Below the pieces are notes generated by a model. That model searched no databases and was not told where the DNA came from. It saw only the letters and a program-made list of their open reading frames with translations. Positions 1 through 64,000 of a stretch of DNA of 64,000 bases are shown here, piece after piece. Made by a program: the position numbers and the translations under genes. Each line of letters starts with the position of its first letter. Positions within the stretch are counted from its first letter, which is position 1. Origin of the DNA: Flectonema sp. DT1601 (lineage: Eukaryota); assembly GCA_964019425.1 (NCBI GenBank), contig OZ025793.1, positions 992,001-1,056,000 of the forward strand. The letters run 5' to 3'.

Positions 1-153
1 GAGCATTCTATGCGATGCGAATAATTCTTATCTGCCTGCTGATTCCCTTTTGTAACTGTTCCCTTGTGTTGGATGGTGTTGTGTTTTGTTAGAGAGCACT
101 TGAACTCCCTCTCTCTCTCTCTCTCTCGTTCTCTCTCTTTCTCTCATCTGTTT

Positions 154-235
154 GAACTAAATGATGCACAACCATATTATTGTGAATACAATGAACATAA
201 AACAACAATTAGAATAGGTCGAGGCTGATTAGTTC
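154..235 (+). ncRNA. Box C/D snoRNA type A (LSU rRNA guide), copy 1
   Basis: C-like box ATGATGC (161), D box CTGA (225) and a perfect 7-bp terminal stem GAACTAA/TTAGTTC. The guide AGAATAGGTCGAGG is antisense to the conserved LSU rRNA motif CCUCGACCUAUUCU(CAAAC). Confidence 0.8.
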
Positions 236-254
236 CTTCCTCCGCTCTCTCTTT

Positions 255-344
255 AATATGATGATATTAATGGCATTATCAATCACGTGTTAGACTTCTG
301 AGCATTCTATGCGATGCGAATAATTCTTATCTGCCTGCTGATTC
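255..344 (+). ncRNA. Box C/D snoRNA type B (SNORD104/snR58-like), copy 1
   Basis: C box ATGATGA (258), then guide CACGTGTTAGACT and D' CTGA (298), C'-like GCGATGCG, and D CTGA (338). The guide is antisense to LSU rRNA AGUCUAACACGUG; the D+5 rule points to the C of GAGUCUAAC. Confidence 0.85.
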
Positions 345-402
345 CCTTTGTGACTGTTCCCTTATGTTGGATGGTGTTGTATTTTGTTAGAGAGCACTTG
401 AA

Positions 403-444
<42 letters not shown>

Positions 445-467
445 CTCTCTCTTTCTCTCATCTGTTT

Positions 468-549
468 GAACTAAATGATGCACAACCATATTATTGTGAA
501 TACAATGAACATAAAACAACAATTAGAATAGGTCGAGGCTGATTAGTTC
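468..549 (+). ncRNA. Box C/D snoRNA type A, copy 2
   Basis: Same boxes, guide and terminal stem as copy 1 (D box CTGA at 539). Confidence 0.8.
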
Positions 550-568
550 CTTCCTCCACTCTCTCTTT

Positions 569-658
569 AATATGATGATATTAATGGCATTATCAATCAC
601 GTGTTAGACTTCTGAGCATTCTATGCGATGCGAATAATTCTTATCTGCCTGCTGATTC
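569..658 (+). ncRNA. Box C/D snoRNA type B, copy 2
   Basis: C box at 572, D box at 652; identical to copy 1. Confidence 0.85.
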
Positions 659-758
659 CCTTTTGTAACTGTTCCCTTATGTTGGATGGTGTTGTGTTTT
701 GTTAGAGAGCACTTGAACTCCCTCTCTCTCTCGTTCTCTCTCTTTCTCTCATCTGTTT

Positions 759-840
759 GAACTAAATGATGCACAACCATATTATTGTGAATACAATGAA
801 CATAAAACAACAATTAGAATAGGTCGAGGTTGATTAGTTC
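759..840 (+). ncRNA. Box C/D snoRNA type A, copy 3 (D box variant TTGA)
   Basis: Same as copy 1 except the D box is TTGA at 830. Confidence 0.7.
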
Positions 841-866
841 CTTCCTCCACTCTCCACTCTCTCTTT

Positions 867-956
867 AATATGATGATATTAATGGCATTATCAATCACGT
901 GTTAGACTTCTGAGCATTCTATGCGATGCGAATAATTCTTATCTGCCTGCTGATTC
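867..956 (+). ncRNA. Box C/D snoRNA type B, copy 3
   Basis: C box at 870, D box at 950. Confidence 0.85.
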
Positions 957-1014
957 CCTTTGTGACTGTTCCCTTATGTTGGATGGTGTTGTATTTTGTT
1001 AGAGAGCACTTGAA

Positions 1015-1076
<62 letters not shown>

Positions 1077-1099
1077 CTCTCTCTTTCTCTCATCTGTTT

Positions 1100-1181
1100 G
1101 AACTAAATGATGCACAACCATATTATTGTGAATACAATGAACATAAAACAACAATTAGAATAGGTCGAGGCTGATTAGTTC
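1100..1181 (+). ncRNA. Box C/D snoRNA type A, copy 4
   Basis: C-like box at 1107, D box CTGA at 1171, terminal stem intact. Confidence 0.8.
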
Positions 1182-1200
1182 CTTCCTCCGCTCTCTCTTT

Positions 1201-1290
1201 AATATGATGATATTAATGGCATTATCAATCACGTGTTAGACTTCTGAGCATTCTATGCGATGCGAATAATTCTTATCTGCCTGCTGATTC
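1201..1290 (+). ncRNA. Box C/D snoRNA type B, copy 4
   Basis: C box at 1204, D box at 1284. Confidence 0.85.
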
Positions 1291-1389
1291 CCTTTGTGAC
1301 TGTTCCCTTATGTTGGATGGTGTTGTATTTTGTTAGAGAGCACTTGAACTCCCTCTCTCTCTCGTTCTCTCTCTTTCTCTCATCTGTTT

Positions 1390-1471
1390 GAACTAAATGA
1401 TGCACAACCATATTATTGTGAATACAATGAACATAAAACAACAATTAGAATAGGTCGAGGTTGATTAGTTC
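1390..1471 (+). ncRNA. Box C/D snoRNA type A, copy 5 (D box variant TTGA)
   Basis: C-like box at 1397, D box TTGA at 1461. Confidence 0.7.
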
Positions 1472-1497
1472 ATTCCTCCACTCTCCACTCTCTCTTT

Positions 1498-1587
1498 AAT
1501 ATGATGATATTAATGGCATTATCAATCACGTGTTAGACTTCTGAGCATTCTATGCGATGCGAATAATTCTTATCTGCCTGCTGATTC
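1498..1587 (+). ncRNA. Box C/D snoRNA type B, copy 5
   Basis: C box at 1501, D box at 1581. Confidence 0.85.
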
Positions 1588-1795
1588 CCTTCTGTGACTG
1601 TTCCCTTGTGTTGGAGGTAATGAAAAACAATCAACAATTAGAGTAGATCTTTCTTACACTTTCCACTGCAGTGATGAGGAAGTTCTCTTTGTATTATTAT
1701 TATTGTAACTTTTGAAGTATTGTAGTTTTTATACTCATCAGGAGGTTCAGTGACTACTATTTTCTGCAGGAGGTTGCTTCAGAAGAATAAAACAA

Positions 1796-2436
1796 ATGAA
1801 GTTATTATCACTGTTAGTATTATTTACGGCCGTTGGAAAAGTGTCATCTGAAGCCACCTGTTCTTCGATAGCACTTCAGAGATGTGAAGATGCTTTTAAT
1901 GTAACGACATGTGTGAAGTCGTACGTACCAATGTTACAAGATAAGGGATACGGACAAGCGTGTTTATGGTATACCGCATTTCCACCAGCGGAGTGTGTAG
2001 GTGGTGATAGGTGTCTCATTATAACCGAAGCACCAGGTCCGACGAAGAAGCCAACACCTATGCCTACTCCTAAGCCGACTCCTCATCCGTCACCTACTCC
2101 GAGTCCGCCTCCAACTCCACTACCACCTACTCCTAAACCAACATCTACACCGACACCAGCACCGACACCAAAACCGACACCAAAACCGACACCGACCCCT
2201 CCTCCTTCCCCTCCATCTTGTAAAGTCTGCGGTAAGGGACCGTGTTGCAATCCATCTGCACCAGTTAAAGAGTTCTGTCCTGGTATGTCTTACATCTGAA
2301 TTATATAAAGAGTTGTTCTAAAGTAATCAAAAGTTAAATAAATTAAACAAAAACAGGTCACATTTCATGTTGTGACTGTGGTACGAATGCTTGTGAATGT
2401 CCGACTTCAATGATTGTAGGAATTAGTGATAACTGA
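1796..2436 (+). CDS. Secreted protein with two Cys-rich domains joined by a Pro/Thr linker (~188 aa, 2 exons)
   Basis: Signal peptide [14 protein letters not shown] and (PT/PK)n linker. Intron 2283-2356 (GTATGT...AAACAG) splices in frame to [16 protein letters not shown]...*. Confidence 0.8.
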
Positions 2437-2571
2437 ATCAAAGAGAGAGAGAGCGAGACTTATAATTATATCTTGAGGTGGTTATCGATCCGATTATTTG
2501 TATGAACCTGATTTAGATATTAGTTTCTAGTAGTAATTACCAACCATTAAATCCCCTCACAGGTCCAGTCA

Positions 2572-4630
2572 ATGTACAATGAATTGGAAGGACTTGATAT
2601 AAAGTATCCACCCAATGCCACCGTTCATCAAAAATCAGAAATTATCCTAAACGCACTGCGGCAGACAACAGTAGCTGCGAAGATAAAAAGAGAAGTAAAA
2701 GATGAACTGATCAAAGGAAAGTACACGGTTGGTAATCTCGGAGGGAACTTACCAAAACTAATGGAAGACTTAGGATGTAGTGTGAAGTTGAAAAATTGCA
2801 TACGAGAATTGCAAGATTCAGCCGAAAGGCATGATACCATGCACGGTAATGAAATAATAAACTCACCAATTAGAGCTCGGGGAGTTGATGAGGCTGTAAC
2901 CCCACCAATCCCAAAACTTATTGAATATCATCAGGCGATTTCAGAAGCAAGAAGTAAATGGAGGTCACTAATACTTTCTGAACTTCAAAGTATTTCTGCA
3001 GAACTTGATATCCCATTTGCCCGTCTTAGAACTACTTCTACTGAACAAGCTCGTCAGAATCGAGAAACAATTATCTCAACAGATTCATCACCACCTGCTG
3101 TTAGTAGATCGGAGAATACTGATCCTGACACAACACATTCAAAACCTCATATTCGTGGTCGACCTCCAATTAACGCTCGCAGTATGTTGAAAGTTCTCTG
3201 CGATATTAGATCAGCGAATCATATCAGGTGTGTTTGTTTGTTTGTTTTATTACCCCTCCTCATCATGTTTTCTGTTCTTAATCCGTGTCGGCTAAGCAAT
3301 AGTTATTTCTACTCACAGCAGCTCTCAATGGTTTCTTCAATAATAAAATCTTATCTTTGTCAATATGATTGTGTGTCACTATGTCTTATTTGATTGATTT
3401 CAATGTTATAACGAACTTGATATTATTGACCGTTGGGAACTGTTTACTTTGCGATATGTCATTAGTTTGTCTAATTCAACGACACAAAACAAACATATAA
3501 AAAAAACAGCAACAACACCAAGATATACGGATGGGGATTAATTCAATTGGAACTTTTAATTCCAACACCTGATGAATTGATGGTAGCATTCAGTGAACTT
3601 AAACCATGCAACAGACACTGTGGAGTTGATGAACAACTTCTTCGTGATAAGTTTACTGACGACTGTATCAGACAGGTATCTGCTCTGTTAGCTAAGAATG
3701 ATAAAACTGCTCTTAGAGAGAGATTAAAAAGGGGAGTTCCGGTCAGTCTTAGACAGGCAGTTTGGAAACAGATTTTAGATCCAAGTCCGAATGAGGCTTC
3801 TGGGAATGAGAAGGTTTGTTTATTTTCATAAAATATGTATCTCATCGATTACGTTCGTTTATTTTAATAAAAAACAACAAACTCAGCGCCGAGCACACTT
3901 AGAAACCCTCCAACAAGATGTCCTGAGAGTTGAATTACTCACGGATGACATACTGAGAAGGGACATCAGAGAGTGTGCAGATGATGATAAATATTTTGTT
4001 TTTGACGATGCCTTAGAAAAAGTATTACTGCCGCTATCAAGAGATGCGTACTGCGTACCTTACTCAGGCAAGGCTGTGGATCCAATTAAGGGACTTGGCA
4101 GAGGGTCTACAGATGAAATCTTATCAGCGTATCCACCTTCTGGAATTGTACCTGCGGATGGCTTAGCGAGACTCTGCGCTCCGCTGTGTTTTATTTATAC
4201 TAATCTTGTAGATGTTTATTATATACTACGAGCTATGTACTGTAGATATTGGGCTAAGTTACATACCATTAACTCTTCATCGTCAACTATGTTGTCTCTT
4301 TGTAAGTTGTTTGAGAGGTTAGTTCATATTTATAATCCGGATGTGGCATATCATTGTATCACTGCAGGTATTCGTCCTCTTGAAATAGCATTTCCGTGGA
4401 TGTATTCGGCGTTTTCGGGGTACTTGGAAGTCGATCAGCTATTACACCTCTGGGATCGGATAATCGCGTATGATAATCTCATGTTGTTTCCTATCTTAGC
4501 AGCAGCTATTTTCTTATGGAGAGGTAAGAGTATTTTACTTTGTGACAGCTATCATGAAATTCGACATCTGTTCACTGATTTTTCAAAACTTCAAGTCGTC
4601 CCATTATTGCAATATTTCTTATTCGCATGA
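2572..4630 (+). CDS. Rab-GAP TBC-domain protein, TBC1D19-like (~567 aa, 3 exons)
   Basis: Introns 3228-3509 and 3814-3886 join the ORFs in frame. TBC motifs include GVPVSLRQAVWKQIL, FPWMYSAFSGYL and LLHLWDRIIAYD. Confidence 0.85.
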
Positions 4631-4786
4631 GAAATTGGTATTTTTATTTCAGTTTTTTTTTATTTTTTTATTTTTTATTATTGTTTTTTTTTATATTATT
4701 CTATTCGGTAATTTAATAATAATTATTTTAGTTTTCGTATACTATCGTCAAAAAAAAAAAAAAAACTGCTTTTAGAAATTTAAAAG

Positions 4787-5098
4787 CTTCTACACGCCCA
4801 GAAAAATAAAATTAGGATTCCTTTTGAATTTCGAAGCTCTTTATCACAATAATTATAATTAAACGTGGAATGCTTGTCTCAAAGAAAGATTCGAGGCTTG
4901 TTTAAAAAGCAATTTTTCAACAAACTTTTATAACAAAAAGTTTTTAACTTCTACACGCCCAGAAAAATAAAATTAGGATTCCCTTTGAATTTCGAAGCTC
5001 TTTACCACAATAATTATAATTAAACGTGGAATGCTTGTCTCAAAGAAAGATTCGAGGCTTGTTTAAAACGCAATTTTTCAACAAACTTTTATAACAAA
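4787..5098. repeat. Direct tandem duplication, 161-bp period, 2 copies
   Basis: CTTCTACACGCCCAGAAAAATAAAATTAGG... occurs at 4787 and 4948 with only a few substitutions. Confidence 0.95.
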
Positions 5099-5256
5099 TT
5101 TTTTTAATTGTATGCAAATAAAAAATATAATTATTTAAATTAACAGCCAGTCATCGATAACATGAAATTAATAAATGTTGAGAGGGGAGTCTTAAAAACT
5201 GAAAAGTATTACTGAATAGGAAAACTTATTTCATTACAAAGACACCCACTTAATGA

Positions 5257-6729
5257 ATGTCATTGCGATTGGGGGATGAGATTCGTATTGAAGGTTTGAC
5301 TCACAAGAAGTATGCTCATCTCAACGGTTCAATAGGTAGGGTCGTAAAGAATGACCAACGCAATGAAGGTCGAGTAGTCGTCAAGATAGCTGAGGGAGAA
5401 ATATCCTTCAAGAGAGAGAATCTGATTAGAACTAAAAAACAATCTCCGCTGACTGCGAGAAGGCCACCTGCGGAAAACAAAAGCGCTTTTGCAAGTTCGA
5501 GTCCGGGTGCGGAAGTTAAATCAGAATTTAAAAGTATCCCTGGAGGAAGCGTAACCTTCGGTCCTTCTACCCCCAGCAATCTCGTCTTCTTAATGCAAGA
5601 ACGAGAATCTCATGAGCAAGAAGTGACTCGTAAAAAGAATGAAGTTGAAGAACTAACAAAAGCTGTCACTCAATGGAAGGGTCACATTCTTAAGACTCAA
5701 GCTCAGGTTTGTATTTTATTCTATTACTTGTTATCCTCAAATACTATTCACGTTATTCAATCCATTCAGGTTAATGAACAACAACAAAAACTCGACGAAT
5801 ATCGACAAATGGCTGAACAACAAGCAGCAGTCTATACCGAGAGTATTAATTCTCAAATCCAATCACGAGCCAAGGAATCTGAAGAAGTTAATGCTGCTCA
5901 ACTTAAACTATCAAAAGAGATACCTGAACTACCTTATAGAAGTAAAGTAATGTCGTACGACATCGAAATTAGGAATGCTGCAGCTAAAAGTGTTGGTAAC
6001 AACACGTGGCTTGCTTCATCTTGGAAACGAAGACTAGAACTACTGAGAGAATATTGCAGTCCTCCTGAAATAGAAACTGATCCGAGTTGTCAAGTAACAG
6101 TTTTGGGATCTGGTGAACCTTTTAAAATATCATTTAGAAAGGATGATGATATTGAGGACTTCGTTCATCAGCTCCGAGTTGACCTCCAGCATGTCGCAGG
6201 TGCAGGCGAGCCGCCGTTGGTTTTTGTTTGTACTCCTTTTGATGGTGACTTGCCCGTGAATGAGAATTATTTTGAATATTTCACAAAACGATTTTCGGAT
6301 AAAACTAAAAAACCATCGACATCAGTACTCGCTCGACGACCACTAGATGGTGGTTGGGAGCACAGCAGTACAAATAACTTCTTCACATGGAAAGCATCTC
6401 AGGTCAGGAACTACGTCGTTCACAGTCCGACAATACCATTCCTATCTGGAGAGTACACTGACACTAATCAAACACATAATGGTATGCCTGTGTTTATCTC
6501 ATCTGTTGGATACGCGTTGTTTTCTGATCCGCATTCTCGATGGAAAATTGGAGCTACCGACTACATAGATCAGGGTCTTGGTCTCCTAAAGTCTGAGTGG
6601 CCACACGGTGGAAAGATGCCTCATCAGGTAGTCACTTGGCAAATATTAACACCGGATACTGAAATGTGGGTTAGAGATGTTGGTATTGCTGTGAATGAGA
6701 TGACCGATCATGGTACTATATTTGAGTAA
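5257..6729 (+). CDS. Hypothetical protein with SH3/KOW-like N-terminus and coiled coil (~469 aa)
   Basis: Long ORF containing a probable in-frame 63-nt intron at 5707-5769 (GTTTGT...TTCAG). N-terminal LRLGDEIRIEGL..LNGSIGRVV..GRVVV motif. Confidence 0.75.
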   Translation: MSLRLGDEIRIEGLTHKKYAHLNGSIGRVVKNDQRNEGRVVVKIAEGEISFKRENLIRTKKQSPLTARRPPAENKSAFASSSPGAEVKSEFKSIPGGSVTFGPSTPSNLVFLMQERESHEQEVTRKKNEVEELTKAVTQWKGHILKTQAQVCILFYYLLSSNTIHVIQSIQVNEQQQKLDEYRQMAEQQAAVYTESINSQIQSRAKESEEVNAAQLKLSKEIPELPYRSKVMSYDIEIRNAAAKSVGNNTWLASSWKRRLELLREYCSPPEIETDPSCQVTVLGSGEPFKISFRKDDDIEDFVHQLRVDLQHVAGAGEPPLVFVCTPFDGDLPVNENYFEYFTKRFSDKTKKPSTSVLARRPLDGGWEHSSTNNFFTWKASQVRNYVVHSPTIPFLSGEYTDTNQTHNGMPVFISSVGYALFSDPHSRWKIGATDYIDQGLGLLKSEWPHGGKMPHQVVTWQILTPDTEMWVRDVGIAVNEMTDHGTIFE

Positions 6730-6826
6730 GTCTATTCTCTCCTTTTGTATTTTTCTGTATCCATTTTATGTCTCGTGCACCTTGTGTGTATTTTGTTATA
6801 TTATTTTCTCTAAACAGAATCAGGAA

Positions 6827-7729
6827 ATGAAATCAATGCCACAACAAGATGAAGGTTTGATGCCAGTTACCATGAGTATGCCAGTCATTACTATTCCAAC
6901 AGCAAAAGCCGTTTACAGCGCAGGAGATTTGCGAGTCCTTTACGTGTTGGAAGTTGCTTACCAAGGTAGAAAGTGGAAAGTTGAAAAAGGGTACAGCGAA
7001 ATAAAAAAATTCAGGCAGGGAATAGCGTGGAAGGACGGATTGTTTTCTTCTTCGATTCCTCAACTACCACCTGGGGGTTTTAATTATAACAAAACTAACA
7101 AATCTTGGAAACGAATTGAAAGGAGGAGAGCAGCACTTGAGCAATTCTTCAAAAGTTTGGAGGAGTCGGAAGTTTTTTATTCTACTACGGAACCTTTTGT
7201 TAAGTTTTTCGACATCGATGCGAATATGTGCGACCTAACAGAGAGACTTCCTCCACCTTCTATCTTAAATACAAGCTGGTGGTACAGCACAAAAGATGTC
7301 CAGGACGCAGTATTTAGAGTCACTCGTATCGCATACCCCCCTGGAAGTCTTCCTCCAAATGTCGTATTATGTACACCCACAGGTATGGTTAGAGTGGGAA
7401 GTGATGGAATTATAATTAGCTTTAAGGCAGCAAAGGGTACCAGTCGAAGTGATCAACGTGCGAGGCTTAATGATGTAGCGTCTTTGTATGGTTGGATAAC
7501 ATCATTCGGTGATGTTGTTCCGCCTCCTTCTGAAATAAGTGGTTTTATGAGACATTTATTTAGAAAGAGGGGAGTTCTAGCTGTTGGTCGATGGTCAGCA
7601 GGTTCTGATTTTTCATCGTCGAGCAGTTTAGGATCCACTCCTTCGATAGCGTCAAGCAGTTCGTCTCTCTCTGACTGTGCTAGTTGTGATATAACAGTAA
7701 CACCTCCACCTGATGTGATTTGTTTTTAA
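6827..7729 (+). CDS. PX (Phox homology) domain protein
   Basis: YVLEVAYQGRKWKVEKGYSEIKKF...IPQLPP...IERRRAALEQFF is a PX signature. The ATG at 6827 follows a pyrimidine tract and AG acceptors at 6817/6823. Confidence 0.8.
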   Translation: MKSMPQQDEGLMPVTMSMPVITIPTAKAVYSAGDLRVLYVLEVAYQGRKWKVEKGYSEIKKFRQGIAWKDGLFSSSIPQLPPGGFNYNKTNKSWKRIERRRAALEQFFKSLEESEVFYSTTEPFVKFFDIDANMCDLTERLPPPSILNTSWWYSTKDVQDAVFRVTRIAYPPGSLPPNVVLCTPTGMVRVGSDGIIISFKAAKGTSRSDQRARLNDVASLYGWITSFGDVVPPPSEISGFMRHLFRKRGVLAVGRWSAGSDFSSSSSLGSTPSIASSSSSLSDCASCDITVTPPPDVICF

Positions 7730-7846
7730 AAAATTGTAATTATTGAGCATCTTGCTGTCTGCATGACTTTCTTTATTCGATCTGCATGCATCACCGTGTT
7801 CGTCTGTTTTAACTACTTGAATAGCGCACCTTTTTTGTGTGCTGCT

Positions 7847-7882
<36 letters not shown>

Positions 7883-8380
7883 TTTTAAAACGATACAAAC
7901 AGTTATGATTATTTTATTTTATTTTGTTTTTGTTATTTTTATTTTTCAAAAAAAAGAACAAAAAAGTGAAAGTTGCGTTTTTTTTTCTCTTTTTCTTAAT
8001 TATATCTGTAGTAGTATTATATCTCATTTTCACCTCCCTTCCCTCGGAAAAAGGTTTGCACCTTATTCTTTTTTGTTCTCTCTTTTTAGTTTTGTTTATT
8101 CGCTTCCTCAGCCTTTCCGCGCTGTGTGTCAGCGATACTGACTAACTTGTTCAGGTTGTTTATTCATTTCCCAAATATCCGTTTAAAATCGATTTTCCAT
8201 TGCACGTTATAGCGGTGTTGAGATTGCTGCTTTCACTGAGAGTTGTTCGACACATGGCTCTGTGATGAAGTTGGGTATGGTTAGCTGAATTCTTTTTTCT
8301 TCCCCATTGATATGTACTTTTTAGTTTTTCTACCCTGTGGGTCAGGGACACTGTCCCGGCTCCGCCACACACAAACCCGC

Positions 8381-8411
<31 letters not shown>

Positions 8412-10959
8412 TTAATCACTCTCTGGGAAACTATTTTTCCCTGATAGTATTTTTACTTTTTGCAGACTGATCTGTACTTCTTATTTTCTTTTTTTCCCCC
8501 CTACTTTTTTCGAAGTTGCTATTTTCTCCATCTGCGTGCGGTCCTCATCATCTTTAACTGCCCCACGGAGTCAAAGCTCAGGAGAGGGAAAAAAAGGGAA
8601 AAGAAATAAAAAAGCTGTTGATTCCCTGCTCTTCAGGTTTCGGGATGTCCTTTCTTCGATATCTCAATTACGCTTTTGTTTTATTTGTAGCCATGCTGCC
8701 TTTGCAGTTTGCAGCTAAGAACAGTCTTCTTTCCTCATTGTGAAAAAAGAAAAAAAGAAAAAAATCTATTTCTAAATCCCCGATTGGCGCACAAACACTT
8801 TTTTAATTTTTTTAATTTTTCTTTTTTTCCCCTCCATCCCTAACTTTGGGTCTATAGGCCTTTCATCGAATACGTGAATAAGTGAGTTAGGAAAAGAAAG
8901 TATTGTAAAAAGTGCCAAGAAGCTTCTTGGCGATTAGTTCTCAGAACTTCCTTCGGTTAAGATAATAAATTAAATCCAATGAGCACGCTGGAAGGTATCT
9001 AGTTTTTTTCTTCTTTCCAAAGAAAAAAAAAAAAAACGTTTTCTTTACGAGACACAGCAATAATTACGATGCTGCAATGCAACAAGCACGCTTTCAGGCG
9101 TCCGTGTTGTGTTGAGAAGTGAATTTTGAAAAAAAACAAAAACAAAAAAACGAAAAACAAACCGGAAAAAAAAAAAAAAAAAAGTCTATTTCGTGAACCG
9201 AAGTTTGCGGAATGAGGAAAAAAAAAAAAAAAAAAAGGAGGCGAAAAATAGGTCTACAAAAAAAAAAGAAAAAAAAAAACTATTACGAGGACAGCAATAG
9301 TTATCATTCCAACACCGTTCCTTTTTAATTAATTCGTGTTGCGATTAGTGCGAACGAGTGTCATGTTTTATGGGTTCCCTCCTTTTTCGTCGTTTTTTCA
9401 CATCTACCTGAAGTACTCTTTTCTTCTTAGTTGTGCAACGCATCTAATTAGTAATCATAACAACACTTTTCAGGAAATTTATTAAAGACTTTTTATCTGT
9501 TTAATGAATCTTTTGTTCTTTTTTTTTTTAATTTTTTTTTTATAAATATTCACATGCGGCTCATCGTTCCATTGTACTTGCATAAGCAAAATAATAACTC
9601 AACTTAAGTAGGTACTCTAACTTTTTAATCTTAGCCCGAAACCAACTTGTTTGTTGTCCTACGATTTTTTGCTTTTTTTTTGATTGAACTGATAATTATT
9701 AATATTAACTAATACTCTAAAGGTTCTATGTTGAAAAAAAAAAAGCCGCTGTATGTTTGGGGTGTGAGCTATCTGTTATTTTATTATTATTTTTTTTTTG
9801 TCTGTTGATCATCGTCGACACATGCAAACGACTTTGGAAGATAGGGGGAAAAAAAAATTCTGGAAAGGATGAACTCTTAATACCAGCATTCAGCAGGAAG
9901 CATGGCTCATCAAGCCGTTTTTTGAAAACTATTGATTTTTATACCAACCGCAAGGCAATTAAAAGATGCTCTGCCCCGCTAAGCAGAGATTCTTTTTTTT
10001 TTTTCAAAAGAAATAATATAAAAGAAAATAATTTTACAAAAAAAAAAAAAAAAAAAAAAAACTCATTTGCTTATATTTGAGTTGGGTTTTCTCCGGTTTT
10101 TTTTTTTTTTTTTTTTAATCGTTTTTATTTGAAAAAACGCCAACTTTTTTCTTCCTTTCCCCGCGCCCGCTGCATATTGCTGCAGAGGAATGGTTGTATT
10201 GTTATAACAAAAAAAAAAAAAAAAAAAGAACAAATTAAAAAAACAAGAAAAAAAAGAAAAAGAACAGAAATTGTACCAATTCCCATTTAAAAAGACAAGA
10301 AATCAGATGACCATCCGAGAATCTACTAGGCACCCCAAGGCGGCAACTACCTGACTGATTATGTGCAGGTAGAGACTGGTTGAAAACATACCAAGCTAAA
10401 GAACATCCAGCTAGCTCTCTGGTGATAATTATTTTCTTAGTGACTCGTGTGATCTGATTTCTGTGTTACTCTCTCCCTTTTCCAGTATACCCCTTTGACA
10501 GAAAAAAGAATGAAAAAAAAAAAAAAGAAATAAATTAATCCAAAAGGCATCAACGTCTGGTCATCCCCTTGTAATGAGGTGTGATTCAGAAGGACGTCTT
10601 TACAACCCTTTTGGGGTTGGCTGAAATGATCCGATGTATTATTTTTTCAGGGGATGACAGCATCATTTTTTTTTTTTTTTTTTAAATCTTTTTTGTATTA
10701 TTCGCAACTTTGAGCCCGTGTTGCTCATTTCAAATAACTGTTTGGTCCAGATAGCAGCCTACTCAAGTATAACTTTTGCTTGTTCTTATGCCTTTTTATT
10801 GTTATGATTATTTTCGAAAGAGACAACCGTTTTTACCCCGTTTACCCGTTTTCTATATCTTTATGTCATATTTCTGTTCAACTTCTTTTTTACTTTATTT
10901 AAGATTTTTTTGTGTTGGAAAGTTAATATGTTACTACTCCCCCCCTCCCTGAGGGAATA

Positions 10960-10983
10960 TAATAATAATAATAATAATAATAA
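10960..10983. repeat. (AAT)n microsatellite
   Basis: Run of TAA/AAT triplets. Confidence 0.8.
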
Positions 10984-13900
10984 ATTAAGGTGCTATATGC
11001 AGCCCTTTCCCGAATGCTAACTAACGGTGAATGAATTGCAGCACATTGCCGCTGGTTTTGCCCTCAAAAAGTACCCTACCTCAAAAAAAAAAAAAAAATC
11101 AGTTTAGGCAGTAGACTTTAGAGAGATTATAGTGTCTGTGTAACAACTAAATTCTTAGACCCAATTAAAGACTTCATGACCTTCGTTTGTGGGAAGTAGG
11201 AAAAAAAAAACAAAAACAAAAAAACTTCTAATTACTCCCTGATGCAAGCGGAAAAAAAAAAAAAAAAACAAGAAGTCGTACAATCATTGTTATCCACACT
11301 GTTTTTTACCCCTTTTTTTTTAATTATAGAAATCTCTTTGTTGCGTTCAAAGGCTGGGTGGTTTCCTTATGAACTGACCTAAGATTGCCCAGTTTTTCTA
11401 GAAGAAAAAAAAAAAAAAAAAATGAAAACTAGCCCATTTTAATCCAGTATGATTCTTTACTATTCAAGTTCGCTGTTGGCGGTGCTGATCATTCCTCAGT
11501 GGTGTCTATTCGCCTCTGACACTTACTTATTCTGTAGCATGCGTCTTTTTTTTTTGGTGCCCTGTTAGTTATAGTGCCCCCCTTTCTTCATTTTGTGATC
11601 AGTGATGTTAAGGTTTTTTATTATATCGCAGGTTAACTGATGAAGAAGGAAAAAAAAAAAAAACAACAACCTTCCCTTAAAACTATTCTATCTGTTTTAT
11701 TAGTCTTGTTGAATATCTGACCTGTGAGTCAACTTAGCTTCTGCTATGTTCATTGCCTTGCACTTTAAAACGATACAGTTCCAACTATTCGGCTATATCC
11801 CTGTATTTTTATAATTACAATTGATGAACCCCCATGTGTAGTTGGGCGGTTTTTTATGTTTTGTTTTTAATGTTCTAAGAAGAAATATATTCATTAAGAT
11901 TGAAATCCAATGTTTCTGATCGTTATGACGTATTTTCTTTCGGTGCGACAGGATCTTTGTCTGCATTCAACTAAATAGAAATTAATCTTCAATAGGGGGG
12001 GACAATTTTCTAAAATTGTCCCTCAGGCTAATTTGTGTCTATCTTCGTATTGTCACTATTTTAATACCCGAAAGTGACTCGGCAGAGAGAAAGAAAAAAA
12101 AAAGGGGGGGCAGTAAGTGCCAGAATATATTTGGACGAATACGCCCCAATTTTTTTTTTTTTTATTTTGGTTTATTTTATTTTTATTTTGCTTGTGCTAT
12201 GTCTTTCAGATACCACCAATAGGCAATTTCTTTTTTTTTTTCTTTCATCTATACGCAGTATTCCACGCAAAAAAAAAAAAAAAAAAAAACCTCTTAAAAA
12301 GGGAAATCATACCTCTGTTCTCGACCATCAGCGCAGAACGTTTCCCCCTTTTTTTTTTTGTTGTTATTATTTTGTATGAACCTTTTGGTACATTGGTACT
12401 GGTTAGCTAATTATAGGATTTTTTTTTTTTTTTTTTTTTGTAATTTTGTTTGTTAGGTCGTGCTTTCTAAGGGGGAATGAAAGTACTAGTCTCAAAATTA
12501 CGGATTACCGTCGGACATACTGAAACTTTTTAGTTTTTTTATTGTTTGTATCTTTTTTCCTCTCGTTTGATCTCCGCATCTATAAATTGATCACTATTGT
12601 ATCTTTCTTTTTTTTTCACTGATTTGGAAAAAAAAAAAAATTCGCTATTTAGTTTCACCTCTTCGTGGTTGTAGCTATTTGCCCCCCCGTTTTTTTTTTT
12701 TTTTTTTTTGCCTTCTTTTTTTATTTAGCCTTTAAGGCAGAATATTAAAAAAAAAAAAAAAAAAAAAGAAAGACATCAACCAACTGTACCTTTTGCCTAT
12801 AATTTTTCCCCTAATGAGAAAGACTACGACATAACTCTGTGCAAAGCGGGTCCTTGCTGGGCGGTTTTTTGCTGGCTTTTTATCATTATATAAATAAGTC
12901 AATAGAGAGATATTTTCTCAATTATCTGAATTGTGTTTGTCGGTTTTGATTCTTTTTGGACTGCCCCAGATAACAAGAATTCCATTTAATGCCATCCTGA
13001 AACGGAAGAATGAAGAACGGTTTTTTTTTTTATTTATTTTATTTTATTTTATTTTTTTTTCTTTCACAGAATCGCAGAACTTTTGAGTGCGCATAAAGTT
13101 GGGAGAAAAAAAAATAAAAAAAAATTAATAAGTTCAGTCAAGTGGTCGATGTTTCATTGTTGTTTTTGCTAACTGAGTTCCTCGACCTCTATGTCGGGCT
13201 GAGTCCAGAGTGTATTATTTTGTTCTATTATCATGAAGTCTGTTTTTCTTAAGGACTCTTGCGCACCCCACTACTCTTTCAGTGTCGGTGTAATTAGTTT
13301 CCTATTTCTTAAAAATCGTTTTTATAAATGTCTTTTCGTGTCGTCATTGTTTCGGATGTTTAGTGACAGTAACCAGTGAAATCCACCAGTTCTTTTTTTT
13401 TTTCTTGTTCCACCCACTCTCTTTAGGTTTTGCATCGGAATTTCAAAATTCGTAAGTATCTAGCGCAAATGATGTGTTTGGTATGGTGTCACGTAGTTGC
13501 TTGTTCTTTGTGTCATCCCAACGCTTTGGGAACACTGCTTCTTGTATTGTTCCTTTTAATTTGCATTTCTTTAGACAACATATCTATAAATAAGTAATCG
13601 GTTAACATTCCTAGTCTAATGCAGCCTAGCAACCAATCAATATCAATCCTGTCTTCTTCGTGGAAGCTGGGCAACCAAATAAGTTGTACTCACCAGGTTG
13701 GCCAGATTATCTTTTTACTGTTTTTTTCCTTTGATCGTATTAAGTGAATGATGTGGTTTTTAAAAAGAATTCTACGGCTCCCCCTTTAGCACAATGTGTG
13801 AGATACACACGTTGTGTTGTTGTGTATGTGGTTGTGGTGTGTAATATAGTTTATGGGACAACAGCCTCGGAAGAAAACAATTTCCAGCTGGGATTTGCAT

Positions 13901-14662
13901 CGGCCACTGGAAATCCGAGTGCTCAAGAAAGCCGTGAAATATAAAAAGAAGTTTCGTGTTTGTTATAATTTCTGTTCAGTCGTTAGTACTCGACGGATGT
14001 CTCAGAAGGACGATTCGCATTGCGTACTGTTCTCGGGCATCGTCAGGTCAATGTTACCATTAAGTAGAAATTAATATTTAGGGTGTGTATAATTGTGTGT
14101 TGTCACTCACGGCATAGACATCACCAAGTATGCCGTATGATGGTATAGGATAGTGTTACTCTTTTTAACGTCATCCCCTCGTACTGTGGTTGAGTGACTT
14201 CCCAGTTGTTATGTAAGCGTCATCCCTCATTCGTAGGTCGATCATCCTGCTTCTCAAGGCAGCATGTGTTGGCATGAGTTTTGTGTTTCTCGACTACCGT
14301 TCCCGCTCCTCGGTTGTTTCATTTTTGGTGGTCGTGGATATTTCATCTTCTCCCTCTCCCCATCTTCCAAGCTCACTTTTGCTGCCTTGCAGTTGATGAT
14401 TAGCATCCTTTCATTTTATTATAAATTATTACTTCCTCACATTTCAGGTGACACTAATAAAGGCTGCGAATCCGTTGCTGAAGTCAACGTCAACCTGTTA
14501 GCAATTAATTTGATTATATTTCATTATGTAACCTTGACAATGAGTTAATGTTCTGGTTCTGATTTTAGTTGTGAATTATTAGCTTCTGTGTGAGATGTTG
14601 GATGTCTGATTCATATTTCCTTTCGCAGCATCTTTTGTATCGCTTAACAACAAAACAACAAA

Positions 14663-16860
14663 ATGGTTTTTACTGTTCTAGTTGCTGCGGATGTATACGG
14701 AACGAAGGGAAACTTTGAAGTTACTTTCCCAAGTACTCCAACACTAGCTGAGTTGACCAGACAGACTGAAAGCATTTACGGAGTTGAAGCATCAGCAAGA
14801 AGACCAGTTGGTACCATCGCTGCTCCATTTTTGGTTTCGAGATTTCAACTTTACAACGATAAGCTACAGCAATGGGTAGACTTGTCTGCTCCAACTCAGT
14901 TGATGGACAGAGCGCAGGTATTCGCATTCCAGACTGCTGCCACTCCTGCACCAGCTCCAGCTCCAATTGGCGCAGCTTCGGTTGCAAGTGCTCTCGCAAA
15001 CGAAAACGTAGCTGTTGCTAATTTGGCTGCTGCAACATCAGCGCAGGTTCATGCTCAAGCAACCGCAAACGCAACCGCAGTTGCCACCACCCAACTTGCT
15101 GCTCATCAGCAGATCATTGCCGCGCACAACATCGCAAGTCAGGCAGCTGCTGTGCAGGCTGCTAACCACGCTGTTGCACAAGTAGCACAGCAGGGTGCCC
15201 AAATGCCAGTCTTCTCTGAGACCGCAACTCATGAAGACAAGACCAGAGCCGTCTTTGAGGGGTTTGACACAAACGCAAACCGCGTTCTTGAAGCCGAGGA
15301 GTGTCGCCAGGCATTTGAACTTCTTCACATCGACTTCTCTGGTGCCACTGTCAGTGATTTGATTCAAAAAGCAGATGCTGACAAGGATGGAGTTATTTCA
15401 TTTCCGGAATGGCAATCATTTTCCGAGAGATTCCCAACACTCATTGACTCCTTCTACTTCCGTTTGAAGGCCTACTGGGAGGATGTTCGTCGTCAGCAGG
15501 AAATCAGAAGTGCAAAGGAGCTTCTCGCCGAACTCAAGGAGCGCTCCCAGCAAGCGCAGGTTGCATGGCTCGAGGCCCAACGTGACTCTGATGCTGCTCG
15601 TACCAGACTCTCTGCTCAGGAAGCCGCTCTCGCTCAAGCAATTGACGTTCAGAGATCTGCTGAACAGGTTTGTTTATTCTAATTAGTAATTTCACACATC
15701 TTGCAGCTTTTACTATTTCAACAATCCTAAACAGGCACTTTTAGAGGGACGTCGTGACGTCGAGCGTGCTACTGCTGATAGAGCTGCTAGAGAACAGGAG
15801 CTTCTTTCTCAGAGAGACAGAGAAACTCAGGCTGGACAGCTACACGCTGATTCCGCCAGAGACACTGAGGCAGCCCACTTCAGATTGACTCAGGCGCAGG
15901 CTGCTGTTGCCGAAGCGCAAGAAAGAGAAAGACAGGCAGCTCAAGTACTTGCCGAAGCCCAGGCCGAAGTTGAGAGACAGAGACAATTGACATCGATGAG
16001 AAGTGCCGAAGTTACAGAGGCGAGATCAAGAGAACAGGCAGCAGCTTTGGCAGCGACTGAAGCCGTGAGAGATGCCACCCTTGCCGGAGAGCGTCTCTCC
16101 CGCGCGGATCTCGACGTTGCTGCTAAGCAGCAGCGTGAAAAGGAGTTAGAGGCCTCCCACGCTCAGGCCCAGTTCGAGACCCACCGCGGTACTGTTCGTC
16201 GTGACGAGGAAGCCCAGGCTCTACAGGTACAGCGTCAGCAGGAAGAAGCAGCACACGTTGCTCGTTTGGAAGCGCAGAGAATTACGGAAGAGGCTGACAG
16301 GAAGGTTGTCGCTCTTGAGGCTGAAAACACCGCATTCACTCAGAAGAGAAGAACTGTTGAAGAACAGGAAGCACCACTTCTCGATCAGGAGATTAGATTG
16401 AGGAGCCAGCGTGATGCACTTGAGGAGAAGGAAGCCCGTCTAAGAGGAGACCACAAGGACTTCTGTGACGCCACCCGTTCTGGATCACCAGTTGCTTCGC
16501 CACTTGCTGTTGCTGCGGCTGTTGCTGCGGGTTCCCCTATCAGACGGGATTACAGCTTAGCAGCTGCCGCTGCTGCTCACGCAAATGCATCCCTCCCTGC
16601 TGTTGCTGCGTCTATTCCAACTCAAGCTCCTGTTCCACTGACTGCGGCTGCTCCAGCATTCGCTTCAGGTTACGCTACAACACCTGCCCTGGTCACTCCA
16701 CGTACTGAGTATGCTCCTCTGCCAACCTCAAGGTTTGTAAATATAATTAACATTTGACAAGCAACTCAAACAACTTAAAAATCAACAAAACAGATCCGTC
16801 TACAGTGGTGTAGGTACTGAGTTGGGAGACACTCCACTTAAGCCTGGTAGACTAGCGTAG
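14663..16860 (+). CDS. BILBO1-family protein: ubiquitin-like N-terminal domain, two EF-hands, long coiled coil (~689 aa, 3 exons)
   Basis: N-terminus MVFTVLVAADVYGTKGNFEVTFPSTPTLAEL matches the BILBO1 NTD. EF-hands DTNANRVLEAEE and DADKDGVISFPEW, followed by FPTLIDSFYFR. Introns 15668-15734 and 16733-16793 are in frame. Confidence 0.85.
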
Positions 16861-17782
16861 TTGGTATGTATCTTGTACATGTGATATGAGTGAATGATCT
16901 ATTGTTTGTATGGCGTCGTATAAAATTAAAACACAATCAGCTTGGTAGGTCGAAGCGAGTTCTTTCTGTTTCGTGTGGCCGTGCCCTATGTGGCCGCCCA
17001 GCTGCGTCCTTCCGTCATTAGTGTTGCGAATCACCAACAAGAGAAAATGTATACTGTTTGAGAAATTACCTGAATGAGTGTAAGAAAAAAAAAAAACTCC
17101 TCTCTTAGATCGTCTTTTTCTTTTGTTTATATATTCTCTTTATCTTTGTTGTCTAATGTGACCACTCAAATGCCGTTGAATGTACGTCATCCCTGTTATT
17201 GTTAATTTCACAAAAAAAAAAATAAAATAAAATAAAATAAAGAGGCATCCTCTTCAAAGGCAACAAAAAAAAATATTAAAATCTGTTGCAATTTTTCTTT
17301 TCAATCGTTTTTTCTAAGCTATTAGAGTTCAACACTTTCCTTGATGCCGTGAGGGAATCGAGCCGAATAGGACTTCAAGATTGGTCGAAAAAAAAAAAGC
17401 TGAAAAGAAAAAAAATCAAAAAAAAAAAAAAAAAAAAAAAGCTGCTTGAAGCCTAGTGGGGTCAAACCATGGAATATGAAATCCAAGCCACGTCGCCTTG
17501 TTTCTTTCTGGGTGTGGTTTAAACTTCATTGTAATTAGAAATTACTTGTGCAGAATTGTCTTTTTTGGTTGCTTGTTCAACGCTTCATCTTCCTCTCTGG
17601 TTTGTTCTTTCAATTCTATTTTTTTTTTCATTCTTTTGTTTCTTGTAAGATCAAGATCCATCTTTTTTTATTTTTGAAGGAAAAAAAAAAAAAAAAAAAA
17701 AAAAGAGTTTACAAAAGAAACTCGTAAAACTATATTAAAAATTAAAAAAAACTTAGAGAAAAAAGAAGAATAAAAACTTCAA

Positions 17783-17817
<35 letters not shown>

Positions 17818-18174
17818 AAAAGAAGAATGGGCCGCAAAGTACATAGTCTGCTTTGCTCAAACCCGGAACACCTTGTATAAGAACAGAACAAAATGTGAGC
17901 TATTTCCCCTCCTCTCCTCTCTCTTCTACATCTGTTGTTTCTCCAAAAAAAAAAAAAAAAATGTGAATTTTCCAGACATAAATCCAGTTATTATTAATAT
18001 TCTACTTCCCTCTCAACAGGTCACTAGTACAAATATCATCAGCAAGCTCCAATAAGCTCAATGATTATGTACTCTGTTTTATATCTTGCGATTCGACAAC
18101 AGTAAAAATTAGGAAAAAAAAAAAAAAAAAAAAAAAGTATTAAATTAATTACCTTTCAAAGCACGAGGAACAAC

Positions 18175-20673
18175 ATGAATATCCCTCTGTTGGTAGTGTT
18201 ACCAGATGACAGTACTGTGGCTATTGCTGTTTGTGTTACTGACAGTGAGAAGGAAGTTATGGAAAAAGTTATTATCGAATCTGATACAACATTTGATACA
18301 TCAGTATGCGAGCTTCGTTATTTAGGAGAACTCATCGAACCTAACGTCACGCTATTGGAGTTGGGAATCTCTGCTGGAGAGGAACTCGAACTCCAACTAA
18401 CCGCAAAGGGGATTGCTCTGAAACAGCTTCAAAATAATAAAAAATGTTTCACGTGCCATTCTTTTCATAAAGAGATTGAATATTTTGGTGATGATGTAGT
18501 CACATACATTCAAGCTGGCGTTGATGTTAATGAAACAAACGAAGACGGAGAAACTTCATTTCACGTTGCTGCTGGAAATAGTAATATTCACGCACTAAAA
18601 CTCATTTACCCTCATGTAGATAATGCGAACACTATTGACAAGGATTATCAGAATGCCTTGCATCTCGCCACCTCTTGTCAAGCATCTGTAGAAACGCTCA
18701 CATACCTAATCGAGGAATGTAATATTGACATTAACGCTTTGGATCGTTGGGGTGATTCTCCAATGTGGTCAGCTTGTTCATTTCCAAGCAGACCGGAATC
18801 TTGCAAATTATTAATAAGACATGGAGTCGAACTTAACAGGAAAAACACCGACAAACAGCAACAAACTCCTCTCACAGCAGCCGTTGCTGGTGGCTGTATG
18901 GAAACCGTGAAACTTATTTTGGAAAACGGTGGAAGAATTCGTATGTATAATTAACATTATTAAAAAAAAAAATTCCCCTTTACGTACATTAACATAAAAC
19001 AAAACAAAAAAACAGAAGAAGGCAATGCTAAGTGGCCCAATGACATAATTGAAGCAATGACAGAGGGAGTCTCTTCCGAAATGTTCTCCCTGTTGTTAGA
19101 TTATTCTGATAATGTTGATGTCAACTTACCATCTAATTGCCGTGCGTCAAAATTCTTTAATGGTGGTTTGAGTTATTATGAACAAATAGTTCAAAGAGGG
19201 TTCAAATTATATCAAACAACCCTCAGTCAAATGTTAAAATGTGCCACTGGCGTTGGAGTTTTCAACTTCTTACTGGATCACTGCAGCCATGAAGAAAAGT
19301 TAAAACTCGATTTTTCAAAAGCGTTCATCTCAGCAACCCGTTCTAGCAGGATTGATGTTTGTACAGTTTTACTACGTCGGGCACGTGAATATCTTGAAAG
19401 CGGTTTAATAGAAAGTCGTTTGAGAAAAGTTTCTAACGTTCCGATGTTCAAGTATCTCTTAAACGAAGTCATAGCGGAAGAAAATCGGATTACTGGAACG
19501 CACAACACACATCTATCTGCATTGAGCTCACTGCAGAATGATAATAAAAGTACGACACACCTCACAGTGTTGTCAACCATAAATACTAAATCAATAGAAC
19601 AACTTGCAAGGGAAAGGTGTAAAGAATTCCCATACTTAAAATTACTTAGTGAGATTGATGATGAAATTAAAAAAAAAAAAATTGGTTTACTTCGAATATT
19701 AGCTGAATGCGAGAGGTCTAAAACATACGTCTCAATGCTTAGTGATACTGCTGAAAGTAGAAATAATGTGACTTTATTAAGAGATAGTAGCTTAACAAAT
19801 ACAGATCTGATTGGTGTCTTGTATGATAATCAGCTACGTTCCTCGTGTGAGTATATTATAAAAACAAGCTTGTTGGATAGTTGGCAATTTGAAGAACATT
19901 TCATCCCGTCAAAGGAGGACGTCCCTATTTCGTATATAAATATACTGAATAATGTGTATGTTGGGATTAAGCCACGACCCTATTCACATCAATTATTTTT
20001 AAACTATCTCTTGGAAGACGCAATCGTTGGGTTGGATATTTCTCTTATTATGATGCTACACTCACGGGGTGCGGTAACAAGTCATCGAGCACTTCGATTA
20101 GCGTGTAAGACTTCTGATGCAGTTGTTTTTGAACTTATTATGAATCTCACACACTTCCAAGAGATTCAAATAAATGAAATTATCGACGGAATGCACATCC
20201 TCGAAGCATGTATGATTTGTGATGTTTTTTCAGGTTTTATAGCATTGCTTGACATACCAGAAATACTAATAGAGCCTTCCTTACTACTAAAAGCGGTACA
20301 GCAAGGACGAGACTCTTACGTTGCCGTATTACTACGGAAGGGAGTCAGTGCGAAGCTACCAATAATTGGTTGGTTACCGCCGTTAATAATATCGTCGTTG
20401 TCGTTACACGCTAACGTGAGTAGGATTTTAATTGAGAATGGAGGGCTTTCTGTTGACGATCGTTTGTTCTGTCCTGGTAATGTATTCCACAATTACACTG
20501 CAGTGGAAGTTGGTTTTCATGTCGCAAAGCAGTTGCGGCGCAGTCGTGATCGTGCTGATCGCGCAAAATGCTCTGCAGCAATACGAGCTCTCAATGTACT
20601 GTGTTCACACAGTGCTGATCCACAACTGATTCTACGGAAGCTAACTACCCAGAAGTTGCGTGGCCGTTGGTAG
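18175..20673 (+). CDS. Ubiquitin-like domain + ankyrin-repeat protein (~807 aa, 2 exons)
   Basis: N-terminal UBL-like region (ELRYLGELIEPNVTLLELGISAGEELEL). Ankyrin motifs GETSFHVAA, QNALHLAT, GDSPMWSAC and QTPLTAAV. Intron 18941-19015 joins to the 19057 ORF in frame. Confidence 0.85.
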
Positions 20674-20954
20674 CTGTTATGATTTTTTTTTATTATTTTC
20701 TTGTTCTTGAAGTGCATTTTAAACACACACGTCCGTTGGCAACCTTATAGTACACTATTCGCAAGGCTCGCAAAACGACCATGCACATCTTAGTTTTTAT
20801 TTGACAACATGTCTTCGATACGATAAAATTGAGTTTTTTTTTTTTTTTTTTGCACCTAAACTAACCCCTGTTGCTAAAACTAAAGCGAGCGTTATATTGT
20901 GTCTTCATGTTCTCGTTCATTTACAGCAAGGAGGGGGGAACTTGGAAAAAAAAA

Positions 20955-22852
20955 ATGCAAAAAAGTAAAGAAAAATCCACCTTCTCAGAAGATATCACAA
21001 GAGACGAAATAAAAAGATTAAAAATCGAACAACCTGCAAAACAAAAAATAATATCATCGATCATAAACAAAATAAAATCAAAAGATGGCAGCATCCTACA
21101 AGACGATGAAGGAGGTTATTTCTGGACATCACACGTATTAAAAGACATTAACCTTTCAGAGTTACTTTCCGAAATAAAACCATACTGGTGTGATATGATA
21201 CCCCTACTAAGACACCATCCAATACTGACTGTTATTAATAAGTTCATCGCATCAGTGGATATTAAGGAAGCTAAAAAGGGTAATTGGGTTAAAAAAGAAA
21301 AGCAAAACAACGATGCAATCCAAAAAAGAGACAGTAAAATAGCTCAATCACTGGAAGCGATTATTCAAGAGACTCGGGATATGCTGAGGGATAGGAAAGG
21401 AAATATAGTGATTCCTATATATCCAGATTATTGTATTGTCGCTTTCAGTGGATTTATAGAAACGATTTCTGGACTTTTACGAAATGACTCTCTTGTTGAT
21501 ATATCGTCTCGTTACCAGGTTTGTCATAATTTTTTTTCCTCTTTTTTTTTTTTTTTCAAAAAAATTCAAAAAAAAAAAAAAAACACAGCTATATCACAAC
21601 GTCTTTGAATTAGTGAAAATCTTCTCTTCCAGCAACGACTTTGCTGCGTTATTCTGCACTGAAAGCGAAGACAATGGTAAGCCAATTGCCTCTCTTCTAG
21701 CTACAATGAATGAACAGGCTAATGTCTTTTTACATAAGAAAGATGTAGTTGAGGAACACGCAGGGGATGAAGATATGATTATAACAATTGACATAGCAAT
21801 GAGTATTAGGGATACCATTGAGAAGATAGCGAGGGACAATGAACAGATGAAGGAACGAATTGAAAATTTAGAGGAAAAATATATCGCGAGATTGACACCG
21901 AACAGACTGAAAATAGTAACAATATTCAACAGCAACACCAACAGATTCAATCATGTTTTTGACAGGCAACTTAAATCTGTTAGAGGTACTGTTAGTTCTG
22001 CTGTTGGACGAATGAGAGAACTGTCTACATTAACGACAACACTTCCAGTGAGTTGGGGGTCAGGGATATTCATCAGAGTTGATGAAAACAGAAACGACTG
22101 TCTCAAAGCTCTGATAATCGGACCTCAAGGAACACCTTACCAAGATGGTTGTTTTATATTTGATATTTTCCTACCACAAAATTATCCTCAAGTACCACCA
22201 ATGGTTGAACTTGTTACCACTAGTAAAGGAAATATTCGTTTTAATCCTAATCTCTATGCCTGTGGTAAGGTCTGCTTGAGTCTTCTTGGAACCTGGTCAG
22301 GACCTGGTTGGATACCTGGAAAGTCAACTCTGCTTCAGGTTTTGATATCTATACAGGTATGTTGTTTTTATTTGTGTTGTTTTTATTATTTTATTATCAT
22401 TATCAATACCGCAGGGGCTTATCTTCGTCAAAGATCCCATAAATAACGAACCCGGTGAAGACGGGTCCGAATCGAGAATTCAAAAATACAATAACTACAT
22501 TAGATACTACACATGCAAAGTATGTTTTTTGATCTTTTTTTTCTTCTAATTTTTTGTTTATTTTCCATCTCGTGGACTGTTGTAGACGAGACCATACACC
22601 CTTCCACAGGGAGCTGTGCTTGAGATTCTGAACTCTATAAATCCATACTTTGAAACTGTAATCAGAGATCATTTTAAGTTAAAGAAGGATACAATAAGAA
22701 AGAAGCTTACTGAACTTGTTGAGGTTGTGAGTCAGTTGAAAAGCACTCCGCCGGGGAACTTTGGATTCCGAAGTGGCAGCTATGGAGCTGGCGACTCAAC
22801 TAACCCAAAAGAAATAGTTAAACGAGCCTTAGCAAAACTTGAAGCATTGTGA
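20955..22852 (+). CDS. BIRC6/UBE2Z-type ubiquitin-conjugating enzyme E2 (~559 aa, 4 exons)
   Basis: Catalytic segment RFNPNLYACGKVCLSLLGTWSG, plus GPQGTPYQDGCFIFD and the BIRC6-like pre-UBC motif LLRNDSLVDIS..QLY. Introns 21519-21588, 22357-22414 and 22520-22609. Confidence 0.9.
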
Positions 22853-23607
22853 ACTTGGGAATCACATATGAGAAATGAACATTTTACACCTCTTAAGATG
22901 GTTTTTATCTTACGAGGAAAGCCTTTTCTCCTGTTCTGGCTTTCGGCCGACTGGATTGATTAAAACAACATTTGGTGTTATATTCCTTCTTACAGAGCAA
23001 CTTGTTTTGTTTGGTAATTATATGATGAGTGTTTGTTTATCCTTTTCTTGTTCTCAATCAGATCCACAGATATGTATCGCCTGTGAGAACATCCGATTAG
23101 TGGAGGACGTGGTTTTGATAATTGAGGAGTCTTTTTATGTTATTTCGATTTAGTTTTTTTTCACCAAAAGCTACTAAAATGGAATCTTTCGCCCTTTGCT
23201 GGTCAACGTAGGAAACTGATGATAGAATCTAAACCGAGGTTTGTGTGAATTGGATCTGAACATTTTATTTGCTTGGGTTCTTTTTGATTTGATAGTAGTT
23301 GTTCTTTTCTGTTTTCCAAGACACAGCCTCGCTTTCCTTATCTCGTTTTGAGCTTCTTTTTTTGGTTTTCTTCCTCACGAGTTGAAATAGGTATTCGCGT
23401 AGCTCAATTTTTGCAGTTCTTCTTTTTGAAGCTTTCGGTAATAATGTTTGGGACAATAGGGGTCAACGGCTCTAATTGACCCGGACATGTACCGTGGTTT
23501 GTATTTTCTTATAATTATTTCATGAAGAGCTTTCTTTTTAGTCATCGGAAATGATATTTTATTTATTACTCTCATCTCCATTCTCACTCTGATCATTTCT
23601 ATTTCTA

Positions 23608-23640
23608 TTTCCCTTTCCCTTTCCCTTTCCCTTTCCCTTT
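23608..23640. repeat. (TTTCCC)n microsatellite followed by poly-T
   Basis: Five and a half TTTCCC units seen directly. Confidence 0.85.
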
Positions 23641-24207
23641 TTTTTTTTTTTTTTTTTTTTTTTGAACCTGTTGGTCTCTCCGGGTAATGTGGGTTAAAGG
23701 GATAGATCTTTCAAACCAAAAGCTATATAAAAACACAATGTCCGTGATTGAGTCTTTTACTTGCGGGTTACCCGCAGTCATCAGTTCGACTTGGTAACTA
23801 CTAAAAAAATTCAATTCGGTACCTTTTTTTAATATCCTAATTTAGTGCACAAACTCATATTCTAACTTCGTTTTTTTCTATTGTTCTTTCTTCAGCAGAT
23901 GTTTCGTGGCATTTTTTTTTTAAAAATTCCGCGGCTCCCTACCGACAACCCTTCGACAATACTGATATGGTATTGTATAGGGAAGTACAACATAGGACGC
24001 GCGAAAAAGTTGAAAAAAAAACCGTTGTGAGCTCTGACTGAATTTAGAAATAAACAGAGCGATGTTTATTATTTTCCCTATTCTTGCTTCTTACCTTCGT
24101 TCGAACGATAATTGTAATTATTTGTTTAAACATTATTGTTGTTATTTTGACTGACACGTGGAATGCTTATTATTTATTATTTCATTAAAGGAGTGGGTTT
24201 GTTCAAC

Positions 24208-27200
24208 ATGTCTAGAACTTACCCACAAAGGTGTACCCTGGACAAAGTTGTCGGGTTTTGGGATGGAGAGACAATCGGAGAAGCAGTCGGAGGGACGGAT
24301 GTCACTGTCCTCGGAGTTGAGACTTACTATCGAGTTGTGTACAAAGGAAAAACTGGTTTGATCCGGAAGAGTGATATAGCGGCAGGAGTCATCCAGCGAA
24401 AATCAACTCTCTCACTAGGCGATGAAGAATCGAAATTCTTGTACAATGAGAAGAGACAAGTCGAAGAAAAATTAGGAAATAAGTCTCTGCCATCACTACT
24501 ACCACCTGAATCTAGTAGAGTGTCGTACGACGAGGGTGAAAAGGAATTATTTAATAATGATCTGATCCTTATTGAGGAAAGTGTTAATTCTGGATTCCCA
24601 ATACCAGGAACTCTTGAATTAGGTCAATTGTCTTTGTTGTTAACGGGAGCAATCGTTAGACCAAATGGAATTAAAATGGCGATTGAGATTATAAAATGGG
24701 CCCTCCCACGACCAGAACTTGCCCGTCAACTTCCACCACTGCTATCTGATCTTCCAACTGAAGTAAGAGATTCTTTTAGAGATGAGGCTTCGTATTTACT
24801 AGCGAAGTCATATGACGAACAGAATGGGAACTGTGAAACATACATCTCACTTTTTAGAGCTGCGATAGGTCTCCCTCCAGGAATGACGGATAGCGACACT
24901 GATATCAATCTCAATAAGGAATCAAAATATCGACCTTACGGACATGTTGACTCTCTAAACGCTGACTTCCATCCGGATCCTGTCCTTGAAGAGGAAGTCG
25001 ACTACGTTAGAGGAGTCTTACGATCTGAGGATGTTATGGACAAGCTTCAGGTGAAGGATTACTTCAGCGACAGGTTGGCACAGAAATTAGCATCTCAGGC
25101 TGCAAGTGGTCGATTTGTATTCACAGAAAGCACTCGAAGAAATGTATCCATCCTCTGCAGGGCACTTCAATCCCCAATACCTCTTCTTATCGAAGGTGAT
25201 ACTGGAACGGGAAAAACAGTTTCAGTTTCTGTGGCGGCCGCCATGTTGGGAAAGACGCATTTACGATTTAATCTTTCATCTGGTACGACAGTCGAAGACT
25301 TGGTAGGACGCATGCAATTGAGCAACAAGAAACTTGAATTATCAATGCAGCCATTCACTGAAGCATATTCAAAAGGAATAATACTCGTACTCGATGAGTG
25401 TAATTTAGCACAAGAAGAAGTGTTAGCGACTCTCGAGTCAGCTTTAGATACGGGAATTCTAGTCATTCCTAACCCATCAAATCCAGCACGTGCTTCTAGA
25501 GAGGTTAAGAGACACCCAGCGTTTAGATTAATTATAACACAGAACCCATGTACAGGATTGTACAGAGGGAAGAGACACACGTTGTCAGCTGCATTCTTAT
25601 CTAGATTTTATCCCGTGTCGTTGAGTGACATCCCATCGTCTGAATTGGCTGAAATTGCAACCATCCAACTCGCGTCTAGACTCAAGTTGAAAGCAGCTAA
25701 GGATGATCCGGGGAATTCGTTCTGTCATCCAACAGGTTCAACCATTGTAAAGATACACGATGCAGTAAAGACATACGCGGCTACCCTCCGATCTGTAAAC
25801 TCTCTTAACATCTTATCAATTAGAGATGTCATAAACTTTGTTAGACTAGTAGCTGAAGAACCGAGTGATAACACTCCTGAAGTGATCCTCCAATCTGTAA
25901 AACAACGATTTCCAGAAGCAGCTTGGTGTCTATACCGAGCAAGGTTTCAACGAGAGGCAAGAGATGGAGTTTGGGAAGTAATCAAAGAAGCTGTTAAAGA
26001 CTTCATCCCAGATCTTCCGAGTGATCCGACGGTTAATGGAGTTGAGACTTTTCATATCGAAGAAGGTTCAAATGGTGAATCGATTCGTATGAAACTTGAA
26101 CTACCAAAAGTTGGTAAAAGAATTACCTGCATTGATGACAGGATAGCATTCCCACAACACCCAATTGTTGTTACTGAAAGGATTCTTAATCTCTGGAAAC
26201 AACTTGACTTTGTCATGGAGTTACGTAGACCCGTCTTGGTAGTTGGCTCTCCTGGATCTGGAACATCATCAGCCGTGTTGGGATACGCTGCGTACCGAAA
26301 ATCGAAATTCAGTCTTTGCCATGTCACGAGTGAGACATCAGCAGCAACTCTAGTTGGTCAGAACATGCCTTGTATCAATGGTAGTGAAGATAAAGTTATC
26401 GAATGGATTGATGGACCAGCAACATCTTCTATCGATAATGGTGAGTGGTTAATACTTAACGATCTACCTGCTGCTACAGCAACTGTTCTCGAGAGATTAA
26501 ACTCTCTGTTGGAAGAGGAACCAGAGTTGTACGTTGCTGAACGTGGAGCTGGTAAAGACAAAAAGATAGTTGGCAGCTCCTCTTTTAGAGTCCTTGCTAC
26601 TGCCGACACTACTCAGATTGCTTCTCTTTCTCCGGCTTTTGCGAATAGATTCACAATTCTTGTTTTCGAAGATCCAGACGATGATGTGAAACCGGAAATT
26701 AGTTGTTTGTTGAGAAGTTTGTTGTTCGCTGCGCCAGACTTGGTGTGGCTTCGGAGAGACGAGTCTTGTGTGGAAACCTTTCGAAATCAAATAAAACATT
26801 TCGGTAGCGAAGATTGTTACTCAAATGCGATAGCAGATCGTGAGATAATAGGAAACCAAACATTTATAATTCAGTGCTGGGGAGTAAACGGTGCGTGTGT
26901 TGGTGTTGCTATTGATGAGGATGACTTCTCACTGACACATGAACCACACAAGGCAAAGACTCGAATTTGGGGATACAGCAATCATGGTGAAATATTTTGC
27001 ACTGAACCCGACAAACCCCGCTCTGGAACAGAATGTAAGAAGTATGTAGACGGCGACACCATTTCAATAGTAGTTGACTGCGCTAAGGAGAGCATCACAT
27101 TCTCACTCAATGAGGAGGTTCAAAAGTGCATTCCGTTGACAAACGCGATCAATCAGAAAAAACCCCTGAGACCATTCATTGGACTGTTCACTAAAGGATC

Positions 27201-30200
27201 AACAGCAACGATAAGACTTTCTGGAAGTAAACAACCAACTGATGAAGAGGTTACTCAGGTTACAACTATGGCACTTCCGTTTTATCGAAACAGCGGACAG
27301 TCTGGTTTAGCCACAGTTGTGAGAGCATCACAGGTTGCTCGTAAGCTTGCAGATGACCAAGCTGTGATGTGTGAAAAGCATCACTTATTAAAAGCTTTTA
27401 ATATAACTCAGTTAGGAGGTCATAAGGGATCTTCTTGGTTTTCAAGAAGGGGCAGTGCGCAGCAAGTCTTGATGAGTTTCAGTCAGATTAGAGGAGGTCC
27501 AGCTCTGCGTGCAACGCTCGAACGGAAATCACAAGACATGCCACCTTCACTAGTTGGGATGACTCAAAGAGTCGTGTGGGGAATCTCTGTTGAAGTTCCT
27601 TTAGTCATTGTTGACGACTTTAGTTGGGATTATAGAACATGGATGCCTTCGAATTGTGAACATATCGTCGCGACACCAAATAGTTCGTTGTCGGAGTGGT
27701 TTGGGTCTCTGCTTCCAACAACAAGTCAATCAGGAGGAGTTCAGATAAAGGTAAACCCTGGACCTTTAAAAAGAGCTCTTGTTAATGGTAAAGTACTTCT
27801 ACTTGAGGGTCTTGGAGTTCTTCCAGCTTCAGTTCAATCTCAATTAGTACCTCTTCTTGAAACAGGAATGTTATGCAGACCTGGTGAAGGGGATGCGATA
27901 AGAGCTCAGCCCGGATTTTCTTTTACTGGGATCTGTACATCGAAGGAAGTTGAACGCTTGCCTAAGAAATTCCAGAGCAAACTAACAAAAATACATCTCC
28001 CTCGACCCAAAGCAGATGACTATAAATATTTAGTTGGTGACATCCCTGAGCCTTCTGCGACTATAATCGCAAAGGCTGCTGCTGCGATTGGAAGTGAAGG
28101 AATCAAAACATTTCAGATGAGTGTCAGAGTCTTTAAAAGAGTAATCCATCGAATGTCAGTTCTCAAGATAGCTGATGACACTAAAGTATCACCCCACCTA
28201 CTATGGGCATATTGTTACACATCTTACGTGTTATCTCCTTGTCAATTGCAAGAAGAAATTTGCATCCAACTGGCCAACTTCTTTCAATCTCACAAAGTAA
28301 TTGAGTCCAACGACTATTGGAATTTTGTTAAGTCATTGCGGCAACCTGCTTCCATCATGACTGACCAGAGCGATAATAACAAAGTTTTATTTACTTGTTG
28401 GAACCTTAAAGTAAGTGTGAAGGGATCCTTATCGAATTGTAATGTGAATATTTCACTTCAAAAATTAATAGATATAATCGTTTGCATTGCTCATGATGCT
28501 GCAAGTGGAGAAGCAACACTTCTGGTGGGTCCAACGTCTTGTAAGACATTAGCACTTCAAGTCTATTCATCAATCGTATCAAGTCAGATGGATGTTATTC
28601 ACTTGACTTGTTCTACTGATGAATCTGACCTCCTCGGTTCTGTCTCTCCGTACTGTCCTTCAGAGTACGCAAATGAGTTAAAAATGGAAATTGAAATGCT
28701 TCAAAATCGTCGAAAGAACGAACCCTCCTTACCAGACAACAGTTTCGAGTCTTGGGAAAACTCAATTAAATCTATGGAGGGAAACTTATCTGCCACAAAG
28801 GGAGATGAGGGAAGCACAATATTCGCTTTTAAGGAAGGACCTATGGCACTTGCAGTTAAGAAAGGTCTTGGTATGTTGTTAAAGGCAGCAAACTTACCAA
28901 ATGAATCAATATATGTGTCTCTTGCAGAGCTATTTGTTTCCAGAGAGCTTGGGTTTGGTGCTGCTGTGCAAACTGTTGTGCCGTTAGTGGAATCAGTTCC
29001 ATTGGTGCTCACAATTACTTCAGAAATTAGTCACAGTAGACCACCTACTCTGGATACACTTTGTGTTCATAGGCTATGCCCTGCTTACAGTACTTCTGAG
29101 ATTGGGATTATTCTGTCTGAAGCTGTGTCTGGTAAGCAGCCTGATGATGAATCAGAACTGCTGTCATCGACACTTCAGAACACTTGTTTTAGAATGTCAT
29201 TATCATTGAGATCAATGCTCAGATGGGCTCATTTTATTTTTGAGTATTCGAAGGTTGCAAACCTAACCAGACCGCAAGCATTTCTTCTTGGAGCTAAGCT
29301 TCTCCTCCAAGTTGCTGTACCAGATGATGAGAGTCTTCATAAAGAAGGATGGAGTTCTGATGATATTAAGAACGCCAAGTCAGTAATTCCTAATCAAATT
29401 CGTTCTAAAGGACTTCCTATCGAAAAGCTCGTCGATTTGAAAGAAGGGAATATTGCTTTACTGAAAGACGGTGAAGGCTCTTCCCTCGCAGTAGCTCGTT
29501 GCTATAAAGGAAAGGAATTAGAAAGTCGTCTTAAGATTTCTAAAATGGTTCCAACGGAATCACTTCTTCGTAACTTGTGCTGCGTATTCGCTGCCAGCAC
29601 ACTTCGAATTCCACTTCTACTTGAAGGGGCACCTGGGATAGGTAAAAGTTTTATAGTCCAATCAGCAGCTGAGTTGCTGTCGTGTAATTTTGAGAGAATT
29701 CAATTCTCAGCAGGCACTACCATAGCTCACTTGTTTGGAGTACCAATGCCAATTATGAAAAATGGAATCCGCAAGTTTGAGTCAAAACTCGGAGCCTTGG
29801 GAGCAGCTTTACGAAAAGGTGAAAACGAAAAGTTAGAAAGTTGGATTCTATTCGATGAACTCAATCTCGCACCTCCTGAAGTACAACAAGCATTATCACC
29901 AATGTTAACAGAAGGATCGACTACCTTAACAATTGGTAATGATATTTATGACTTGAGAAATGTTCGCTGCTTTGCTGCTGTCAATCCAGCAAAGGTCGGT
30001 GGAGGACGTTCTCACCTTCCACCGTCGGTCAGAGATTTATTCACCACAGTTGTACTGAAGGAACTTACAAGTGAAGAAGCCATCGAGATTATTGAACATA
30101 AATTAGTAGCTGACCTTGAATTAGGTTCTTTTGACACACTCCGTAATGAACTTCTTCAGGGAATCTCAACAGTTCATTATGGTGTTGCAGAAGCTCTTCG

Positions 30201-33200
30201 GAGTGGTGGTATTGGTGGTGACGGCAACACCCGCATCGTGAATCTCCGAACACTAGAAAAGGTAGTTCTGCTTCTCTCATCTAGGTTAGGGAAACATGCA
30301 TCCAAGTCACTCAAAGTCACTCCTGAAGGGAAGAAGATCGGTCATGTTAAACAATTCTTCATTCAGATAATGGATGCTGTCTACAAGTGGAGGTTTAGAG
30401 AAGCAGCTGATCGATCAAAGGTCGAAGAGATGATTGTATCATTAGCGAAGAGTATTCATGCTGTTTATTTACCATCACCTCATATTGCTGCTATGGGTTA
30501 TGGATCTGTTATTATGTTTGGTAGAGTTGGTATGATGAGAGGATACGCAGCCTCTAGTAGTAAACCACTTCCTCCTTCACCTGAATTACAATATCGAATA
30601 TCTGCCTTGGCTGCTGCATCTGTTTCTTCTCTCGCTGTCCTGCTTGAGGGTCCTACTGCTTCAGGTAAGACAGCTCTTGTGAGAGAACTCGCTCGAATCT
30701 GTGGACAAAAGCTGCAGATTATTCCTGTAACCCCAAATACTGAAATAGGAGAACTACTCGGAATGTGGGTTCCCTGGAAGGGTCTCGACACTGGCTCTGA
30801 CAGCATCGAAGCTCATTATCAACTCGGGCAGGAAGTTGCTCGTCTCGCAGCATTATTCATAACCAGCTCTTGTCACTCTTCCAGTGAGGAAGTAAAGGAG
30901 GTTCGAATAGAGCTGACAAAGCACCTCGAAATCCTCACTGATTTCAAGAAACGGGGAGTCGGGTTTGAAATCCTGAGGAAAAGTTCGTTGTTGCTTTGCA
31001 CACGGATGTCACAATTAGAGGAGAAAAGCGTCGCCGTTAAGGCGGAAAAACTAAAAGAGCTGCAAGGAGAGGTCGGGGATATGGGGTTCCACTTCGCTGA
31101 GTCACAACTAATTCATGCCATGCATGAAGGTGATTGGGTACTACTCGATAATATTGACTGGGCATCTCCTGCTGCTGTTGAGAGACTTAATTCCCTTCTT
31201 GAAGCTGACGCAACGTTCAAACTTACTGAACGTGGTGAAGGAGAACCTTTGCTTTTAAAGGGACGAGGCATTCATGAAAATTTCAGAATATTCTTCACGG
31301 CAAACCCAACTAGAAAACACGCCAGTACGTTGTCTACAGCTTTTTATAATCGAGTGATAACACTATCAATGAATCCCCTTGGACAAGAGTCAGAAGACGG
31401 TGGCTTCAAGAGAGTTGGAGCAGGGAGAGGTGACACTAGTATTCCAAGTATCATGTACCAAACCTTTAATCCACTTTGCGTAGATATAAGGTTTTGGCAA
31501 TATGTTGCCTCAGGATTTCACAACAGAGCCAGAGGTATAGAACCGAAAATATCGGTAAGAACATTACAGCAGTGTCTTGAAAAATGGAAAGTTGAAATTT
31601 CAACATCGGTAGAGCAATCTTCACTACAGCTGCTGTGCAGCATTCTGCTAAAGACGTATGTGAAGTCACTTCCTGTAGCAACTAGAGAGACTTTGATTAA
31701 GGCTATGAGACAAGTTCTGACTGAAGCTCAAGTGTTGTATTGGAATAAAAGGAAACGTGATTCCAGTCATCGCATTAAACCACCAAAACCTGAAGAGAAA
31801 CCTGAAGAAGCAGAACCAGAACAATCGTTTAGTTATAATGAAGATTCTATATTTCTTCCTGAAAAGGAAGAAGATTACGACAGCTCTACCGATGGCGGAG
31901 AAGGTGGTATCGTCGAAATCGATCGTGGGATGCCACAGCAATCTGAAGAACACATTGCAATCGCTGAAGATGTTGTGAAAATTCAAGAAGCATGCATCTC
32001 TCACTTAAAGTGTGAAACGTCTCGTCTGGAAACTTTATCTACAGAGGAATACGTTACTTTAGATGACAAAGAGGACCTCATAGACATCGCTCAAGATCTT
32101 GAAAGAATGTGGAAAGAAAAGCAATACGGCATTGTCGAAGAGCTCAGAGAGAACCTATCATTCCCAAGTCACATAAAAGACCCTTACACAGTATTGGATA
32201 CTCTTGCGAAGGCTCAGGAAGAAGCTCATGGAAAACACTTTCCAAGTCTTACCGCTATTCATTTGGTTGTACTTAGATTATACACCATGGAGTGGGCAGA
32301 TATTGATCAGCTTCTTGGTTATGAGAATGTCACTCCTTGGAGAGCAAATCTTTCAGAAGAAGATCAAGCAAAATGGTTACAATACAAAAAAGATTACCAC
32401 GGTACTCGCAATGTTAATATATATTCTAATATTAATACTGCTTTGAGAAACGCTCAGTCAAAAGATGAAAAGGAAAGATTTGATGCGAAGATGATGATGC
32501 AGAAATGGGTTAAATTCATCTGCATGATGATGACAATGTGCGAACCTATTGCGTCACCTGTACTGTTCAGAATGGTTAAGAGTCTACCAGCTACTGTTGT
32601 AAAGAATTTATCTGAACTACAAGTAGATGATATTCAAGCGTGGTCAGCTGCCTCTAGTACATCGATGATGGAAGGGTTCGCATTCCTAGGTAGCGATATC
32701 AATACAAATGCAACCTTTATCCTGAGAGGAGTGTCAAGAGGATTACGCGCTGATAGAATCTCACCATTCCCTGAAGAAGAAGAAGTCCTCGTTCCTCCAT
32801 TCGCAGTCTTTAAAGTGGTCAAGAAACCAGTTCATGGTCCCAAAGGATTAGTTGTAGAAATGCAGCTGGCAGAGTTACTTTGGTGGGATGACCCAACACT
32901 CAGATCTTTTGTTGAAAGAGTTCTTCATGATGGCCGTGATGGTGTTCGGAGACTGAACGCGAGAGTGAATAAGAAGTTTGGAGTAAGTGGTGATGTTCTG
33001 ACTCGACTAAGTCCTGAGTTGGTACTTCCAACAACTTGGTTTGAAGATTTACAGCGAGACTGTCAGATTCCTGAAAGTGATACCCCACCAGCAGCAACAG
33101 TCGAGTACTTATCAGATGGTGCTCTTGTTGAATGTTTGTCTGGTTTAATGAGTTCAGCTTCTTCTTCAGTTGGCAGCTACTACTCTAATCGAAAAGTCAA

Positions 33201-36200
33201 CAAACGAGCGTACACCGAACTCCCGATCTCTGCCCGCGAACTCTTCTCAAAGTGTCAGGATAATCTAACAGAGGCATTACGTAGCATGATGCAAAATAAT
33301 ATATTCACCAGATACCAGGCTGCTAGTTCTGGTGTAGAGCTTCACATCCCTGGTCTCATCAAAGCGATAACTACAAACTTCTCATACAATAAAGTCTTCG
33401 CTTCTCGAACTGCAGGCGGAACACGTTCATACAGTTGTATTATAGCAGTAGATGCAGCGACTGTTGGGGACCAAAAGATGGCATTTCGGTACTTGGAACT
33501 GTTTGCTGCATTACGAAATTCATTATCAGCCATTGAAGTAGAACCAGCTGTTGTTGTATTCAGTACAAGTAGTACTTGTTGTATTCATTTAGGTGAGTCA
33601 CCTTGGGATGACACTGCTACTTATGCATTCCTTAGTAGTTTATATAATTTGAATACCAGTCCTTCAGATGAGGATATGAATCCAATTCAACAATTATTAT
33701 CACTTGTTGTGGATATGAAAGGTAAGAAGAAATCATTATTTGTTATTACTTCTGGATTTGGTATTTCTTGGAGAAACCCTGAGATTGCTGGATCTCTCCG
33801 ACTAGCTGAGATGAACACAGTTGACGTGATTGGTGTTGGTATTGAAAGTGATATTCATTTTGCTCTCCCTCATGCTGTCTCTACTTCAAAACCATCAGAC
33901 CTAGCACGTGGACTTGAATTACTTATGCATGGTCCTTGGAAGGCTCCTCAAAGTGACATTGGTCGTGTTGAAGTTAGTGAGAAAGAAAATATTTGGGGAC
34001 GTTGGCACACTGGCTACACAATTGTTGGACATGATGTAGACTTCAACAGGGAAGATGATTCTTCAGGAGATTGCTTTATGATATTTTCAAAAGATGCAAT
34101 TACCAACGGAACTGAACAACACTTCACTATCACTACACCCTCCGACTACTATGTAGGTGTTGGTAGTATGGGTGTTCGTGTTGTCGATAACTTAGAAGGC
34201 AATCCATCAGCAGCTGTTAAGAAGTTCACATCCAGCGGATCTGTTTCTATAAAAGTAGATTTCAGTGATGGTAATCGACGTCTAGTCATCTCATCAGAAG
34301 TTATTGAAATACCTGTTAACCTAACTGAACCTTATTTAATGATTGGACTCACTGCATTCACTGGTAAGATTTCTATCACTAAGGCTGGACAAGAGAATGA
34401 GTCAGGAGAAGACATTCAGATTTCAAGTACTAAGAGTATCAGTTGGGATAGTAATAATCACTTTGATGTAGTTTCTGAAACAGTTGGTTCTTTTGATAAA
34501 TTTCTCAAAGATGACAACGAGAAACAATTGACATTATCATTTATATTGTCTGAGGATTGCACTCAGGCAATCTTTCGAATCTCTGGAGACAAAACTCTGT
34601 CAGTTGATGTTAGTGTTGGAAACGATAGAAGCAGTGCCGAATCTTCAATAATCGGAATTCATAAAACAGACTACGATGTTTGGATAGCCGACTACACGGA
34701 ACCAGTCTTAGATCGATTACGAATATCAACAAGTTCAGCAGCTGAAAGCCGCAGGAATGGCACACGCGCCACTCTAACTTTATCAAAAATTCGTTTGTCA
34801 CCTGATGGTGATGTGTCACCTGATGGTGATGTGTCACCTGGGCTTATAGAAGTTGAACTCATGAACGCTTCCAATGCCTTTAACTCCTCTTCAGGGTATC
34901 ACTTTTACAGTGACCAGAATAGTGTTGTAGAACAGAGGAAGAGCGGTAAATCCCAATGGAAACTTAAATACGATCCTTTCAGTGACTGTAGTTTGTCAAC
35001 AATATTCACGTTCACGATATCCGATGGAGACATTGAGAAGAAGATAATCCAGTTCACTTTATCTAATCGTGAGGAGGTCGTCTATAAAGCGGACGATAAG
35101 AAACTAGATGGTTCGAATATTACTATTCGTTGGGACTGTACAGGCACTCAACAAATACTTCAATTTATATTCGACGGAGCTATGTTTGAGTTCGAAGGTG
35201 ACAATCTGAAAATATGTCTTTCATCAGTTCCACTTGATAAGACAAAGGAAGAAGATTCTCTGTTTATTAGGAAAGTAAAATGGAAAGGTACTGAAAAGAA
35301 GGGATGGTCTAAAGTAGGTAGGGGATTATCTGTGGTAAACAGTACCGCAATTACCACTACAAAAAACAACTACTCAGCTGCACTTGGTCAGCCTATGTCA
35401 CCTGGATCAGGAATTCACGAGTGGAATGTACAGCTGTCGGGTAGCTGCAACGGAACATGTGTTGGGATTGCTACTGCGGAAGTCGATTTAGATTCACCTC
35501 TTTATAGAAAACAAACTACTTGGGTTTATAGTAATCATGGAAAAACTTCACACGGCGCTGACAGTGGAAGCAATAAGAATTATGCTAAAGAGTGTACGAT
35601 CACTTGTAGACTTGATATGACTGAAGGTTCTTTAACATTTCTTTTGGATGGAGTTGGTCAACCAAAAGCCTTTTATCAAATATCTGAAACAGTATTTCCT
35701 ATCATTGGATTGTATACGAAGGGATCTAATGCAAAGATAACGACTGTATCAGAAGGTGAAAAGACTGAGAAGACTATAAAATGGTCCGCGCCTGATGGCT
35801 CGCTAGTTGAACTCCTCGACGTATCTCCAGGTACAGTCTGTCAAAGCGATTTAAATTTGAGTCAAGACGCTTTTGTTTTATTTGTGAATTTCATAGGATC
35901 ACACACGATAACATTTTCAGACTGTCGTAAAGAATTTACAGAAACCGGAAAACACTATTCTCATAAAATAGTTTGCGATCCCTTGTATGTGTTTTTTTTT
36001 TTTTTTGTCTCTTTCGTTTTTATTGGGTTCTTTTTTTTATCTACCTTTCGTTTTTGTGGGACAATTGAAAATATAATTTAAATAAAAAAAAACCAAAAAA
36101 AAACAGAAAAAGTGTCTTTCTTATTAACGACAACATGACTAAGTTGCCGCCATGCACCACACTCGGATTTGAGTTTGTCGACGCTGGTTCATGTGAGGTT

Positions 36201-36701
36201 ACTCACGTAGAGAAGACGATTGGATTTTCTCACGTAGAATGGGTTAATAAGCTAAATCAACCAGCTCTCAGTCTTGATCCTTCCGTTGTTGAAGATGACT
36301 GGTTGTTTGGATACTCACAAGTGACTACAAAAGATTTTTCATTTCAGGTAAACTTTACTGGATTGACAAACGGTTGCTTAGTTGGATTTTGGAAGGGAAC
36401 CCCCGTAGAAGACATTGAAACAATACTATCTTCTGATACAAGTGTTTCTTATAGTAGTCATGGAATTCTTCGTAACCGAGGTGTGGAACCCAAAAGAGTT
36501 ACTCGATTTCCGAATGACGGTTGTCTAGTGACCATCAATGGAACTACTCAATCAGAAGGTAAAGTAATGATTGAATTCGTTATTAGTTCCGAAACTGGAA
36601 TTTCTCAAACAGTAAAGTGTTCCACTTCAATGGATGGCGACGACTATCTTATTGTTATGGCAAGAGAGCCTTCAACTTCATTTATGGTTCTAAACACTTG
36701 A
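24208..36701 (+). CDS. Giant midasin-like AAA+ ATPase with SPRY, ADP-ribosyltransferase and VWA domains (~4,123 aa, 2 exons)
   Basis: Walker A motifs GDTGTGKT (25195), GSPGSGTS (26245), GPTSCKT (28528), GAPGIGKS (29626) and GPTASGKT (30649), with dynein-related AAA_5 motifs such as LDECNLA and VLERLNSLLE. SPRY insert at ~26740-27220, ART R-S-E motifs at ~32560-32800, VWA at ~33420-33900, C-terminal SPRY-like repeats. Intron 35985-36106 joins to the 36135 ORF in frame. Confidence 0.9.
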
Positions 36702-37636
36702 TTTACCTCATCAGTCTCTAGTACTTCGGTAGGTAGCGGAACGATACTCGGGTTTAAGGTTTTTTTTTTTTATTTTTTGCTCATTTTGTTTCCCCTTTTC
36801 AGTGTGTGACCTAAATAAAATATCAATGCGCCCTCTTCTGTGATGATATATTCTTTTGTGAGCCTTAGCTTAATTGTGTTGCAGATTGCTTTGCGATTTT
36901 CTTTTTGTTTTGTGAGATGGTTTCCTGCGGTTGAGTCGTGATTGTAACCTGTTTCGGTCGTTGTTTGTGCCGTTATTCCAAAACTTATGTCCGTCACTGT
37001 GTGTTTATTTGTGGCACAAATCCCTTCCCAGCATCTGATTTTCCCTTTTGGGTATAATGCATGCAGACTGTTGTATGCTCCTCTCTACACTTTTATGTAT
37101 TTTTACTTATTCTCGTACTTCGAACCGTTTACTTGTACCCTTTTTGGTTTATTTGATATTTCTGTTTGTTTTTTCTGTTTATTGTTTCTTATAATTAAAA
37201 TTAAGATATCTGCATGAAGACTCGCCTAGCCATGCTATGCCGTGCCATGTGTGCTGCCCTTTCGTTTGGCAGCACTTGCGCTGCTTTCCAACAATTTTCT
37301 TTTTTGCCTGTATCAAGCTCTTAGTCGATGCCCCCTTTTTTCTTCTTCTTTTTGTCTTGGGCACTTATCGATTGCACAGGATAAGAAAACAAAAATAAAT
37401 AGAACAAATGATTTATTATTATTTTCTCATTGGTGACAACCCGAACAGGGTTTTTCTTTTTTTAAAAGTTCGATACTACACACTGAATGTCTGTATCGAG
37501 CACAAGAGATTGTGAGTCCCAACTTCTGAAAGTATTTTAGTTTTTCAATAACAGGAAACATGTTAGAATGAACACCATCCTATGAATAGATATCTGTTGA
37601 CAGGTTTAAACGCCACGAAGTATTATTTGTAGTTCA

Positions 37637-38935
37637 ATGCGAAGGCTAACAGTTGGAATTGCCATACCAGTTATATTCATGATGCCGCTGGTACTGTCTC
37701 TGTTTTGGATTAGAGAGAAGGATAATTTTGATGAAATATACTCGCAAGAATTGTCCTCAGTAAGCTTTAATTCAACTGCAGATAAGTACTTGTCTTTTGA
37801 GCCTTGGAACGGAGGTTGGAATAATAGGAGAATGTCACTAGAGATGGCCTTCTTGATTTGCTTCTTAACAAATAGAACATTAGTGTTACCACCAAAGAGC
37901 TCAGTACATCACATGGATGCTTCTAGTTACGAAGATTTTTTTAACATCTCAAAAATGATGAAATTCGTATCTGTTGTCAGGTGGTCTGACTACGAAGACA
38001 TGATTCTCTTAAAACGCAGTCGAAAGAGAAAGGTATCCTGCAAGTCACTTTATTCGACTAAAAACACTCTCGGATTTTGTCGTAGAATGAAAGCTGGCAG
38101 AGAAAGATCAGACGCACTTGTTAACTGGAATATTATCAATTCAGTTATTCAGATACCAGCAAACTGCACATCCAATCTGGCTACCCAAAAGGATATAAAA
38201 CTTTTTGCTCCTCGCTTCAATTCATCAAAATACTTGGGTAAAGCTTTTGAGGAGTTGGATATTCATTCTACTGTTCATTTTCCACAGAACTTGTTTGGTC
38301 TTTTTTATACGACTTTTTACTTTTCTGATCGATCTAAGAGGAAGGAAGCTTACAGAGTCGTACGAGACGGGATTCAATTTCGGTCATCTATTCAGTCATT
38401 GGCTAATCAAGTGGTTGATTCACTTGGAGGTCAGAAGTCCTACTCATGTCTTCACGTTAGAAGAGGTGATTTTAAAAAGTCTTATGGATACCTTGACGTA
38501 GGTAACATCGCCCTGAGAGTAAAAGAACAGCTTGCTTCAGTGACATACGTAGCATCTGATGACCTGTCGAAGACTTTTGCTAATGACCTTCAATCAATGT
38601 TAACAAACACAGTAATACGAACGAAATCAGATTTCTCATTTCTTTCAGTTTTTGTTGATCCGATCGAGTTGGGTGTCGTTGAGCAATTGATCTGCTCTCA
38701 AGCTGATATATTTATTGGTACTCGATTTTCAACATTCTCATCTTACATTACGAGACTAAGAGGTTATAATCCTAATATAACTAACAAGGAAATATATCTT
38801 CTTGATGAGCCATACAATACAAAACATCCAAAGAGGCTAAAGGAACATCCATACTCATGGAGACCGTTTACGGGGTATACCTGGTCACGTGAGTTTCACG
38901 AATCGTGGAACATTCCTCAATCTAAAATGGATTAG
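37637..38935 (+). CDS. GDP-fucose protein O-fucosyltransferase-like glycosyltransferase (type II membrane)
   Basis: N-terminal TM segment; GGWNNRRM..LTNRTLVLP, YSCLHVRRGDF, YVASDD and EQLICSQADIFIGTRFSTFS are O-FucT (GT-B) motifs. Confidence 0.9.
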   Translation: MRRLTVGIAIPVIFMMPLVLSLFWIREKDNFDEIYSQELSSVSFNSTADKYLSFEPWNGGWNNRRMSLEMAFLICFLTNRTLVLPPKSSVHHMDASSYEDFFNISKMMKFVSVVRWSDYEDMILLKRSRKRKVSCKSLYSTKNTLGFCRRMKAGRERSDALVNWNIINSVIQIPANCTSNLATQKDIKLFAPRFNSSKYLGKAFEELDIHSTVHFPQNLFGLFYTTFYFSDRSKRKEAYRVVRDGIQFRSSIQSLANQVVDSLGGQKSYSCLHVRRGDFKKSYGYLDVGNIALRVKEQLASVTYVASDDLSKTFANDLQSMLTNTVIRTKSDFSFLSVFVDPIELGVVEQLICSQADIFIGTRFSTFSSYITRLRGYNPNITNKEIYLLDEPYNTKHPKRLKEHPYSWRPFTGYTWSREFHESWNIPQSKMD

Positions 38936-39632
38936 TTTTTCCGTCACGAAAGTAACTCTTACTCAATGAGTTCCTTTTATTTGCCTTGAAAGGCTTTGGT
39001 TCATTTACAACTGTTCTTTTCTTTTGTGATTTGTTCCGTTTTTTCTTTTTTCTTCTGCTTCTTCTTCGCATCTTTTTATTGTCATAATACTATCGAATGG
39101 ATTAATTTTACGAGTGGGGTGGGAAATAATTGAAAAGCCATTCTCAGTGTGTGTGAGAAGATCTCACATTCAGGACTACTGAATCAGTTGTTTCCATGGT
39201 TGAATTCTAATATATATTTGTGTAGCCTGCTGGTATCGGAACACTTCGCTAGTACTAATAGTGTGTTATAATTTGCACCTCTGCTAAGCGTGTGACCAAA
39301 AAGTTTCTGTTTTTTTTTGCCACATTCTCGTTTGCAATATAATTGTGATACTGGTGGACCAGGTAAACAGTTGACACTAAGGATGATGGGGAAAAATAAT
39401 TTTTCCACATTATTATTATTATTATTTTTTTTTTTTGAAAAAAAAAAGATTTTATACCTCTTACGACGACAACAACGACAAAATTAGTCGTAAAATATGA
39501 AACAATAATATATTGTGGGGGTTGGTATTCCTTTTTAACCGGAATTTTAGACTCACACGAAAGTAAAACATTCTTGCCAATGAGGAAAGTATTAGTTCTC
39601 ATCTTATTAATCACTTACTGCAGCAATACAAT

Positions 39633-40646
39633 ATGATATCTGATTCAAACGGTAAGAAGGTAGCATGGAGAAAGAAAAACAGATGTCTAAAAAACGACAC
39701 CGATAGAGAAACAGCCGTCAGACGTTTTGCTACAGCTTGCATAAGGTCTGAGCAAACATCAATAGCAGAAAGATGTCCTCAGGGTATCGTTTTAGAGAAT
39801 CTTGGTAGTGATACACCTCCACCTACGCCAGAAACAAACGCATTAACGTCACCTGGTGAAGTCGAAATTGACGGATGCAATGTATCAATCCAAGCAACCA
39901 TGACTACCCCATTAGTAGAAACCGCTGTTGACGCCTACGACATAGGTCAATTAGACTTCGAGGGAACGTTATTAGAAATATGTGCAAAACAAAAGCTCAA
40001 TGAGACGCTAATTACCAGGGAATGTGCTCGTGCCGATCGAGCTGAACAGGAATTACAGAGACTGAAGACTGTTTTATCAGAACATTCGTCGATGCTTGCT
40101 GTTAGTAATCAAACAGCAATACATGTCCTTCCAATTCAACAACAGATGGTTAAAACTTTTACGAGTGAAAAACAAAAAATCTTAGAAAAAATATCTGAAA
40201 TGGAATCACTATGCTTGGCTGTCTCAGCCGCAGGCAAGACAAAGAGCCCTGTGAATCAACCTGTTGGACAGCCTACGGTTGAGTTGAGAAATCATTTATA
40301 TGATGATAGAAATGTTGAACTTAGGGATTTTAAGAACTACTTATCACCGAGAAATATAAAAACTTTTAATGACATAAACATCAACGTTACAGCGAATCGA
40401 ACTTCTTTTGAAAAGAAACCATCGCAAGTTGCTTCTCCGAGACGTCCCTTATTATCAAGTCCCACAGAACTTTTACATCGAATGACACATCACCAGATAC
40501 CAGTTAGTAATAAACATGACTACAATAAGCATCAACAAACTACTTCTAAACAACTACTTTTAACACCTGAATTTGTATCAGCACATACATCTGCAAATAA
40601 ATTTAATCACCACTGGAGACTGAAAGCTTTCCCTGAAATGACATAG
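39633..40646 (+). CDS. Hypothetical coiled-coil protein (337 aa)
   Basis: Intact ORF following a CTGCAG acceptor, with a heptad-like central segment. Confidence 0.65.
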   Translation: MISDSNGKKVAWRKKNRCLKNDTDRETAVRRFATACIRSEQTSIAERCPQGIVLENLGSDTPPPTPETNALTSPGEVEIDGCNVSIQATMTTPLVETAVDAYDIGQLDFEGTLLEICAKQKLNETLITRECARADRAEQELQRLKTVLSEHSSMLAVSNQTAIHVLPIQQQMVKTFTSEKQKILEKISEMESLCLAVSAAGKTKSPVNQPVGQPTVELRNHLYDDRNVELRDFKNYLSPRNIKTFNDININVTANRTSFEKKPSQVASPRRPLLSSPTELLHRMTHHQIPVSNKHDYNKHQQTTSKQLLLTPEFVSAHTSANKFNHHWRLKAFPEMT

Positions 40647-40909
40647 TAATGTAGCGGCGTTTTATTCTTAGATTTGTATACTTTTATTATTGTACCTGTA
40701 CTTTTTTTTTTTTTTTTTTTTTTTTGAGTTAGTTGGTTTTCAGAATTAGTAACATAATTTCAGATACACAAATTAATTGTCAGATAATTAGTTACGGAAA
40801 AAAAATGATCTAATCGCACTGCCTGTTTCAATTACTGCTGATTGACAACCATTATATAATTTCTATTTCCAACCAGACCACTCCAACGTATTCCAAAACT
40901 CAAATCAAA

Positions 40910-41368
40910 ATGATGTTTCAATTGTTCGTTAGCGTCTTCGCCGTCGCAGTTGTGTCGGGTGCCTCTGCCAATGTGAACTGCAACGCAATCCACGACTCGC
41001 TTCCTTGTCTGCAAGCACACTGCACATACTCATTCATATCTAATGCTTGTTATAATAATACTATTCAGCATTCATGTGGTGAGATACCCGGGCGTGGTGT
41101 CCTTTGTTCAATGACGCAGAAATGTTGTGGAGGAAATGCGAGTCTAGACACAGCGAAGTGCGTCAACCCAGGTGAGTCTTGCTGCAGTGGACAGAGAAGC
41201 ACGGTAGTCTGTGCTGCGAGTGACACCTGCTGCACTTCGGGGAACAGCTATGGCGGAACTTGTTACAACATCAACACTGAAATCTGCTGCACTCCACCAA
41301 GCATGACTACTGGGTACCCATGGTACTGTCCTATTGGTAAGAGGTGTTCTTATGAGACCTGTATCTAA
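40910..41368 (+). CDS. Secreted Cys-rich protein, paralog 1 (152 aa, 20 Cys, CC repeats)
   Basis: Signal peptide, repeated C-x5/6-CC motifs and an adjacent paralog. Confidence 0.85.
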   Translation: MMFQLFVSVFAVAVVSGASANVNCNAIHDSLPCLQAHCTYSFISNACYNNTIQHSCGEIPGRGVLCSMTQKCCGGNASLDTAKCVNPGESCCSGQRSTVVCAASDTCCTSGNSYGGTCYNINTEICCTPPSMTTGYPWYCPIGKRCSYETCI

Positions 41369-41450
41369 GATCGTGGTAGTATATTTTACACATCGTAATA
41401 ATTATTCCTCTCTCTCTCTCTTGTCACTTACCTGTGAAAGGTCTTCAAAT

Positions 41451-41760
41451 GAATGTCGCAGCACCACTTTGTTCTGTTTCGCCCAGGGTGCTCCTTTTGT
41501 TTTGCCTGCCAAAGTTCTTATTTATTTCTGTTCCTCTTTAGACTAACACCTTTGAATAACTCGTGTTACTCGTTTGTGAGCATATCTCGAAGGCGAATGC
41601 AGCAACACCGACTTGCTCTGTTTCGCCCGTGGTGCTCCTTTAGTTTGTGCGTCGGAATTCTTATCCGCATCTTTTCTCAAATTAATTGAAATTCTATTCC
41701 TCTTTAATCCGATCCTTGGCGCCTGTGAGTAACTCTTGTTATTCGTTTTGGAGCCTTTTC
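41451..41760. repeat. Imperfect tandem duplication between the Cys-rich paralogs
   Basis: GCAGCA..CAC..TTG(T/C)TCTGTTTCGCCC..GGTGCTCCTTT at ~41458 and ~41599; TAACTC(G/T)TGTTA(C/T)TCGTTT at ~41556 and ~41730. Confidence 0.7.
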
Positions 41761-42102
41761 TTCTGAGAATCGGAGGAAGCCAATTTGTTGATAGATGCAA
41801 AGCGTTTGTTTCATCTCGCGATACCTCCTCTCATCATTTCACATCAATTCCATCACCGGAGCATCTCGCAAAACCTGCTGATTGGTGATACGGTGGTTTG
41901 GTAACGTGAGTTATGTTTCTTTTATTGCATTGAACTTAGAACTCAAATTATAATTACTTACACTTCAGGTACCGCCAGCCAAGGTCGAGGGAGTTTGCAT
42001 TGGGTGTACTGTAGTTACTTATCATATTAAGTGTTGGTTCGCAGATCCATTATTTCTATTTCCAACCAGACCACTCCAACGTATTCCAAAACTCAAATCA
42101 AA

Positions 42103-42561
42103 ATGATGTTTCAATTGTTCGTTAGCGTCTTCGCCATCGCAGCTGTGTCGGGTGCCTCTGCCAATGTGAACTGCAGCACAATCCATGAGCCGGATGTTTG
42201 TACGAAATCAAACTGCACATACTCATACATGGCTAATGCTTGTTATAATAATACTATTCAGCATTCATGTGGTGAGGAAGCTGGACACGGTATCCTTTGT
42301 TCGATGAAGCAGAAATGTTGTGGAGGAGACTGGATTGAGGACACAGCGAAGTGCCTCAACCCAGGTGAGTCTTGCTGCAGTGGACTGAGACACACAACAG
42401 TCTGTGTTGTGGGTGACAGTTGTTGTTCCTCGGAAAGTAGCGTCTCAGGAACTTGTTACAACAAGAAGACAAGTGTCTGTTGTACTCCTCCATCCATGAG
42501 TGCAGCGTACCCATGGATTTGTCCTGCTGGTAAGAAGTGTGGTGATGAAACTTGTGTATAA
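42103..42561 (+). CDS. Secreted Cys-rich protein, paralog 2 (152 aa)
   Basis: Colinear with 40910-41368 with all Cys conserved; the ~50-nt 5' leader is identical. Confidence 0.85.
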   Translation: MMFQLFVSVFAIAAVSGASANVNCSTIHEPDVCTKSNCTYSYMANACYNNTIQHSCGEEAGHGILCSMKQKCCGGDWIEDTAKCLNPGESCCSGLRHTTVCVVGDSCCSSESSVSGTCYNKKTSVCCTPPSMSAAYPWICPAGKKCGDETCV

Positions 42562-43435
42562 GTATTTTGGATTGCTCTCTCATAGTCTCCATTAAGTATT
42601 CAGTTATGATAAAGTGTAGTAAGATTGACAAATGTCTCTTTAGCTACTGACCCTGAGTACTGTCCCTTCCCAATTGAGATGTATTTGTATTAGTATGAAT
42701 ATGCTTGATAGTAATCTCCCCCAACGTGGTGTTTGAATGACGTGTGTTTCTGAGAAAGTGTTGTCTCTGCGGAATTCTGTCGGTATTATACTGAAGATGT
42801 TCATGTGTTACGAATAGCATTCTAGTTTCAGATATTAATTATTTAATGTCTCACATGCTAGTTATCAATTATCGAAAAAAAAAAAAAAAAAAAACGTTTT
42901 AACGCAGAAAGTTTATCATTGCGCGTGAGCGTCTGTCAGTAGTCGCTTTTCATTATTTCCCTTTTTAGTAGACAAGTCGTACTTTATTTGAAACATTTAA
43001 GTTGATGAGTGCCGAGTGTTGCGCAATCCAGAACGTTGATGTCTAGACGCAGTCTTTGTTTCCTGTCAACTACTTGATAAGAGTAGAAGAGGATTCTTAT
43101 GTAAATTTCTCGACTGCAATTTTTTAAGTGACGGGGACTCTGACATAGTGTTCTACTTTCATGTTCTCCTCCTCTATTTTCCCACATCAATGCCACTGAC
43201 GGATTCACTCCGTTCTCACCGAAATACAAATATTGACGTGGTAGTGAATTGATCACGTGTGATTTTATTTTTTTATTTTTATTTTATTTAGTATTCCTCA
43301 TACGGTAAAATAGTTATTATTTCCTTTTTACAGGTACATTGCGAGTATAGTTTGATTTGCTTTTCTGATTCATTTTTATTTATTTATTTTTTAAAAAATT
43401 TCTTTTCCTATTAACAAAGGTTGCAAAAAAAAGAA

Positions 43436-46018
43436 ATGTCAATTTCGTTTAACGACTTAGAAATCCGAGTGACGGATCCAACAAAAAACGATGACCATAT
43501 TATATATAAGATTTCCATAAGAGGTATGATTTTCCCCCCCAGCTTTTAATAATTCAGTTATCTAACAAAACGAAAAAAAAAAAAAAAAATAAACAAAACA
43601 GACGAATCCAGAGGACTCGTACTTCATTCTGTATATCGCAGATTTCGTCAGTTTGAAGAAGTCTTCAAAGCGCTGAAGGCAAAGAACCTTCAACCACCAC
43701 TACCTGACTTACCACCAAAGAAAACATTCGGAAAGTTTGATGCGAAATTTTTAGAAACCAGACGTAAGATACTAGAACAGTATTTAGGAAGAATAAAAGA
43801 AAACAAGTACTTAGTCAGAACTGTGGAGTTTAGATGTTTAATCGGATACGACGAAATGGAACGAAGGTTATTAGAGCAGACTAGATCTAAAAAGAAGAAG
43901 AAGAATCTTCCAAAAAAGATTCGCGTAGATCCCTCAGCCCATCCTGGATACCCTGTGAGAGTTCCTCAGGATGAGGATCTGACTCACTTACAAAGATATC
44001 TTCGTAATGCGGAGTTTTCGTTAGTTAAGCCGCTACCAAATCTTAGCCCAAATCCAACGAAGTCCCACTTTCTTGTTAAAGGAGGCGAAGAAACATTTGT
44101 TATGTCTGTCGGCATTCGTCGAATCGTCGGCATGGAAATCGTATCAGAAAAACATCGCCGTCGTTTTTCATCTTTTGTAACAAGTCTTAACGATACTAGC
44201 AGTCCTTTTATTCACTCGGCTGTTAGCGCTGATTTCGACCTGAATGCTGGTCGATCCTTCGTAGTCCGATCCCGAGTAAAACACGGATCCTTGAGAGACT
44301 ACATCAGCAATAAAGCAGAATGGAGCGATAAGGCAGAGACCAAAGCTGGAAGAAAGAAGGCCCCAATCAAAGACTCAGAAATTGCTTATTTTGGAAAACA
44401 AATTCTAATCGCTGCGCAGACTTTTGAAGAGAGTGGTATTCCATGTCCGCAATTGACTATTGGTATGCTGATTTTATGTTTCAATCTTTTGAAAAAAAAA
44501 AAAAAAAAAAAAAGAATGTCTTATTGTTGGACACTAAAAATAAAATAATAAAAAAAACAGGAAACATTCTCGTCGGCTCCAAGCAACTCATTCAAATCAG
44601 TGATTGGGAAGACATACTACTCGGACTAACAAAGCTTCCTATGCTCCATATGCCTGGTGACCTAAGTGAGAGAACGTCACCGTATTTGCTACAGGCTGGT
44701 GTAGTTCTTTTAGAAATGGCAAGGGGCGAAGATGTTCCCATTCGACTCAGAAGAATGATGATGGCATGTCAAGGTGACCTATTCAACACAGAAGTTAGCA
44801 TAGAACCTGAAGAAGGTTTGTTTTTATCAAATACTAAACCTTTAGTTATAACGTATCCTCAAATCAATATACAGTCAGAAAAAAAAAAACAAAAACAGAG
44901 GAATCAGAATTGCGTTTCGCCTTCCCAGTCGACTTCACTAAGATGAAACTTCCAAAAGGATTAGCAGAAGTTTTAAAAACAATATTCGACCCTGAGCAGT
45001 GTGTTGCCTTTGAAGATATTCTCGCAATGCCATTCTTCAGAAGTGTTAAATTCAAGGTATGCGATGTTCTTTATTATTACAATTCAGTTCAAGCAGTTGA
45101 ACATTATCTGTCGTATAACAATTACCCCAACAGGAGCCGATTAAGATGGCTGCCGACACCATCCCTCGTGTGAGAGTAAAATCGAAGGACTTGGAAGCCG
45201 TGAGGGAAGCAGCTGATAATTGGCACGCTCGTCTCGTAAAGGAACAGGAAGGTGAAGATGATGAACCTAGCAGTCCAAAAGAAAAGAAGCCAAAGAAGGA
45301 AAAAAGGAGCAAGAAGGGGGCAGCTTCTCCAAGTGGTGGGCCTCCACCGCCTCCACCTGGCGGCCCGCCTGGTGCGCCACCCCCACCTGGTGTTCCTGGT
45401 GCTCCGCCTCCACCGGGTGGTCCACCTGGTGTACCGCCACCACCTGGTGGCGCTCCTCCGCCTCCTGGTGGTATGCCTCCACCGCCACCTGGCGGAATGC
45501 CGCCGCCACCACCAGGCGGAATGCCGCCACCGCCACCTGGAGGAATGCCACCTCCACCGCCTGGTGGTATGCCGCCACCTCCACCGGGTGGTCCTCCACC
45601 AGTTCCGGGTGGTGGTCCGCCACCGGTGCCAGGCGCCCCTGGAGGTGCTCCCCCACCACCTGGAGGTCCACCGCCAGTGCCTGGTGGTGCCCCTCCTCGT
45701 CCACCAGGTGGAGCTCCTCCTCCACCACCTGGCGGTGCTCCTCCTCCACCACCTGGAGGTCCACCACCAGCTCCTGGTGGCGCTCCTCCTCCACCGCCAG
45801 GTGGTGCTCCACCTCCACCGCCACCGCCACCCGGTGGAAAAATGCCAGCTGGAACTCCTGCACCACAGGTATGTTTTTAGTTAAAGAAGACAGACTAATG
45901 TCTAATAAGCATTACCATCTTTATCATACAATAAATCAACATAATAAAACAGGACGGTAGGGGTGCCCTGTTAGACGCAATTCGAAAGGGTAATCACTTG
46001 ACATACAAGGGAGGCTAA
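43436..46018 (+). CDS. PXK: PX-domain kinase-like protein: PX, pseudokinase, polyproline, WH2 (~720 aa, 6 exons)
   Basis: Introns 43524-43601, 44463-44560, 44816-44898, 45057-45133 and 45869-45952 all keep frame. PX (VYRRFRQF..LPPKKTFG..LETRRKILEQYL), kinase-like region (HGSLRDYI..FGKQIL) lacking HRD/DFG, GG(M/A)PPPPP repeats, and terminal WH2 GRGALLDAIRKG. This is the PXK/Slob architecture. Confidence 0.85.
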
Positions 46019-46461
46019 AGAAGGAATCCTTTCGGATAACTGGTATCAATAAGACAGAAGTATCTCCGATATTTTATTGGTGACGTACACGTAGTAGTTC
46101 TTTAAATAAGTACTAATAAAGCATTCTGGCATTGGTCAGGATTGGGCGTCAATGTTTCGCCGGTTTCTTTTTTTTTTTCTCTTCTCGGTTTTCTCTGCAA
46201 TCCTTTCCTTTCTTTAGTGATAAAATAGATGTTTGCAACGAATAAAGAAGCAAACAGGTTGAACAATCTAAGAATATTTTTGTATTTTACGCAACCAAAT
46301 CAATTAGACGAATCTCCAAAAACTCACGTAGAACGACGTATGCTGCTGTTCGTTTGTATTTTCTTTTAGTATCTATTGATTTCCACGCCCTTTTTAATTG
46401 ATTTGTGTAAGGGAGAATGATTTTACTTTTCCGTGTGACTGTATTCTTGTTATGAGTATTT

Positions 46462-46508
46462 GGTCCGTCGCAGTTATGACCATAAACTGACTGTCATCTT
46501 ACCTGATC
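46462..46508 (+). other. 47-nt conserved dispersed element (putative pseudoknot), copy 1
   Basis: 43/47 identical to 54730-54776. Confidence 0.75.
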
Positions 46509-46622
46509 TGAGCTTCATATGTGTTTCACCTTCTCTCGGGTATGGGGCGCTCAACCTGTATTATGTGGCCCCCGAATCCCATTTTTTACAGCACGTATGG
46601 GATTTTTTACATCAGCAAGCAT

Positions 46623-46660
46623 GTTTGGCCATTTTAGTTTTAGCCAGTTTCAAGTTGCTT
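46623..46660. repeat. Short dispersed repeat, second copy at ~48082-48127
   Basis: GTTTGGCC...ATTTTAGTTTTAGCCAGTTT(C/G)AAGTTGCTT occurs at both sites. Confidence 0.75.
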
Positions 46661-47574
46661 CAAAGTTACCTCCCAAAAAAAAAAAAAAAAAATGAATAAA
46701 TTTGTCAGAAAATATACTGTATGGATTGTAAGCAAACATCTGGTCGAGTGAATAAAAAGGAAAAAAAAAAAAAAGACAAAAGGGTTTTTTTTTGAGAAAG
46801 TTTCTAGGAATCTTACTTCTGATTTTATATTGAATTCAGTTGGCAACCAGAAAGAGAGAGAGAGAGAGTTTATCTTTTCTCATTTTATTATAAACTCTTC
46901 CGCTTGTGTTTTCTTTCTCCAATTAGTTTTCAGCTTTAATCGCGTTGTCATTTTGGGTTTATAAAAACTACTGACATCCTTTTTAGGTTGAATTCAGATA
47001 AGAAACGCATATGGTGCTCTTATTGTGTCTCACTCACAGAATTCAATTGGTACGATCTCGGCATCAAATAAGTCTCTGTTGGTATCCCCACATCGCTCAT
47101 AAGTCTCACGCTTTTTAAAAAAAACAAAAAAAAAAAAAAAAAACCCCTATCCTTTTTACGGTTGTTGATCCTCGTTATTTTTGTGAAAAAAAAATTTGGT
47201 GCTTAGTGAAGTGGAAAAATTCTTCTTCTTTTTTTCGTTTTTTTTTTTTTTTTTTTTTCCCTCGTCTTTTGAGTGGTTTTCTCCAGCCAAAATAGTATTT
47301 CTTTGCAAAAAAAAAAAAAAAACAGTATTGTAGGGATAAAGGAAATCAAGCGCGAAGGCGAAAATAATTATTACGACTTGTTATTCGTGGTAATGTGTTT
47401 TATTGTGATGTTTTCTTTCATTCTTTTTTTTTTTCCCCCCTTCTTTTTCTTGTTGTTATCGTTGTTGTTGATGTTGTTTGCTACGTAGTTTCAGTCAGGC
47501 ATTTATTTTTCTCTCAATTATTGTACGTATTATCCATTATTAAACATAACCTATGCTACAGAATTATTATTAAA

Positions 47575-47874
47575 ATGTCACAACGGGTTGTAGAAGAGCA
47601 ACTCCGCGTTCTCGAAGGTGATGTAAAGGAAAAGCGAAAGAGAAACAAGAGAGACACAACCTCTGGAGTCGTGAAGGTCTCAAAAAAGAATGACTGGGAA
47701 AGTGTAAAAAGTGAAGTAAACATGGAAGGCAGAATTGAGAAGTTAAAAAAGAAGCGAGACGTTGATAAACGAGTAAAACAGAACATTGAAACGTTAACAA
47801 AAGTAACAGTCTCTAAAGGAATCGTGCAAAGAGAAATGGCTGAAGCACTTGCCCTGTTGCAAGGTACGAAGTAG
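47575..47874 (+). CDS. Small basic Lys-rich hypothetical protein (99 aa)
   Basis: ATG follows a CTACAG acceptor; charged, coding-like composition. Confidence 0.6.
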   Translation: MSQRVVEEQLRVLEGDVKEKRKRNKRDTTSGVVKVSKKNDWESVKSEVNMEGRIEKLKKKRDVDKRVKQNIETLTKVTVSKGIVQREMAEALALLQGTK

Positions 47875-48174
47875 TCGCAACCCTCCTCTTTGCGCGGATT
47901 ATGTTATTTATAGCAACTGTGGCCTGAGCCACAAGTTAATATGTCAAATCAAAGGTGAGTAGAAAAAAACTGTTTGACAATTGTAAAAGATTCTCCGTAA
48001 GAGTTTTTGCCTTGTTTACTTTTGCTTTAAAAGAAACCAAAAGAAAATACTCACCCATTGATTTTCTTATATTGCAACCAGGTTTGGCCGAACCCCTATT
48101 TTAGTTTTAGCCAGTTTGAAGTTGCTTTCCATTTAATATTAGTATCAAGTTATCACCCACGTATCATACCCTAG

Positions 48175-48742
48175 ATGATCATCTGTCGTTCTGTTTTATT
48201 ATTATTTGTTACGACGTTATCAGCAACATCTCTAAGTACGTTGTGGTCATCAGTGCAGTGATTTTTGAATAATAATTTTTTGATTTCTAAACAGCTTTCC
48301 CAAATCAGTTTATTAGATTATTTACTAATGTTGTAGTCAACGAAAATCAGTTACACATTACACATTATGCCTGCTATACATTCAAATAGTGGTGGATTTG
48401 AACCAGTTACGTTTGCTGGATCACCGACTGTTTTTGGATCTGGAGGGTATGTTTGTACTATTTGATGGTATTTCATCACAAGATTTTCTGTAAATACTAC
48501 CAACAGATCCTATCAATGGACTGGTAAGAAGGAATGCGGAGTAGACACTGAAACCCTCGATAACGTTTGCAGCTACCACTTGACTCAACAGGTACTGTAC
48601 TTGCTGTTTAAAACGTTTCTATTCTCTACAAGCATTATTATTCCTTTTTTTCAAACAGGGACCCGAAGTCGACATTACCACACAGAGTGGACTAGTTGGG
48701 GGAGCTCAACCCATTAGTTATTCATCGTGCATGAAACGATAA
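48175..48742 (+). CDS. Small multi-exon, probably secreted protein missed by the ORF track (5' exon structure uncertain)
   Basis: Signal-peptide-like exon at 48175. From ATG 48367, introns 48447-48506 and 48592-48658 give an uninterrupted frame ending ...ISYSSCMKR*. Confidence 0.55.
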
Positions 48743-49010
48743 GTTTTTACACCCGTTCAATGATGGACTGCAACCATTATTATGTCAGCCAAAAAAAAAA
48801 GCTTCTTTTTTTTTTGTTGTTGTCAACTTTTTTTTAATTCTTTAACTTTTTTTTTTTGTAACCATTCTGCGTTTACAGGCAATTATACGTTCAGAACCAA
48901 AATATAAGTGTTGGTAGGTAGTTTGGGATGTTTTTTTTTTTAAAAAATTTTTTTATTATAGTTTACTAACTTTACTTTATAATTGGTAACGCAGTATTCA
49001 CATCAACAAA

Positions 49011-52000
49011 ATGTCTGCAACTGACTTCACAGCAACCATGGCGGAGATTCCGTCACACGGAGCTAGGTTGGGAGCTGCAGCGAAGATGGGTCTCGAAGGT
49101 TGCGTATTAACAGGCGTGGAGAATGAGGGTGCATTCACATCTACGTACGCAATTGTATGTCTAATGGCACGTAAGGACTCTGAAGGATTAGAAGCGGTTG
49201 TTCGAAAACATCGCTCCTGGGTTATCCAAGCGAGAGCTGTTCAATGCCTTTCAAAAATCGATCAAGCAAAAACAGCAAAACTTCTTATGGATCCTGACAT
49301 TCCAATTCAGATGCGCAGCGTTATTTTGAAATCTTTACGAGTCGGTAATGATGACGTCCTAAACTGTGTTCTGTCTAACAAGTCTTGGGGAGGTCTGAAG
49401 GCTGCCATTGAACTTATGCGACGATTCCCACGAGGTGATGTCTACGAGGAATTAATGAAAAAGTGGCTTCCAAAACTTGGAAGCATGAACCAACTTCTCG
49501 GAATTGAAATCGAGAAAAAATACGACGAAGAGTATCTGTACCAATCTGCAGCAGCAAAGTACCCGCAATTAATGCTAACTATGTTGAAGAATGAGAAAGG
49601 TGACATCAACTTTAGATGGTACCGTGCAAGTAAAGTTTTATCAAAGGAACACCCTGACGAAATGGTCAGCATTCTAAAAGAGAAATCATGGAATCCACGT
49701 GCTATTTGGTTTATTGCTCGTCCGCTTATCAAACACAGCCCTGATGCAGTTATAAATATTTTTAAAGAACGAAAGATTATCGATGATGGATTGTTTTGGT
49801 GTTTGAGAACAGTCTTTGACAACACCAACCATCGTCGAGAAATTCTAAACATTGTTTTAGATAATATCAAATTCGTACCTGCAGAGACCGGTGACAGAAT
49901 AATCAATCTCCTAACTGGTAAGTCAAAGAGAATGTACTCTCTCGATAACGAACTAACTGAACTGACCATTGCTAAACGCAATGCCGACTGGATCAGATTA
50001 CTCTCTGATCTCAGTGACAGCACTCCATACAAATTCACAACAGAGATATTCATCAGATGCTTACGAAAACATGTTATGGCAAAGCGTGAAACTTCAATCG
50101 GGAAGTTGTTGCGCAAATTAAATATTACAGAAACAGAGAGCAACTCCATATGGACAAACATTTATGAAGATGACGATACGACTGAAAAGCTCAGTGAGAT
50201 GATCAGAAAAAAGGGTCTCAATGAGGATGGATTGAGCTCTGATTTCTTTAAGTCGATACCGAAAACAGTTACTGATGAAGTGTTGCTCAGTTATTCAACG
50301 ACAGAAGAGTTTCTTGAGATGGAAATTAAAAATCGTTGCAATCTGTTGTCACAACTTCCCTACAAAATAGCTGCGAAAACATTTAAAGTTATTTCAAACG
50401 ATGCAACTCCTGAAAACAGAGTTATAGGGTTGAAGGCCATTTGGTCTGGTGTTACCAAACAAAAAGACGTCGACATTGAAGAGATAAGAGAAGTATTAAC
50501 TTATATTTATGACAGAATAAAAAGGGATCACGAAGAGATTACATCTCCCGTTATAAAAAAGATTCTACTCTCAACTCCTCATGAAATACTTTCACAACTG
50601 GTTGATGGGGATAAGCTACTCAACCTGTTCACTGTAAGTGTGGGGTTAGCACTTCCATTGGAAGACGGATGGACTGAATGGTGTGCAGCTGTTTGCGTTA
50701 GGGCTCCAGTTGTTTTTGAAGGAAACGACGTTGAAATTGAATATAATAGTTTCTTTCGATTAATCTTAAAAAGGATAAACACGGAGTTCCGTACTCTCGG
50801 CTCCACATGGCCTAAAAGTCTCATCACTGCACTGAAAGACTACCGAACAAAGTCTAAAAAAGGAGATTTCCAGCCTCACGATGCTGATCAACTTGCAACA
50901 GTAGTCAAAGAGATTGTAGACGCTTGTGATAGCGCGGGTATGTTTGGAGAATACACAAAGAGGACTAAAACTGAAGAAGGTAACACACGTATTCCATCGA
51001 CGCTTTCTGATGCCGGGTACACATCCGATGCTATGACGAAATCTGAGATACTGGAATGTTGGAACCATGTTCAAACGTTGAAGATTTTAAGATTTTACGG
51101 AGCAGACCTACTGATGATTTCCCCTCATGCCAAACAACATGCGACTACTTTTTTAAAGAAATTGGTATTCAAAAAGACGTCACCAGTCGCAGCAGCTCTT
51201 GTATTGAACATCGCTGAACTACCTGAAAAACGTTTACTGGCATGGCCTCAGTTTGCAGTGTTCGTAAAGAAGGCTCTCACAAGTCTACTGGATGTGTCTC
51301 AAGAGAGTTCTGTTGGATACCGATCAGTAGATGGAAGGCTTCTGGTTTCATCAATTATTAATAAACTTATTAAAGATCTTCCTATGGCTTCGAGAACTCA
51401 TTCTATGGTTTTGTTTAAAAATAACGTAAGCTCTGAACTTGCTTCTGAAATATCCAAATGGGCGATGCCTTACGAGTCACTTTGGGAGTTAAGTTGTGAC
51501 ATTTTATCGGGTTGTTGTGTCTCGTGGAAAGATGGAATCCCGTCATCATTTATTAAAGACAATCATTCAAAGGAAGGTGGGCGTGTTATGCTAAACGAAC
51601 ATGACAGAAGTCTCTTAGGTAACATTTACAGAAAAATCTGCCCTTCGACAAGGACACTGAGGGAAACAATATCTTGGAGGTCAGACAATGTTAGAGGACT
51701 CACTGCTGGGGCTATTGCTGCAAGTGCTAATTCCCAAGACATAGTTTCATTGTTGCGGCAGTTTTCGCGTCCTAAAAGTGCCGCCGAGGAATACGCACTC
51801 AATGAAGTGGTTAACGTGTTTTGCAGAAGTGAAGTTACACAAAGAGACACTCAGTCACTCGTTCACACATTACGCAACTTATTTGGGGTGGATGAGACTT
51901 TTGAGTGTCGCTCTGTAGGACGCGCGAAGAGAAACCGGTTCACACGGACACCTGCATCAAAGGCTCGGATTGTTCGCAAATCTGAGAAAAGATCAAAAAC

Positions 52001-54293
52001 CCTTCCGAAACAAAAATGCTACGGAATCGATGCTATGCTCGCGTTGATGGATAAAATAGAAATCGTAAATAAAAACGAAATCCACGGTATGGTCTCGGCA
52101 ATCGTTATTGTGTTTTCAAAAATCCATAATTGCAACACAAGGATTAAAGCATCAAATATTCATCAAGATTACTTTGTATTAATGAAAAGATGTATTGCTC
52201 TTTGTAAGAAGTACGACAAAGGTGAAGCGCAATGGTACACTTGTTACCATCATTTTGGATATGTTTCTCACATACTTCCTGAGGCATACAATATTATTAT
52301 AAATAGGTTTCGATTGGTCAGAAATATTGATGGTATCTTACCACTTTTACTCCCGTCGGTTACAAAACAGGCTAGGATTACGCAACTGATAACAACAGGA
52401 ATTCCTGAAGTAAATAAATTTAACGATGATGTTAAAAAATGCTTCAGTCCGTCAAATTGTTTTTGGCATTCCCATGAAATTCAAAAGCATGTCTTATCGT
52501 TTAGACAAGATTTATTCGAAGATTTACTACCACCACCTGGAACTCCCATCCCAGGTGGTGGTCAATACCTAATGGGTATTGCTTCAAAACAAGCCACGGA
52601 TAGGTTTCCAGGAATGACGTATTCAACGGGTCCTACTTTTACATTAAAGCCAGCATGCCAAATTGCCTTATATAACATGCATCTTAAACAAGTTCTTACC
52701 ACGTCGTCAAGGAATCGTTTCTCCCTGTGTGATCAAAATAATTGGAACACTGAGTTGAATGTCTTGTGCTCATTAACTGATGTTCCTGAGCTCTCTGACT
52801 TTGAGAATAAAGATCATCCGTTACGCAAATTTCTTCAAACGGTAACAGATGCGAAGACAAAGTGGGGTGACAAGGAGCTGCCTACAGAATGTAGCATTAG
52901 CTCAGTAGACAAGAGTCTTCCAGACTATAAAGAAAGTTGCTGTATGTTAGAAGGTATGCTCAAAAGTAAAGAATTGATTGTCGCACTTAGAATTTTTCAC
53001 GACCAGGAAATGGCGCTTAGTTTAGTTAAAGACCACCTCGACATCGGATTAATTGAAAAGACTGCTATCCCATCAACCTCAAGTTTACTGAGAACAATTA
53101 ATCCGACAAAAGCTGCAGAGGTATTGACAACCATTCTTGGTAGAGAAGAAACAAGAGTTGCTGCACGTTTACAGCTGAGCCGTTCTATAGTTGCATGCCT
53201 GCTGTACCGCGAAAACGATGCTGAACGTTTGATCCGTCAAGAAGCTCGTCTTGATGTGTCTCGCACTGCTGACAAGGGAGTGATGGTCTCAATGACGTCT
53301 TCTCTTGCAACTAGTCCTCTTCTTGAAAAGATTCCTTCATTGTGGGATATTATGCTTTACCTTAAGCAAGACCCTTCTGAAGAAACTCGTTACGTCGCTG
53401 GTGAGCTTCTAAAGACACTCGCTGGTGAGAATAATGTCAAGTCTTTGAACTCTGAGTACTGGCCTTACTGTGCCTCTCCTGGTTTAGCAGGTATCTGCTC
53501 AAACTTCTTAGGGAAAGGGTCTCTTAATATGCATGCTGTGATTTGTTTAGAAAATTGGTTGCAATTCGTCATGTCTGACACAACTCACAAGGTGGCTGAC
53601 GTCGATGCATTAGAAGTAGTCACTGCAATGCAGAGAACAACTAATTCTGATTTAATGTCCAGAGTATCATTAGCACTAACACAACGAGGACACCCAGAAG
53701 CGATTGTCCGCGTGGTTGGTGATAAGATTAATCAGCTTAAGGCTGCATCTGAAGCTCGTGATTTAACTACAGCAAGAGGGGTTCTAGATACTCTTAGCGG
53801 ATTGGCAGTAACTAAACGTCGTCATCTTGTTGCTTGTGAGTACGGAGCGAAGAAAGCTGCTCAGAATTTATTGTCAAACAAGTCAACTCGTCATTTCGGA
53901 TTTCGAATGCTAGCCGGCATGATGGACTTCAAAGATCCTGCTGTCGGTTCTGGTGAACTATTTGCTGCCTTTTTCAGAGCTGGTTGGGATTCACTTACCT
54001 CAATGATGTCTGCTGTAAAGGAAGCATACACAGATCAAAATGGACCTCGCAACCATCTTCAAAAACGTGCAGTAAAATATCTCCAAGACCACGAACAGAA
54101 CACTGATATAAACGCTCGCCTCATGAAGATGATGCTCATTAATTCTGTTTCAGAAAGAACTAACGATATCGAAAGGCATTTATTTGATATGATGCAAGAC
54201 GACAATGAATACATTGCCACCATGGCAATTGATATGTTTCCAAGACCAGAAGCACCAGCATTCGTTGCTGTTCCAAAGCGCGTTGTTATGTGA
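49011..54293 (+). CDS. Large intronless alpha-helical (HEAT/ARM-like) protein of unknown function (1760 aa)
   Basis: 5.3-kb uninterrupted ORF after an ACGCAG acceptor; helical Leu/Ile/Lys-rich composition. Confidence 0.9.
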   Translation: MSATDFTATMAEIPSHGARLGAAAKMGLEGCVLTGVENEGAFTSTYAIVCLMARKDSEGLEAVVRKHRSWVIQARAVQCLSKIDQAKTAKLLMDPDIPIQMRSVILKSLRVGNDDVLNCVLSNKSWGGLKAAIELMRRFPRGDVYEELMKKWLPKLGSMNQLLGIEIEKKYDEEYLYQSAAAKYPQLMLTMLKNEKGDINFRWYRASKVLSKEHPDEMVSILKEKSWNPRAIWFIARPLIKHSPDAVINIFKERKIIDDGLFWCLRTVFDNTNHRREILNIVLDNIKFVPAETGDRIINLLTGKSKRMYSLDNELTELTIAKRNADWIRLLSDLSDSTPYKFTTEIFIRCLRKHVMAKRETSIGKLLRKLNITETESNSIWTNIYEDDDTTEKLSEMIRKKGLNEDGLSSDFFKSIPKTVTDEVLLSYSTTEEFLEMEIKNRCNLLSQLPYKIAAKTFKVISNDATPENRVIGLKAIWSGVTKQKDVDIEEIREVLTYIYDRIKRDHEEITSPVIKKILLSTPHEILSQLVDGDKLLNLFTVSVGLALPLEDGWTEWCAAVCVRAPVVFEGNDVEIEYNSFFRLILKRINTEFRTLGSTWPKSLITALKDYRTKSKKGDFQPHDADQLATVVKEIVDACDSAGMFGEYTKRTKTEEGNTRIPSTLSDAGYTSDAMTKSEILECWNHVQTLKILRFYGADLLMISPHAKQHATTFLKKLVFKKTSPVAAALVLNIAELPEKRLLAWPQFAVFVKKALTSLLDVSQESSVGYRSVDGRLLVSSIINKLIKDLPMASRTHSMVLFKNNVSSELASEISKWAMPYESLWELSCDILSGCCVSWKDGIPSSFIKDNHSKEGGRVMLNEHDRSLLGNIYRKICPSTRTLRETISWRSDNVRGLTAGAIAASANSQDIVSLLRQFSRPKSAAEEYALNEVVNVFCRSEVTQRDTQSLVHTLRNLFGVDETFECRSVGRAKRNRFTRTPASKARIVRKSEKRSKTLPKQKCYGIDAMLALMDKIEIVNKNEIHGMVSAIVIVFSKIHNCNTRIKASNIHQDYFVLMKRCIALCKKYDKGEAQWYTCYHHFGYVSHILPEAYNIIINRFRLVRNIDGILPLLLPSVTKQARITQLITTGIPEVNKFNDDVKKCFSPSNCFWHSHEIQKHVLSFRQDLFEDLLPPPGTPIPGGGQYLMGIASKQATDRFPGMTYSTGPTFTLKPACQIALYNMHLKQVLTTSSRNRFSLCDQNNWNTELNVLCSLTDVPELSDFENKDHPLRKFLQTVTDAKTKWGDKELPTECSISSVDKSLPDYKESCCMLEGMLKSKELIVALRIFHDQEMALSLVKDHLDIGLIEKTAIPSTSSLLRTINPTKAAEVLTTILGREETRVAARLQLSRSIVACLLYRENDAERLIRQEARLDVSRTADKGVMVSMTSSLATSPLLEKIPSLWDIMLYLKQDPSEETRYVAGELLKTLAGENNVKSLNSEYWPYCASPGLAGICSNFLGKGSLNMHAVICLENWLQFVMSDTTHKVADVDALEVVTAMQRTTNSDLMSRVSLALTQRGHPEAIVRVVGDKINQLKAASEARDLTTARGVLDTLSGLAVTKRRHLVACEYGAKKAAQNLLSNKSTRHFGFRMLAGMMDFKDPAVGSGELFAAFFRAGWDSLTSMMSAVKEAYTDQNGPRNHLQKRAVKYLQDHEQNTDINARLMKMMLINSVSERTNDIERHLFDMMQDDNEYIATMAIDMFPRPEAPAFVAVPKRVVM

Positions 54294-54729
54294 GCAACGA
54301 ACTTGTTCTTAGCTCCCTCTCATCAAGTGTATTAAAAAGATTCTTTATCTTGTTGCCTCTCCCTGTGGTGGCATGTGATCTCGTTATATTATAATGTGAT
54401 GCTTTCTAAATAGATGCCAGCTATATGTAACGGTCCCTCCCTTTTGCGAATTATCTCTTTGAAAATTATAATTTGGAGCATCTTGTTCTTCTGATTCTCT
54501 CATTCTTTTCATTTAATGTCGTTCACGGACGTGTTTGTTTCAGGAAAATTATATTATTGTCAACTGGGATAGAAATATTTTTTTGTTTTCTGTAATATCT
54601 TTAACGCGAATAACCGCAGTAAGGCTTCATTCTATTTTGGTCTTTCTGAAATCGTCTCTCATGATCTAAACGTCTCCCCCCTTTTTTCTTCTTTTTTTCC
54701 CCCTTTCAATGCCGTTCGGAGTGTTTTTA

Positions 54730-54776
54730 GGTCCGACGCAGTTACGACCATAAGCTGACTGTCGTCTTACCTGATC
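54730..54776 (+). other. 47-nt conserved dispersed element (putative pseudoknot), copy 2
   Basis: 43/47 identical to 46462-46508. Confidence 0.75.
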
Positions 54777-55505
54777 CTTTTGTTTTCATTTCTTGCTGAG
54801 TTGTATGGCTATGTGCTATACCAGGTTATTTCTCTTTTTATTTTCTTAAGTTATTTTCAACTTATCAGCCTCTGGACAAGGTGAGTGTCAGGAGTCGATA
54901 ACTCCAGCCGAAGCTATAAAACTACAATCTTCGCGATTGGGTCCTTACTGATGCGGGCTACCCATCGTAGTCACAAGTTCTGCATTTTACTAATTACTAA
55001 CTAATTGTTTTCCTAAAGGGACAAGTAGTATAAGATTATTACCCTATATGTTGGGAAATTGCAGAAGGGAATACCTTTCTTTTACTTATCTCTTATCTTT
55101 TATTCTCACTTTTTCTTTTTCCAAAAATTAATGATAACCAACTAATTGTTTTTTAAACTCGTAAATTATTGACTGCAGTAGTAGGCATCCGAGAAGGAAA
55201 CACCGACCGAGTTACTCGCGTAGTTGACCTTTTTATCTAACCTATCGGATGTTTTAGTACGCACGTTTATGTTTTACTTATTACGGTTCTTACTGCCATG
55301 CGGTTCGAAAGTTCCTGCCGCAGAAGTACTGAATGTTTGTTTTGAGCACTTTTTTTTTTCCCGATCGTTCCAATGAGGCGTATAGTATGATTCTATTTGT
55401 ATAACTTTAGTACAGCATCACACAAAGAAAACAAAAAACCGAGTCCGTATGCCATTGAAAAGTCAATAACATTTTCTCAGCAGTTACCTTACCCATGATA
55501 TTAAA

Positions 55506-58500
55506 ATGAAGTCCTACCCAGCCCTAGAGAAGTCTTTGCGGGAATTTTATAGATGGTACTCTCCTGATAAACTAGGTGAGTGGGAATGGGTAACCACAAT
55601 GATCACGGAGTGGGAGGATGAAGATTCGATGTGGGAAGCATTAGCAAGAAAGTACGGACCATGGCCATGCAATCAACAACACTATCCAGAGCGTACAATA
55701 GAAAGGAGTGTGTCACCCTACCACAGAGATAATAAAATAGTTCCACTTGGTAGAGAACATAATATTGTTTTACGAACAACACGATTGTTGGAGACTGATA
55801 GAATATCACCCGTCTATTCATCACCGGAAATCCAAAAATGCCTCCAGTTCAATTCCGAGGGAACGTACCAACCCACCAAGTATACCTCCGTTGCGAATGC
55901 CGAATCAGTTGTTGAACTAACTCAGTTGGAAGATTTTCTCCTTTTTGGTCATCAACAGAGCATTGATGATGATATTAATAAGCATTCTCAGTTTTCTGGT
56001 ATTCAACCATTCGACTCTTTGTCACCTTCTCGAGTTGAAGGTCCACCACTGGATAAAGTAATGGTTCATGCTATTAAGGAACGTGATATTGAAGTCGAGC
56101 GTTTAAAGAAATTAATAATTCAACGGGAGCGAGAACTGCTGCAATTCAGAGAAGCGTCAGACCGTCAACGACAAATAATTGAGAAGGCTAAAGAAGAACT
56201 TCAACAAGTTAAAGACTTCAAACCAAGGCTACCATCTGAACTTCTTGTAACGAGTGTATTGGTTAATGGATGTGATGGTGAGAATATTACTCAACACTTA
56301 AATACAACAACTGAACAACCTTCTGAGGGAGATGAACAAAAGGAAGAATCAGGAGCCACATACTTCACTCTCATTGACCTCCCATTTAGAGGTAAGAAAA
56401 GACATGATCTTCCAGCAGGTGTTCTCGCAGCTCTAGTTTCTTCAGTTGTTGTTTGTGTATTTCCAACAGTAGAACGTCCTGAACCAGTCACACAACCAGG
56501 CTTTGCTCTCGTAGTATCGGCTACAGGCGCCCTTGCAAGAGAAGGAGAGGATTTAAAGTCCCCGGAAGTAACCAGATTCCCACACAACACTGTCGTGCAT
56601 GTCGACGAAGTCCGCGATCGTCGAGGACTTATTTCATTTCCTCAAACAGGTTGGATATCGTTAGTAAGTGGAGCAGGTAAGGTCTTAGTGGTACCAAACC
56701 CTCCACCTAAAGTAACTCACGGAACAATATTAGCAACCAGAGGCGCTGTCGTAAAGCAAAAATTAGATCCAAAAAGCGCTGAAGTCGGACGCGTAGACCG
56801 CCACGCCACCATCGACATCATCGAAATCGAAGGCAAACGAGCGCAGATAATCGCCCCACTAAAAGGATGGATCTCATTAAAGAACAGTGCTGGACAGGAC
56901 TTGGTAGAGATTGTTGACGATTCTATGCAGGTAGCTAACCGACCTGGACCAGCAAAGGTTGTCGTGGAGGTGTCAGTAAAACTTGACAAACCGAAGGAAA
57001 CGAAGAAGAAGAAAAATGACAAACGCCGTAAGAAAGCCTCCCCAGAAGTAATAATCCTCGCTGTGGGTGATACTGTTCAGGTTGAAGAGATTACTGATTC
57101 AAAAGTAAGGATTTCAGCACCGCATGCTGGTTGGTGTCCACTAAAAGTCTCTGGAAGAAATGCTTTCTCGCAGGAAAAAGAAGCTGAAGAAGTTCCTGAA
57201 CAGGAATCTGACAATAACGATGATGAAGAAGACTTTTTAGAATCTTCGGATGAGAATGAAGAAGAAACTGTAGTTCCTTCAAGTAGTCCTGTTTTTGATT
57301 CTGAGTATAAAGTTGAAGCGACTGAAGGAGGAGTAGACATCATCCAAATAAAGTATTGTTTGGATGCTACACTCTGGACTGGTATTGATCAAGGTAAGAT
57401 AATGCTCGCTGATGAATTCCATCCAAAGATATTCGACAGAGCTTTTGTACTTCCTATTTCTTATGAGTCACGTCATGAGAATTCAAAGAATCACTTTTCT
57501 ATAACACCGTCACATCCTACAAACTTATATTTACTATGGCCTGGTGGGCAACGTCGACCCGGCTGGCTTGGTGTTAAATTCACTAAACTACAACGATATG
57601 AAGTACGCTGTACTCCTACGGAAGACTGCGAAGATCCATTTCATTATTTTGATGTGTTCAAACACGATGGTCCTTTGAAAAAGAACTTTGTATTCCCAGC
57701 GACAGGTGTTAACAAAAACAGTCCTGGATCTCAACTTCCATTCGCTGTAGTTGTCGCGCAGCACATTGAACGACCTCCGAACAACAAACGGGTGCTTAAG
57801 AAGTCATGGCCAACACTGGGCAAGAAAGTAGCCGTGACATCAAGAAACTGGCACACAGGTCAGATCATTGGAAGGGTTACCTCACAAAAAGACTTGCAGT
57901 TCGGAAGATGGAAAGTTGCAATGGATCGAAATCTGTTTGAAAATCCCAGACCGATCCACTTCTACAGCACATCAGAAATGCGTGACTTCGCAGGTCAAAT
58001 TAAAGAGTTGGATCCTATTTCAGTGAAGTCAACACCGTCGTGGGAAGGTTTAGAGGGAATTAAATTGAAAACAGACCTTGCATCATCCAATAAATCATCT
58101 CTAGTTAATATATTCTTTGGTATTAAACAAGGACTTAATAAGAAAATTATCGGATGGGGACAAGTAGCCATTGCTCCAATCGATCTCGTCCAAGGACCAA
58201 CAACGAAAACTGTTAACCTAACGGGAGTACCGGAAGATAAAACACACGCACCCCGTCCGCTTAGTGTTAAGGAAGCGATGATTAAATCAGCAAAACCACC
58301 ACCTCCAGTACTGGTTAAAGAAGCAGGTCCAGCTGTAATTGTCAACAAAAGCGGTGCTTACGCCAGAAAGACTGCGAAAACCAGTTCCGATGTCATTGAA
58401 ATACTAAAATACAACACTAAAGTTAACATTACTAAAATAGTAGGAAGGAGGGCAGAGATTGACAATCCAGTTGAAGGTTGGATCAGCACGTCGGATTCAA

Positions 58501-58889
58501 AGGGAAAAATAGTAGTCTCTCAAATCCAAGAAGCTGTTGAGTCTTTTGAAGAAATATTAAATAAAAGACTCGACGCAAGACGGTTGGCGATATCCTTCGT
58601 CGATGGAGCTCAAGAAAAACTTTCTGAACGAAAGAAACGCGATCGAGAAAAGCAAAAAATCACCAGATGCATAACAGATCCTCCAGCAACACCATTCTCT
58701 GTCGTAATAACAATCTCACCTTCGGGTGACATACAACAACTTCCTGTGATATCAGACGCAACTATTGATATCGCAGACTCTATTGACCAACTTGAACAGC
58801 AAATGAAAGATGTACCCGCAGCCATAGCCGAAGACATCGCTCAACTTCAAAAACAGCTCCCTGCTCCTGCTGATGATCCGCTTTTGTAG
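55506..58889 (+). CDS. Multidomain protein with coiled coil and four SH3b-like repeats (1127 aa)
   Basis: Four repeats of the pattern GA..R....S..V....V.V.E...R..I..P..GWIS; N-terminal EFYRWYSPDKL motif; acidic linker. Confidence 0.8.
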   Translation: MKSYPALEKSLREFYRWYSPDKLGEWEWVTTMITEWEDEDSMWEALARKYGPWPCNQQHYPERTIERSVSPYHRDNKIVPLGREHNIVLRTTRLLETDRISPVYSSPEIQKCLQFNSEGTYQPTKYTSVANAESVVELTQLEDFLLFGHQQSIDDDINKHSQFSGIQPFDSLSPSRVEGPPLDKVMVHAIKERDIEVERLKKLIIQRERELLQFREASDRQRQIIEKAKEELQQVKDFKPRLPSELLVTSVLVNGCDGENITQHLNTTTEQPSEGDEQKEESGATYFTLIDLPFRGKKRHDLPAGVLAALVSSVVVCVFPTVERPEPVTQPGFALVVSATGALAREGEDLKSPEVTRFPHNTVVHVDEVRDRRGLISFPQTGWISLVSGAGKVLVVPNPPPKVTHGTILATRGAVVKQKLDPKSAEVGRVDRHATIDIIEIEGKRAQIIAPLKGWISLKNSAGQDLVEIVDDSMQVANRPGPAKVVVEVSVKLDKPKETKKKKNDKRRKKASPEVIILAVGDTVQVEEITDSKVRISAPHAGWCPLKVSGRNAFSQEKEAEEVPEQESDNNDDEEDFLESSDENEEETVVPSSSPVFDSEYKVEATEGGVDIIQIKYCLDATLWTGIDQGKIMLADEFHPKIFDRAFVLPISYESRHENSKNHFSITPSHPTNLYLLWPGGQRRPGWLGVKFTKLQRYEVRCTPTEDCEDPFHYFDVFKHDGPLKKNFVFPATGVNKNSPGSQLPFAVVVAQHIERPPNNKRVLKKSWPTLGKKVAVTSRNWHTGQIIGRVTSQKDLQFGRWKVAMDRNLFENPRPIHFYSTSEMRDFAGQIKELDPISVKSTPSWEGLEGIKLKTDLASSNKSSLVNIFFGIKQGLNKKIIGWGQVAIAPIDLVQGPTTKTVNLTGVPEDKTHAPRPLSVKEAMIKSAKPPPPVLVKEAGPAVIVNKSGAYARKTAKTSSDVIEILKYNTKVNITKIVGRRAEIDNPVEGWISTSDSKGKIVVSQIQEAVESFEEILNKRLDARRLAISFVDGAQEKLSERKKRDREKQKITRCITDPPATPFSVVITISPSGDIQQLPVISDATIDIADSIDQLEQQMKDVPAAIAEDIAQLQKQLPAPADDPLL

Positions 58890-59108
58890 TAACAATGTGA
58901 CTCCCTTTCTGACCCGTCATTTTTTAAATTATTTTTTTTTATTTTTTTTGTATCTTAGAATAGTTCCATTATTTCAATTCGTTATTCCCGTACATTAGTC
59001 CTCTGATTTTATTTTTTTTGACCACGCATTTTTTTAAAAGTTTAAATTACCTCTTTCAACAGAATATATCAGGCAGTGTAGTTAAGACCTTTTTTGTACC
59101 TTCATAGT

Positions 59109-60104
59109 ATGCAGAAGCTATGTTCGAAATCACTTACAGATTTAGCTAATGCGAGAAGACTACGATCATGGATGCTAAATAACAAACCACGAGATGTTGA
59201 TGGTCTGATGCGCGACATCCACTCACTGCTAAACAAAGACGAGACAGGTATCAAAGTATTTACTACGGGTATAACAATCCTTGCCAAATGGGGTGAATTG
59301 AGAGAAGCGAAAAAATTAGAAAAAATAATGAAGACAAAGGGAATTGAACATGACGTTTATTCCTTAACATCGGTAATGGGTATCTATGCTCACAACGGAG
59401 ATGTTATAAATACGAGGAAATACTTTGAAATGTGTAAAAAAATATCAAAACCTTTTAAAGGACGACAATATGAATATAAAAACACGCAAACGTTCTCTAA
59501 TCTGATTAAAAGTTATGTAAAAGCAAAAGATATCGAAGGAACGTTGTCAGCGTATGAAGAGGCGGTTAATGACTTCAGAAGACCTTCCTTAGAGTTAATT
59601 CATGATGTCTTATGGGTATTTAATTCATTCCCTGCAGCAGACGAATTCGCCAGCAGGGAAATAAGAATCCACCGATGGACTTCAGACGAATCAACGTGTA
59701 GAGCATTGCTTCACAGTTGTATACATGATGGTGATGAGGAAAGTATGCAGATCATTATGAACCGAATGAAAGAGGAAGGTTACGTTCAAACAGTTCCAAT
59801 AAAAACAATGAAGATGGCTGTTCATCGTCGTGCTAAGAATCCGATTTCAGCGCTTTCGATTTTCAAAGACATAGCCAACCCCCCTTCTCGAACTGTTAAA
59901 GAATTTCTGAAAACTTCATGTCTACTTACGAACCCTGACTTGGTTAGCTTGGCTAGAGTGCACTATGAAACAGCTGTTCGGAAAGACCCTTCGATGAGTT
60001 CTTCACTTTCTCAGGCGATGATCGCTCTGTACAAATGTAACAACATGAATACTGAGGCGGAACAACTTGCAAACAGTCATTACAGCGGACATGTAAAGTT
60101 CTGA
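59109..60104 (+). CDS. Pentatricopeptide-repeat (PPR) protein, likely mitochondrial
   Basis: 35-aa PPR motifs such as VFTTGITILAKWGELREAKKLEKIMKTKGIEHD, YSLTSVMGIYAHNGDV and TFSNLIKSYVKAKDIEG. Confidence 0.8.
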   Translation: MQKLCSKSLTDLANARRLRSWMLNNKPRDVDGLMRDIHSLLNKDETGIKVFTTGITILAKWGELREAKKLEKIMKTKGIEHDVYSLTSVMGIYAHNGDVINTRKYFEMCKKISKPFKGRQYEYKNTQTFSNLIKSYVKAKDIEGTLSAYEEAVNDFRRPSLELIHDVLWVFNSFPAADEFASREIRIHRWTSDESTCRALLHSCIHDGDEESMQIIMNRMKEEGYVQTVPIKTMKMAVHRRAKNPISALSIFKDIANPPSRTVKEFLKTSCLLTNPDLVSLARVHYETAVRKDPSMSSSLSQAMIALYKCNNMNTEAEQLANSHYSGHVKF

Positions 60105-60246
60105 AGTATTTAACGTCGTACCATGTGAGTAGTTGATATCCCTCATAGACGATAATCATGTGGTGGTGACATTCGTATTGAATCAGTGTGTGATGATAAT
60201 AATATTTATATTCCCCCCAAAGACACTATTAGGTGAATACTTTAAT

Positions 60247-60956
60247 ATGAGTGATTGGGAAGAGTCTTCTCGTCACTACCTCCAACTTCACCAAATTTGG
60301 AAAATCTGGGAAAAGATAACACACGACTTAGTCCATGATAAGCCAACTAATGTTTTAGATTTTATGATCAGACAGTTGGAGACAATGAAATTACAAAAAG
60401 ATGTCCCTGGAAAGAGACTCCTACTTCTGGTTGGTGGACCTGGTAGTCAGATTGAAGAAATAGCGAATGACTTATGCAACGATACTTCATGTAAATCATT
60501 ATCTGGAGAGAAATTAATAGAAGCTGCTGGTGGAGGCGGCAACGCTGAGGAAGTAGCTCTTCAGGTTAGGAGCAATTTACTCAGTCATCAGATTAACAAA
60601 GGGGTTTTTATACTATATGGGTATCCTTTAACGATAGCTCAAGCGTTGTTAACTGAAATTCAAGTTACTCCAGCGTCGTTATGTGTTTATGTGTCTGTTC
60701 CGAATTCTCAGCAGGCAACTGCAACTGGTCGTTCTGAAAAAGAAATAACAGACTACATGAATAGTGATGTCCTTCCTGTTGTTGAATATTATAAGGCCAG
60801 AAAGACACTATTCACTATCGATAAATCTGAACCGAATTGGTACTCAGGGTTATTAAAAGCAACTGAAGAGCAGAAAAAGTATGTAACTCACATCATTTAA
60901 AAAAAAAAAAACCCCAAACACAATAAACTAAAATACACAAAAACAGACTTATATAA
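60247..60956 (+). CDS. Adenylate-kinase-like protein with N-terminal D/D (RIIa/Dpy-30-like) domain, probably degenerate
   Basis: YLQLHQI..ITHDLVHDKPTNVLDFMI D/D motif, P-loop remnant LLVGGPGSQ, and FILYGYP..IAQA. Intron 60879-60946 precedes the stop. Confidence 0.75.
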
Positions 60957-61087
60957 CACAAAGTCATTAATATTGTATCCTCTGTGAATATTTACAAAAA
61001 TGATGAATAAAAGATTATTTCCTTAGCATTTTTATCGACATATTTTTTTTATTTTTCATCTCCCAAGTCCTCCCATCTCCACTCGAT

Positions 61088-64000
61088 ATGGATGTCGAAG
61101 ATGAAGCCGCGAGAGTAATTCAACGCTCATACAGAGGCTTTAAAAATGAAAATCGAAAAAGACGTTTTAGCAGGAGAGCATCAATGCGTAAAAGTCTGAG
61201 TGGAGACACTGATGACGCATCGTCTCTGGGTGAACTACCCAGTGTAGATGAGTGTTTCATGCAATTACTAAGTGCCGTTGATGATGAAGAAGTGTATTTA
61301 ACCCTGCAGGACATCGAAGAACATAGTGAGGGTATTAATCAAGTTAGAATGGAGATTATAAAAATAATAGTAACAAATTCTGATGTAATGATTTTTTTAA
61401 CAGCGGCATACAAACGTACGACTCAACCTACCCTGAGACAAGTGATGCTTTCTGTTGTCACTAATATTGTGTTGGCTGCTGTTGATTTACCTGTGAGGCA
61501 GCAATTGCTTTCTCTCGTGAGTGACATCTTGCTTCATGGACTGTCGTCTTCACATCAAAACACAATAATTCATACTCTATGTTGTTTATATTCTTTCCTG
61601 ACGGCACCTTCGATTTCATCAGAGAAGTTCTCTTCATCGATTGCAGAAACAGCATCTGAATTAGGACATATCGAACGCTGTTTTGCTTTATTTAATATTG
61701 CTTCACTGATGAAAAATCCACTACTACTGACAGGCATATGTAATGTGATGTCAATTGTGGTGAAAGAAGAGACTCATGCGAAGGGTTTTATTGGAAGGAA
61801 ACTTCTAAAACCAATCCACGTTATTTTATCTGAAATTGTCGAAGAGGATGATGAAAAGCTTAAAGAGGGAAAATATTCATCAGAACTATGTGACTCTGTC
61901 GCATTACTCCTCGCGACTCTTGGTTCTCATTGTAGTCTTACATTGCAAGTAGATGGCGATGTGGAATTGTACTTGTCGTTAGTAACTTGCAATTTTAATT
62001 ATTGTCGCACATCATTAGTACTCAATCTTATTGTAGAGCGTTACAATAACAGTGGCGAGGGAGAATCTGCTGACTTTCTGCAACACATCAGAGATTGCGA
62101 CGACAGTGAGAAAGCTATACTGACTTCATTACACAATTTTAGTACTCCTGATAGCGACATTCAGATAATGAGTAGATTTATAAATATATTTTTATACGAA
62201 GAAGATGTGAATTCAATCAAAGGTAAGAACGACAGCGTGTTTGGAGATCAGTTTTGTAGAAAAGTTTTGAGAGGCTTATTACAAATTATTAAATCAAAAT
62301 CGAAGGGTGATTCTCGCCTACCCAAACCCAGATCATATTTTGTCTTATTATCATGTCTAAGAAAACTAACAAAATTTTGTGAGCATGCAGCTTATTGTTT
62401 AGTTGATGATGATACTGGTTCTGTGTTGTCTGTGGATGATGTTTTTCATCTTCATTCATTCCTGTCTAAGACAGGAACTGGTAGCCAATCAAAATTAGAT
62501 TACGCAGCGTACCTCACTCTACTGTCAGTAATAAGAAATATTTATTGTTCGGGTGATTTATCGTTCAACTCTCAACTTCGATCTTGTGGCATAGAACCAG
62601 ACCCTTCACTAAATAGTAAGTTATCACAATCTGATTTATTATACGTCAACGGTGATATCGACGTGATTGCTGATGCGGGTGCGTTCGTTCGATGTTGTAT
62701 TAAAATTCAGGTATGTTCAGTGATTTCTTCCTCTTATCCTTAAAACATTCACCAACATCCACCAACAAACACAGGCATTCTACAGAGGAATATTAGGCCG
62801 CCGACGTGCAGCAGAACATCGCAAAGGAGATACCTTTTTACTAAATAAAAGTACTCACTTGCTCAAAACTCATAAAGATGGTTCCACTGAAATGCAACTG
62901 GAAGAACATGAAGAACGAAGTAAGGCTGCTGAATCTTTTGAGGAAGAATGGGAAATTATAGTAACTGGTTCCAGACATATTGAATTCCAAAGAACTCTTC
63001 TGCGTAAAGAAATATCATTGAGGAATAACCAAGCCAGGCAGAAGTTATTATATACTCACGAGTCAAATCGTGGTGAGTTAGTGCTGCAAGAAAAGGAGAC
63101 GTTGTCAAAGCTAAGCAACCTTCATGTTGCTGAACTCGAAGAGATAAAAGACAGCGAACAAGATGCGATGCAACTTCCAGATGACCAACGTCAAATAGTA
63201 TTGACATCTCTTAGTAATAGAAAGGATTTGTTATTAAAACAACAACTACAGGCACGTGTTGATATGCGACATGCACTATCTCAACAACGCGATAAGCTAA
63301 CACAGGTATGTAGTCTTCCCTGAAGTACCATCATCTGTGTTGCAATCACAAAACTACTAAAACAGGTCTACGAAGCAGAACGCAACAGAATGGTTCACAC
63401 ACAAGACAAATACTACGACTATCATATTATTGAAATCGAGGAAGAAAGGTATCGTGGACTGGGTCAATCAGACAGAGAGTCATGGTGGGGGAGTTGTAGT
63501 CTATTAGAAACAAACATCATATCTGTTTACCAAGAAGAAATGAATACCTGGCTCCACATGTCGTTATTTATAATAGGCGACAGCGTGTTGTTTGCTAACG
63601 AATCTTATAAAAGAGAACAACATGAACGACAAGAAAAAATAATCAGATTTGACTTGTCTCGTGAAGTCAGATCTGACATTCACTTTCATCAACAGAAAGC
63701 AGTCTTAACTCAAGAGAGTGAATTAAGATCAGCCATCGTTGATAATTGGGATTGTGACATCTCTAATACTACTATACCAGACTTGGAGTATCTTAAAAGA
63801 TGGTTTCGAGCCTGTAAGGAAGTCAGCAATCACTTGGACAGAACTGAAAGTGAATTTCAAGAACAACTTCATCGACTGACCGTATCAGAAATTGAATCTC
63901 GTTTACAAATAGAACTAACATCAACATACAACCGAACTATGACATGGATGTCTGCGCATCATGTTGCTGCAATGCAACTGTTGCCAGTTGAAGAATCGAC
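61088..64000 (+). CDS. IQ-motif / ARM-like / coiled-coil protein (IQCB1-like layout), runs off the window end
   Basis: IQ motifs AARVIQRSYRGF and CCIKIQ|AFYRGILGRRR, the latter split by intron 62711-62774. Intron 63306-63365 follows and the frame appears open to the window end. Confidence 0.8.

Follow-up and report, generated by a model that had tools for sequence, protein, structure and literature searches.

The locus at 24208-36701 of the window, a 64,000-nucleotide stretch of Flectonema sp. DT1601 (contig OZ025793.1, positions 992,001 to 1,056,000), raises the question of whether a giant protein carrying six midasin-like AAA modules and an ADP-ribosyltransferase (ART) is a diverged MDN1, an assembly chimera or a protein of separate ancestry, and what such a protein may do. 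The ORF at 24163-36081 (+) runs without interruption for 3,972 aa, and another ORF of the same gene lies at 36135-36701 (+); a GT-AG intron at 35985-36106 joins both in frame, giving 4,138 aa from the ATG at 24163 or 4,123 aa from the ATG at 24208, the latter aligned with the start of the Flectonema neradi homolog P0001. Since five other in-frame GT-AG pairs are possible, the exact junction, one of six, is a prediction. Exon 2 matched the C-terminus of P0001 (34% identity, E 9e-12), whereas the 32-aa read-through into the intron matched nothing. The single polypeptide of about 4,123 aa proposed in the earlier note is thus borne out by the in-frame intron and by P0001, a complete transcript with the same layout (62% identity over 3,949 columns), which makes misassembly very unlikely; a chimera was rejected on the same ground. 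The AAA-ART-VWA core was found in 10 further proteins, all named ones from diplonemids, which are marine flagellates.

The domain order runs from an SH3b-like domain through AAA1, AAA2, SPRY, AAA3-6, a short acidic patch, ART and VWA to a SPRY/beta tail. Pfam placed AAA_5 in five stretches, SPRY twice and ART above the curated cut-off, all six AAA modules were recovered with a local AAA profile, and NCBIfam gave no match in any of six segments. The features are as follows.

24208..36701, +, whole gene, exons 24208-35984 and 36107-36701, about 4,123 aa
24208..24387, +, SH3b-like N-terminal domain (ESM Atlas 0.95), also in P0001 and P0007
24403..25092, +, family-conserved N-terminal domain, matching P0001, P0005, P0006 and P0007
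25120..25659, +, AAA1, Walker A, Walker B (DE), sensor 1 and arginine finger intact; predicted active site
26194..26688, +, AAA2, Walker A/B degenerate, arginine finger present, without the helix-2 plug insertion
26782..27216, +, SPRY1, between the AAA2 and AAA3 cores (Pfam E 1.8e-8)
27535..28032, +, AAA3, dead, without Walker A
28444..29112, +, AAA4, dead, GPTSCKT, Walker B acids absent
29557..30093, +, AAA5, Walker A/B and sensor 1 intact (predicted active site), own arginine finger lost
30589..31392, +, AAA6, Walker A intact, Walker B DN (non-hydrolysing), arginine finger present
31813..32112, +, short acidic stretch, 28-30% D/E across 100 aa
32248..32889, +, ART of the cholera-toxin-like fold class (Pfam ART 5.8e-7), with R2803, S2832 and E2872-x-E2874, numbered from ATG 24163
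33289..33954, +, midasin-type VWA with degenerate MIDAS (DAATV, ITSG), missed by Pfam, confirmed by fold
33988..35307, +, about three fast-evolving beta-rich segments, 27-38% identical to P0001, mostly low-confidence model
35332..35742, +, SPRY2 (Pfam 4.8e-10; fold match)
35985..36106, +, probable GT-AG intron (GTATGT...CAG, 22% GC, 48% T)
36107..36701, +, exon 2, with a degenerate SPRY-like domain (about 36321-36542; weak SPRY match) and a match to the P0001 C-terminus

Midasin (Rea1/MDN1), which removes Rsa4 and Ytm1 from pre-60S particles, has six AAA modules, a very long helical linker of about 1,700 aa and a D/E-rich region of about 600 aa before a terminal MIDAS VWA, and contains neither SPRY nor ART. 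The window protein shares with it six MoxR-clade AAA modules in one chain (best PDB sequence matches, E 3e-83), an acidic stretch and the structural subtype of the VWA, but lacks the linker, the long D/E region, the AAA2 helix-2 plug and the MIDAS ligands, carries its VWA in a non-terminal position and has added ART, SPRY and SH3b-like domains. Its predicted active sites are also differently placed. Complete Walker motifs occur in the family in AAA1 (6/7 members, one having a G-for-D change in Walker A) and AAA5 (8/8) and in no other module, whereas five canonical midasin controls had complete motifs in AAA2-5; the available portion of PMC11603028 likewise assigns all catalytic motifs of midasin to AAA2-AAA5 and names AAA5 as the main site in Rea1. 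Arginine fingers are present in AAA1 (7/7), AAA2 (7/7) and AAA6 (8/8), absent from AAA5 (8/8) and mostly absent from AAA3, a pattern that fits donation within the ring from module n+1 to module n, by analogy with the finger donation described for RNF213 in the accessible text of PMC7311170, where two active sites of six were interpreted as a switch. The spacing between Walker A and B of AAA2 is 66-71 aa in 6/7 members (113 in P0003), compared with 155-198 in six canonical midasins.

The differences continue beyond the ring. The distance from AAA6 to the VWA is 571-826 aa in the family against 2,344-3,014 in canonical midasins, with 0-2 acidic 50-aa blocks in this region against 9-15, and 220-865 residues follow the VWA against about 30-40. 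The AAA6-VWA region gave no significant match to any canonical midasin compared, including over 31.8-33.3 kb, where the earlier note had looked to ordinary linker homology as the mark of an MDN1 ortholog. In a tree of AAA5-6 the family falls in a separate midasin-like clade with bdelloid rotifer and green-algal proteins (support 100/100), and canonical midasins, in a tree without any diplonemid canonical MDN1, form a 100/100 group that excludes it; the AU test rejects a grouping of the family with discoban (Percolomonas) midasin (p 3e-81). D. papillatum, whose family member is labelled 'Midasin' by NCBI, has one gene in the midasin orthogroup present in all 30 taxa and four other 'Midasin' genes; DIPPA_26858 was absent from the searched supplement of PMC10161547, and no tie of family members to the Valach orthogroups was found there. 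The label would suit a diverged MDN1 ortholog, but the separate clade, the AU test, the separate D. papillatum gene and the lack of linker homology led to its rejection, and together with the F. neradi transcript they leave an ortholog or chimera, already largely refuted, with hardly any probability. By these sequence comparisons the protein is a midasin paralog of separate ancestry, not MDN1 itself, as had been proposed.

The rotifer and green-algal midasin-like proteins, noted as of unknown function (PMC7943196), share with the family an intact AAA1, a GPTS[CS]KT-type AAA4 and the loss of the AAA5 arginine finger. The two rotifer-type proteins tabulated have an intact AAA3, unlike the diplonemid family, and a family-type ART was found in 0/28 of those scanned, several of them partial.

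The best structural match of the VWA is the Rea1/MDN1 MIDAS domain (Z 15.7, rmsd 3.1, 203 aligned), and the stretch before it (FTRYQA...IPGLIKA), the most conserved of the whole family, appears from its position and length to sit where the essential MIDAS loop of Rea1 sits. Of the MIDAS motif (DxSxS...T...D) the first D alone is invariant (8/8), and no member (0/8) has it complete. These features bear on whether the ring may be a midasin-like mechanical remodeller that pulls substrates via the VWA, with the ART as an accessory marker or NADase. The VWA match, the intact AAA5 and the conserved stretch speak for such a machine, but the force-producing linker is absent, the MIDAS is complete in none of the members and three of six AAA modules are dead, so that this reading is improbable. 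With two complete AAA sites and the MIDAS ligands lost, the protein looks more like a switch than like a remodelling motor of the midasin kind, and the ATP-driven remodelling first proposed has been given up in favour of the former.

Where midasin has its linker, the window protein has an ART with intact catalytic motifs, as the earlier note had recognised. R, S and ExE are in register and invariant in all 8 members aligned (8/8), whose ARTs are 31-61% identical to that of the window protein. Fold matches include HopU1 (Z 14.2, rmsd 4.3, 202 aligned), PDB 6drh of the Tre1 pair (Z 14.0, rmsd 2.5, 179 aligned), ExoS and ART2.2; the domain shares with these R-S-E mono-ARTs (Tre1, HopU1, ExoS, ecto-ART2.2) the fold (Z 11-14) and the R-S-ExE motif but only 15-18% identity, and is embedded in a 4,000-aa eukaryotic protein. 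ExE is common among arginine-modifying ARTs, according to the part of PMC8120803 available. The Tre1/HopU1-like fold and the invariant motif suggest that the domain is likely an active arginine mono-ADP-ribosyltransferase. The description 'toxin-type' holds for the fold but not for kinship, as its nearest kin are not the toxins but a large euglenozoan subfamily with signalling and cytoskeletal fusions. A search for ART-only homologs of 521-2,000 aa gave one match, P0137, and a later search of representatives many more: among the best 150 matches, 73 have an ART without AAA or VWA, and 11 of 40 scanned combine it with other domains, among them myosin head, PDZ, EF-hand, WD40, B-box, LRR, CAP and Sushi. 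A metagenome scan with an ART+VWA alignment returned 71 pattern matches, none confirmed.

The flanking modules are less uniform. SPRY1 is present in 4/7 members having the region, and SPRY2 matches the PRYSPRY of TRIM67 (Z 19.3, rmsd 2.3, 150 aligned). The beta-rich tail segments were modelled poorly (mean pLDDT 45.9), and in fold searches with the mostly low-confidence C-terminal model SPRY2 was the sole match. Exon 2 gave a weak SPRY match (E 1.5e-5) and, in the ESM Atlas, low recognition with unnamed clusters. SPRY2 is the one tail domain whose SPRY identity is firm; that of exon 2 is weak. At the N-terminus, no Pfam match was found at E 0.5, and the likeness to bacterial SH3 clusters in the ESM Atlas (0.95) is only distant because the shared-feature count is low (129-137/256). 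Of the domain order given in the earlier note, the AAA modules, ART, VWA, SPRY1 and SPRY2 therefore stand, but the other tail segments are not firmly SPRY and the SH3b assignment is reduced to this distant likeness. Another gene in the 64-kb window has an SH3_3 match, so SH3b-like domains need not imply bacterial sensing.

Across the family the ART is kept in 11/11 members, and the ART and AAA trees agree, which points to one fusion event retained since. The swapping of effector domains among paralogs that had been anticipated was accordingly rejected; it is the tails that vary (SPRY, WD40, dynein-like microtubule-binding domain), diverging fast or being replaced around a conserved core. The dynein-like domain was seen at the C-terminus of one member only, P0011 of D. 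ambulator (E 3.6e-4), the match of the D. papillatum tail to it being not significant (E 0.065). Two paralogs each were seen in F. neradi and D. papillatum, and the copy number seen is low, at two per named species.

Domain order, conservation of the catalytic motifs and descent apart from MDN1 are established; for function we lean towards a family protein whose ring uses ATP to switch a targeted arginine mono-ADP-ribosyltransferase, perhaps to defend the cell against microbes within it. Closed into a ring, the six AAA modules would hydrolyse ATP at two sites, AAA1 and AAA5, to which AAA2 and AAA6, respectively, would contribute their arginine fingers. The VWA would dock on this ring as in Rea1, binding no ligand via Mg2+ and keeping the adjacent ART near, and the SPRY, SH3b-like and tail domains may bind a target or location. 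Target binding and the nucleotide state of the ring would then release or position the ART, which would use NAD+ to attach a single ADP-ribose to a target arginine. The arginine mono-ADP-ribosylation chemistry and the ATP-switch logic are probable; given both, a role in defence or surveillance has an even chance.

In TRIM proteins, SPRY domains act as sensors of invaders, and diplonemids host bacterial endosymbionts. Transcription is largely polycistronic, which would make a rise in mRNA weak evidence on a defence role. Several observations count against defence, namely a low copy number and an effector never swapped, unlike in arms-race systems, ART-subfamily partner domains that resemble ordinary signalling, and the dynein-like tail of the D. 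ambulator member. Because members of this ART subfamily also occur fused to myosin, PDZ and EF-hand domains, a function in signalling or at the cytoskeleton is almost as probable as one in immunity. The same chemistry may serve housekeeping, an ATP-gated ART regulating cytoskeletal, flagellar or signalling proteins in a reversible arginine ADP-ribosylation system expanded in diplonemids. The myosin head, PDZ, EF-hand and WD40 fusions, the microtubule-binding tail of P0011 and the stable, low-copy core agree with this, as do two DraG-type ADP-ribosyl glycohydrolase orthogroups listed among diplonemid expansions in the portion of PMC10161547 available and the frequent recruitment of toxin ARTs by eukaryotes as ordinary modifiers, described in the available part of PMC3417536. 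The tails, however, vary highly between paralogs, the SPRY and SH3b-like modules point to ligands of varied kinds, and the microtubule-binding-like tail was seen in one member only, the D. papillatum tail reaching only E 0.065; housekeeping is a less likely alternative to the preferred reading.

The logic of such a gated ART has counterparts in known systems. RNF213 (mysterin) shares a giant six-AAA ring with two catalytically complete sites and a C-terminal protein-modifying enzyme, and the RNF213-like logic suggested earlier holds as an analogy; RNF213 has a dynein-like ring active at AAA3 and AAA4 with an E3 ligase, whereas the window protein is midasin-like, with AAA1 and AAA5 predicted active and an ART. 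No RNF213 chain was among the PDB sequence matches, and no RING/E3 was found by Pfam, the post-ring region consisting of ART and VWA and some tail segments without domain assignment. In bacterial conflict systems MoxR-vWA pairs gate effectors, according to the available text of PMC8195603. These ternary systems share a MoxR-clade AAA and a vWA gating an enzymatic effector, but are prokaryotic and multi-gene with a third component, whereas the window protein is a single eukaryotic chain; their effector lies C-terminal to the vWA or on vWA-L in the part of PMC8195603 available, and before the VWA here. No third component (VMAP, iSTAND or others) was among the Pfam matches of 19 other window ORFs, and the locus is eukaryotic.

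No description of a midasin-like AAA-ART-VWA protein was found in the literature on midasin, diplonemids and ARTs, in agreement with the earlier view that the architecture is undescribed, and a single chain in which an AAA+ ring directly gates an ADP-ribosyltransferase would be a pairing not found in print. More tentatively, the undescribed clade of diplonemids, bdelloid rotifers and green algae could represent a further class of giant AAA+ immune machine beside RNF213, in which the diplonemid ring gates an ART and exchangeable tails (SPRY, SH3b-like, WD40 or microtubule-binding) direct it towards bacteria inside the cell, viruses or structures they use. The family indicates that the midasin chassis has been reused outside ribosome assembly, and brings to light two larger, unstudied subjects: a clade of eukaryotic midasin paralogs that has a distinct catalytic pattern and is hidden beneath 'Midasin' annotations, and a large expansion of R-S-ExE ARTs, found in diplonemids as well as in a related free-living flagellate. 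Because D. papillatum has two members and can be genetically manipulated, what these proteins do can be tested directly, in a marine group that is abundant and whose immune biology has hardly been studied.

The window is eukaryotic DNA, in which stop-to-stop frames of at least 150 aa number 30 on the + strand versus 5 on the − strand, a bias like that of the unidirectional gene arrays, with GT-AG introns, described for diplonemid genomes in the available part of PMC10161547. The gene for the giant protein comprises:

24163-36081, + strand: main ORF, 3,972 aa
35985-36106, + strand: putative GT-AG intron, fusing both ORFs into 4,123 aa counted from the ATG at 24208
36135-36701, + strand: second ORF, 3' part of the gene

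Six GT-AG pairs would keep the frame, and the one given here was chosen because its donor reads GTATGT and its acceptor CAG, so the exact splice junction is putative. The earlier note's single polypeptide of about 4,123 aa is upheld by homology, since P0001, a complete 4,121-aa ORF from a Flectonema neradi transcript, shares its start point, aligns along its length (62% identity, 3,949 columns) and matches exon 2 (E 9e-12); read-through into the intron gave no match in this comparison. Directly upstream lies an E2 (ubiquitin-conjugating) gene (20871-22852) with an intron and a long N-terminal part. Other neighbours include an ankyrin-repeat gene (18175-20673) whose N-terminus is ubiquitin-like by eye, a weak BILBO1 N-terminal-like domain (E 9e-4) with EF-hands (14663-15682), which agrees with a euglenozoan origin of the DNA, a single-exon ORF of 1,760 aa (49011-54293) with no match in Pfam or NCBIfam, and a 1,127-aa ORF (55506-58889) with a bacterial-type SH3_3 Pfam match (E 5e-5) and more SH3-like repeats by eye.

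Pfam identified AAA_5 in five stretches, two SPRY domains and the ART, and a local profile gave six AAA modules, confirming the proposed domain order, with the VWA recognized by fold. In an AlphaFold2 model of ART and VWA (8 sequences, mean pLDDT 76.7), the top match of the VWA was the Rea1/MDN1 MIDAS domain (Z 15.7, rmsd 3.1, 203 aligned), and the ART resembled HopU1 (Z 14.2, rmsd 4.3, 202 aligned) and the toxin/immunity pair of PDB 6drh (Z 14.0, rmsd 2.5, 179 aligned), identified as Tre1 in the accessible text of PMC8120803. The SPRY2 fold was borne out (Z 19.3), exon 2 (36107-36701) showed weak SPRY likeness, and the remaining tail segments gave no domain assignment. The N-terminal 65 aa matched SH3 clusters of bacterial origin at a score of 0.95, having few features in common with them.

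Searches with ART+VWA (4 matches) and AAA5-6 (186 matches, best 120 listed) yielded, among the matches listed, seven relatives sharing the order AAA, ART, VWA; representatives were then searched (296 matches, best 150 listed), bringing the family to at least 11 with the window protein. Closest relatives with organism names are all diplonemids, which together with the strand bias makes a diplonemid the probable source of the window.

Family members and their tails
Window protein: SPRY/beta tail
P0001, Flectonema neradi: AAA-ART-VWA; SPRY/beta tail
P0006, Flectonema neradi: AAA-ART-VWA; beta-rich tail of unrelated sequence
P0002: AAA-ART-VWA; SPRY/beta tail
P0003, D. papillatum: AAA-ART-VWA; database label 'Midasin'
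P0005: AAA-ART-VWA; beta-rich tail of unrelated sequence
P0007: AAA-ART-VWA; SPRY tail with weak WD40 matches
P0011, Diplonema ambulator: AAA-ART-VWA; dynein-like microtubule-binding domain (E 3.6e-4; dyneins form most of 24 matches)
P0149, 92% to P0002: representatives search
P0150, Lacrimia lanifica, partial: representatives search; SPRY/beta tail
P0292, second D. papillatum paralog, partial, in the cluster of a matched fragment: representatives search

The best 150 of 296 comprised AAA+ART+VWA (8), ART alone (73), AAA+VWA (6) and VWA alone (63). SPRY1 is present in 4 of the 7 members whose sequence spans the region, with variable flanks. In P0011, residues ~2875-3035 of the post-VWA tail resemble a dynein stalk and microtubule-binding domain atop a midasin-like ring.

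Judged by its sequences, the family is distinct from MDN1. In canonical midasin the catalytic modules are AAA2-5, and the protein also has a linker of 1,700 aa, a D/E region of 600 aa and a terminal Mg2+-binding MIDAS (PMC11603028, accessible part). The family instead has complete motifs in AAA1 and AAA5, degenerate ones in AAA2-4 and DN in AAA6; the AAA2 plug is absent, the AAA6-to-VWA distance is 571-826 aa against 2,344-3,014, and of the MIDAS residues the first aspartate alone never varies. An AAA phylogeny against MDN1 was run on AAA5-6, first with 42 and later with 24 of the 63 regions that had been extracted (incomplete P0035 excluded, others subsampled). These trees, which have long stems and contain neither diplonemid canonical midasin nor outgroup, recovered the family (100/100) outside the canonical midasins (100/100), among non-canonical proteins including those of rotifers and Tetradesmus. 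Shared motif changes agree with this placement. Missing linker and plug, different active sites and the separate tree position together uphold the proposed midasin paralog distinct from MDN1. A group of the family with the Percolomonas midasin was rejected (p-AU 3e-81). The wider non-canonical clade (P0008-P0035, P0004, P0160) includes bdelloid rotifers, Tetradesmus and Bryopsis; two tabulated proteins have AAA1, AAA3 and AAA5 intact and even modules degenerate. In the accessible part of the D. papillatum genome supplement (PMC10161547), one 'Midasin' orthogroup spans all 30 taxa and is presumably MDN1; four further D. papillatum genes are called 'Midasin', known by label alone, and OG0009141 (Midasin; D. 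papillatum 2, Hpha 5, PhM-4 1, PhF-6 1; file 5) may be the present family.

No description of the AAA-ART-VWA family was found in the literature searched, which mostly did not reach subscription papers, in keeping with the earlier note's view of the architecture as undescribed. Rotifer midasin-like proteins are of unknown function (PMC7943196, accessible part), and the available parts of PMC11573180 and PMC6431247 held nothing further on such proteins. The family is real and apparently undescribed. It is not MDN1 and probably not RNF213, with which it has in common a giant AAA+ ring joined to a modifying enzyme.

In RNF213, the arginine finger of module n+1 acts on site n (PMC7311170, accessible part). 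Family fingers are kept in AAA2, AAA6 and AAA1, gone in AAA5 and mostly in AAA3, and unaligned in most rows for AAA4. Those of AAA2 and AAA6 would serve the AAA1 and AAA5 sites, that of AAA1 would serve AAA6, a bind-only site, and fingerless AAA5 and AAA3 would face dead sites. Since this pattern tracks the active sites, it indicates a maintained ring with two putative hydrolysing sites and no lever. Of the proposed ATP-driven remodelling, the ATPase ring with complete AAA1 and AAA5 thus stands, but lacking a lever it is better read as a switch than as a motor. R, S and ExE are kept in 8/8 ARTs, hence arginine mono-ADP-ribosyltransferase activity is predicted. The 10 family rows form one group against 29 others in the ART tree (SH-aLRT 87, unstarred), with sub-groups matching the AAA tree, which argues for one ART fusion event and against the effector swapping suggested earlier. 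The family's most conserved stretch precedes the first VWA strand (model 425-468) and is, by position and length, the likely counterpart of the Rea1 MIDAS loop, essential in Rea1 (PMC11603028, same part), hinting that the VWA still touches the ring. The ART would be gated by target binding, through SPRY, SH3b-like or tail domains, and by ring nucleotide state.

RNF213 has an antibacterial role. Analogy with it would favour defence, as would tails that change fast (21-38% identity outside SPRY2 versus 61-85% in the core), the endosymbionts that diplonemids reportedly harbour, and the known use of SPRY domains as sensors and of MoxR-vWA pairs to gate effectors (PMC8195603 and PMC7159879, in part). 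However, the ART is a member of a large subfamily, with R-S-ExE in 70/81 among the best 150 of 296, which is also joined to myosin head, PDZ and EF-hand; partner domains occurred in 11 of 40 ART-only proteins scanned (of 73), and eukaryotes often domesticate toxin ARTs (PMC3417536, accessible part). ART-only proteins came from D. papillatum, D. japonicum, Artemidia, Namystynia and Apiculatamorpha (5/7 looked up). The subfamily (P0152-P0291), often missed by Pfam, has many partners in diplonemids and Apiculatamorpha, including ART fusions to a myosin head (P0200) and multiple PDZ domains (P0219). The expansions listed for diplonemids include two groups of DraG-type hydrolases (PMC10161547 supplement, available part), which fits reversible signalling and self-protection equally. 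Taken together, a defence role for the family would be only slightly ahead.

Follow-up and report, generated by a model that had tools for sequence, protein, structure and literature searches.

Organisation of the locus

The window, 64,000 nucleotides of genomic DNA from Flectonema sp. DT1601, carries all its long open reading frames (ORFs) on the forward strand. A Pfam scan of 28 ORFs returned TBC, PX, ankyrin, E2, PPR and weak BILBO1_N matches, marking the DNA as eukaryotic, and Rfam returned 0 matches. The giant gene occupies an ORF of 3,972 codons (24163 to 36081, forward strand), and the encoded protein contains, in order, six midasin-type AAA modules, a short acidic linker, an ADP-ribosyltransferase (ART) domain, a vWA domain with a broken MIDAS and a SPRY domain, with an extra SPRY after AAA2 (Table 1). 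Its nearest relative, from Flectonema neradi, is 4,121 aa long and 62% identical across 99%.

The first ATG of the ORF lies at 24163; translation likely starts at Met16 (24208), because the alignment with the orthologue P0002 begins at 24214. Downstream, tblastn matched the P0002 C-terminus on both sides of a predicted intron, with P0002 residues 3940 to 4065 aligning to 36177–36530 (E = 1e-6). We infer an intron at 35985–36106, and the spliced protein would measure approximately 4,123 aa by arithmetic versus 4,121 aa for P0002.

A C-terminal membrane anchor was considered and rejected: the hydrophobic end of the ORF (35985–36081) is read-through into the predicted intron, and the gene runs on in exon 2. 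A simple hydropathy scan found no hydrophobic window above 2.0 in 6/6 relatives and, in the window ORF, one only at this read-through; by the same kind of scan no signal-like or hydrophobic N-terminus was found in the family. Pfam reported no delivery-domain family in the giant protein. On these three observations we also rejected a secreted toxin or a vertebrate ecto-ART type, and the soluble, cytosolic location proposed in the first-pass annotation is supported.

Two smaller features accompany these domains. A beta-rich N-terminal segment of approximately 50 aa (24241–24396) is shared with P0002 and P0043; it has an SH3-like look, for which Pfam gave no match. An exact 18-nt tandem duplication lies at 34796–34840, within the variable tail.

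Table 1. Predicted exons, intron and domains of the giant gene, in window coordinates.
Feature	Coordinates	Strand	Evidence
Exon 1	24208..35984	+	ORF list, translation, P0002 alignment
AAA1: Walker A GDTGTGKT, Walker B DE, sensor N, Arg finger; predicted live site	25105..25632	+	motif alignment
AAA2: Walker A without Lys, Walker B without Glu; Arg finger present	26200..26682	+	motif alignment
SPRY inserted after AAA2	26800..27252	+	Pfam SPRY, E = 2.2e-8
AAA3 and AAA4, degenerate: AAA3 without P-loop, AAA4 without acidic Walker B, no Arg fingers	27580..29082	+	alignment
AAA5: GAPGIGKS, Walker B DE, sensor N; predicted live site	29560..30057	+	motif alignment
AAA6: GPTASGKT, Walker B DN; Arg finger present	30580..31362	+	motif alignment
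Short acidic, poorly conserved linker, then helical segment common to the wider ART family	31750..32229	+	alignment
R-S-ExE (ARTC-clade) ADP-ribosyltransferase domain	32230..32877	+	Pfam, motifs, Atlas, PDB profile, Foldseek, alignment
Midasin-type vWA, degenerate MIDAS (DAATV in place of DxSxS)	33250..33942	+	phmmer, Foldseek
Variable tail, no recognised family	33970..35382	+	0 Pfam families; Atlas best 0.85, below recognition level
C-terminal SPRY	35416..35739	+	Pfam PF00622, aa 3752–3859, E = 2.7e-17 (whole protein)
Predicted intron, GTATG donor, in-phase AG acceptor 36106 or 36112	35985..36106	+	phase-compatible sites, tblastn
Exon 2, C-terminal ~197 aa	36107..36701	+	P0002 C-terminus match

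A midasin-type ring with two predicted live sites

The best PDB matches of the six-module ring were yeast Rea1 and Mdn1 (E = 3e-91). Motifs were counted in ten fusion members, some of which do not span every site. Walker A together with DE was preserved in 8/8 members at AAA1 and in 8/8 at AAA5 (two AAA5 modules have GKG). AAA6 retained Walker A in 8/8 and DN in 10/10, and the DN, as in module 6 of midasin, predicts ATP binding without hydrolysis. Every member spanning AAA2 to AAA4 was degenerate there, with no catalytic Glu in AAA2, no P-loop in AAA3 and no acidic Walker B in AAA4.

Arg fingers were present in AAA1, AAA2 and AAA6, and gone from AAA4, AAA5 and all AAA3 modules but one. In dynein, each Arg finger serves the preceding module, so that the neighbour supplies the finger. 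The pattern here fits this rule, since live AAA1 and AAA5 sites plus a binding AAA6 would need fingers in those places. The preserved Walker A and DE of AAA1 and AAA5, and Arg fingers confined to AAA1, AAA2 and AAA6, argue that the ring is maintained under selection.

The ART domain and its catalytic residues

The first-pass annotation had recognised an R-S-E clade mono-ADP-ribosyltransferase domain from its motifs. The Pfam ART family (PF01129) agreed, matching the whole protein above cut-off (E = 4.9e-5, 23.2 bits against 22.3) and the isolated domain with E = 6.5e-7. A profile made exclusively from the 141 non-AAA relatives hit the six-frame translation of the window at this site only (i-E 3.3e-68), and the triad pattern, drawn up after the motif was known, matched 0/20,000 protein shuffles. 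A chance motif was rejected on these results. The first Atlas matches were ART families (0.96–0.97), with a recognition value of 2092, under the 2300 mark. With phmmer against the PDB the lone domain gave one match, an unrelated one, and a four-sequence profile was needed; this four-domain profile retrieved 13 sequences at E ≤ 10, of which 12 were C3, 6dre/6drh, HopU1 or XopAI (best E = 0.007). We take the 6dre/6drh toxin to be Tre1.

The AlphaFold model of the domain was of modest confidence (mean pLDDT 59). Foldseek with this model matched Vis at E = 2.5e-8, and in a structure search of 48,161 chains the top 23 rows were ART-fold toxins or enzymes, with unrelated rows at Z ≤ 6.2. HopU1 was the first fold match of the predicted model (Z 12.2, rmsd 3.8, 194 residues). 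The ART-like fold that the first-pass annotation expected is thus returned by both searches, and the modelled domain almost certainly adopts it.

All the R, S-T-S and E-x-E motifs of that annotation were confirmed in frame. RLYT lies at 32275–32286 and IYSNINTALR at 32419–32448, while VLFRM carries Arg2803 at 32569. WSAASSTS spans 32641–32664, its SSTS 32653–32664 and S-T-S (residues 2832–2834) 32656–32664. The third motif, ISPFPEEEEVLVPP (32758–32799), includes EEEE at 32773–32784, in which only Glu-2872 (32776) and Glu-2874 (32782) are the conserved Glu residues; across the family alignment Glu-2873 varies (E/K/D), as does Glu-2871 (E/G/D and others).

Arg-2803, Ser-2832, Glu-2872 and Glu-2874 were invariant in 10/10 AAA+ART fusion genes, against a catalytic core merely 30–52% identical among members. 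Together with the fold matches, this upholds the R-S-E assignment with intact catalytic residues. In the wider ART family, 123/153 rows carried the full catalytic set (17 other, 9 gapped, 4 partial). A catalytic set fixed on so divergent a background makes it very likely, as far as sequence can tell, that the domain is catalytically active. According to the accessible part of PMC3102197, a Glu two residues ahead of the catalytic Glu (E-x-E) marks arginine specificity. Glu-2872 stands two residues before the catalytic Glu-2874 in 10/10 members, in agreement with the arginine-type signature read earlier, and on this signature the predicted acceptor is probably arginine.

vWA, SPRY and variable tails

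The vWA domain matched the Mdn1 MIDAS region in phmmer (E = 0.012) and human MDN1-MIDAS in Foldseek, the latter at E = 1.4e-6 on a low-confidence AlphaFold model (mean pLDDT 44). Its MIDAS is eroded across the family: DxSxS was found in 1/9 members and the distal Asp in 2/10, the two together in none.

The SPRY after AAA2 occurs only in the subclade P0001–P0004, other members lacking it. Tails differ among members, with SPRY in most and WD40 in P0043. Orthologue identity was 0.79–0.85 for AAA1, AAA2, AAA5 and AAA6, 0.60 for the ART and 0.38 for the tail, so that the ART and the tail diverge faster than the ring. Residues 2871–2944 of P0190 (Diplonema ambulator) weakly matched the axonemal dynein stalk/microtubule-binding region in four chains (E = 0.015–0.05), possibly indicating a midasin-type ring with a borrowed dynein part in this species. 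A similar dynein-stalk look of a D. papillatum tail gave no Pfam match.

A conserved diplonemid fusion family

Diplonemids are marine single-celled flagellates and among the ocean's most abundant protist groups. A family profile search of 1.84 billion representatives found 303 proteins at E ≤ 0.001, the best 150 of which were listed. Among 151 scanned proteins, at least nine (P0001–P0004 and P0043–P0047) carry AAA, ART and vWA in the same order, and P0192 is a tenth, incomplete AAA+ART protein. This gives at least ten AAA+ART fusion genes, the window gene included, of which nine also have the vWA. Their sources are the window, F. neradi (2), D. ambulator, Lacrimia lanifica, D. papillatum (2) and three ENA proteins; the D. 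papillatum members are KAJ9451414.1, deposited as 'Midasin', and the KAJ9463545.1/DIPPA_26858 cluster. Three members derive from transcriptome assemblies, which shows transcription of the family in the cells sampled. These sequences make the AAA+ART fusion a family conserved among diplonemids. The AAA-tethered ART of the first-pass annotation was correct; it had missed the midasin-paralogue ring, the midasin-type vWA after the ART and the family itself.

An unrooted tree of AAA5 and AAA6 (17 rows, long-branched P0037 left out, no euglenozoan canonical midasin included) placed eight fusion proteins in one group (100/100) adjoining two proteins from rotifers and one from another eukaryote, and separated this side from six canonical midasins (100/100). 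The same split was obtained with P0037 included. The AAA and ART trees shared the same three subgroups, the ART and the ring being co-inherited. Monophyly of the fusion-family ART had support 95 in a 153-row FastTree and appeared in 23% of bootstrap trees in a 14-row tree. A single fusion event is likely from these trees.

The non-diplonemid ring relatives (rotifers and one other eukaryote) correspond module for module to the window ring, and no ART domain was matched in them. Non-canonical six-AAA proteins outside the fusion family that match the ring in this way, some labelled 'Midasin', were P0005, P0006/P0024, P0007 and P0015/P0037 (rotifers, one EukProt entry and ENA); P0037/P0038 have two vWA domains at the end. 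The orthogroups of the D. papillatum genome paper (PMC10161547) comprise a universal one named 'Midasin' (DIPPA_20754) and several that are lineage-restricted, one of them OG0009141 (D. papillatum 2, Hpha 5, PhM-4 1, PhF-6 1).

ART-profile scans confirmed 0/594 metagenome and 0/446 viral stretches, and a full-protein scan yielded 13 loci, none with an ART or vWA match. A word-based search for longer ART fusions, of limited sensitivity, found 0 among 7,988 scored candidates of 481–2,000 aa, where the later profile search succeeded. DIPPA_26858, 10234, 08102, 10858 and 20754 were not among the listed entries of the P. papillatum proteomics supplement, as far as the accessible part goes (PMC12697944).

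The ART domain also occurs outside the ring fusions. Of the 141 non-AAA ART representatives, 92 were scanned with Pfam; the domain was joined to two myosin heads, one kinesin, PDZ, EF-hands, ankyrin, WD40, LRR, CAP, B-box and myosin TH1, and most scanned proteins had no further named domain. The joins to myosin heads and the kinesin motor are P0097, P0181 and P0114; in the two with myosin the first catalytic Arg is missing. A source look-up of four non-AAA members identified two as diplonemid (D. japonicum and Sulcionema specki). The wider ART family is likely a diplonemid expansion; Atlas clusters place ART families also in rotifers and haptophytes.

Comparison with known systems

Like midasin (Rea1/Mdn1), the giant protein has six tandem MoxR-clade AAA modules per chain, DN in module 6, an acidic region and a C-terminal midasin-type vWA. 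The use of the modules is nearly reversed, with AAA1 and AAA5 apparently live and AAA2–4 dead, whereas Rea1 uses AAA2–5. The giant protein also places an ART ahead of the vWA and SPRY or other tails behind it, which midasin does not. Rea1 is described in the accessible part of PMC11603028 as having full motifs in AAA2–5, a linker of ~1,700 aa, a D/E region of ~600 aa and a MIDAS domain docking on the ring. From the AAA6 Walker B to the vWA Asp we counted 768 aa, ART included, versus 2,494 and 2,791 in two midasins. A canonical midasin was rejected, on the separate clade, the missing ~1,700-aa linker, the broken MIDAS and the degenerate AAA2–4.

With R-S-ExE ARTs (HopU1, 6dre/6drh, XopAI, Vis, C2/iota/VIP2, SpvB and vertebrate ecto-ART2.2) the domain shares the fold (Z 9–12) and the R/STS/ExE triad, at only 11–20% identity. 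Unlike these, it is not secreted, injected or GPI-anchored; it is embedded in a host-encoded ATPase of 4,100 aa and has a family-specific LYTMEW helical segment.

RNF213 (mysterin), whose dynein-clade AAA ring consists mostly of dead modules, offers a works-like analogy as a giant AAA ring bearing a modifying enzyme. It is an E3 ligase without a vWA, whereas the giant protein has an ART and a vWA; RNF213 was absent from the ring's 12 PDB sequence matches, and Pfam found no RING/RZ family. RNF213 acts against cytosolic bacteria, according to the available text of PMC12440826. Prokaryotic MoxR-vWA ternary conflict systems likewise couple a MoxR-clade AAA and a vWA to effectors, but they are multi-gene systems with a single-module MoxR, in contrast to the single eukaryotic chain here, which combines six modules with an ART. 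Kaur et al. 2020 (PMC7159879) describe effectors gated by such MoxR-vWA pairs, with the MIDAS aspartates lacking from some of the vWA domains.

The union of a re-wired ring with an ART appears undescribed, the ring and ART families both being known. Open full-text literature, including the available portions of PMC7159879, PMC3482391, PMC3495828, PMC10161547, PMC11603028 and PMC3102197, contained no description of the AAA+ART fusion; subscription papers mostly fall outside this body, and a 2015 review of ART natural history could mention it. To our knowledge, the arginine-type ARTs known from eukaryotes are ecto-enzymes of vertebrates. A 2010 review, now dated, reports in its accessible part that no intracellular eukaryotic arginine-type ART had been characterised and that the type seemed absent from unicellular eukaryotes (PMC3102197).

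Proposed function and alternatives

We tentatively propose, from the sequence comparisons above, that the giant protein is a soluble midasin paralogue with a fused ART, which would act as an ATP-gated arginine-type mono-ADP-ribosyltransferase and intracellular defence effector. The SPRY/variable tail and the vWA would recognise a trigger or client, presumably without the Mg2+/UBL grip of Rea1 because the MIDAS is broken. The vWA-ART unit would hang from the short acidic tether, in the place of Rea1's long linker and D/E region, and ATP hydrolysis at AAA1 and AAA5 could shift this unit. With a target bound by the tail or vWA, ring turnover would expose or position the ART. Using NAD+, the ART could then ADP-ribosylate an arginine in a protein of the host or of the invader; the infection would be stopped or the cell killed.

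Gating of the ART by the ring seems rather more probable than the proposal as a whole, since a free soluble ART would be dangerous and the ART and vWA sit where the mobile MIDAS of Rea1 does. The AlphaFold models (mean pLDDT 59 and 44) are weak and uninformative on autoinhibition. For a defence role, given activity, the evidence is about evenly balanced. In its favour are the faster drift of the ART and tail than of the ring, the exchangeable recognition tails (SPRY, WD40, dynein-like), the patchy non-canonical ring clade (diplonemids, rotifers, one other eukaryote) whose other members gave no ART match, and the precedents of the MoxR-vWA conflict systems (PMC7159879) and RNF213 (PMC12440826) in the texts available. 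Diplonemids also harbour intracellular bacteria (PMC5845003, accessible part). Against it count the low copy number seen (two copies each in Flectonema and D. papillatum), the shared subgroups of the AAA and ART trees, by which the ART is not swapped, unlike polymorphic effectors, and the transcription of three members in the cells sampled. Sister ARTs on myosin, kinesin, PDZ, EF-hand and TH1 read as cell regulation, and Pfam found no ADP-ribosyl hydrolase or other defence gene among the 28 window ORFs. The first-pass suggestion of a regulated toxin or NAD-consuming effector therefore stays conjectural where its clade, residues, E-x-E and soluble location held: low copy number, ART-ring co-inheritance and the motor, PDZ and EF-hand sister fusions suit a regulatory enzyme almost equally.

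Such a regulatory enzyme, an active ring-positioned mono-ART modifying the cell's own (e.g., cytoskeletal or flagellar) proteins within a diplonemid arginine-ADP-ribosylation signalling system, is a close rival, somewhat less probable than defence. The fusions of the wider family to two myosin heads, one kinesin, PDZ, EF-hand, ankyrin and TH1 (92/141 scanned) favour it, although both myosin fusions may be dead, lacking the first Arg, and a named source exists for just two of the non-AAA members (four looked up). Likewise the D. ambulator tail points weakly to axonemal dynein, whereas the tails of the window subclade are SPRY and not dynein-like. Stable ART-ring co-inheritance and low copy number fit own-protein regulation, as does the fact that several R-S-ExE toxins modify actin (PMC3102197, in the part available); the fast drift of the catalytic core does not.

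Two further alternatives are improbable. One is ribosome-directed: the ring would dock on 60S or pre-60S like Rea1, and the ART would mark ribosomal or assembly proteins for quality control or translation shut-off. Midasins are indeed the nearest solved relatives of the ring and vWA, and the order ring, acidic region, vWA is retained, but the clade stands apart from the six canonical midasins (100/100), the AAA6-to-MIDAS distance is 768 aa versus 2,494 and 2,791, and no member has a complete MIDAS. Moreover, AAA2–4 are degenerate here, yet active in Rea1 (PMC11603028, available text), and D. papillatum also has a universal-orthogroup 'Midasin' gene (PMC10161547, available text). The other, about equally improbable, is that the ART chiefly hydrolyses NAD+ or modifies a non-protein acceptor, draining NAD+ once activated. 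NADase activity or DNA modification is described for some R-S-E enzymes (PMC3102197, PMC3482391); those cited in PMC3102197, however, have Q-x-E, whereas the fusion family has E-x-E in 10/10. A dead ART fold serving as a structural or NAD-binding spacer, which the partly degenerate ring and MIDAS and an ART core among the least conserved domains might suggest, is very improbable given four catalytic positions invariant in 10/10 over a 30–52% identical background and the full set in 123/153 family rows.

A soluble arginine-type ART hard-wired to a dynein/midasin-class ring would gate ADP-ribosylation in a novel manner and put the midasin scaffold to a new use. The genetically tractable model D. 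papillatum, with two members, makes this directly testable. At its most speculative, and in our view unlikely, diplonemids would have turned midasin into an immune machine resembling RNF213, with arginine ADP-ribosylation in the place of ubiquitin. Swappable SPRY, WD40 or microtubule-binding tails would sense the target, and a ring with two ATP sites would unlock the toxin-type ART. This machine would head a cytosolic system of hundreds of modular enzymes, alongside an unrecognised second midasin-like clade (diplonemids, rotifers and others) with lineage-specific cargo.

Other features of the window

Just upstream of the giant gene, a multi-exon gene at 20871–22852 encodes an E2 ubiquitin-conjugating domain with a large-E2 look, and ankyrin-like genes (18175–20673) lie ahead of it. 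Two long ORFs follow downstream, one of 1,760 aa (49011–54293) with no Pfam family and one of 1,127 aa (55506–58889) with a weak SH3_3 match. Tandem arrays occupy 1–1615 (unit of ~314–334 nt, 5 copies) and 4787–5098 (161 nt, 2 copies). Pro/Gly-rich tandem repeats with periods of 24–48 nt, at 45146–45880, resemble an actin-nucleator poly-proline region.
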